Source: a virus
Lineage: Duplodnaviria > Caudoviricetes
IMG/VR virus record: IMGVR_UViG_3300032332_001516
Location: 1 to 39,183 of that record
Direction: 5' to 3' (one strand)
Length of the DNA: 39,183 nt
Part shown: positions 1 through 39,183 of the stretch, piece by piece
Layout of the letters: each line of letters begins with the position of its first letter
Numbering within the stretch: the stretch's first letter is position 1
Made by a program: the position numbers and the translations under genes
The notes under the pieces: generated by a model
Database searches by the model: none
The model's input: the letters and a program-made list of their open reading frames with translations, nothing else
What the model was told of the DNA's origin: nothing

Positions 1-180
1 CATATGCCCGGTTGCATACAGCACAGCCATCACTGGACCTGCAATATGCTCGCCAATCTCATACAGTGCCCACACAGTCAAGGCCACTGCCCACCAAGGA
101 TTGCTTTCGGCCTTGCGGCCCAGCCACATGAAGAATCTTCCATGTAGCTGTCCAATCTTGTTTGCCAGGCGGACGATCAT
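1..180 (-). CDS. partial small membrane protein (runs off window edge)
   Basis: Hand-translated: ATG at 180 overlaps the stop of 177..554 (ATGA). MIVRLANKIGQLHGRFFMWLGRKAESNPWWAVALTVWALYEIGEHIAGPVMAVLYATGHM..., open to base 1. Confidence 0.65.
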   Translation of the reverse strand, partial: MIVRLANKIGQLHGRFFMWLGRKAESNPWWAVALTVWALYEIGEHIAGPVMAVLYATGHM

Positions 181-554
181 TGTGTGTAGCAGCTACGCTC
201 TCGATAGATGCGACCATCAATAGTCAGTACCTCGCGCCACTCACCGCAAATCTGTTGTCGAATCACTGGTGCGGGTTGTACATACACAGGTTGTTGTTGA
301 ATGTACACTGGCGCGGGTGGCACATACACTGGCTGTGATTCACGTGCAATGATGGCACCTGCGATGCCACCAATGATCAACGGGGCAACCCAATTGCCGC
401 CATTCACTTGTTGGTAGCCACCGTGATGTTCGTGATGCAACTCATAGTTGCGATCGCGATTTTGGAAGGCACGATAGCGGTATTCGTCGCGATTCTCAGC
501 AAACGATACAGTTGCCACACTTGCCAAAATAACACTGATTAAGACTTTTTTCAT
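177..554 (-). CDS. exported Pro/Gln-rich protein with glycine-zipper-like segment
   Basis: Signal peptide MKKVLISVILASVATVSFA; segment WVAPLIIGGIAGAIIA; PVYV repeats; SD AAGGAG upstream; TAAATA at 573-578. Confidence 0.75.
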   Translation of the reverse strand: MKKVLISVILASVATVSFAENRDEYRYRAFQNRDRNYELHHEHHGGYQQVNGGNWVAPLIIGGIAGAIIARESQPVYVPPAPVYIQQQPVYVQPAPVIRQQICGEWREVLTIDGRIYRERSCYTQ

Positions 555-604
555 AGTAATCTCCTTACTATATATTTAACGTTTTAGACAACAGTCTAGT
601 TGAC

Positions 605-629
605 AGAAGCCCGCACCGGGCGGGCTTCT
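605..629. terminator. GC-rich hairpin, probable intrinsic terminator
   Basis: Perfect 10-bp inverted repeat AGAAGCCCGC-N5-GCGGGCTTCT just after the 647..988 gene. The U-tract is weak. Confidence 0.6.
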
Positions 630-646
630 TGTTGTGCTGCATGAAA

Positions 647-988
647 TTATGCAGTGGTTTTGACAGCAGGTGCCTTGGCAGCACGGGCCTTGATAGCTTC
701 CATGCTGGGAGCCTTGGCTTTGGCCTTGGGTGCCGACACCTTGACAGTTGCAGCGCCGTTGTACTTGGCATCGGCAGTGTCAATTGCTTCTTTGAACTCA
801 GCACGTTGATACAGGTCATTGCCCTTGAGAAACTTGACGCAGTCAGCCTTGCTCATTGCCTGGGGCAATTCCAACAGCTCAATCTCATCGTTACCAGTCT
901 TCATCAGTACCTTTACACGGCTCATGTCGTTAGCAAAACGAACTTTGAACACACCATTATTACGGCTCACGCCAGTTACTTTAAACAT
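647..988 (-). CDS. hypothetical phage protein with Lys/Ala-rich C-terminal tail (possible DNA binding)
   Basis: 113 aa ORF with SD AGGAG and its own sigma70-type promoter; tail KAKAKAPS...KARAAKAPAVK. Confidence 0.75.
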   Translation of the reverse strand: MFKVTGVSRNNGVFKVRFANDMSRVKVLMKTGNDEIELLELPQAMSKADCVKFLKGNDLYQRAEFKEAIDTADAKYNGAATVKVSAPKAKAKAPSMEAIKARAAKAPAVKTTA

Positions 989-1046
989 ATCAAATCTCCT
1001 AGTAGGAAGTGGTTGAAAAAAAATGTTGTATGTACAACATGCTCAA

Positions 1047-1075
1047 ATTATAGCTGACTTCTGGATTGAAGTCAA
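1047..1075 (-). promoter_or_regulatory. sigma70-type early promoter
   Basis: TTGACT (1070-1075), 17 bp, TATAAT (1047-1052). Confidence 0.85.
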
Positions 1076-1100
1076 CCATTTTTTGACTTGATTTGCCCAT

Positions 1101-1307
1101 TTAGTTTGCAGGATGCAGGGCAAGAACGTTACCGCGACCATAGCTGGATTCCAGCAGGCTCTTGGTACCAAAATATCCGCCAGTGTCGGGTACAGTAACG
1201 AACACGTTACGTCCTGTGGTTACTGGCACGTGTCCGCGACCTTCCACGTAGGTGGTAGCTGCGGTGGGCATTTGAACTTGTACAGTAGCACGCCATTGAG
1301 TAGTCAT
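1101..1307 (-). CDS. hypothetical protein
   Basis: 68 aa ORF with SD AGGAG 6 nt upstream. Confidence 0.7.
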   Translation of the reverse strand: MTTQWRATVQVQMPTAATTYVEGRGHVPVTTGRNVFVTVPDTGGYFGTKSLLESSYGRGNVLALHPAN

Positions 1308-1321
1308 TGCAATCTCCTAGA

Positions 1322-1468
1322 TCAATATTCAGTATTTTCGGGCAGGGTCTCTAGCACGTCATAAACCATGCTGAGCGGAATCTCCAACACTTGTGCAATA
1401 CGGGTGGGGTGATCACCTTGCTCCAGCATGAGCTCAATTTCCAAATACAGTTCTTTCATACGGCTCAT
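1322..1468 (-). CDS. small helix-turn-helix-like protein
   Basis: Start reassigned to ATG 1468 (ATGA overlap with upstream ORF, SD GGGAG). MLEQGDHPTRIAQVLEIPLSMVYDV fits an HTH pattern. Confidence 0.6.
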   Translation of the reverse strand: MSRMKELYLEIELMLEQGDHPTRIAQVLEIPLSMVYDVLETLPENTEY

Positions 1469-1584
1469 TTCATTTTCTCCCGTGTCCACTCGGATGCTGT
1501 GGTAAGGTCTTTGCCTATGCCGGATACTGTGCTGCAACCTGCAAACAGTACCAGCGCCAGGGATGCGATTACTAGTTTGATCAT
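1465..1584 (-). CDS. entericidin EcnA/B-like small lipoprotein
   Basis: Hand-translated, 39 aa: MIKLVIASLALVLFAGCSTVSGIGKDLTTASEWTREKMK. Lipobox FAGC followed by T-V-x-G-x-G-K-D; ATGA-coupled at both ends. Confidence 0.75.
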   Translation of the reverse strand: MIKLVIASLALVLFAGCSTVSGIGKDLTTASEWTREKMK

Positions 1585-2054
1585 GCTTCTTCCTTTTCGT
1601 TAGCCAATGCTTCTGTCAACAAAACCAATTTATCGCTCAGGGCTGTGTCGCTGTAGGTGTTGCCCACATACCATACACCGTCCTTCATGATGTAGTAGTA
1701 CTCGGCGTTGCACCCGTTTGCTAGATCTAGAAACTCCGCAAACGTGTGCGATACTCGGAACTCAGCACCCTTCTCGCCGCGATCACGTGCGTAGAAAGTG
1801 CAGTAGCCTGCTTCTTTGGCCGCTTCATACAAAGCCTTGTCCTCGGCACTGGTGTGCGGGCTAAATGGATGTGCTTCACCAATTACCCGACCCAGGCTGC
1901 TCATATCGCCCATGGCCACCAATTGGTTAGCTCGTGCGCTGTCATAGTGTTCTTGTAGGATAGCGCCATTGTGCGCTAGATATCCATCCCAGTGACAGTA
2001 AACGCTCTTGCACTTGTCACCATGCATCACACCAATTCGACTACGTGTACCCAT
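1581..2054 (-). CDS. conserved hypothetical phage protein (YCHWDGY motif)
   Basis: 157 aa; MGTRSRIG...SVYCHWDGY...EYYY; strong SD and own promoter. Confidence 0.8.
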   Translation of the reverse strand: MGTRSRIGVMHGDKCKSVYCHWDGYLAHNGAILQEHYDSARANQLVAMGDMSSLGRVIGEAHPFSPHTSAEDKALYEAAKEAGYCTFYARDRGEKGAEFRVSHTFAEFLDLANGCNAEYYYIMKDGVWYVGNTYSDTALSDKLVLLTEALANEKEEA

Positions 2055-2086
2055 TTTTCGACTCCTGTTTGTTGCTGTATGTGTGT

Positions 2087-2115
2087 ATTATAGCACTTTG
2101 GCAATTAATGGTCAA
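2087..2115 (-). promoter_or_regulatory. sigma70-type early promoter
   Basis: TTGACC (2110-2115), 17 bp, TATAAT (2087-2092), then leader ACAGCAACAAACAGGAGT. Confidence 0.85.
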
Positions 2116-2291
2116 CCGTTTTGTTGATTCACAAAATCCATGAGTTCACCGTAAAATTCTTCATATGCTTGTGCAGTCTCACTATCAAGAGTATCGTAAG
2201 AGTCTCCTAACATCTGTATACAATGTAAGAGACCCGGTTGACCCATTTCGCGGTGAGCGTCTGCGATAATTTGAAATGCACTTCTTGCCAT
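2112..2291 (-). CDS. small acidic hypothetical protein (59 aa)
   Basis: Hand-translated MARSAFQIIADAHREMGQPGLLHCIQMLGDSYDTLDSETAQAYEEFYGELMDFVNQQNG; SD AGGAG and own promoter. Confidence 0.75.
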   Translation of the reverse strand: MARSAFQIIADAHREMGQPGLLHCIQMLGDSYDTLDSETAQAYEEFYGELMDFVNQQNG

Positions 2292-2325
2292 TTTCTAACT
2301 CCTGTTTGTTGCTGCGTATGTATCA

Positions 2326-2354
2326 ATTATACTGGATTTTGAGTTCGCTGTCAA
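2326..2354 (-). promoter_or_regulatory. sigma70-type early promoter
   Basis: Perfect TTGACA (2349-2354), 17 bp, TATAAT (2326-2331). Confidence 0.9.
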
Positions 2355-2369
2355 CCTGTTTTTGCCAGA

Positions 2370-2588
2370 TTATGAGTAGAAACTGGTGTTGAAGCCGCGG
2401 CGTGCATACACCACTTCGCGCACAGCCGTATCTGTAAGTTCGCCATACTGCTCGCGCTTTTGGTCTGCAATGAAACGCATGAGCGCTTCAGTTTGGGGCC
2501 AGTTCAGGTTCGCTGCTTGACTCAGTTCCACGATCTTTTGTGCCACTGCATCACCAGCATCTGTGTACATGTCAAAACCTTGGTTCAT
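2370..2588 (-). CDS. hypothetical protein (72 aa)
   Basis: Start reassigned to ATG 2588 (MNQGFDMYT...), after SD AGGAG and downstream of promoter 2622-2650. Confidence 0.75.
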   Translation of the reverse strand: MNQGFDMYTDAGDAVAQKIVELSQAANLNWPQTEALMRFIADQKREQYGELTDTAVREVVYARRGFNTSFYS

Positions 2589-2621
2589 AATCGACTCCTG
2601 TTTGTTGCTGTTCATGTATGT

Positions 2622-2650
2622 ATTATAGCGTATTTCGGGCTCGCTGTCAA
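2622..2650 (-). promoter_or_regulatory. sigma70-type early promoter
   Basis: Perfect TTGACA (2645-2650), 17 bp, TATAAT (2622-2627). Confidence 0.9.
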
Positions 2651-2711
2651 CCAAAATCTGGTATTTTTCACACAAAAAGTTGCGATTTTTCTGTTGTTTT
2701 TCAGCAACAGA

Positions 2712-2867
2712 TCAGGCAAAATGTCCGCCAAACAGCATGGCATCAATAAAGATGCCCACAGCCAGCAAGACCCAAAACACCACCATGGAGTTCATCAGCA
2801 GATAAGACACCACAAACGGTCCATCTCGGCTGGCCAGTATGGATTTGATCCGATTCCACTTAGACAT
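2712..2867 (-). CDS. small membrane protein (51 aa)
   Basis: Hand-translated MSKWNRIKSILASRDGPFVVSYLLMNSMVVFWVLLAVGIFIDAMLFGGHFA; SD GGAG. Confidence 0.6.
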   Translation of the reverse strand: MSKWNRIKSILASRDGPFVVSYLLMNSMVVFWVLLAVGIFIDAMLFGGHFA

Positions 2868-2988
2868 CATCATCTCCGGTTAACATGTCAACCAATTTAG
2901 TAGCAACGAGTATGGCACCCCACAGCATAGCCAGTGCCATACACATTCCAACTGCTCCTATCAAATAAGGTTCAATGGCGTCGTACAC
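2860..2988 (-). CDS. small single-pass membrane protein (42 aa, GTG start)
   Basis: Hand-translated MYDAIEPYLIGAVGMCMALAMLWGAILVATKLVDMLTGDDDV; SD TAAGGA. Confidence 0.55.
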   Translation of the reverse strand: MYDAIEPYLIGAVGMCMALAMLWGAILVATKLVDMLTGDDDV

Positions 2989-2997
2989 AGCAGTTCC

Positions 2998-3141
2998 TTA
3001 TCCTCGCGGCTTGTTTTCAACTGCGGCCATGCTGCCGCTATAGGCGCCGTTGCTGGCAGTGTGGCGCAGCACACCAGGTGCCGGGTAGGTGATCACGCCA
3101 CCAGTGCTGGATGGTACGGGCTTGGGTGCAGTATAGTTCAT
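2998..3141 (-). CDS. small hypothetical protein (47 aa)
   Basis: Hand-translated MNYTAPKPVPSSTGGVITYPAPGVLRHTASNGAYSGSMAAVENKPRG; SD GAAAGG; promoter 3169-3197. Confidence 0.65.
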   Translation of the reverse strand: MNYTAPKPVPSSTGGVITYPAPGVLRHTASNGAYSGSMAAVENKPRG

Positions 3142-3168
3142 AGTTGCCTTTCAGTCGTTTAAAATTGT

Positions 3169-3197
3169 ATTATATACCCAAAACCATTTAATGTCAA
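3169..3197 (-). promoter_or_regulatory. sigma70-type early promoter
   Basis: TTGACA (3192-3197), 17 bp, TATAAT (3169-3174). Confidence 0.9.
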
Positions 3198-3201
3198 CCG
3201 T

Positions 3202-3429
3202 TTACGCACAGATTTCAAACAACATTTCGTTACTGGAACCGTTGACTACACGGACTTTTTTGTCATTGACCATGATGTAGCCATAGTTGCCGTTATCATA
3301 GATACCGTGTGGGCAGGATTCAATAGTCACTTTACGGACGATTTCGCAAAAGCCCCAACGCTTAGTAGGCAACTTACCTTGAAACAATCGCATGTTTTCA
3401 AGGGAAGTAATGAGAATTTTTGCTTTCAT
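3202..3429 (-). CDS. hypothetical protein (75 aa)
   Basis: ORF behind promoter 3463-3491 and a variant of the shared leader. Confidence 0.7.
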   Translation of the reverse strand: MKAKILITSLENMRLFQGKLPTKRWGFCEIVRKVTIESCPHGIYDNGNYGYIMVNDKKVRVVNGSSNEMLFEICA

Positions 3430-3462
3430 AATCTACTCTGTTTGTTGACTGTCTAAGTATGT

Positions 3463-3491
3463 ATTATATACCCAAAACCATTTAATGTCAA
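3463..3491 (-). promoter_or_regulatory. sigma70-type early promoter
   Basis: TTGACA (3486-3491), 17 bp, TATAAT (3463-3468). Confidence 0.9.
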
Positions 3492-3634
3492 GTTTGGTTA
3501 GCCTTATTTACGGCAGATTCAGCATCTTTTTTCCCTGTAGGACCGAAAAAGTGCCAAGGATATCCGTGTACTACGGCTACCCACCCGGGGGTTTTTCTAC
3601 CGTAGTACTCGCTGGCTTTCATTAAAAAAGCCAT
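3488..3634 (-). CDS. small hypothetical protein (48 aa)
   Basis: Hand-translated MAFLMKASEYYGRKTPGWVAVVHGYPWHFFGPTGKKDAESAVNKANQT; fills the gap between 3641..3916 and the next promoter. Confidence 0.5.
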   Translation of the reverse strand: MAFLMKASEYYGRKTPGWVAVVHGYPWHFFGPTGKKDAESAVNKANQT

Positions 3635-3640
3635 TTGTTG

Positions 3641-3916
3641 TCAATCCTGTTTCATCACATATTCAAACAGGACCCACTTGGCACGATTCAGGCACTGACG
3701 TGCATCTTCGGCACGGTTAAAGTCAATGTCGCCGTACTCGGTGTTGATCATCTCTTGAGCATCGCTCATCAAGCTGGCTGCAATCATTGCAGGACCCGAA
3801 AAGCGGAAAGTGATGCTGGACTCGATGCTCTCACGCATGCCAGCTTCAGTAACACCGTACATGCGAACTTGGCGTTTTTCTTGCTCGGTAAGTGCGTTGT
3901 AAGTAGCAGTTGTCAT
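3641..3916 (-). CDS. hypothetical protein (91 aa)
   Basis: ORF with SD AGGAG, the shared leader and its own promoter. Confidence 0.8.
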   Translation of the reverse strand: MTTATYNALTEQEKRQVRMYGVTEAGMRESIESSITFRFSGPAMIAASLMSDAQEMINTEYGDIDFNRAEDARQCLNRAKWVLFEYVMKQD

Positions 3917-3949
3917 TTCTAACTCCTATTTGTTGCTGTCTAAGTGTAT

Positions 3950-3978
3950 ATTATACTGCCTTTTGGGCAGATTGTCAA
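3950..3978 (-). promoter_or_regulatory. sigma70-type early promoter
   Basis: TTGACA (3973-3978), 17 bp, TATAAT (3950-3955). Confidence 0.9.
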
Positions 3979-3986
3979 CCAGAATT

Positions 3987-4006
3987 TTGTTGTATTTTTA
4001 CAACAA
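3987..4006. promoter_or_regulatory. palindromic candidate operator TTGTTGTA-N4-TACAACAA
   Basis: 8-bp inverted repeat just upstream of a -35 box; identical copy at 4396-4415. Confidence 0.55.
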
Positions 4007-4270
4007 ATCTACTTGAATTTGACGTCCGCGGATGGTAGTACCAAGTCCAGTTGGGATGTCTTTGCGATGTGCCCGGGCTAGAATGCGCTCAGCTGCTAGA
4101 GTTTCTACAGCCTCCCAGCACAGGCTGCGAGCATTGGTGGTGGCAAACTGCTCGCTCATCTGCTTGACAGTCATGTAAAAGCCAATGTCGTTTTCGCTGC
4201 CGTCACCTTTGAAGATCACGCGGAATTTTTGGGAATTTTTCAAGCCACTAACAATAGTCTGTGTACGCAT
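3998..4270 (-). CDS. hypothetical protein (90 aa)
   Basis: ORF with SD GGAG, downstream of promoter 4349-4377. Confidence 0.75.
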   Translation of the reverse strand: MRTQTIVSGLKNSQKFRVIFKGDGSENDIGFYMTVKQMSEQFATTNARSLCWEAVETLAAERILARAHRKDIPTGLGTTIRGRQIQVDLL

Positions 4271-4348
4271 CAGTTTCTCCAGTTGAATTAGATTGGGCTT
4301 ACAGTGGTGTTAACCAAATGCCGTAGCCGGTTACCTGTTTATGTGTCA

Positions 4349-4377
4349 ATTATACGAGTTTTGGGCGTGGGTGTCAA
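4349..4377 (-). promoter_or_regulatory. sigma70-type early promoter
   Basis: TTGACA (4372-4377), 17 bp, TATAAT (4349-4354). Confidence 0.9.
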
Positions 4378-4395
4378 CCAGAATCTGGACCTTTT

Positions 4396-4415
4396 TTGTT
4401 GTATTTTTACAACAA
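4396..4415. promoter_or_regulatory. palindromic candidate operator TTGTTGTA-N4-TACAACAA
   Basis: Identical to 3987-4006 and also upstream of a -35 box. Confidence 0.55.
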
Positions 4416-4421
4416 TGGTTG

Positions 4422-5132
4422 CTATTTTTTTAGGCTGAGCTGGCGGTCAATCAGGTCAGCTTCGGCTTTGCGCAGGCGATCGATCCAGCCCATGTTCCTA
4501 ATGGCTTTGAACGCAAGGTTTTCAGTGCTGAATTCGCCACCTGCATCCAGTCCGCTTTGACGCATGCGATAGAGCTGGGCCGCTGCCTGTTTGAAATCGC
4601 CAGGTACAGTGCTGCGCCTAATGGTCTTGCTGAGCAGGTCAATCATGCCCTGTGTCTTTTTCCGTACACTGACCTGGTCATAATGTGGTGGCATGAAATC
4701 GGGCTTGGTCTTCCAGCGATTGTTCTGTACCGAAAATATGCCGGCGCTGTGTGCCTGGTGCTGGATGTCCTCTACGTAGAGTTCAACATCATATCCGTAA
4801 ATGGTAATATCATGCTGATCATTCCAGATGCGTTTTTTGGCAGTGTACAGGGCCTCGGCAACATCATCACATTTGAGGTCACTGTAATCGGTCACTATGT
4901 GTAGATCAAAATCGCTGTACCGAGTGTAGTTGAAATTGGCTAAGCTGCCGGTCAAGTAAATATCCAGCAGTTTGAAATCTGGTATCTCCAGGTATTCCAC
5001 AAACAAGTCGGCCACAGCCAATAAGTGCTGGCGTACCACTGGGTTCATGTTCCAACCCTGCCATACCTGCGGATTAAGGTCCCGGTGATATTGTAGCGTG
5101 TCGCCAACTGCTGCGAGTTCTTCGGGCTTCAT
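4422..5132 (-). CDS. Pol-beta superfamily nucleotidyltransferase
   Basis: hGS...DxDh signature LTGSLANFNYTRYSDFDLHIV, with a third acidic strand YDVELYVED. Confidence 0.75.
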   Translation of the reverse strand: MKPEELAAVGDTLQYHRDLNPQVWQGWNMNPVVRQHLLAVADLFVEYLEIPDFKLLDIYLTGSLANFNYTRYSDFDLHIVTDYSDLKCDDVAEALYTAKKRIWNDQHDITIYGYDVELYVEDIQHQAHSAGIFSVQNNRWKTKPDFMPPHYDQVSVRKKTQGMIDLLSKTIRRSTVPGDFKQAAAQLYRMRQSGLDAGGEFSTENLAFKAIRNMGWIDRLRKAEADLIDRQLSLKK

Positions 5133-6196
5133 ATCCTGACTCCATCTATGCTTACTAGGCTGCCGGGTACTGTATTGGCTGGTAAAATCTCAGAGCCCAG
5201 GGGAGGTAACTGTGTGTCTCTGTGCAGATCAAATGGTTCGGTGTACGTGCCTTGATAGAATCTATAGGGAAGGTTACAGGAATTGTTCGCAGGCAAGGTG
5301 ATCACAGCCGGCACGTATTTGGTTGGCAATTGATTACGATAAGGGAATATTTTTCCAAAACCAGGCCCAGTCTGTGCTGTATAAAAGGAATTATATCTGA
5401 TGATAAGTCGCTTGCCCGATATCTTTGGTTGTCCGTGTGCCACTGTGGGCAACCCGGGGGGATTTTCTGCCGGCAAGTGCGACCAAGTGATTGATATATC
5501 GTAGCGTCCCGGTAGCGGCGGGTAAATGGAATAACTGGGCGCTGAGTCAAGATTTGTATCACTACGGCTGTTGCTGATTACCACCAGGTATCTGCCCAGA
5601 ATAGTTTCGTTTACTGAACCTGGTGGAATCACGACCGGATAAGGATCCGTACCGGCACGCCAGCTGGTATCAACAGGTGGGTTGACAAATCCCCTCAGCT
5701 GGTCTAATCGCATGGTGGCAAACCCATACACGCGATCTTGATCTTCGATGGTATATGTGATATCAACTACTGTTTCTATGGTGCTGTATACTGCGGTATC
5801 TTGCCCCTCGTAGGCATCGAAATCAAATACCACGGGATCGTATCGCTGCTCATTGGATATGCCTCGCCACTCGTCGTTGCCTTTATCATAGGGGTGATCA
5901 GCAAAAGAGTACTGGCCGACATCCAAGACATCTGTGGGCAGGTCTTGATTCCTCAACGGGAACGATGCATTTGGTATGGTTCTGTACAACAAGGTAACAG
6001 AATCGTTGGTGGCACGTACTGCTCTAAACGTGCCATTATATAGTCCAACTCCGGCGACTGTGTACAGTCCCATGGGATAATCACCACGATCAATCAATTT
6101 ACAAGGTGCATACAGCGCATTACTAAAGCGATCAAAGTGAGGGTTAGGCACACGCTCTATGTTTGGCGGTAGTCTGTAGGTAATGGAAATACTCAT
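5129..6196 (-). CDS. hypothetical late protein (Pro/Tyr-rich, possibly virion-associated)
   Basis: 355 aa ORF behind TATAAATA at 6221-6228; ATGA-coupled to the nucleotidyltransferase. Confidence 0.7.
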   Translation of the reverse strand: MSISITYRLPPNIERVPNPHFDRFSNALYAPCKLIDRGDYPMGLYTVAGVGLYNGTFRAVRATNDSVTLLYRTIPNASFPLRNQDLPTDVLDVGQYSFADHPYDKGNDEWRGISNEQRYDPVVFDFDAYEGQDTAVYSTIETVVDITYTIEDQDRVYGFATMRLDQLRGFVNPPVDTSWRAGTDPYPVVIPPGSVNETILGRYLVVISNSRSDTNLDSAPSYSIYPPLPGRYDISITWSHLPAENPPGLPTVAHGQPKISGKRLIIRYNSFYTAQTGPGFGKIFPYRNQLPTKYVPAVITLPANNSCNLPYRFYQGTYTEPFDLHRDTQLPPLGSEILPANTVPGSLVSIDGVRI

Positions 6197-6220
6197 GATT
6201 GTTGTGATCCTGCTGTTAGT

Positions 6221-6228
6221 TATTTATA
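6221..6228 (-). promoter_or_regulatory. T4-type late promoter TATAAATA
   Basis: Exact T4 gp55 consensus, intergenic, 24 nt before the ATG at 6196. Confidence 0.75.
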
Positions 6229-6239
6229 GGATCAAATTG

Positions 6240-6332
6240 ATAGTGCCACACTATGGGATTCCCGGTAGCGAATCGGGCCGTCCCAGGCAGTGGCCGCCTG
6301 CCCTCGCAACTAGTGCGGTCCTAAGGGTGTTC
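6240..6332 (-). ncRNA. candidate structured RNA (multi-stem junction), family unknown
   Basis: GC-rich intergenic segment almost entirely in adjacent hairpins closed by ACAC/GUGU. A G-U pair in one stem favours the - strand. Confidence 0.55.
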
Positions 6333-6334
6333 TA

Positions 6335-7726
6335 TTATGGTGTTGGGTCAAGTATACTCCTGCCCGCTCCCCAGATTATTCTCACAGCACCGCCACCGCC
6401 ATTGCCGCCGCCTTGGGCATACCCGGTTCGATCCCAGGTGCCTACGCCGCCCGCGCCGCCACCGCCGTAGTCGCCACCGGTTCGGGTTGTGTTGGTTCCG
6501 TCGCGGCATATTCTTGGATAGTTGGTACCAACACCACCCGGTTGGGGGTAATTGCCAGGTGGTGATCCCTCACCACCATCACCTTTGGCGGAATAATAAT
6601 AACCGGCACTGGTTCCGCAGCCCACGCCCCCGGCGGGCAAATTGCCCAGGCTGATGTTCTCTAAGTTATATAAACTAGTACCACCCCCACCACCGGCCAT
6701 GGGCACTGGATAAGTAGTATCACCTGGGTCAGCAGTGGTATCAAAGCAGCCCCCACCACCGCCTGCGCCAGCAGAGTAGGTGTAGTCGTACCAATAGTTT
6801 GCACCACCACCTCGACTCCCGTCGCTACCGTTCTGCCCACCCCCGCCGCCAGCGTAGTAGCGTCCACTGGCGCCGCCGCCGCCTTGCAACCATACCACTG
6901 TCTTTGTTCCCCCGTCCGGTACTCTCAGAATCTGAGTCGCTCCATCCCTACCAGCCCCACCGCTGTTGCCCTGGGTGAGCCTGGTGCCGTATAGGGAATA
7001 AAATGGGTAATCTCCACGGTAATAGCTGCCGGGGTAACCGGTACAACCACCGCCTGCACCCAGCAAGGCATTGGCTGTAAAATAAAATGCTTGATTGTTG
7101 TAATTTTTAATGACTGGATAGACACGCACTAGTATATTACCGGCTAAATCCGCGCCAGGGCTCCCCATAGCCACAACGTGTGCATCATATTGTGTTCGTG
7201 TATTGCTGGAAAAGACTGTGCTACGAACCATGGTTGACACCACCACATTGCCCAGTAACCGATTGCCAGGACTGGTGGTGATATCAAAGAATAAATTACT
7301 ATAAGAAATATTATCCCCAGTTATTTGAGTGGGATAGAATGGTGTGTTGGCATTGTTGTCTGCTGGTGAATAGATGATACTGGCGCCGCCCATTTTTGCA
7401 GGGATAACATTACCAGTCCGGTCAAGATAATTGCCCCAGGCGCCGCCGGCACCAACTTGGATCTTGTAAGTGGCGCCGGGAGTAACAGGGATACTGTTGC
7501 TCCACGCTAGACCACCGCCCCAGCCGCCGCCGCCACCGGTCCAGGTGTCGGTGCCCGGCAATTGTAAAACACTTTCGCCACCACCGCCGCCACCAATGCA
7601 AACTGCACAAATATTAGTGACCCCGGTGGGACAGGTCCATGAGTATGTGCCCGGTGTGGTAAAAACTGCTTCCCCGCGATTGCCCGGTGGAACCAGAGCA
7701 AAATCATTGATTACAGATATGCTCAT
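6335..7726 (-). CDS. glycine-rich tail-fibre/adhesin-like protein
   Basis: Gly-rich domain from GEAVFTTPGTYSWTCPTGVTNICAVCIGGGGGG through IPVTPG to GGGAVRIIWG, with a non-Gly insert. Confidence 0.75.
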   Translation of the reverse strand: MSISVINDFALVPPGNRGEAVFTTPGTYSWTCPTGVTNICAVCIGGGGGGESVLQLPGTDTWTGGGGGWGGGLAWSNSIPVTPGATYKIQVGAGGAWGNYLDRTGNVIPAKMGGASIIYSPADNNANTPFYPTQITGDNISYSNLFFDITTSPGNRLLGNVVVSTMVRSTVFSSNTRTQYDAHVVAMGSPGADLAGNILVRVYPVIKNYNNQAFYFTANALLGAGGGCTGYPGSYYRGDYPFYSLYGTRLTQGNSGGAGRDGATQILRVPDGGTKTVVWLQGGGGASGRYYAGGGGGQNGSDGSRGGGANYWYDYTYSAGAGGGGGCFDTTADPGDTTYPVPMAGGGGGTSLYNLENISLGNLPAGGVGCGTSAGYYYSAKGDGGEGSPPGNYPQPGGVGTNYPRICRDGTNTTRTGGDYGGGGAGGVGTWDRTGYAQGGGNGGGGAVRIIWGAGRSILDPTP

Positions 7727-7727
7727 G

Positions 7728-9278
7728 TTATATCACAGTGTAGTACAAAGTGGTTTTGAGACCAGCTGCGCCCGATCCCGGAGCAATTATGTCAAATATT
7801 ATTTCGTCATCGCTGTTGATTCTCACAGTATTGGCAGTGGCATTGCCCAGCTGACCTCGATTACCAGTGATGTTTGCCAAGGTACTGACAGTGCCCTGAT
7901 CAATAGTCAGTCCCAAATTGGACTTGAATATGCTGGTTATGTTACCGTATATGTTACCTGTTGCTGGACTTACTCTGATGTCCAGCACCACATTGCCTGA
8001 TATGGATGCAACAGTCAGCGACGCCTTGGGTAGCTGTGTCAGGTACATACCAAACGGTGCTCTGAATCTTGTTTTGCCCAAGCCAACAGTGAGTGGTGTG
8101 GTTTCGTCGGACATGGCAACCACAAATACACTGCTGGCTGATCCGGTATAGCCACGCGGCCCAGATGCTGATCCAGTATATCCCCTCTCTGTACTGGCGC
8201 TACCGGTATATCCAGCACCAACACTGCCTGTGTATCCAGTTAGACCGATATCGCCTTGACTGCCCGAGTACCCTAGTTCTGTACTGGCTGAACCAACATA
8301 TCCTGCTCCTACACTGCCTGTATAACCGGTACCAAAACTACCAGTGTAGCCTTTGTCGCCCTGACTGCCGCGATAACCAACACCAATGCTGCCCGTGTAG
8401 CCCGGTATCTCGCTTGCTGAACCGGTATAGCCGCGACTACCAGCATACCCGGATCCAATGCTGCCGGTATAACCCGGTACTTCGCTAGCCGAACCCACAT
8501 AGCCTTTATCTCCACGACTACCGGCATACCCGGATCCAATACTGCCTGTGTAGCCCTGTGCTGTACTGGCTGATCCCACATAGCCACGATCGCCTTGACT
8601 GCCACGATAGCCAACACCAATACTACCTGTATAGCCTGGTGCTGTGCTGGCTGACCCCACATAGCCGGTGTCTCCGCGACTGCCGGTATAACCAATAACT
8701 GAGCTGCCTGTGTAGCCTAAATTTCCTTGACTACCGGCATAGCCTTTGTCGCCCTGACTGCCACGATAGCCAACACCAATACTGCCAGTATAGCCTTGTA
8801 CTGTACTGGCTGAACCTGCATAACCACGATCGCCTTGGCTGCCATTGTATCCACGACTACCAGTGAATCCAATACTGCCGGTGTAGCCCTGTACAGTGCT
8901 AGCTGATCCAGTATAGCCCTGACTGCCACGATAGCCCACACCAATACTGCCGGTATAGCCCTGTACAGTGCTGGCTGATCCTGCATATCCCCGGTCACCT
9001 TGGCTGCCACGATAGCCCACACCAATACTGCCAGTATAACCTTGCGCAGTACTGGCACTACCAGTGTATCCCTTGTCACCCTGACTGCCACGGTAACCTA
9101 CACTGCCGGTATAGCCTGGTATAGTGCTGACACTACCAGTATATCCCTTTTCGCCTTGGCTGCCGCGATATCCCACACTGCCGCTGTAGCCATCAAGAGT
9201 CACTGGCGGAATTGGTGGTGCCGCAGCCGGTGTTATTGCTGGTGCCATCGAACTGGTATAAATTTTATTTTGTGTCAT
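7728..9278 (-). CDS. GYxGS-repeat fibre-like protein with C-terminal beta domain
   Basis: Dozens of GY(T/R/A/V)GS units; C-terminus VAMSDETTPLTVG...RAPFGM...GAAGLKTTLY; TAAATA at 9296-9301. Confidence 0.75.
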   Translation of the reverse strand: MTQNKIYTSSMAPAITPAAAPPIPPVTLDGYSGSVGYRGSQGEKGYTGSVSTIPGYTGSVGYRGSQGDKGYTGSASTAQGYTGSIGVGYRGSQGDRGYAGSASTVQGYTGSIGVGYRGSQGYTGSASTVQGYTGSIGFTGSRGYNGSQGDRGYAGSASTVQGYTGSIGVGYRGSQGDKGYAGSQGNLGYTGSSVIGYTGSRGDTGYVGSASTAPGYTGSIGVGYRGSQGDRGYVGSASTAQGYTGSIGSGYAGSRGDKGYVGSASEVPGYTGSIGSGYAGSRGYTGSASEIPGYTGSIGVGYRGSQGDKGYTGSFGTGYTGSVGAGYVGSASTELGYSGSQGDIGLTGYTGSVGAGYTGSASTERGYTGSASGPRGYTGSASSVFVVAMSDETTPLTVGLGKTRFRAPFGMYLTQLPKASLTVASISGNVVLDIRVSPATGNIYGNITSIFKSNLGLTIDQGTVSTLANITGNRGQLGNATANTVRINSDDEIIFDIIAPGSGAAGLKTTLYYTVI

Positions 9279-9316
9279 AGACTAAGGCCTTTTTGTATTT
9301 AGCCAGAGGCCGGCAC

Positions 9317-11521
9317 CTAGGATCCAGCATTGTTGGGGAACGAGACCCCGGTGCCCCATATTATTCTCACCGCTCCGGCACCGCCGTTCATGGTGTTGCC
9401 CCTAGTCCACCCCAATCCATTACCAGCACCAGCACCACTGCCAGCACCGCCACCGTATGTACCGCCAGCGCCGCCCGCATTGCCACCTACAAAATTTACA
9501 GAGCCATCGCCGCCATTGGTGCCGCCTGAACCGCCACCACCACCAAGTGCTGGTGTGGTTTGGAAATTGTCAAAGCCAACGCCGCCTGCACCACTAGTAC
9601 CTTTTCCAAGTATGCCTACACCGCCACCACCTGCGCCCGACGGAGTGCCGTTGCCGTTGCCGTAGGTTCTAGAGTTGGCAGCGCCACCGCCACCGCCACC
9701 GCCTGCGCCGGGAGACCCAGCACAAAGAGCATATAAACTACCGGTACCTCCGTTGCCGCCTGCACCAGTGTAACCACCTGCACCTCCGCCACCTCCGCCC
9801 ATGGCGTCAAAGTAATTGCCACCAGTACCACCTAGCCCACCGCCTCTAGTGCCATATATGGATGCGACTGTGTACGAACCACCTGCGCCACCACCACCAC
9901 CATTGGAATTTTTATTGCCTATAGCACCACCACCTGCCCGCACTGTAGTAGAATTGATAAAATAACTATCTCCTCCTGCAGTTGGGAGGGTGTTGAGATT
10001 ATCACCTGTATCGTTATTAGAAGTTGCGCTGGCACCGGCTGCACCAACAACCACTGTGTATGTGTCTCCGGGTGTAACTGGAATATCGTTGACCCATGCT
10101 AGCGCACCACCACCTCCACCCCCACCGTCTCGGTAAGATCCAGCGCCGCCGCCAACGGCCAAGACCGAGACTGATGTGACTCCAGCTGGACAGGTCCAAG
10201 TGGCATTGGCAGTGTACACCGCCTCGTTTACTGTCAATACCGGTATCGCAGGCATTGTGGTGACATGTGTGCGGGGCCATATCTGTCCTCGAGTGGGCCT
10301 GAGACCATAATTGTTCTTGGGAAATCTGTTCCGGGCAGTTAGTATTTTATAAAAAGAGTCGCCCACCATTGGTCCTAACCCAGTGACAGCGTCCCACTCC
10401 TGAGTGCCTGCGTATCCACTGGTTAGCACATTGTTGTTGGTTCCCACTATTATGTCATAAAACGCACTGGGGTTAGAGTAGAACAGGCGGTTATATTCGT
10501 CGCTGGATCTTTGTTTGCCAGTTAGTGCCTGAAATCTTGCCAATATTCCGGCCATGACCGGGGCAGATGCACTAGTGCCGCCTACACCAGCACCGTTGCC
10601 GTTATAGTATAGGACATACCCATTCATGGGCGCAGAAATATCCGGAATCCCGCGCATGGTCAGCGCAGTTGGAGTACCAGTCACATTGTTGGTGATAGGA
10701 GTATAAAACAATCCTGTCTGCCACGTGGGAGCCGAGAATACCGAACTCACGCCACCACCACCACCCCAGGTGTTACCAAATGAGGGATCTTGATTATCAT
10801 CAGACTCCGATAGTCTGGTGTTGTTGGTGTTCAAAACTAATTTGGTTCCGCCCACACTGATCACCTTGGGACTGCCCGACGGATACCCTATATCTACAGT
10901 AGTATCGCCAGGAGTGGGAGTTGCACCACTGTCACCTGAGGCGCAGCAAATAGCTACCTTGGCCGCGGCCGCTGTGGCAAATATACTTTCATAGCTTGGA
11001 ACGGTGCTGCCAGCGTCTCCGGGTTCACCGTTCCACGCATAGCTGATGCTGAGAATGTGACACCCATCGGCTATGGCCCTGCTGATCAAACCATCAAAAC
11101 CTAATCCCAAGTATATGGTGATATCTGCTGCTGGAACTAAAGTGGCTATGCAGTAGATATCAAGAGTATTTTCCATATTGGCATTGTACGGATCGTCTGT
11201 GAACAATCCCGAGACTCCGTCTAATAAGACTTTTTTAATAGTAGGAGCCGGGGTTCCGGAAGCTATAAGACCGGCACCAGTTAAATCAACGAAACATTTG
11301 TTGAGGTCACTTTGCAAAAAGCCACCACCCAGGGGTGCAATGATACCAATTTTGACACCAGCGCCGGTACTGGCAGGAATACCGTACGCAGTGGCAATTT
11401 GTGGCGGTGTAAGATAGCCGGGATAAGGCAACAGGCCCTGTGGTGTCAGCGAATCAGCTACAGGTAGTTCGTGTTGAATTAACTGTGCAGACCCAATACC
11501 GTATGGATTCGCGTCTGACAT
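9317..11521 (-). CDS. S53 (sedolisin-like) serine protease fused to a Gly-rich fibre-like domain
   Basis: ENTLD (catalytic Glu/Asp), SISY, ASGDSG (oxyanion Asp), GGTSASAP (Ser), DIIVGTN...WDAVTGLG Ca-site; C-terminal WTCPAGVTSVSVLAVGGG...GAVRIIWG. Confidence 0.85.
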   Translation of the reverse strand: MSDANPYGIGSAQLIQHELPVADSLTPQGLLPYPGYLTPPQIATAYGIPASTGAGVKIGIIAPLGGGFLQSDLNKCFVDLTGAGLIASGTPAPTIKKVLLDGVSGLFTDDPYNANMENTLDIYCIATLVPAADITIYLGLGFDGLISRAIADGCHILSISYAWNGEPGDAGSTVPSYESIFATAAAAKVAICCASGDSGATPTPGDTTVDIGYPSGSPKVISVGGTKLVLNTNNTRLSESDDNQDPSFGNTWGGGGGVSSVFSAPTWQTGLFYTPITNNVTGTPTALTMRGIPDISAPMNGYVLYYNGNGAGVGGTSASAPVMAGILARFQALTGKQRSSDEYNRLFYSNPSAFYDIIVGTNNNVLTSGYAGTQEWDAVTGLGPMVGDSFYKILTARNRFPKNNYGLRPTRGQIWPRTHVTTMPAIPVLTVNEAVYTANATWTCPAGVTSVSVLAVGGGAGSYRDGGGGGGGALAWVNDIPVTPGDTYTVVVGAAGASATSNNDTGDNLNTLPTAGGDSYFINSTTVRAGGGAIGNKNSNGGGGGAGGSYTVASIYGTRGGGLGGTGGNYFDAMGGGGGGAGGYTGAGGNGGTGSLYALCAGSPGAGGGGGGGAANSRTYGNGNGTPSGAGGGGVGILGKGTSGAGGVGFDNFQTTPALGGGGGSGGTNGGDGSVNFVGGNAGGAGGTYGGGAGSGAGAGNGLGWTRGNTMNGGAGAVRIIWGTGVSFPNNAGS

Positions 11522-11522
11522 G

Positions 11523-12881
11523 TTAGGCTTCAGTTTGCAATAAAGTCAAAGTTACAGTTACGTTTGCACTAGATCCGGACTGATTGGTAACTGTTATTGG
11601 TATATTGGTAGTGGCTGGTGATTCATCATTGAAGCCGGCCACAGTTGGTGCAAATGACACAGTTTGGCTGCCGGTGGTTATAACTTCTGCAAGCACACCG
11701 GCATCCGATGAAGGATCCACTGTGGAACTTCTAGAGGTATCTGCTGATCTAGCGGCTGCATTTGAATATACTCTAACCCAAGCTGCTGTACTGGTTTGTA
11801 TTTTATACAGTGTATAACCTTTGAAACCAGTAATGTTCATTGCGGTTGGTACATCACTTGCCAGTGTAGCAGATGAACTCACTGTGGTCCTGGTATATGC
11901 ACCAGTAACTGTTGGCCCCGCCGAACCGGTGTAGCCAGTACCACCACTACCAGTATAACCATTGCTACCACGGCTACCAGCAAATCCAAAGCTGAACGAT
12001 CCAGTGTAGCCAGTGGCTCCCATGCCCGCAGACCCAGCATAGCCTCTACTGCCAGCAAATCCGGCACCACCACCCCCAGTGCCAGCACTGCCAGTATAAC
12101 CTACAGCACCGATGCTGCCAGTGTATCCGGAACCTGATCCAATGGTGTTTCCGTTCCAGTACAGTTGTATTCCATCGGGAGTAGACAGTATACCCTGCGC
12201 CGCGGCTGTTGGGAAAGTTGCTAAATTAACAGTAAAAGTATTGATATCAGCACCATAGACCTGTTCCCAACGCTGTGTGCTGCTACCTAAACTGAATTGA
12301 CTGTCGAGTGCAGGTATGATGCTTTGCGATACTGCTGACAAGTCTACATTGCCGCCACCACCACCAGCACTACCAGTATATCCTTGATTGCCCCGACTAC
12401 CAATAAAACCGATACCGGCGCTGCCAGTGTAACCACTTGCACCACTACCAGTATATCCTTGATTGCCCCGACTACCAATAAAACCGATACCGGCGCTGCC
12501 AGTGTAACCACTTGCACCACTACCAGTATATCCTTGATTACCCTGACTACCTGTATAACTGGTACCGGCGCCACCGGTACCAGCACTGCCAGTGTATCCT
12601 GTGTAGCCTCGGCTGCCCGCAAAACCAGGGGAAAGTTGCTGCATGCCGCGGCTTCCAGTATAGCCCTGCACAGTGCTAGCTGACCCGGTATAGCCCGATC
12701 CCGCACTGCCGGTATAGCCCAGTCTGGTGCTGGCTGAGCCGGTATAGCCCACGCTGCCAGTGTAACCCCTGCTGCCGTTGTAACCGGTATTGCTGCCTGC
12801 AAAACCAATTGGCGGTATAGCTGCGGTCTGCGCCGCTGCCATTGTGCTCATCGAGCTGTTATAAATTTTGTTTTGTGGCAT
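11523..12881 (-). CDS. GYxGS-repeat fibre-like protein
   Basis: Two GYTGS blocks separated by SIIPALDSQFSLGSSTQRW; C-terminal beta domain; ATAAGTA variant at 12903-12909. Confidence 0.75.
   Translation of the reverse strand: MPQNKIYNSSMSTMAAAQTAAIPPIGFAGSNTGYNGSRGYTGSVGYTGSASTRLGYTGSAGSGYTGSASTVQGYTGSRGMQQLSPGFAGSRGYTGYTGSAGTGGAGTSYTGSQGNQGYTGSGASGYTGSAGIGFIGSRGNQGYTGSGASGYTGSAGIGFIGSRGNQGYTGSAGGGGGNVDLSAVSQSIIPALDSQFSLGSSTQRWEQVYGADINTFTVNLATFPTAAAQGILSTPDGIQLYWNGNTIGSGSGYTGSIGAVGYTGSAGTGGGGAGFAGSRGYAGSAGMGATGYTGSFSFGFAGSRGSNGYTGSGGTGYTGSAGPTVTGAYTRTTVSSSATLASDVPTAMNITGFKGYTLYKIQTSTAAWVRVYSNAAARSADTSRSSTVDPSSDAGVLAEVITTGSQTVSFAPTVAGFNDESPATTNIPITVTNQSGSSANVTVTLTLLQTEA
12368..12539. repeat. 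75-bp tandem repeat (about 2.3 copies), in frame
   Basis: Units start at 12368, 12443 and 12518 and encode [25 protein letters not shown]. Confidence 0.85.
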
Positions 12882-12931
12882 GATATTAGTGTTTGTTAGA
12901 AATACTTATCGCTTTTCCCCAGAATAGAGTA

Positions 12932-14125
12932 TCATAGTGCAGCTATTCTTGACTGGAAGTCTGCAAAATCTGAACTGGCGGACACTGTTGATTTTAACAG
13001 TGCCAACGAAACATCACCTGTGGACCCAGTATAACCTATAGACCCATAATAACCAGGATTGCCGTAGCTACCGGTATATCCAAGATCTCCAGCTGAACCA
13101 ACATAGCCATCGTTGCCATTTGTACCAGCTGACCCGGTGTAGCCATTTGAGCCATTTGTGCCAGCTGAACCGACATAGCCATCGTTGCCATTGTTGCCAT
13201 TTGTGCCAGCTGATCCAGCTGAGCCAGTATAGCCATCGTTGCCATTTGTACCAGCTGATCCAGCTGAGCCAGTATAGCCATCGTTGCCATCGTTGCCAGC
13301 TGAACCAACATAGCCATCGTTGCCATTGTTGCCATTTGTGCCAGCTGAGCCAGTATAGCCATTGTTGCCAGCTGATCCAGCTGAGCCGACATAGCCATCG
13401 TTGCCATTTGCGCCAGCTGAGCCGACATAGCCATCGTTGCCATTTGCGCCAGCTGAGCCGACATAGCCATCGTTGCCATTTGTGCCAGCTGAGCCGACAT
13501 AGCCATCGTTGCCATTGTTGCCATTTGTGCCAGCTGACCCGGTGTAGCCATTTGTGCCAGCTGAACCAGCTGACCCGGTGTAGCCATTTGTGCCAGCTGA
13601 ACCAGCTGAGCCAGTATAACCCAGTAATCCACGACTGCCAGTATAGCCAATGGTTCCATTTGTGCCAGCTGAGCCAACATAGCCTAGTAATCCACTACTA
13701 CCAGTATAGCCATTTGTGCCAGCTGATCCAGTACCACTACTACCAGTATATCCATTGTTGCCATTGTTGCCAGCTGAGCCAACATAACCTAGTAATCCAC
13801 GACTGCCAGCATACCCAGCACCCGTTGAACCAGTATAACCAGCTATTCCGCGGCTGCCAACATACCCGGATCCAATTGAACCGGTGTAGCCACGTGGTCC
13901 GTCGCCACCAGTGGTTCCAAAATCGCCACGACTGCCAGTGTAACCGTGTATGCCACGACTACCAGCGTAACCAAGTTGTCCACGACTACCAGCGTAACCA
14001 AGTTGTCCACGACTACCGGTATATCCTCCGTTACTGCCAGCAAATCCCACTGGAGGTACCACGGCATTTTGCCGTACAGTTGGTTCAGATGACCCTGAAC
14101 TGGTGTAAAGTTTTGCTAAAGTCAT
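12932..14125 (-). CDS. collagen-like Gly-X-Y (GYxGSA/GTNGND) fibre protein
   Basis: Long, mostly uninterrupted G-X-Y run; short C-terminus VSLALLKSTVSASSDFADFQSRIAAL; ATAAATA at 14150-14156. Confidence 0.8.
   Translation of the reverse strand: MTLAKLYTSSGSSEPTVRQNAVVPPVGFAGSNGGYTGSRGQLGYAGSRGQLGYAGSRGIHGYTGSRGDFGTTGGDGPRGYTGSIGSGYVGSRGIAGYTGSTGAGYAGSRGLLGYVGSAGNNGNNGYTGSSGTGSAGTNGYTGSSGLLGYVGSAGTNGTIGYTGSRGLLGYTGSAGSAGTNGYTGSAGSAGTNGYTGSAGTNGNNGNDGYVGSAGTNGNDGYVGSAGANGNDGYVGSAGANGNDGYVGSAGSAGNNGYTGSAGTNGNNGNDGYVGSAGNDGNDGYTGSAGSAGTNGNDGYTGSAGSAGTNGNNGNDGYVGSAGTNGSNGYTGSAGTNGNDGYVGSAGDLGYTGSYGNPGYYGSIGYTGSTGDVSLALLKSTVSASSDFADFQSRIAAL
13377..13515. repeat. 36-bp tandem repeat (about 3.9 copies), in frame
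   Basis: Unit CCAGCTGAGCCGACATAGCCATCGTTGCCATTTG(C/T)G encodes G(A/T)NGNDGYVGSA. Confidence 0.85.
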
Positions 14126-14179
14126 GGTGAATCACCCCGTTGTTAGTCATATTTATGCCAACGTCGATGATTCATTAAA

Positions 14180-14199
14180 CTGGTACAGGTACGTACCAG
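14180..14199 (-). terminator. possible terminator hairpin after the nuclease gene
   Basis: CTGGTAC-N6-GTACCAG followed by TTTAAT on the - strand. Confidence 0.4.
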
Positions 14200-14206
14200 C
14201 TGGCGG

Positions 14207-15025
14207 CTATTCTTGTGCAGCAGCGCCGCATTTGGCTCGTTTGGCCCGAGTCAGCGCACCGTAGTCCACTGGCCATTCGGCACCAGGTGCAAGTTCGCGG
14301 GCATTTTGTGGAAAGGCAAATTTGACTCCACCTGCTTGCTCGATCTGGGCAATGGGCAAACGGAATCGGGTCAAGTCATTGCCCAAGTTCACATAGGGTT
14401 TGGTATGTGGGAACGCCCAGCCTGCAACCTCATTGGTTTGATTATTGATTACGATCTTGTAGAACCCGTGCGGAACAACAACACCTGCGCCGATTCTAGA
14501 ATCTTGCGCATCATAAACACCGCCTACATAGATGGTATAACTTTGATTGCGCTGTACTGCCCAACCACGTATGCTGGTTTCCAGCAGTTTCCAAATGCCA
14601 CGATTCAATGAGCCATGCTGTGGACTCATATTGGTCATCAAGAAACTTTCATATTCAACCTGCTGGTCCCAGCTCAAGTCGCCATCGGGACTCATGTGTC
14701 CTTTGTCGTATCCGGTGCCAGCATAGTCGTCTGGCCTAGGTCCGTTGGGTACGCTGGCGTCAGCAACAAAAGCATTGGTGCGCGGCCAGCAACCCAGTGC
14801 ATTTTGTGGCAATAATTCGTAGGTTACATACCGGGGTAATTTAGCAGCAGCATCGTATCCCACTAGATAGGCCTGACGACAAATTGGCTGTACACCTGCT
14901 GTCTGTGGGAAACCGTAAGGAGCATGTACCCGACATGTTTGCGGATCCTGCGGAGCCCGTTGTGTCCAGGCATCTGCGTCAAATGCCGCGACTGCCAGTG
15001 CTATCGAAATTAAAAACCGCTTCAT
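14207..15025 (-). CDS. exported DNA/RNA non-specific endonuclease (NucA/Serratia type)
   Basis: Signal peptide; GYDKGHM (DRGH motif), TNMSPQ, LNRGIWKLLE, VPHGFYKIV. Confidence 0.9.
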   Translation of the reverse strand: MKRFLISIALAVAAFDADAWTQRAPQDPQTCRVHAPYGFPQTAGVQPICRQAYLVGYDAAAKLPRYVTYELLPQNALGCWPRTNAFVADASVPNGPRPDDYAGTGYDKGHMSPDGDLSWDQQVEYESFLMTNMSPQHGSLNRGIWKLLETSIRGWAVQRNQSYTIYVGGVYDAQDSRIGAGVVVPHGFYKIVINNQTNEVAGWAFPHTKPYVNLGNDLTRFRLPIAQIEQAGGVKFAFPQNARELAPGAEWPVDYGALTRAKRAKCGAAAQE

Positions 15026-15064
15026 TGAATGCTCCTATAATGATATATTTATGGAGCATTCAAT
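15024..15064 (-). promoter_or_regulatory. RBS-sequestering hairpin enclosing a late promoter
   Basis: Perfect 12-bp arms ATTGAATGCTCC / GGAGCATTCAAT; the loop contains ATAAATA (15046-15052); the 3' arm holds the SD and the AT of the nuclease start codon. Confidence 0.75.
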
Positions 15065-15071
15065 TAAATCT

Positions 15072-15665
15072 CTACTTGCGTTTTTCAATAACCTTGTCAG
15101 CTAGGCCGTATGCAACTGCTTCCTCGGCACTCATAAAACGGTCACGATCCATGTCGGCTTCCAGTTCAGCATAGGTTTTGCCTGCTGTGTTGTGGTCACG
15201 ATAGATGCGAATCAGGTTCTTTTTAAGGAAAGTGATCTCTTTGTACTGGATTTCAATATCACTCTGCATGCCACGAGCACCACCTGACGGTTGATGTATC
15301 ATGTGTCTGGCATTGGGTAAGATATAGCGTTTGCCAGGAGCACCTGCCTGAGCCAGCAAACTGCCCATGCTGGCTGCTTGTCCCATAACAATAGTGCTGA
15401 CTCGCGGTTTGATATACTGCATGGTGTCGTAAATGCTCATGCCTGCTGTGACGCTGCCGCCGGGACTGCTGATATAGAACAGGATATCTGCATCAGGATT
15501 GTCGCTTTCTAGGAACAATAGCTGCGCTACCACCAGGCTGGCACTGTGATCGCTCACTTCAGTATCTAGCATGACAATGCGATCTTTAAGCAAGCGGCTA
15601 TAGAGATCATAACTGCGCTCGCCGGCACTGGTACGTTCCAGCACCATGGGTACTAAATTTGGCAT
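15072..15665 (-). CDS. clpP: ATP-dependent Clp protease proteolytic subunit
   Basis: [30 protein letters not shown] (Ser), MIHQPSGG (His), DRDRFM (Asp). Confidence 0.97.
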
Positions 15666-15692
15666 AGGTTCCTTTGTAGTTGATTACAGCTG

Positions 15693-15721
15693 ATTATAGA
15701 CTATTATAGACCTATTGTCAA
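15693..15721 (-). promoter_or_regulatory. sigma70-type promoter for clpP
   Basis: TTGACA (15716-15721), 17 bp, TATAAT (15693-15698). Confidence 0.85.
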
Positions 15722-16215
15722 CACCGTTTGAAGTCTTGATAGTGAAACCAATGTCCGTTACGGAACCAGGTCTTGAGATTCAATCCATAGTATTCAAATT
15801 GCTCGCGCCACTCAAAGAAGCTGGGTCCATGCGCACCGCTGTACATATTGGGTTCTCTACCATATAGATCTAGATGCTGCCAGCGTCCTATATCCCACTG
15901 GTATTGATGCACCATTTCGTGTGCCAGCACATTCATGAACCACTGGGCGCAAAACCATTTGTCATTGAGCTCGATATCGCACCATGATCCCGATGGCTGC
16001 TGTTCTGTATGCCAATAGCAGGTTCCCCAGGCTTTCCTGCCAGCTCGCACAGTTATCTTGGGTTTTTTCAATTGATTGTCAAAAACGTGTCGATTTATGA
16101 TCTTGTATGCGTAATTGATGTCATCGGTCCCAGGGCGAAATTGCTTGCGGCGCTGATAATGAATACCGGGCAGCGGACTTTCCATAATGGTTCTGATAGG
16201 ATTGGGTCGAGCCAT
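15718..16215 (-). CDS. SprT-like zinc metalloprotease
   Basis: INRHVFDNQL, VLAHEMVHQYQ (HExxH), downstream HGPSF; ATAAATA at 16221-16227. Confidence 0.8.
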   Translation of the reverse strand: MARPNPIRTIMESPLPGIHYQRRKQFRPGTDDINYAYKIINRHVFDNQLKKPKITVRAGRKAWGTCYWHTEQQPSGSWCDIELNDKWFCAQWFMNVLAHEMVHQYQWDIGRWQHLDLYGREPNMYSGAHGPSFFEWREQFEYYGLNLKTWFRNGHWFHYQDFKRC

Positions 16216-16277
16216 ACAAATATTTATTAGTACTGTTACAATCTGGTTAAATACAATATAACATTAAGGAGATATCA

Positions 16278-16610
16278 ATGTTCAAAGCAATCAAAGAGTT
16301 TTTCGTAGGTAAACCTGTAGAAACCCCAGCACCTTATAAAGTAGAAGCACCATGGACACATACCGAGGTCGCACCGGTAACAGCACCAATAGTTGCCGAA
16401 CCTGCTCCGGTTGTAGCCCAAGTTGCCGCAGTAACAGTGGAAACTGTTGCTACAATCGCTACAGTGGTAGCTGAGGGCTCTGCACCTGCTGCCGAAACTG
16501 CACCTGCTGCGAAACCAAAACGTGCTGCAAAGCCCATGGCACCTGCTGCTCCAAAAGCAACTGCGGCAAAGGCGCCCTCAAAGCCCAAAGCTAAATCAAA
16601 GAAGGCCTAA
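16278..16610 (+). CDS. Ala/Pro/Lys-rich low-complexity protein (histone H1-like tail)
   Basis: SD TAAGGAG; TAAATA at 16248-16253; tail AKPKRAAKP...KPKAKSKKA. Confidence 0.75.
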   Translation: MFKAIKEFFVGKPVETPAPYKVEAPWTHTEVAPVTAPIVAEPAPVVAQVAAVTVETVATIATVVAEGSAPAAETAPAAKPKRAAKPMAPAAPKATAAKAPSKPKAKSKKA

Positions 16611-17636
16611 TTGTTTAGCCTGCTCGTACAGTGCCGAGCTGGCTAAATTTTTACCTTTAGATTCGCACATGATGTCGAATCGATCTAAGAAGCTCAGAGC
16701 CCATACGTTTACTGCTGTATTCCAGTAGAAATCACTGTGGGCTCTGAGCTTCTGCTTTTTGTGTCCCGACTCTAACAGCATGGCATGATCTGGCATTACA
16801 CTAGTGACATGATCAACCAAATAATCTTCACGACTAACTGAATAATGCATAGTAGGGCGCAGACCACGCCAACTATCCACCACACGATCAACGCGACTAT
16901 CCGTTGGTGAGATATATTCCCCTTCGCGTATCCAGTGATGGTGTACATCGAGCACAATAGGAACGATATCGCTAATGCTAATGCAATCATCTAGTCCCCA
17001 TGCGTTTTCTTCGTTTTCGATTGTGATGCAATTTCTTGCTTCGGGGCTGAGTCGGGCATGTGCTCTTCGTATGCCATCAGGGCCTTCTTTACCTGATATG
17101 TGGACATTGATTTTAAGGTCCTGGAATCGTTGTCCGTAGCCCATCCAGCGAGCCATGTCTGCGTGGTATTCAAATTCTTCTATGCTCCTATCGACAATAC
17201 CAGGATTACTGCTAGCAAGAACAGTGAACTGCCCAGGATGAAAGCTAAGGCGTACACCACGGTTGCGAGCGATATCGCCAATAGATATAAAATGGCGCTC
17301 ACAATAGTCGCGAACATCACTGCGGCGCCAAAAATAACTCCAATCAGCTTGGGTATAAACAGGCAGCAGATCACTGCTAAGGCGAACCATCCTAAGATTC
17401 TCATCTAATTCTCCTACTCGATTTACTAGACGCTGTGTGGCTTCGATGTTTCGCACCATCAAATCCCACAGACGCTGTTCGGCTACATCACGTGTTTGTC
17501 GGTTCAACCAAGCACAGGTAGTTGTTCCGGTATTGTATTGCTTGCAATCGTCAGTGGCAACAATGCCTTCAACTTGCGAGGGATGATCGATCCATTTGCA
17601 TGCGAATCCTAAATTACCCAAGCGTCGAACAGTCAT
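16596..17636 (-). CDS. uvsE: UV damage repair endonuclease
   Basis: GFACK, MVRLSSDLLP, RLSFHPGQF, INVHISG, ITIENEE, VLDVHHH, RAHSD, DIMCESKGKNLA. Start set at ATG 17636, further from promoter 17668-17696 than the GTG at 17660. Confidence 0.92.
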   Translation of the reverse strand: MTVRRLGNLGFACKWIDHPSQVEGIVATDDCKQYNTGTTTCAWLNRQTRDVAEQRLWDLMVRNIEATQRLVNRVGELDENLRMVRLSSDLLPVYTQADWSYFWRRSDVRDYCERHFISIGDIARNRGVRLSFHPGQFTVLASSNPGIVDRSIEEFEYHADMARWMGYGQRFQDLKINVHISGKEGPDGIRRAHARLSPEARNCITIENEENAWGLDDCISISDIVPIVLDVHHHWIREGEYISPTDSRVDRVVDSWRGLRPTMHYSVSREDYLVDHVTSVMPDHAMLLESGHKKQKLRAHSDFYWNTAVNVWALSFLDRFDIMCESKGKNLASSALYEQAKQLGLL

Positions 17637-17667
17637 ATATTCATATCTATAATAAAGCACATACGCT

Positions 17668-17696
17668 ATTATAGCAGGAAAATATCAACGTGTCAA
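17668..17696 (-). promoter_or_regulatory. sigma70-type promoter for uvsE
   Basis: TTGACA (17691-17696), 17 bp, TATAAT (17668-17673). Confidence 0.85.
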
Positions 17697-17700
17697 GTAG

Positions 17701-18783
17701 TTATGCTGTGATGATGCCAAATTTGGCCCAACGTGCGCCGCCCAAACTGACCCAACCCACTGCGGTTCCAATTTCTGGGTGATTGTTCCAGACCACGCAG
17801 CCGGGAGCAGCATCGTTTCCGGGCGCTGCTGCTGCACTGGAATGATTTGAAGCGCCAATATTGATGTTGGTCACACTGACACTGCCATCGGGATTGATAG
17901 CTAGATTTTGTTGCTTGTTGGCCCCAAATATTAGAGTTTGATTTTTGGGCATGCTGATCTGTGCAGTGTCTTGGCGCAATTTGCTGATAGTGACTTCTAC
18001 TTCTTGATCCCAAAAATCAAACGCAGCTTCTGGGTCCATGGTGTTGATACCCACACGATTGTTGCTGACATAAATGGTCTCATCCAGTAGGGTTTCTCCT
18101 GTTACCTGTAGTTCTTTCAAGGCTCCCACAGTCTGTAGATTACTGTTCAATATGGTTGGTGCCAAGGTAGTGTCGGTAATGAAACTTTGCCCACCCTTGA
18201 CCTTGATTGCACCGGCTGGGATTCCCTTTTCCTGTATCTCATCTAGTACTTGATTGCGGAATGTGCTCAGCATACCATTGGCCATTTCACCATGGATGGC
18301 AGTGACGCTGGCAGCCAGTAGGTCTTTGAATACTTGGCTATCAGCAGGAATAGTACCACCCAGCTTCAAATCTCCAGTGATGGTGGCATTGGTGGCCACA
18401 TGCAATTCGTTTGCCACCAAGGTATTTTCGTATACTGTTGCTTGATCCAGTATGGTGACTTGGCACTGTGATGCCTTGTCCTGTATACCAGTACTTTCAA
18501 AATTTCTATGAGTTCCGGCAATGATACTTTCCGGACGGATGTACATGCCCTCGGGATTGATAGCAGTTCCAGGAACGCTGCGATCCGGGAAACTAAAAGT
18601 TTTAGGGCTGCTGGTCAGCACAGAATTGATATATTCACGTGATAGTGCGGCCACATCAATTCGTTTCAATTGTTCTTTGACCCCGTCGGTTACCAGTTGT
18701 TGTACCTGTTGGTTCAGTGCTTTGAGAAAATTATCGGTAATATTTTTTACCAGTACTGCTGTTGTATCGTTTATATTATCCAT
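17701..18783 (-). CDS. putative virion/tail-associated protein
   Basis: NSNLQTVGALKELQV, NRVGINT and C-terminal GCVVWNNHP...GWV...WAKFG, reminiscent of phage fibre proteins. Confidence 0.55.
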   Translation of the reverse strand: MDNINDTTAVLVKNITDNFLKALNQQVQQLVTDGVKEQLKRIDVAALSREYINSVLTSSPKTFSFPDRSVPGTAINPEGMYIRPESIIAGTHRNFESTGIQDKASQCQVTILDQATVYENTLVANELHVATNATITGDLKLGGTIPADSQVFKDLLAASVTAIHGEMANGMLSTFRNQVLDEIQEKGIPAGAIKVKGGQSFITDTTLAPTILNSNLQTVGALKELQVTGETLLDETIYVSNNRVGINTMDPEAAFDFWDQEVEVTISKLRQDTAQISMPKNQTLIFGANKQQNLAINPDGSVSVTNINIGASNHSSAAAAPGNDAAPGCVVWNNHPEIGTAVGWVSLGGARWAKFGIITA

Positions 18784-18790
18784 GTTGACC

Positions 18791-19510
18791 TCAAAATTTG
18801 ATAGATATGATGTGTTCGTAGTTCTTTTTTATCGTGCTGCGATACATGATATTTTTATGAACATAGAAATTTGCTGCTGCGTTGTCTAAACTGAATTTAG
18901 CCAATTGTTTAAAATACATGTTGCGTCTTGCAAACGGTCCATGCACTGTCGTCCCATTACTTATCTCATATACTGTGCTTTGATAGGCATTTCTATCAAC
19001 CATATCGTATTGATAGTGCTCGAGATATATCCTGTTGTGTTCCTCGCCCTGGATCTGTATGGGCTGGCTGAATTCTTTGTCTTTGAAATCTTGGTTCTTG
19101 TAATCCCGCAATGTGGTCACAATTACTTCCCTCACTGAGTTTGCCAGTTCCTGTACTAGATATTTTTGGTCTTCGTCACTGTCAGCAAACGTGAAGTATT
19201 CGTCGCAGGCAATGGCTATGTTGTTAGATTTAGGCATCATGTTGCCTAATTCAACAGTATCGTACACACAACCATGTTGAGTCAAATAGTCTTGTACTGT
19301 TGGGCTCACATGTGCTGCGCGGAACGGAGTCTTGCCCATGCCTAGCATCCATGGATTGAACCCAACGAACAACATGTCCTGGGTATCTAATCCATAGTAG
19401 TGTAGGATCTCGTCTAGTATGTTTTGTTTTTTAGACAATGCATCTGCAGATCGCTGATTGTCAACAAACCCGTTGAATAGGGCGTCGCTGTATTGTGTGA
19501 ATGATATCAT
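18791..19510 (-). CDS. hypothetical protein, possibly a degenerate class I methyltransferase fold
   Basis: MLFVGFNP...IACDEYFTF...Q...VIVTTLRDY order resembles Rossmann methyltransferase strands, but no intact GxGxG; ATAAATA at 19536-19542. Confidence 0.55.
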   Translation of the reverse strand: MISFTQYSDALFNGFVDNQRSADALSKKQNILDEILHYYGLDTQDMLFVGFNPWMLGMGKTPFRAAHVSPTVQDYLTQHGCVYDTVELGNMMPKSNNIAIACDEYFTFADSDEDQKYLVQELANSVREVIVTTLRDYKNQDFKDKEFSQPIQIQGEEHNRIYLEHYQYDMVDRNAYQSTVYEISNGTTVHGPFARRNMYFKQLAKFSLDNAAANFYVHKNIMYRSTIKKNYEHIISIKF

Positions 19511-19565
19511 TTGTTCTTATTGTGGATCTCATAGATATTTATGAGTAGCCAGCAACAAGAACCAG

Positions 19566-19871
19566 TTACACTGGTATTCGATCCAATACGACCTGGTAAA
19601 ATGTATCCAATTCACCACCAAATTTGCCCATTAGGTGGCCAATGGCTTCAGTGCAGTAGGCATAATTCTTTGCAGCCAACTCTTTTGTCATCTGCTGATG
19701 TAAGCGCCGGTGGTGCTCTAGTAAGGGCATATCTGCCAGACCAAGACTATCCCCGGGCACTACACAGAAGCACTCAGTGGGTGTTCCGTTGATATCTACG
19801 GTTTCTAGATCCAATACCAGATATCTTTTAGCCAATTCTTCGGCTGCTGCACGATGGAAAATTATGTTCAT
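19566..19871 (-). CDS. hypothetical protein
   Basis: 101 aa ORF starting 1 nt after the exonuclease stop. Confidence 0.7.
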   Translation of the reverse strand: MNIIFHRAAAEELAKRYLVLDLETVDINGTPTECFCVVPGDSLGLADMPLLEHHRRLHQQMTKELAAKNYAYCTEAIGHLMGKFGGELDTFYQVVLDRIPV

Positions 19872-19872
19872 G

Positions 19873-20415
19873 TTATCCGAATCTTGGGCGCAGTCCCAAG
19901 CGATTGTATACCTGCTGTACTGCTGTGGCCTGACTTACGCAATCTTCTAGTGCGTTATGCAAGCCCACTTTGCCCTTGACCCTGGGGTCACCGTGTGCTT
20001 TGAACAGGGTGCGACTGTCGCTGATTTGCCAGAATTGCCATGGAGTGGGCCAACCATATTGTTTGTAGAGATTCTCCAGTATGGCAATGTCAAACACAGG
20101 ACCTTGGCACCAGATGTTGTCTACCCCCACCAGGAATCGATTGAGTTGGCGGTACATGATTTCCACGCTGACCCTATCATCGGGCCCTAGTGCTTCCTCA
20201 CGCACATCCTCAGACTGCTGTAGCCACCACTCCAGCGTGTCGTCCTGTACTTCACGCCCACGCTCAATTTGCTCATCAGCATCAATGCGCAGATATAATC
20301 CGGGCCCGGGCTCTTTGAGAGAGTAAGGGTCAAATTTAACTGCACCCAAAGTGAGTATAACACAACCGGGCTGTGTGCCCAGTGTTTCTAAATCAAGCAT
20401 AACGTCAGTGGTCAT
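19873..20415 (-). CDS. DEDDh 3'-5' exonuclease (RNase AS/exonuclease VIII-like)
   Basis: VMLDLETLG (ExoI), WCQGPVFDIAIL (ExoII), DSRTL, HNALEDC (ExoIII). Confidence 0.9.
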   Translation of the reverse strand: MTTDVMLDLETLGTQPGCVILTLGAVKFDPYSLKEPGPGLYLRIDADEQIERGREVQDDTLEWWLQQSEDVREEALGPDDRVSVEIMYRQLNRFLVGVDNIWCQGPVFDIAILENLYKQYGWPTPWQFWQISDSRTLFKAHGDPRVKGKVGLHNALEDCVSQATAVQQVYNRLGLRPRFG

Positions 20416-20420
20416 GCTGT

Positions 20421-20449
20421 AGTGTACACTATTATTTGACTGCTGTCAA
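20421..20449 (-). promoter_or_regulatory. sigma70-type promoter, probably giving a leaderless mRNA
   Basis: TTGACA (20444-20449), 17 bp, TACACT (20421-20426); ATG lies 5 nt downstream with no SD. Confidence 0.6.
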
Positions 20450-20911
20450 GCGTTTTCGGCCTTCTGCTTCGGCTACACGTTTGCGTAGGCTGCTGCTACT
20501 GAATGAGTGATCTCGCCCATTATACACGATTTCAATCCCGCGCTTGGCGCAAATATCTTTACCTGTAAAATCTTTGTCTTTGTATTCTACACCCAGTATA
20601 CGTACATCAACTGGCAGGATCAACAAGAGATCTTCTACATCTTTTTCAGTTTGGTATATCACCACTTCGTCCACATTGCGATTGGTGCTCAACTGTATCT
20701 GTCGCTCCACGATGCTCTGTACCGGCGGGTTCTTGCTGTCGGGCCTATCAATAGTGGGATCGGTCTGTAGTGCTGCGATCAAGTAGTCACAGTGATTTTT
20801 AGCTTCACTCAGCATGGCAATATGGCCGGCATGCAGCAGGTCAAACGTGCTGAAGGTGATGCCAATCTTTAAGCCATCTCGCTTGAGTTCTTTTACTTTG
20901 TTGAATATCAT
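20432..20911 (-). CDS. TagD-like (glycerol-3-phosphate) cytidylyltransferase
   Basis: FSTFDLLHAGH (HxGH), ERQIQL, RDHSFSSSSLR; start reassigned to ATG 20911. Confidence 0.85.
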   Translation of the reverse strand: MIFNKVKELKRDGLKIGITFSTFDLLHAGHIAMLSEAKNHCDYLIAALQTDPTIDRPDSKNPPVQSIVERQIQLSTNRNVDEVVIYQTEKDVEDLLLILPVDVRILGVEYKDKDFTGKDICAKRGIEIVYNGRDHSFSSSSLRKRVAEAEGRKRLTAVK

Positions 20912-21081
20912 ACCACTTCTTCTACAATGCCTAGTATTTCTGCCAGTATGAATAACCAGCCCACCAATGGTAGACCTGCCATGATAAGTGCAGCGCCAGC
21001 ACCGACGCGCACAGCACTCTTTGCTACGCTGACATAAAAATGTCCTTTGCTGGTGTCTCGAGGTTGTACTTCTATTTCCAT
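20908..21081 (-). CDS. small membrane protein (57 aa)
   Basis: Hand-translated MEIEVQPRDTSKGHFYVSVAKSAVRVGAGAALIMAGLPLVGWLFILAEILGIVEEVV; TAATG overlap with clpS and ATGA overlap with the next gene. Confidence 0.75.
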   Translation of the reverse strand: MEIEVQPRDTSKGHFYVSVAKSAVRVGAGAALIMAGLPLVGWLFILAEILGIVEEVV

Positions 21082-21407
21082 TATTCATCTGCCTCTAGTT
21101 TAATTTCTAACGGAAATCCGTGTCTACGTGCCAGGAAACTGACTTCAATACCTTTTTGTTCTGCCAGTTCGTATGGCATAACTGAAACCACAGCAGATCC
21201 TTCTTCATGTACTTTTTGCGTAAGGGATTCGGCAACTTCTTGCGTGAGATTGAACACACTGACTAAACTTTCAACTACAAATTCAGCAGTAGTCACTTCG
21301 TCATTGATATAGATGACCTTGAACATGCTGGGTTCTTTGATGTTGAGTTTAGGCTCAATGCGTGGTTTGATCTGACTCTTGATCAGTACTTCGGTTGCTG
21401 TTGTCAT
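21081..21407 (-). CDS. clpS: Clp protease adaptor
   Basis: PSMFKVIYINDEVTTAEFVV...VHEEGSA...ELAEQK...ARRHGFPL aligns with the ClpS core. Confidence 0.9.
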   Translation of the reverse strand: MTTATEVLIKSQIKPRIEPKLNIKEPSMFKVIYINDEVTTAEFVVESLVSVFNLTQEVAESLTQKVHEEGSAVVSVMPYELAEQKGIEVSFLARRHGFPLEIKLEADE

Positions 21408-21418
21408 ATTTGTTCCTT

Positions 21419-21441
21419 AAAAGCGGGGATTGCTCCCCGCT
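21419..21441 (-). terminator. intrinsic terminator-like hairpin between hsp20 and clpS
   Basis: AGCGGGGA-GCAA-TCCCCGCT followed by TTT. Confidence 0.65.
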
Positions 21442-21452
21442 GTTGTATTTAA

Positions 21453-21908
21453 TTAATCGCCACCGGTGATAGCGATTTTGCGAGGCTTGAGTGCGTCAGG
21501 AACCACACGCTCAAGTTTGATACGCAGCATACCATTCTTGACCACAGCATCAACTACAATCAAGTAGCTGCCCAGTGTGAACTTGCGTTCAAAACTGCGC
21601 TGGCTAATGCCGTGATACAGATATGCAACTTCATTAGTGACCGCAGCTTTTTGACCAACAATGGTCAATATATCGCCCTCAACGCTGACATCAATGTCGC
21701 TGTATTCGAAGCCGGCCACAGCAAATTCAATTGCGTATTCATTTTCGTTATACTTGACGATGTTGTATGGGGGATAGTTGCTCTGACTGGTTTGTGCATC
21801 CTGCATACGCAAGATCTCATCAAACAGGCTCTCATATCCTATTGTAAACCTGGAAAGAGGTGCAGAAAGTGGCGCAAAATCAATACGCCCTACTGTTAGT
21901 TTTGTCAT
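21453..21908 (-). CDS. ibpA: small heat shock protein Hsp20 (IbpA-like)
   Basis: YPPYNIVK, IEFAVAGF, YLYHGISQRSFERKFTL, NGMLRIKL, PRKIAI. Confidence 0.93.
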   Translation of the reverse strand: MTKLTVGRIDFAPLSAPLSRFTIGYESLFDEILRMQDAQTSQSNYPPYNIVKYNENEYAIEFAVAGFEYSDIDVSVEGDILTIVGQKAAVTNEVAYLYHGISQRSFERKFTLGSYLIVVDAVVKNGMLRIKLERVVPDALKPRKIAITGGD

Positions 21909-21913
21909 ATTTT

Positions 21914-21981
21914 TCTCCTATTAAGCAAGATGACTGGTGTGGGGCCCAAAGGCGCCCCACGGGTTTGGCACACCATGTGCC
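21914..21981 (-). promoter_or_regulatory. ROSE-like RNA thermometer in the hsp20 5' UTR
   Basis: UCUUGCU-UAAU-AGGAGA (UUGCU pairs the SD with a bulged G), preceded by hairpins at 21939-21960 and 21967-21981. Confidence 0.7.
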
Positions 21982-21984
21982 TGT

Positions 21985-23886
21985 TTAGGCTCCGGGTTTG
22001 ACTTCCGTTGCCTGAACATCTACTGGACCATCAGCTGGTGCAGATTCTGCTGCTGACTTTTCGGCAGCTTCTGCATCCGACTTGGCCTTGGTCAGTGGAC
22101 CGTAAGCCTCGTACAAGGGTGGCATACATTTTTGCATAGCATCAACTGTGCCCACTGTGACGGCTTCTTTTAACTCCTTGATTCGATCTTCCAATTTGGT
22201 CTTTTCTTCTGGAGTCAATTTATCACCATGTGCTGCCAGGTCTTTTGACACTTCATTCAAGAGACCTTCGGACATGTTTTTCTGTTCAGCAATCTCTTTT
22301 TGCAGTTTGTCACTCTCGGCATTGAGTTCGGCGTCCTTGATCATGTCTTGGATTTCTGACTCGCTCAGCCCCGAATTGGCCTTGATGGTGATGTTGTTTT
22401 GCTTGCCGGTGTTCTTGTCTGCTGCACTGACCTTTAAGATACCGTTGGCATCAATGTCCAATGTAACTTCAATTTGCGGTTGCCCACGGCGTGCTGGTGG
22501 GATGCCATCAAGATTAAATTCACCCAGCATTTTATTGTACTGGAACATCTCGCGCTCGCCTTGTGCCACCTTGATGTTCACGCTGGGTTGCCCATCTTCG
22601 GCGGTGCTGAACACTTGGCTGTGTTTAGTAGGGATAGTGGTATTCTTGGTGATCAACTTGGTGAATACCCCGCCCAGGGTTTCGATACCCAAGCTCAGTG
22701 GAGTCACGTCCAGCAACAACACATCAGTACGTCCACCGCCTAGTACATCACCTTGGATAGCAGCACCAGCAGCCACTGCTTCGTCGGGGTTGACATCTTT
22801 GCGTGGGGTCTTGCCAAACAGCTTCTCTACAGTCTCCTGTACTTTGGGCATGCGTGTCATACCACCAACCAGGATGATCTCGTCGATGTCACCGGCTGTC
22901 ACTTTGGCATCTGACATGGCAGTACGGCAAGGCTCAATACTGCGCTGGATCAATTCATCAACCAAACTTTCCAACTTGGCACGTGTCAACTTGATATTCA
23001 TGTGCTTGGGACCGCTGGCATCGGCTGTGATGTAAGGCAAGTTGACATCAGTCTGTGCCGAACTTGACAGTTCAATCTTGGCTTTTTCCGCAGCTTCCTT
23101 CAGTCGTTGCAGTGCCAACATGTCTTTCTTAAGATCAACACCGTTGTCTTTCTTAAACTCGTCAACCAAGAAGTCCATGATGCGTTGGTCAAAGTCTTCA
23201 CCGCCCAGGAATGTATCACCGTTGGTACTCAGTACCTCAATTTGTTTATCGCCATCAACGTCGGCGATTTCGATGATGCTGACGTCAAATGTACCACCAC
23301 CCAAGTCATAAACTGCAATCTTGCGATCGCGCTTGTCTGCTTTGTCCATACCATAGGCCAGTGCAGCAGCAGTGGGTTCGTTGATGATACGCTTGACATC
23401 CAAGCCAGCGATGCGGCCTGCATCTTTGGTTGCCTGACGTTGACTGTCATTGAAGTAGGCCGGTACTGTGATAACTGCTTCTGTGACTTCGTGTCCCAGA
23501 TAGTCTTCGGCAGTCTTCTTCATCTTGCGCAAGACTTCTGCTGAGATTTGTGGAGGTGCCAATCGGTCATCGTTGGCTTCGATCCAAGCGTCTCCGTTGT
23601 CGGCTTGCACGATCTTGTAAGGCATCAAGTTGATGTCTTTTTGTACAGCCTGTTCTGTGAACTTGCGCCCAATTAGGCGCTTGCTGGCATAGATTGTATT
23701 TTTGGGGTTTGTAACTGCCTGACGCTTGGCGCTGGCACCTACTAAGATTTCACCATTGGCATAAGCCACGATACTGGGAGTAGTCCTAGCACCTTCGCTG
23801 TTTTCAATGATTTTGGGGATGCCGTTTTCGATTACGGCCACGCATGAATTTGTGGTACCTAGGTCGATACCGATGATTTTGCTCAT
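21985..23886 (-). CDS. dnaK: Hsp70 chaperone
   Basis: [54 protein letters not shown]; 633 aa. Confidence 0.98.
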
Positions 23887-23889
23887 AAT

Positions 23890-23942
23890 TTCTCCTTAGT
23901 TAAGCAAGAATATGTAAGACCCCACCCGGGCATCCTACACAT
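23890..23942 (-). promoter_or_regulatory. ROSE-like RNA thermometer in the dnaK 5' UTR
   Basis: UUCUUGCUU-AACU-AAGGAGAA hairpin with bulged G, preceded by a long hairpin at about 23912-23942. Confidence 0.65.
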
Positions 23943-23943
23943 G

Positions 23944-23974
23944 TATTTATACACGATCCGTCAACTCTTGTCAA
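23944..23974 (-). promoter_or_regulatory. overlapping late (TATAAATA) and possible sigma70 promoter for dnaK
   Basis: TATAAATA at 23944-23951; TTGACA at 23969-23974 is 17 bp from TATAAA. Confidence 0.7.
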
Positions 23975-25182
23975 TTTTTTTGATAATTTGCCAGTGTTCC
24001 GGACAACACAGTGTCTTGAGTTATTTCTATACGATTGTATTCAGCTTTGATTGCTTCAATATTAAACATATATGGTTTGAGTAAATTTTCCAAAATACTC
24101 TTGAGTCCCCTGGCACCTGACTTCATGGCCAGAGCCTGTTGAGCGATTTCCTTGACTGCATCGTCCGTAAACACCAGTTCTACATTGTCAATCTTGAAAT
24201 AAAATTGCATCTGTCGAATCAGATTGTTCTTGGTACCAGTAAGTATAGCAGTCATGTCCGCTAATGTCAAGTCTTCTACATGGGTTATTAGTGGAAATCT
24301 TCCGGTAAATTCTGGAATCATACCAAACTTGATAAAGTCCTCATGTTGGAACTGTTTGCGGTCTGTTTCGACAGCAGTAACAGTACCACCAAATCCCATT
24401 TTTGATCCCGGATTCATTCTGCTGTTGATTATTTTATCAACTTCGCCAAATGCACCGGCTGCAATAAACAAGATATTGCGGGTGTCAACTTCCACGCTGT
24501 CGCTCATGACATTTCTGCGATTGCCTCCAATGTTTACCTTGCACTTGGTGCCTTCGACTAGTTTGAGCAGGGCCTGTTGCACACCTTCGCCCGACACATC
24601 ACGCACAAAAGGATTTTCCGATTTACGTGCTATCTTGTCTATTTCATCAATGAAGATAATGCCCTGCTCGCATTTTTCTATGTCGTACTCAGCTTCAGCC
24701 AATAGTCTACTGACTAGACTTTCTACATCTTCGCCAACATAGCCAGCTTCGGTCAGTGTAGTGGCATCGGCAATCACAAATGGCACTTTGAGATACTTGG
24801 CAATCATCCTGGCCATTAGGGTCTTGCCTGAGCCAGTTGGGCCAAATATCAAGATGTTGCTTTTCTCAATATCATTCTTTGGTTTAAAATATATGCGCTT
24901 ATAATGATTTACCACTGCCACGCTGAGTGTTATCTTGGCATCATCCTGCCCGATGATGTGATGATCTAGATATCGTTTTACCTTGACCGGATCCAATATC
25001 CCACCAATGCGCTTTTCTTTTTTTAGTTCTTCGTTTTTCTCTTTGCTGAGTATGCTGCTGCACAGTTCAATGCACTCGTCGCAGATGCCCACATTGTTGG
25101 CAACTATAAGTTTGGCAACATCGGCTTTGTCTTTACTGCAAAAATTGCAGCTGGCCCGGCTCTGTGGTGCTTGTTCAATCAT
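23971..25182 (-). CDS. clpX: ATP-dependent Clp protease ATPase subunit
   Basis: CNFC...CDEC zinc domain, GPTGSGKT, EAGYVGED, IFIDEIDK, DVSGEGVQQALLK, GARGL. Confidence 0.97.
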   Translation of the reverse strand: MIEQAPQSRASCNFCSKDKADVAKLIVANNVGICDECIELCSSILSKEKNEELKKEKRIGGILDPVKVKRYLDHHIIGQDDAKITLSVAVVNHYKRIYFKPKNDIEKSNILIFGPTGSGKTLMARMIAKYLKVPFVIADATTLTEAGYVGEDVESLVSRLLAEAEYDIEKCEQGIIFIDEIDKIARKSENPFVRDVSGEGVQQALLKLVEGTKCKVNIGGNRRNVMSDSVEVDTRNILFIAAGAFGEVDKIINSRMNPGSKMGFGGTVTAVETDRKQFQHEDFIKFGMIPEFTGRFPLITHVEDLTLADMTAILTGTKNNLIRQMQFYFKIDNVELVFTDDAVKEIAQQALAMKSGARGLKSILENLLKPYMFNIEAIKAEYNRIEITQDTVLSGTLANYQKN

Positions 25183-25504
25183 GCTTGATAAAGTATGCCA
25201 GTGGCGACAAATATTTTAAATCGTCCCCAAACCAATTTATTTTGTTGTACTGATCCAGTACCGAATGCAATGGTGCAAGATCGGTGGTACGACTTGATAT
25301 CAAAATAGTATCGACTTGATCTGCTACCTGGGATAACCATGCTGTTGCTTGCATGCCCTCATGATAAAGATACACTGTATAATCTTGTACTGATAATGGC
25401 ATCCAACGTGCCAACAACTCAATTTCAATTTGAGTGGCATTGACGATTAAACAGCCACCACTGGTCGGACCTAGATCAGGTGGGGTTATTACTTGGTTGG
25501 TCAT
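25175..25504 (-). CDS. hypothetical protein
   Basis: 109 aa ORF overlapping both neighbours in operon fashion. Confidence 0.65.
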   Translation of the reverse strand: MTNQVITPPDLGPTSGGCLIVNATQIEIELLARWMPLSVQDYTVYLYHEGMQATAWLSQVADQVDTILISSRTTDLAPLHSVLDQYNKINWFGDDLKYLSPLAYFIKHD

Positions 25505-27230
25505 TCTTTGAAATATACTCTTCGATTTGTTCTTTTTCGCTGGCAGTTAGATTCTCGGGATCGTACGAGCCCATAGACAATTGCTCTATCAAGTATTTAA
25601 TGTATTCTTCATTGTAGCTGTAGGTATCTGTAGTGGACTTTTCTATTTCCATCCAATTGCTACCGTTGTATCTATACAAACGAGGGGGCAGGCGATCAAC
25701 TCTGAGATACAAGTCTCCACGATTGGCAGTTTTAGGAAACTCAATGCCAAACAGGGCATTGATTTCTGTTGCTGGCACTGGATCATTATCTGCTTTGATT
25801 ATATTTTTCTTGTTGGTATTTGCTGCTTCTGGTGGTATGTATGGTGCAGGCTTTTGCTTTTGTTGTGCATACTCTGGTACTACCGGTTTAACTGGTGGTG
25901 CAGATATTGTTGGCATGGTACTTGGGAACTCGTTGCCAATCAATGGCATAGTGTTTGAAAACTCAGCATCAATCATTGGCATGGTAATCATGATTTCGAT
26001 TGGTTTGTCGTCTTCTAACGCCCATCCATCAACCACATCACATGCCTTATTTGGGCAAAACGGACCAATGCCGGGAGCATTAATCAATGGGGTACCGCAC
26101 TTGTAGCAGGGCTCTAATGCGGTGTCACTTGGCTCTGCACGATATACTTGTGGACCTATTGGTTCTATCCCCGGAGGAGTATCACTACCACGTGGGGTAA
26201 ACAAGTAGGGATGATCATTGATGTCAAATTCTTTCGCAGGGAACAGCTCGTCGGTAACAACTGTTTCGCCTGTGGGCAAGTCCGGCTTCGCGACATCTTT
26301 TATTTGTGCAATTTGTTCATCAGTTAGCGGACCATCGTCGGGTTCGTAAAGTGGCGACTGTCCGCCTGGCCATTTAACATATTCGTCATCGTATCCGGGT
26401 ATGGGTGGCCTAGTAGGCCACGGAGTCTTGTAACCATCTTCTGCGACTTCTTCCTCTTTTGCTGCTAGTCGATCTTCACGTGCCCAGCGTAGGCTCTGTT
26501 GTGATGCCAGTATCAAACACAATGCCAGTGGATCAAATACGATAACAATCAGTATAATAACCCAACGCACGGCTCGTTCTAGGATGTTGCTGTCAGGGTT
26601 GTCGCCATAAATTAACGCCGCGATATATTTAATTGGCCCAACCTCTGCTTCGACCTTGCGTACTTCGGCGGCAATAGGCGCACGTTCATTGTTAAGTCCC
26701 GCGATAGACTTCTGCGACTGTAGTATTTCATTTTGAAGGCGAGTACGTTCTTTCTGCTGGGACTTTCGCATAGCCACAGCTTTTTCGGCACCCGTTTCTG
26801 TTGTTGAGCGGCCCAGTACCGAGTCCACTCCCTCATCCATCTGTTTAAGTGCCTTACGGTTTGCTTCAATATTCTCTTTTTCGGTTTTAATTTTTTCATC
26901 ATATATTGCTATCTTAGCTTGTACATCACCACTGACTAAATTTTGATCGTTGTGGGCCTTGCTCAAGAAGCCAAAAATACCCATACTGGTCAGCAGCATG
27001 AGAAATATCACAGCCGGTATAAGATAAGTCTTAAATTTCCAGCTGGCCCTTTGCCAGTTGTTGTGTAGCCAAACAGTGGCCATTACCTTGCCCAGCTCTA
27101 GGCTGGCACCCATGATTATGATTGGGATTACCGCCGCAGAAAAGATAGCAGTCAGTCCTATTATTGAATAATAAGCGGCCACCATGCTCAAAATTAGAGC
27201 GGTGAGTAACATTGTGAATGCAAATGCCAT
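25476..27230 (-). CDS. multi-pass membrane protein with coiled coil, Cys4 insert and C-terminal beta module
   Basis: Three N-terminal hydrophobic helices, a coiled coil, a further TM (WVIILIVIVFDPLAL), CYKC...CPNKAC, and FPKTANRGDLYLRVD...LYRYNGSNW. Confidence 0.7.
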   Translation of the reverse strand: MAFAFTMLLTALILSMVAAYYSIIGLTAIFSAAVIPIIIMGASLELGKVMATVWLHNNWQRASWKFKTYLIPAVIFLMLLTSMGIFGFLSKAHNDQNLVSGDVQAKIAIYDEKIKTEKENIEANRKALKQMDEGVDSVLGRSTTETGAEKAVAMRKSQQKERTRLQNEILQSQKSIAGLNNERAPIAAEVRKVEAEVGPIKYIAALIYGDNPDSNILERAVRWVIILIVIVFDPLALCLILASQQSLRWAREDRLAAKEEEVAEDGYKTPWPTRPPIPGYDDEYVKWPGGQSPLYEPDDGPLTDEQIAQIKDVAKPDLPTGETVVTDELFPAKEFDINDHPYLFTPRGSDTPPGIEPIGPQVYRAEPSDTALEPCYKCGTPLINAPGIGPFCPNKACDVVDGWALEDDKPIEIMITMPMIDAEFSNTMPLIGNEFPSTMPTISAPPVKPVVPEYAQQKQKPAPYIPPEAANTNKKNIIKADNDPVPATEINALFGIEFPKTANRGDLYLRVDRLPPRLYRYNGSNWMEIEKSTTDTYSYNEEYIKYLIEQLSMGSYDPENLTASEKEQIEEYISKNDQPSNNPT

Positions 27231-27291
27231 AGTATATTTACGTAGAGTATTGGATGATTATAGCATAACTATCCAGGATCTGCAAGGACTT

Positions 27292-28923
27292 TTATGGTCC
27301 TGTGTATCCATTATGATAGGGATTGTACAGGTAATTATTTGGACCTCCCTGTAGTGCATATTGATTAGCCCAATCGTTATTGGTCGTGGTAGTGGCAATT
27401 TGATTTTTTATGCCTATAGTTGAGATCCAGTTTTTCGCAGCCACTTGTTTTACAGTTGGATTGTTGCTCATGTAAAGTGCAACAACACCAGCAACCTGTG
27501 GTCCTGCCATGCTGGTACCGCTGATCTTGGTTGAGTGTTCAATGCTGCTGTTGGCCTGTGTTCCATAACGATATGTTAGAATCTGGAATGTGGTTGATCT
27601 ACTGGTAGATGATGTGATATTTGTGCCTGGTGCTGCCACTGCACAAGCAGGACCGCGCTCAGTGTAATAATCAATTTGTTCTTTTAGTGTGCCGTTACTG
27701 ATCACAGTAGTATCTTTCACTGCTGAAACAATAATAGCATTGCCACTGGTGGGACTGGTTCCCCTGTGATAGTATACTGGGCTGCCGGCGGGTATATATC
27801 CGGCCCAAATGGCATTGGTTGTGTAGTAGTTGTTGTAGTCAGGTCCACCAGGAACATCAATTTTGTGCCTGCTATTGCCAGCTGATCGTATCACAATAAT
27901 GCCGGCATTTTCACACATCTGACATGCAACATCTTCACTCGTGACACGGAATCCGTGCATTTCATACACTTGTCCGTAATTGATGTTGCGCCGTTGCGGT
28001 GTGTTGTAATTGCGTACTGAACCGCGATAGTTAGTACTGGCGATTGTAGCCACATTGGGAGCAAACGATTCGTTTGAATAGTACCAAGCATAGCCCCAGC
28101 TCATGTTGAGCACAGTGGGCCGCTTGACACCGGTGTTGGGATCAACAGGTTTACGTTGATGCCAGCCCAATAACAAATCAAAATGCAAGTCGTCCGGCAC
28201 TCGCTCAGTAACGTCCCCAAACACACGCAACGAGTATATACGTGCGCTCTTGGCATAGCCATAAGTCTTACCGGCTGCAATTCCTGCCACATGTGTACCA
28301 TGCTCACCACCACCAAGAGAGTAATCGGTATTGTAGTGATGTATTGGCATCTTACCCGGTACACCGCTGGCCTTGAACCAATCAATGGTCTGTACTCTAC
28401 TGACTCCGGTTGAGTCCATAAATTCGGGATGGTTGGGTTGAACGCCGTCGTCCATGATAACTATATCTACGCCGGCGCCGGCGCGGTCATAATTGTAAGT
28501 GCTGCCAATGACCGACTCCGGTGCAGGGAGACTGGTCCTGCGCAGGCCCCAATTCACATTGTAGGAATCTAGAATGCCATTTCTATTAAAATTTCCTATG
28601 ACATTGTTGTATGCCACTGGACGTTGGATAGCGTTCAACGGCACCAGTGCTTTGGGAATGGCATGCGGAGTCCTGGACGTATATGTAGGTGGTACGTGTA
28701 CTGCGGCCACACGCGGATCTTTGGCCAGCTTGACAGCTTCACTGTCGGTGAGATAGTAGTGTGTCATTACTGGCATACCTTCTCTTGCATTGGCAACACC
28801 AACTGCCCTGGTGGGTACAGTTGATTGATTTACCGCAGTGTTAAAACTGGTATTGACTATTAGATCATCATGTACGCTGTCAATGTCGGCTTCGCTATGC
28901 GCAATAACTATGTATTCTTTCAT
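27292..28923 (-). CDS. S8 subtilisin-like serine protease
   Basis: DIVIMDDG (Asp), HGTHVAGIAAG (His), SAGN, SGTSMAGPQVAG (Ser); N-terminal propeptide-like region, no signal peptide. Confidence 0.92.
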   Translation of the reverse strand: MKEYIVIAHSEADIDSVHDDLIVNTSFNTAVNQSTVPTRAVGVANAREGMPVMTHYYLTDSEAVKLAKDPRVAAVHVPPTYTSRTPHAIPKALVPLNAIQRPVAYNNVIGNFNRNGILDSYNVNWGLRRTSLPAPESVIGSTYNYDRAGAGVDIVIMDDGVQPNHPEFMDSTGVSRVQTIDWFKASGVPGKMPIHHYNTDYSLGGGEHGTHVAGIAAGKTYGYAKSARIYSLRVFGDVTERVPDDLHFDLLLGWHQRKPVDPNTGVKRPTVLNMSWGYAWYYSNESFAPNVATIASTNYRGSVRNYNTPQRRNINYGQVYEMHGFRVTSEDVACQMCENAGIIVIRSAGNSRHKIDVPGGPDYNNYYTTNAIWAGYIPAGSPVYYHRGTSPTSGNAIIVSAVKDTTVISNGTLKEQIDYYTERGPACAVAAPGTNITSSTSRSTTFQILTYRYGTQANSSIEHSTKISGTSMAGPQVAGVVALYMSNNPTVKQVAAKNWISTIGIKNQIATTTTNNDWANQYALQGGPNNYLYNPYHNGYTGP

Positions 28924-28930
28924 GGTATCC

Positions 28931-31900
28931 TTAGAATGTCGATGTGTTTATAGTGAATCTGACCCAAATATCTGTAAGGCCTGTGGTGTAATTGTCAGTA
29001 CATAGATAGGCTGTGTTGGTACCACGATCTATGGCTATATCGCCAGCAACATCTCCTGCTGTACCAAGACTTGAAGCCGGTACTGCCACGCCAAATGCTG
29101 CTGCTCCTCCATTCAATCCGCTGGGTCCTGTGGGTCCGCTGGGCCCACTAGGTCCAGTTGGTCCCGTAGGTCCAGCCAATCCCGAGACACCAGTTGACCC
29201 AAAACTGCCGTAATAGCCAATTGGGCCAGTGACACCAGTTGAGCCTGTTGCTCCGCGCAGACCACTAGCGCCAGTATCACCTCGGCTACCTGTGTAACCA
29301 GCATCACCTTGACTGCCTGCGTAACCTCGACTACCAAAATAACCAGTAAATCCACGCAGTCCACTGGGTCCGGTTGCGCCGTCAACGCCGGTTGGGCCGA
29401 CTACGCCAGTTGGTCCCACATTACCAGTTGGTCCTGTTGCACCTACGCTGCCATTGTTACCCACGCTGCCAGTATAGCCTGCAGGCCCCGTGCTGCCCAC
29501 ACTACCGCCAGTACCAGTTAATCCAGTAGGACCCGGTGTTCCTTGACTGCCAGCATAGCCCACGCTACCGGCATAGCCAATACCAATGCTGCCCACGTAA
29601 CCAACTGATCCACTGTATCCTATGCTGCCAGCTGGACCACTTGGTCCACTTACACCAATTGAACCTGCATAGCCAACTGAGCCTGCATAGCCAGCTGCAC
29701 CAATACCGGTTGGCCCAGTGGGACCAATTGATCCCACGTAACCAACGCTGCCGACATAGCCCACGCTGCCTGCAAAACCGATACTGCCTGCGAAGCCCAC
29801 GCTGCCCGCATATCCTTTAGATCCAAAGTAGCCTTGACTTCCTGTATAACTGATAGACCCTGTGTAACCGACGTCGCCTTGGCTACCCACATATCCTACT
29901 GAGCCAACATAACCTGTTGCTCCAGTTGCACCAATGCCAGTGGGCCCTGTTGGTCCTTGTAGTCCGCTTGGTCCGAGATTACCAGTTGCACCAGTCAATC
30001 CTGTTGGTCCTGTTGCACCTTCGGGGCCTACTAATCCCCTGGGACCTGTTGCGCCGATACCGGTTGGTCCTGTTGGTCCTGTTGGTCCAACTGATCCCCA
30101 ATAGCCTTGACTGCCAGTATATCCGGTTGAGCCATAGTAGCCTTGACTGCCTGCGTAACCGCGACTACCAAAGTAGCCTTGACTTCCTGTGTAACTGATA
30201 GACCCAGTGTAGCCCACAGATCCATAATAGCCAGCTGAGCCCAGGAATCCCTGGCTGCCTGCGTATCCTGTTGAGCCCGAATATCCTTGGCTTCCGGTGT
30301 ATCCTGTTGAGCCAGCATAGCCCACAGATCCATAATAGCCAGCTGAGCCAAGAAATCCCTGACTGCCGGTGTAGCCAGTGTCACCGTAGCTGCCGACATA
30401 TCCTACACTGCCGGTGTAGCCAGTATCACCGTAGCTGCCAGTAAACCCTACGCTACCATCATAACCAGCACTGCCTGTGTAACCTGTGCTGCCAAAATAA
30501 CCAGAACTGCCAAAATAACCAGAACTGCCTGTGTAACCTGTGCTGCCAAAATAACCTTGACTGCCGGTGTAGCCAGCACTACCAAAATAACCAGTGTCAC
30601 CTTGACTGCCTGCGTATCCATATGACCCAGTATAGCCTTGCGCACCTGTTGCACCAATACCGGTTGACCCAGTTGGTCCTTGCGGTCCTTGGATGTATCC
30701 AACGTCATGGAATCCATTGACAATACCGGGCCCAGTACCACCAGTGTAGACCCATAGATGTCCGGTGTCGGCCACAATATAAGTATCACCAATGGTTTGA
30801 CCAGTTGAAGGTAGATCTGCAGAGGTTGCTACACTGCCTTGTATGGTTACGCTGTTTCCGGGAACTCCCGACGGCCCAGTAGCACCTGAGCTGCCAGCGT
30901 AGCCTTGCGGCCCAGTAGCGCCAGTTGCGCCGGTGGCGCCTGTAGCACCCGTTGATCCTGTGTAGCCCTGAACACCTGTTGCACCAGTGGCACCCGTTGA
31001 TCCTGTATACCCTGTACTGCCCCAATAACCGGTACTACCGATAAATCCGGCGCTTCCACTGTAGCCCTGAACACCTGTTGCACCTGTTGCACCAGTGGCA
31101 CCCGTTGATCCTGTATATCCATGTATTCCGGTAGCACCAGCACTTCCTGTGTATCCCCGAACACCTGTTGCGCCAGTGACACCCGTTGATCCTGTGTAGC
31201 CCTGCTCTCCAGTGGCGCCAGTGGGGCCCATGGACCCACTGTATCCACGCACCCCAGTAGCACCGGTAGCACCAGTAGCACCAGTAGCGCCGGCATATCC
31301 TGTTGCGCCAATACTTCCAAAATATCCCTGTGTTCCTGTTGCGCCAACAAGCCCAGTGGCACCCACGCTGCCTGCATAGCCTTGTGGTCCTGTGGCCCCG
31401 ATTGATCCGGCATATCCGCGACTGCCGGCGTATCCTGTTCCTATAGATCCGGTATAGCCAGTTTCTCCAGTTGCACCAATACCACTTGGCCCAGTTGGCC
31501 CGGTTGGCCCTTCCAGTCCCGACGGTCCAGTTGCACCTCGGATACCAGTTGCACCCACTGGTCCAGTAGGACCCTGCACACCAGTAACACCTTGAGTGCC
31601 CTGTATACCAGTTACACCAGTGGGTCCAGTAACACCTTGATTCCCCTGTGGACCAGTGACACCGATACTGCCGGATGGGCCCGCAATACCGCGTGAACCC
31701 GCATACCCAGTACTGCCTTGGCTTCCTGCATAGCCCTGATCACCAGTGGCACCGCGTGGGCCAGTGACCCCAGTAGCACCCAGTCCGGTGGCACCGACTG
31801 GTCCTGTTGCACCATGTGGGCCAGTGGCACCTGTTGCACCTGCGATGCCTGCAGATCCAGTGTAGCCAGCATCACCAGCAACGCCTGTAGCACCAGTGTC

Positions 31901-32782
31901 ACCAGCACTGCCGGTAAAACCTGTAAATCCACGTGGGCCAGTGGGACCGCCTGCTGGTCCTGCAGATCCAACATAGCCTGCTGGTCCGGCAGCACCTGCG
32001 GGCCCAACAATTTGTCCAATATTGACCCACTGAGTGCTGTCCCAGACCCACAACTCATTGTCAATTATGTAGCTGTTACCAACCTCTGGTACACCAAACT
32101 CTACTAGATTGATGTAGGCAGGGTAGGACCCAACAATACGTATGGTGCCAACTGGTACACCAAATATAGTAGTGCCAATTGGTAGATTTATACTGCCGCC
32201 GCTGTTGACGATAGCTGTGTTTCCCACATATAAGGTATTACCGGTGCGCAGTTGATCTACAACTATCTGCCCGCCCGATGCACCTATTGTAGCATCGCCC
32301 ACATTGATAGAGCCCGGGCCCACATATAAACTATGCCATCTATGATCAACATTGCCCAGGTATTGTGCGTTGTCCGCGGCAGGAATAATATCCCCAGCGA
32401 TTTGACTTAGGTTTATGCTGCTGCCAATATTGCCAGTCAGTAGTTCGTTGAGTGCATCTGATGTATAGTATAATTCTGGGTTGAATGCAGTATATTGTTC
32501 AGACGTATCGGGGAATTGCAATGCCCCGCTGGGTTTAAATCTCCAGGTTTCGCCGTTGCCAATGCTGGTACCAGCGGTGACTGTAAGGTCTTTAGAGCTG
32601 CTAATGGTGTTACCATTGAAGTCTAGACTAGAATTGGCCACTGCACCAACTGATACTACCGAGATATTCCCGGTGATTATGTCTGCGAAATTACGGTTGA
32701 TCTTGTCAAACGCGGTTCTCAGCTGGTCGCCAGTGCCGGTGCTTGGCCCTGTGCCTGTGTTTATGACTCGTAGATTACCCAT
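28931..32782 (-). CDS. long collagen-like tail fibre / baseplate-attached fibre
   Basis: N-terminal [15 protein letters not shown] (T4 gp9/gp10-like motif); about 900 aa of G-X-Y (GAT, GPT, GYxGS) with two small globular knots; C-terminal [10 protein letters not shown]...YLC...IWVR. Confidence 0.8.
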
Positions 32783-32791
32783 GTTTAAGTG

Positions 32792-32814
32792 TCCTATAAA
32801 CAGTATTTATAGGA
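32792..32814 (-). promoter_or_regulatory. late promoter TATAAATA within an RBS-pairing hairpin
   Basis: TCCTATAAA-TACTG-TTTATAGGA; TATAAATA at 32804-32811; the 3' arm carries SD AGGA. Confidence 0.7.
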
Positions 32815-32839
32815 TATTAAAAATAAGTTTCAGGCTTTG

Positions 32840-33163
32840 TTATACGCTGAAACTGCTACCGCAGCCGCATGTACTTTGTGCGTTGGGATTTTTGATCACA
32901 AATTGACTGCCGCTAAGGTCTTCTCGGTAGTCAACATCTGCGCCCTGCAGGTATTGGCTACTCATGGCGTCTACTAGTACTGCCAGTCCTGCTTGTTCTA
33001 TTACAAAATCGTCTTCATTTTGTACTTCATCTAGGGTAAAACCATAGCTGAATCCACTACAACCACCACCTTGTACAAACACACGCAGGTGTATTGCTGG
33101 ATTGTTTTCCTCTGCCAGTATGTCTTTGATCTTTACTACAGCATTTTCAGTCAGGGTCATCAT
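32840..33163 (-). CDS. erpA: A-type iron-sulfur carrier (ErpA/IscA)
   Basis: [41 protein letters not shown]. Confidence 0.92.
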
Positions 33164-33720
33164 CGTATACCACCATATATTCTGCGGTTAACGTATTCCC
33201 AATTGATAATACGCCACATGCTGTCTAGATATCGTTCTTTGTTGCTCTGGTAGTCTAGGCTCCAGGCATGTTCCCACCAGTCAATCAGCAAGGCAATGTC
33301 TGTTCGTTTTGCATGATTGCGTATGGTTTTGATTTCTCCCGATCGGGACATGTAGATCCAACCAGATCCCTGTATCTTCATGGCTTCTTTTTTGAGTTCG
33401 TCGCGGAATCTATCAAAGCTGGTCCAGCGTCGCTCAATCAAGGCCAGGCTGGTACCATGTGGTTTGTTACCGGATTTGGCAGGTTGTAGCTGTGGGAAGT
33501 ATATATTGTGCAAGAATGCACCGGCTTCGTTGAAGGCCGCGTCGCCTTCCCCGGCATTGTAACGATCTACGTAGCCTTTTGCCAGCTTGCCATAGTGATA
33601 ATTTATTGAGGCCATGCTCAATACTGGTGCTAGCCCCTCCCGTGAATAGGGCAGCTTTTCTAGTACTAGAGGATTGCTGCTTTTATCTTCAATGAGATCA
33701 ATTGCTTGTCGTAATTCCAT
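33160..33720 (-). CDS. Fe/Mn superoxide dismutase family protein
   Basis: [38 protein letters not shown]; all four metal ligands present. Confidence 0.85.
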
Positions 33721-33938
33721 TACTTGTTGCGATATACCACTCGACCACGAGTCATGTCATATGGGCTCATCTCTATGTCTACACGGTCTCCCATGAGGAT
33801 CTGGATGTTGTGCTGACGCATTTTACCAGCCAGTGTAGCAATAATTTTGTGCTTGTTCTCTAATTCCACCCTAAACATTGCATTGGGTAATATTTCAAAA
33901 ACCTTACCCGACATGCGTATACTCTCTTCCTTGGCCAA
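33720..33938 (-). CDS. infA: translation initiation factor IF-1
   Basis: (M)[27 protein letters not shown]...GKMR...ILMGDRV...[13 protein letters not shown]; TTG start at 33938 after SD AAGGAG; TAAATA at 33961-33966. Confidence 0.95.
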
Positions 33939-33976
33939 ACGTATATTCTCCTTAAACAACTATTTAGTAGATTATA

Positions 33977-34819
33977 TCAAGTCCAAAGACTATCGCGAAT
34001 CCGGATCAAGCGAATCATCATCTGTTCATCTTCTTTATCGTATGCAGCCTCAATCTTGGTACTGAGTTTGAGAGCCCGGTCGCCCATCTTTTCCAGTTCT
34101 GGAGTCTTCTTGCTGCCAAAAAGTTTGCCCCCGTTGTGCTCGCGCACTTTTTCGCAGTATTCACTCCAACCACTGGCATCATGTGGGTCTGGACGAGCGG
34201 GATACACAGTGGTCCACCAGGTGTACAGTTCTTTGATTTCCCGAGCACGGATGGCCTGGCCTGTTGGACGACCGTAGTTTTCGTCACCTTCTTCTACACC
34301 CATATCGTTACCAAGTGTCAGTGTCATGGCCCAGTCAAGATGATCGATACCGGCTTGGGGGCAGCGCCATGTGCGCCAGCGCCACCAGCCTGTGGCCCAG
34401 AACGGAGCCTCATATTTGGCACGGTCTTCTTCGCTGCCCCAGGCAATGTGGCTCCATGCTTGTTCTATCTCAACAAAATCCACAAGCTCGTTAAATAGGC
34501 AAGGAAGAAAGCGATTGCCAACATCCTGCCATTCACCAGGTTTAATATCCCGAGGGTGAGCGGTAAGAGCATGAGTGCGAGTAACCCAACGGTTGTTAAT
34601 GTAATACTTGACATCGTAGATCTTTCTGATAGGCCAGGTCACAAAATCTTGTAGGTGACCGAGTCCTTCTTCAGCTAACCAGTAGCGAAAGTTGTGCTTC
34701 ATTTGTGCCCGAGTGGTCCAGTCATCCCATTCTTCACTAGTGCCTGCGCTGAGTTTTTTGGTACCGCGAATCCAGTCTGCGAAAGGACTGCAACTCCAAT
34801 AGTTACTGTGTTGTGCCAT
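33977..34819 (-). CDS. Trp-rich hypothetical phage protein
   Basis: 280 aa ORF in the operon; no catalytic motif recognised. Confidence 0.75.
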   Translation of the reverse strand: MAQHSNYWSCSPFADWIRGTKKLSAGTSEEWDDWTTRAQMKHNFRYWLAEEGLGHLQDFVTWPIRKIYDVKYYINNRWVTRTHALTAHPRDIKPGEWQDVGNRFLPCLFNELVDFVEIEQAWSHIAWGSEEDRAKYEAPFWATGWWRWRTWRCPQAGIDHLDWAMTLTLGNDMGVEEGDENYGRPTGQAIRAREIKELYTWWTTVYPARPDPHDASGWSEYCEKVREHNGGKLFGSKKTPELEKMGDRALKLSTKIEAAYDKEDEQMMIRLIRIRDSLWT

Positions 34820-35582
34820 ATATGTTATTTAATTTTCGTATGATATCAGGTTTATGATCCAACCACTCATCTTGATTGATGATCAAGTCTTCGGGGTTGC
34901 TGTCTTTGTATGGGGTTGGTACAGTAAGCGCATCGCTCACTTCCACACTAATCGGTAATCCTAGCAATTTCACAATGGCTTGCTCATTGGCTCCCTCAGC
35001 AACAAAATCTTCATAGTACACGGTTGGATATTTACTGGGATAGGTTTGTTTAAACTCTCGATAAATCATAGCCACTTTGAGAAAGGCCACTGTGTGTTTT
35101 CTATTATACCGTATCTGTTCAATAGTATGGGCTTTGATAAAATCAACTTCATTTTCTATTTTTTCTACTCGGTAATGTGCCATGTTCTTTTGCAGCATGC
35201 CATAGTAACTGATCAACTGTCGCAATCGATCCCGTCGTTCTAGATATATTATATCGTACTTTTTAGTGACTTCGTCTTCGATTTCTGGCTCAAGATCAAC
35301 AGGAAAAATTTTTAACAAGTAAGATGGATCTTTTTTGATCCATGCCAACCTTTTTAATTTTTCTTCTCTCACGCTGGTAAACCATCTGTAGCCAAGCCTT
35401 TCGGTGAGGCCAACTTCAATACAGCCATCAACTAGTCGATACCTGGATCTATACAACGGGGTTATGGTAAACAACTCATGCAAGGTATTTTTATACCCGT
35501 AATGCTGTTCGGCCACACTACCCATCATCTGGCAAAAAAGTTCCGAACCACATCTGGGCGTGGTTACCACTATAGGCTTCAT
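34803..35582 (-). CDS. sulfotransferase-like protein (Stf0-like)
   Basis: VTTPRCGSE (5'-PSB loop), LHELF, YLERRDRLRQLIS (3'-PB), VYYEDF. Confidence 0.7.
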   Translation of the reverse strand: MKPIVVTTPRCGSELFCQMMGSVAEQHYGYKNTLHELFTITPLYRSRYRLVDGCIEVGLTERLGYRWFTSVREEKLKRLAWIKKDPSYLLKIFPVDLEPEIEDEVTKKYDIIYLERRDRLRQLISYYGMLQKNMAHYRVEKIENEVDFIKAHTIEQIRYNRKHTVAFLKVAMIYREFKQTYPSKYPTVYYEDFVAEGANEQAIVKLLGLPISVEVSDALTVPTPYKDSNPEDLIINQDEWLDHKPDIIRKLNNIYGTTQ

Positions 35583-36433
35583 GTCAGCCCCATGCTCTTG
35601 CGAATGTTGGTTGCGCTGATGCTGGTAACAGATTCATCAAAAGTTTCTTCTCCACTGGTATAACCCACGCCGCGCCCCCAACCAATGTGTACAATATTGG
35701 GTACAATTTGTATTTCATACTGACCTTGGAACAAGGGATCTAGATCGCGCCGAATAAAGGCCTTGACCTGCTCGATGGCAAAAGGATTGCTACCCTGCCA
35801 TCCCTGCACATCACGTACCTGGATAATGACTTGACCGGTCTTGGCAATCAGGCGTTCGAACAATGCACGATGTCCGGCGTGCCATGGCTGCCACCGTCCC
35901 AACATCTGTACAGTTTCTCGCTTCCAATCAAACACAGGTCTACGCCGTTGCTCTAATATGTGCATGCCAATGAATTCGGCCCACTTGTCAGCTGATTGTT
36001 CAGTGACTCGGAAATCATATACTTCTGGCGGAATGAATGCTTTATTGGTATCGTCAAATCTGCCCTGATCAATGGTATCTACCCAGATAGTCCAGTCTGC
36101 TTTGAAGTTGTTACGCATTTCAACTAGTGGTGCAACAAAGTCACAAATCACATAGTCACTGGTACATTTAAATGCAAACTCTGCCATGCGCAGGCTTTGG
36201 CGGATACGTCCTTCTTTGCTGAAGTCCCAGTCGTTAAAACGCTTGCGGATCTCGTCTGCGTTGAACCAGTCCACGCTACAGCTATAGGTAACGGGTGGCA
36301 TCTCCATATTAGCAGCACGATACATGGGCATGTTTCGAACTGTGCTGTTTTCTTCGATGTACTTTTTCAGTGCTGTTGCTAGATAGGTTTTTCCTGACCC
36401 AGGCAAGCCCATGATTAGAATTTTTTCTGCCAT
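35579..36433 (-). CDS. APS-kinase-like domain fused to an HxGH nucleotidylyltransferase domain
   Basis: GLPGSGKT, NADEIR, DFSKEGRIRQ, DFVAP; then MLGRWQPWHAGH...ISATNIR. Confidence 0.75.
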   Translation of the reverse strand: MAEKILIMGLPGSGKTYLATALKKYIEENSTVRNMPMYRAANMEMPPVTYSCSVDWFNADEIRKRFNDWDFSKEGRIRQSLRMAEFAFKCTSDYVICDFVAPLVEMRNNFKADWTIWVDTIDQGRFDDTNKAFIPPEVYDFRVTEQSADKWAEFIGMHILEQRRRPVFDWKRETVQMLGRWQPWHAGHRALFERLIAKTGQVIIQVRDVQGWQGSNPFAIEQVKAFIRRDLDPLFQGQYEIQIVPNIVHIGWGRGVGYTSGEETFDESVTSISATNIRKSMGLT

Positions 36434-36434
36434 T

Positions 36435-36725
36435 TTAATTTCCCTTGAATTCTTCTACTATACCCGGATTGTCTTCCAGCAAGGCCACGAGCGCATGAGT
36501 AAAGAATTTCACTTGTTTTTCACTCATGAAGAGGTCATATGCATGATCCAGCATGTGAACTACTTCATGCCACTTGGCGATTTTAATTGTCTGCGCAGTA
36601 CTGCCGGCGTTGATCCAAATTTCCTGTGTATTGAAATTGGCCAGGCCAATGTGGCCTGCCATTTCTTCTGCGGATTTCATCATGATGGCATAATCAATGC
36701 CGCTGATCCTTACACTGCTCATCAA
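36435..36725 (-). CDS. small HExxH metallopeptidase-like protein
   Basis: QEIWIN...WHEVVHML...EKQV. Confidence 0.6.
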   Translation of the reverse strand: MMSSVRISGIDYAIMMKSAEEMAGHIGLANFNTQEIWINAGSTAQTIKIAKWHEVVHMLDHAYDLFMSEKQVKFFTHALVALLEDNPGIVEEFKGN

Positions 36726-36934
36726 CTGTCTCGTTCCATGGTGCTGGCTTCTTGTACCAATGCCACCAGTTGTTCAACGGTTGAACACATGATTTTGGCA
36801 GTGGCATAGTCGCCCTTCTTGGTACGCCCACCAACTTCGATCATGAAGCCGTTGTCATACAGGTTTACGGTAAAACTGTCATTTACTTTTGTTAGTTTGT
36901 CGCTGAGATTGTTTACTGTTTTTGATGTCGCCAT
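36722..36934 (-). CDS. hypothetical protein
   Basis: Start reassigned to ATG 36934 (MATSKTV...) after SD AGGAG. Confidence 0.7.
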   Translation of the reverse strand: MATSKTVNNLSDKLTKVNDSFTVNLYDNGFMIEVGGRTKKGDYATAKIMCSTVEQLVALVQEASTMERDS

Positions 36935-37148
36935 TTTCTGTCTCCTGTTGATTAACACTTAGTATAGCAGCATTCACTTCGTTACGCAAGGCCTCATCGT
37001 CCCATTTTAATTCAGATTTGCCATCTTCATGATAGATAACGGTCAAATGACTACCTTGTTCAATTCTTGGCCAACCGCCCGCGGGCATGTTGACCATTTC
37101 TGCTACTTCGGCAGATTCGATTACTTTGGATTTCTTTTTAGTTGCCAT
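36879..37148 (-). CDS. hypothetical protein
   Basis: Starts 1 nt after the upstream stop; 3' end overlaps the next gene. Confidence 0.6.
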   Translation of the reverse strand: MATKKKSKVIESAEVAEMVNMPAGGWPRIEQGSHLTVIYHEDGKSELKWDDEALRNEVNAAILSVNQQETENGDIKNSKQSQRQTNKSK

Positions 37149-37149
37149 A

Positions 37150-37521
37150 TTAATTCTTCTTTAAAAATGGAGACAGGTTGGGAGGAGTCCAACCCGTAGG
37201 CTTTAAGACTTTACCATCTTCGCGTTTGCGTACCTTGCCAGTGTCTCGATCTATCTTGGCAAAATTGGTTGCCATGACTTCTTTCCATGCACCTTCGGCA
37301 TCTGCTCCCATGCTATGTATAGCGCCAATAGTGACCACTAGTATATCAACGAGTGCATCTAGTGTTTCCACCCGGTCATGTGCAGCAATTGCTTCGGCCA
37401 GTTCATCGCCTTCTTCTTCAATCAGGCCAATGTACATGTTGAACTGATCTGCATCAAAGGTGTCAGTGCTTTGATCACATGACCTCATAAATTTTTCTTG
37501 ATCTCTAAAAGGATTGGTCAT
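37150..37521 (-). CDS. MazG-like all-alpha NTP pyrophosphohydrolase
   Basis: IEEEGDEL...ETLDALVD, NFAK, REDGKVLKP..W.PP.L. Confidence 0.85.
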   Translation of the reverse strand: MTNPFRDQEKFMRSCDQSTDTFDADQFNMYIGLIEEEGDELAEAIAAHDRVETLDALVDILVVTIGAIHSMGADAEGAWKEVMATNFAKIDRDTGKVRKREDGKVLKPTGWTPPNLSPFLKKN

Positions 37522-37538
37522 TTAATCGTGATTCCATT

Positions 37539-37970
37539 TTATTGTTCCTGTTGTTCCAAAATCCGCCAACCTATACGTTCTAGGTCAACAGCAATTTCAT
37601 CTGCCACTGTGCCTTCGGTCTCGTATGCTTCGCTGTCTTTTATGTGCTGCTGAGTCTCAGGAGTGAGCAGTGCCCATTCTTGGGGAGTACTCTTTTCCCC
37701 CTCGTCCCAGTTGCGTATTCCGCTACAGTACCAATCCAGGTAGTCACCTGTGCCGCGTATATCAGCAACAATACCACCAGCATATCTCCAACTGCACGAC
37801 CATGCCTGTCCCTTGAGTATGGGCCACATTTCTAATCGCTGGAAATCATTGTTGCACAATGCAGCATAGAGATTCTGCGCATACACACGATCACCAAGTA
37901 TTTTTTCCACCATCCAGGAGCAAGACTTGATGTCTGCTTCCATGTCGTAGCGCTCTCCATCATTATCCAT
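37539..37970 (-). CDS. hypothetical phage protein
   Basis: 143 aa; YAQNLYAALCNN, WSCSWRYAGGIVA, YLDWYCSG. Confidence 0.75.
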   Translation of the reverse strand: MDNDGERYDMEADIKSCSWMVEKILGDRVYAQNLYAALCNNDFQRLEMWPILKGQAWSCSWRYAGGIVADIRGTGDYLDWYCSGIRNWDEGEKSTPQEWALLTPETQQHIKDSEAYETEGTVADEIAVDLERIGWRILEQQEQ

Positions 37971-38334
37971 GTGCTAGTTCTTGCGCACTCATGGCCATCA
38001 GTGTTTGCAACAACAGAGCCACCTCGGTCTCGCTCAAACTGGCCACCACTGTGTTGGTAAACTTTAATGATTTGGCATGTGCGTGATTCAGTATGCCCAA
38101 GACCAGGGGCTTGAATTCGGTGCCCTGATTGATAAACTCACTGCCAGCATAAGCATAGAATTGATTGCCGTGTTTTTCTATACTGAGCACACATGCAGTC
38201 AAGGACTGCTCCTGTTCCTCTGCTTGTTCCTGTACAAAATCAACGATCCTGGATACTGCGCGCCACACGCCCACAGCATACCCGCCCGCAAAAATCACAG
38301 CAGCAAAGAAAATGTAGAGCAGTACTTGATCCAT
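37963..38334 (-). CDS. N-terminally membrane-anchored hypothetical protein
   Basis: Hydrophobic VLLYIFFAAVIFAGGYAVGVW segment. Confidence 0.7.
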   Translation of the reverse strand: MDQVLLYIFFAAVIFAGGYAVGVWRAVSRIVDFVQEQAEEQEQSLTACVLSIEKHGNQFYAYAGSEFINQGTEFKPLVLGILNHAHAKSLKFTNTVVASLSETEVALLLQTLMAMSAQELAHG

Positions 38335-38341
38335 ATATTAT

Positions 38342-38878
38342 TTACTCCGCAGCCAACAAACCATTGTTTTTACGCAGGTCCAGTGCCTGGCGTAGGGCAC
38401 GTTCAATGAACTGATTCAGTGTGATGTCCTGTTCGTGTGCCATTCGCGCATAGGTGGCAAATTCTTCATCTGTAAACTCAACGGGCATGCTGACTCGAGT
38501 GTCGTAGTCCTCGCCGGCCTTGATGGCCAAACACTTTTGGATAAAGTCGTCATCAACTTCAAGATCCACATACTCAACGCTATCCCAGGCCTCGTTCAAG
38601 TTGACGCCGCGATTCTTGGCTTCTTTCTCGTGTCGCTTTACATAGTCGGGATTGATCATGCGGTAAGCACGATCATGCGTGTAGTCGCAGACTTCTACAC
38701 TGTAGACCTTGTGACTCTTGGTGCTGAACACAATATTGAAACTGTATCCACCGTCGTCATGTTTTCCATTCCAGCTGCCCAATTGATAGCTGTTGGGCCC
38801 AAAACATTGCCAACCATAAGTGTCACCTTCGGTGATCTTGTAGTCAACCAATTCCATCCATTCTTTCATCGTAAGCAT
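38342..38878 (-). CDS. hypothetical protein with C-terminal ribbon-helix-helix-like region
   Basis: RVSMPVEFTDEEF...AHEQDITLNQFIERAL; SD AAGGAG. Confidence 0.7.
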   Translation of the reverse strand: MLTMKEWMELVDYKITEGDTYGWQCFGPNSYQLGSWNGKHDDGGYSFNIVFSTKSHKVYSVEVCDYTHDRAYRMINPDYVKRHEKEAKNRGVNLNEAWDSVEYVDLEVDDDFIQKCLAIKAGEDYDTRVSMPVEFTDEEFATYARMAHEQDITLNQFIERALRQALDLRKNNGLLAAE

Positions 38879-38901
38879 ATCTGCTCCTTATATAAAAATT
38901 A

Positions 38902-38930
38902 ATTTTAACACAATCTAGTTCTGATGTCTA
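38902..38930 (-). promoter_or_regulatory. sigma70-type promoter
   Basis: TAGACA (38925-38930), 17 bp, TAAAAT (38902-38907). Confidence 0.6.
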
Positions 38931-39152
38931 GAGATATTTCAATCTAAACCAAGTTTCTTGGGCATCGTCGTAGAAATCCAAATATATCACAGTGTTGTAG
39001 TGGACCAAACCTTCGCCCCATTCGGTATGTCTCCGAGAAGTAAAGCCCAATTCCCGTCGCATGACATCACGGATCAGCAAGAAACTGGGCGGGTATTCAC
39101 GTGCTATGCTTGCATGTATTCTAGCCCATTCGGCTTCGGTCAATTTGATCAC
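38928..39152 (-). CDS. hypothetical protein
   Basis: 74 aa ORF with SD GGAG; ends FYDDAQETWFRLKYL. Confidence 0.7.
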   Translation of the reverse strand: MIKLTEAEWARIHASIAREYPPSFLLIRDVMRRELGFTSRRHTEWGEGLVHYNTVIYLDFYDDAQETWFRLKYL

Positions 39153-39183
39153 TGGCTACTCCATTTTAATGCACATATCATGC

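Follow-up and report, generated by a model that had tools for sequence, protein, structure and literature searches.

A conserved pseudoknotted RNA element of jumbo phages with predicted complementarity to helices 69–70 of 23S rRNA

Antisense RNAs that present their recognition bases in the loops of a stable fold include CopA/CopT of plasmid R1 and RNA I/RNA II of ColE1, which are cis-encoded, are fully complementary to plasmid RNA targets, and pair by a kissing contact followed by helix extension. Short guides that pair with conserved rRNA, sometimes in two parts, occur in the box C/D and H/ACA RNAs of archaea and eukaryotes, which carry box motifs and have partner proteins, and non-modifying snoRNAs pair with pre-rRNA as chaperones. 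In Staphylococcus aureus, the small RNA SprF1 is described as binding via its purine-rich 5' end, proposed to act at the subunit interface to damp translation, and also as an antitoxin (PMC8938821); the main text of that review contains no occurrence of 'phage', '23S' or 'base pair'. Helix 69 (H69) of 23S rRNA forms an intersubunit connection, and a synthetic antisense PNA directed against it is reported to block translation in E. coli (Kulik 2017, via PMC12828698 and PMC7038079). Among phages, the PeSL cassettes of T4-like viruses are described as structured intergenic elements, often near promoters and surrounded by variable genes, that consist of an early promoter and a stem-loop and are repeated points of recombination (PMC4122927). 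Where phage take-over of ribosomes has been described, it acts through proteins (e.g., PMC10914614).

The RNA element analysed here resembles CopA and RNA I in carrying its recognition bases in the loops of a stable fold, and it could plausibly pair in the same two steps, but it is encoded apart from its putative target, has two or three pairing pieces and points at host rRNA. It shares short, two-part complementarity to conserved rRNA with the guide RNAs, but its motif fits bacterial rRNA and it matches neither family. Its likeness to SprF1 (PMC8938821) lies in the proposed action at the subunit interface and not in any known similarity of sequence or structure. Compared with the anti-H69 PNA, a man-made oligomer, it would be a natural, folded, phage-encoded counterpart aimed at the same helix. 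Like the PeSLs it is structured, intergenic and set among variable genes, but it is single-copy and pseudoknotted, with invariant rRNA-complementary loops. A phage RNA antisense to 23S helices 69–70 appears to be new, as no Rfam family and no paper corresponding to it were found; literature searches, whose coverage excluded subscription papers, returned no published description. Its motifs are absent from six of the nine supplementary files of PMC10690425, and since files 1, 2 and 4 lay outside that search the family may be present there as an unnamed candidate.

The window, the whole 39,183-nt stretch that was analysed, is a 39-kb IMG/VR fragment (estimated completeness 6%) with genes on the minus strand for collagen-like and glycine-rich fibres, DnaK, ClpP/X/S, Hsp20, superoxide dismutase (SOD) and IF-1. 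The element (nt 6245–6332, minus strand, as for all features below; about 88 nt, both ends inferred from conservation) occupies most of a 138-nt gap between a glycine-rich tail-fibre-like gene (nt 6335–7726), whose TAA ends 8 nt before the conserved 5' motif, and an unknown gene (nt 5129–6196), for whose product the search for related loci found no relative. A covariance model (R1) matched nt 6235–6337 with 89.5 bits, the window copy having belonged to its training set, and a search of the whole window gave no second match below E = 2.7. All segments named in the preliminary description are present at nt 6240–6332, and the GC-richness it reported is borne out: the element has 62% GC, compared with 26–54% in the 14 window gaps of at least 30 nt (the 138-nt gap included) and 48% for the window. 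The motif TATAAATA (nt 6221–6228), presumably a T4-type late-promoter motif, likely serves the downstream gene and is enclosed by a 6-bp inverted repeat (GATCCT/AGGATC, nt 6207–6234). The fibre-like gene and the element are likely co-transcribed, and the suggested position at the 3' end of a late transcript is probable, the element lying directly after the fibre-gene stop codon and being followed by TATAAATA. Beyond the downstream gene, nt 4422–5132 encode a PHROG 36119 protein of unknown function with a weak Pfam SidM_N match (E 4e-4, below the family cut-off) that is probably not meaningful.

The RNA had been drawn as a four-way junction closed by an ACAC/GUGU stem. On its own, the window copy of the element folds no more stably than expected by chance (z = −1.31; 16 of 200 shuffles do as well), its minimum free energy fold differs from the one drawn, and the four-way fold scores −24.7 kcal/mol against −25.2 kcal/mol for an open three-arm fold (pseudoknot left unscored). 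Since the single sequence is not unusually stable and both folds score alike, only the family can decide. The collected homologues indicate a fold of three arms, with a pseudoknot, overlooked before, that joins the middle loop to the 3' tail. In 58 members of similar length, chosen among 126 distinct cores and used to build the covariance model, the 15 named pairs are paired in 90% of cells and 14 of the 15 show changes on both sides, a level reached by none of 500 shuffles, while slid registers of the same alignment fall to 29–47%; both controls are inflated by the relatedness of the sequences. The family upholds the proposed helix in which the 5' end pairs, in CCU/AGG fashion, with the segment just before the middle arm (P1; CCCU at nt 6324–6327 with AGGG at nt 6301–6304), as the mean helix is 4.95 bp compared with 4.28 bp for swapped partners (maximum 4.49 bp in 200 swaps; 92 of 107 members parsed). 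The closing stem has no such family support (3.38 bp versus 3.34 bp when swapped) and is rejected, since the partner that covaries with the 5' end is the segment before P3 and not the tail. The junction falls with it, and the 3' tail pairs instead with the middle loop. Family covariation confirms the two 3' arms, CAGGCGG/CUGCCUG in the P3 hairpin (nt 6284–6300) and GGA..CCCG/CGGG..UCC in the P4 hairpin with its internal bulge (nt 6256–6283), and at the closing position of the P4 loop 106 of 107 members have a standard pair. In the pseudoknot, GCCAC of the P3 loop (nt 6290–6294) faces GUGGC near the 3' end (nt 6245–6249); this helix is 88% paired among the 58 members, C-rich P3 loops go with G-rich tails, and all nine members with a GGU loop have ACC in the tail. 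The P2 hairpin (nt 6305–6317) is optional, being absent from 10 of 100 segments, and the alternative 3' hairpin AUAGUG/CACUAU was found in the window copy. Judged from this covariation, the element is almost certainly a conserved structured RNA.

A first search pattern, derived from the last hairpin, returned 45 viral stretches, of which 33 belong to the family and 12 matched by chance; with wider patterns the family is estimated at about 1,000 stored IMG/VR stretches (about 890–1,200, extrapolated from 7–9 of 64 parts). Its members are related, so that counts within it are not independent events. The covariance model matched all 22 records tested (20 viral and two MAGs), with one match in 19 of the 20 viral records and two in the remaining one, which is not the multiplicity of PeSLs. 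Complete or nearly complete relatives holding the element are 339–353 kb in size, suggesting mostly one copy per jumbo phage genome of about 350 kb. In a second, weaker copy from a complete 353-kb genome (L431, G002:C1:76940-77026), P3, the pseudoknot tail and a GUCGCUAC loop are retained but the anti-1920–1930 motif is missing; this copy may have decayed or may be a paralogue directed at another target. Only two of 185,579 GTDB genomes matched, both on MAG contigs with genes resembling the phage loci; the model found two matches on separate contigs of one and a single match in the other. These phage-like contigs (L406, L407 and L430) are binned in two Bacteroidota-labelled MAGs, which may reflect mis-binning or a host link and is not taken as a host call. 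Cultured phages yielded no member: queried with the element and with one relative, blastn found nothing beyond chance-level matches (E ≥ 1) in 50,697 phage records.

The preliminary description did not recognise the RNA as a tRNA or a known riboswitch, and neither did ARAGORN or Rfam 15, in which no family reached the gathering score in the window and none E ≤ 1 in nine relative loci; the one chance match (E = 4.7) lies outside the element. The same comparison returned no known class of self-cleaving ribozyme and no box C/D or H/ACA family on the element, nor is any such box seen among the conserved columns of the alignment. A presumed resemblance to SRP Alu was dropped for want of an Rfam match. 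Compact pseudoknotted folds with invariant unpaired bases are typical of riboswitches, ribozymes and tRNA mimics, so the element might be one of these, its rRNA match (below) being incidental. A T-loop or tRNA mimic, as had been suggested, is contradicted by the lack of a conserved closing stem, by the absence of an ARAGORN match and by a 9-nt loop that is replaced in 29 of 110 members. For a switch, the downstream genes vary too much, 13 of 96 lying on the opposite strand and many having their own late promoter. The invariant bases, moreover, map to adjacent rRNA sites and in one case change with an rRNA variant, and this whole group of explanations is very improbable.

A second feature that had been overlooked is complementarity to 23S rRNA (reference, E. 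coli rrnA; numbering anchored on G1906). The conserved 5' motif CCUUAGGACCG (nt 6316–6326) is the exact antisense of 23S 1920–1930, and eight bases of the P4 loop AUUCGCUAC (nt 6265–6273) are antisense to the adjacent site, 1930–1937. Exact matches to 23S of at least 11 nt occur 39 times within the window by chance; an 11-nt match is thus ordinary, and the case rests on conservation and adjacency. Without search constraint, the first 10 nt of the motif are exact in 94 of 108 members and changed at one position in the other 14, of which seven are wobble-compatible and seven mismatched, six of the latter being U>C opposite A1928. The 22-nt 5' arm of the window copy, in which P2 carries the complementarity across the H69 loop to 1909, pairs 19 of its 22 bases with 23S 1909–1930 (−29.8 kcal/mol; next best −20.5 elsewhere in 23S and −22.2 at the best 16S site). 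P2 arms, whose sequence no search pattern fixes, add H69 pairing beyond that of shuffles in 90 of 90 distinct arms, or 82 of 90 with the first two bases held. In 48 cores anchored on GUUR, the base opposite G1910 is C or U in 47, while all four bases are evenly mixed opposite U1915. The latter fits an N3-methylated, non-pairing U1915, as in mature rRNA, but would fit an unconstrained loop position too. When the whole element was cofolded with 291 rRNA tiles, the H69–70 region ranked first (−20.2 versus −16.5 kcal/mol for the next), although a predicted lead of 3.7 kcal/mol is a modest margin. No distinct anti-16S partner RNA stood out among the exact matches of at least 11 nt in the window, and an apparent match between the P3 loop and the 16S 530 loop was set aside, the bases concerned being those that covary with the 3' tail. 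The element sequence thus displays what marks a trans-encoded antisense sRNA, an exposed, conserved seed complementary to a target, and the RNA probably pairs with 23S rRNA.

The 9-nt P4 loop is replaced by other sequences in 29 of 110 members. Without search constraint, the 110 segments comprised 78 with UCGCUA, three with CCGCUA, 23 with GUCGUGCC, four with CGCCAUUC and two with CCGGGAAU. The best 23S site of the UCGCUA loop is 1930–1937 and that of the CGCCAUUC loop is 1968–1976, whereas CCGCUA, GUCGUGCC and CCGGGAAU form only 6 bp in this part of 23S and score better elsewhere. The second commonest loop, GUCGUGCC, forms its 6 bp at 1964–1969 but does better at 23S 2544–2552 and 16S 846–855.

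Covariation between motif and target is hard to see because the target is nearly invariant, 23S 1906–1930 being identical in all 28 Bacteroidota copies parsed. A search with the antisense of an actinomycete H69 variant gave one match (L462, G083:C1:23940-23981), the 5' motif of which is the exact antisense of the variant present in named Streptomyces and Arthrobacter records; two metagenome 23S loci with this variant have Actinomycetota as nearest relatives. L462 presents the 9-nt loop of the family on a perfect 14-bp stem and has 68% GC, but it is without P3 and the pseudoknot and reaches no better than E = 0.06–0.18 with the model. The first 8 kb of its contig match 11 phage records, 10 of them with Actinomycetota hosts. 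Each motif type favours its own target (−18.9 versus −15.2 and −20.3 versus −12.0), and nine of the ten matches of a looser scan for further actinomycete-type variants did not have such an architecture. The 5' motif thus seems to have changed to match a host rRNA variant in a single, unreplicated case (n = 1), an actinophage-like contig. This simpler, two-arm version lies behind an endolysin-like gene, and the contig also encodes a queuine tRNA-ribosyltransferase-like protein. In four Bacteroidota genomes (G025, G058, G036 and G031), the 23S matches are split near 1920–1932, with about 710 nt inserted at the split in G025 and G058. The inserts are likely group I introns, located close to the point at which the two guide segments adjoin.

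Among related loci, the upstream gene is co-oriented with the element in 89 of 96 and the downstream gene is on the opposite strand in 13 of 96. In RNAalifold pairs, which were predicted on the gene strand, G-U cells outnumber A-C cells by 97 to 16 (39 to 16 without an invariant pair), and both this excess and the co-oriented upstream genes favour the gene strand. The opposite strand could otherwise be the working RNA, an rRNA-sense decoy for an H69/H70-binding factor or ribonuclease, as identity to rRNA is the same fact on the other strand, an H69 hairpin is formed either way, and the A1928-facing variants fit neither reading well. This is the least probable explanation considered: G-U pairs, gene orientation and upstream late promoters all point to the gene strand, and in the decoy the rRNA pieces would be permuted, with the H70 strand in a loop and not in its native helix.

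The neighbouring genes vary among loci, so the link to fibre genes seen in the window does not extend to the family: 192 neighbours fall into 81 clusters, and include (Pfam run on 70 chosen neighbours) ferritin, dCMP deaminase, nucleases, SHMT, terminase, radical SAM and many unknowns. One 86-aa regulator-like gene recurs downstream in 26 of 97 loci, mostly 48–75 nt away. The spacing to the upstream gene is tight. In 68 of 97 loci a stop codon ends 0–22 nt ahead of the motif; in four it ends 23–60 nt ahead, in 16 inside the element (15 at the motif's own UAG, one in an ORF reaching further in), and nine have none near. For 83 of the 97 the end falls in the stretch from 22 nt upstream of the motif to 6 nt inside it. 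L462 likewise has a stop codon 4 nt before its motif. The late-promoter motif TAAATA lies just downstream of the element in 28 of 97 loci, compared with 1.3% of background tiles, and within 40 nt upstream in 14 of 197, in 12 of these with no intervening ATG. Such a context would suit an RNA gene squeezed into the ends of transcripts, and it would suit a cis role at termination as well. A cis-acting 3'-UTR element could capture the released 50S subunit via H69 after termination, with effects on recycling, re-initiation or mRNA stability. The stop codon positions suit this, as do three stand-alone copies (L004, L020 and L062) in which a late promoter is followed by a tiny ATG–stop frame (three codons, or start and stop only) and then the element. 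The tight spacing may, however, be simple compaction, as gaps below 20 nt are normal in the window (17 of 31). A cis function is improbable given also that the element occurs once per genome beside unrelated genes, and that in L139, L210 and L362 a late promoter precedes the element by 9 nt, with no ATG.

Late 50S intermediates of B. subtilis are described as having H68, H69 and H71 unformed (PMC9638911), and from this, together with inhibition by the anti-H69 PNA (PMC7038079, PMC12828698), binding to 50S subunits apart from 30S and a block of maturation or joining can be inferred. Transcription of the element would follow the gene strand, either from a late promoter of its own or within a late mRNA whose 3' end it forms, and the pseudoknot would protect the 3' end. 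On a 50S subunit with the H69–H71 region unfolded or exposed, the P2 loop would contact the H69 loop first, the 5' arm would then invade 1909–1930, and the P4 loop would bind the next 23S strand at 1930–1937, or at 1968–1976 in some relatives. The outcome would be a block on 50S maturation or subunit joining that keeps 50S out of 70S ribosomes. The phage might thereby, as a guess, halt the making of new host ribosomes, divert rRNA to decay late in infection or free nucleotides. As conserved, exposed bases are complementary to the subunit-joining region of 23S, direct binding of host rRNA by a phage RNA is likely. The more specific reading, that a late small RNA pairs with H69–70 in immature or free 50S and prevents 30S joining, has slightly better than an even chance of being correct. 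If pairing occurs, an inhibitory outcome is more likely than not, although late inhibition of ribosomes is hard to square with a phage that encodes IF-1 and itself depends on translation.

All of the complementarity evidence applies equally to a helpful outcome of the same pairing, in which the RNA would act as a chaperone that folds H69–H71, a shield that masks the region from a host ribonuclease in an abortive defence, or a guide that brings an enzyme of phage or host to the 1930/1931 junction. Two guide segments that abut at 1930, as in a bipartite guide, and a phage that encodes IF-1, DnaK, Hsp20 and ClpP/X and needs ribosomes late in infection fit such a role. It is unlikely, though less so than a cis function, as no enzyme gene is conserved next to the element (192 neighbours in 81 clusters), no box C/D or H/ACA family matches, and a 19-bp duplex over both strands of H69 would seem too stable for a transient chaperone without a helicase. 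Should a phage RNA indeed pair directly with the intersubunit core of 23S, phages would have a hitherto undescribed way of controlling the host. The RNA would amount to a natural RNA 'antibiotic' or 50S assembly factor needing no protein for targeting, and, as a natural version of anti-H69 antisense drugs, would be a ready probe of late 50S assembly and recycling. As the target is nearly invariant across bacteria, the 90-nt RNA could be tested at once on E. coli ribosomes without phage culture. Large phages of unrelated hosts likely encode folded RNAs that would control the host ribosome through H69–H70 pairing by two or three loops, retuned to the host rRNA.

Other parts of the window show features of their own. 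At nt 1–4400, repeated cassettes carry a TTGAC-type −35 element, about 17 nt, a TATAAT-type −10 element and a near-identical leader ending in AGGAG, each preceding a small gene, a pattern typical of a phage early region with repeated promoters. A cluster of host-like helper genes (nt 21081–25182, 14207–17660 and 32840–33959) encodes ClpS, Hsp20, DnaK, ClpX and ClpP, as well as UvdE, a non-specific nuclease, an IscA-like protein, Fe/Mn SOD and IF-1. The DnaK protein is 68–70% identical to proteobacterial-type records and about 57% to those of the Firmicutes type, which is a weak hint at the phage host. The TAAATA late-promoter motif is found 4–6 nt before the start codons of the genes at nt 15718–16215, 25476–27230 and 33977–34819, and in many related loci, which suggests that late mRNAs in this phage group may be leaderless.
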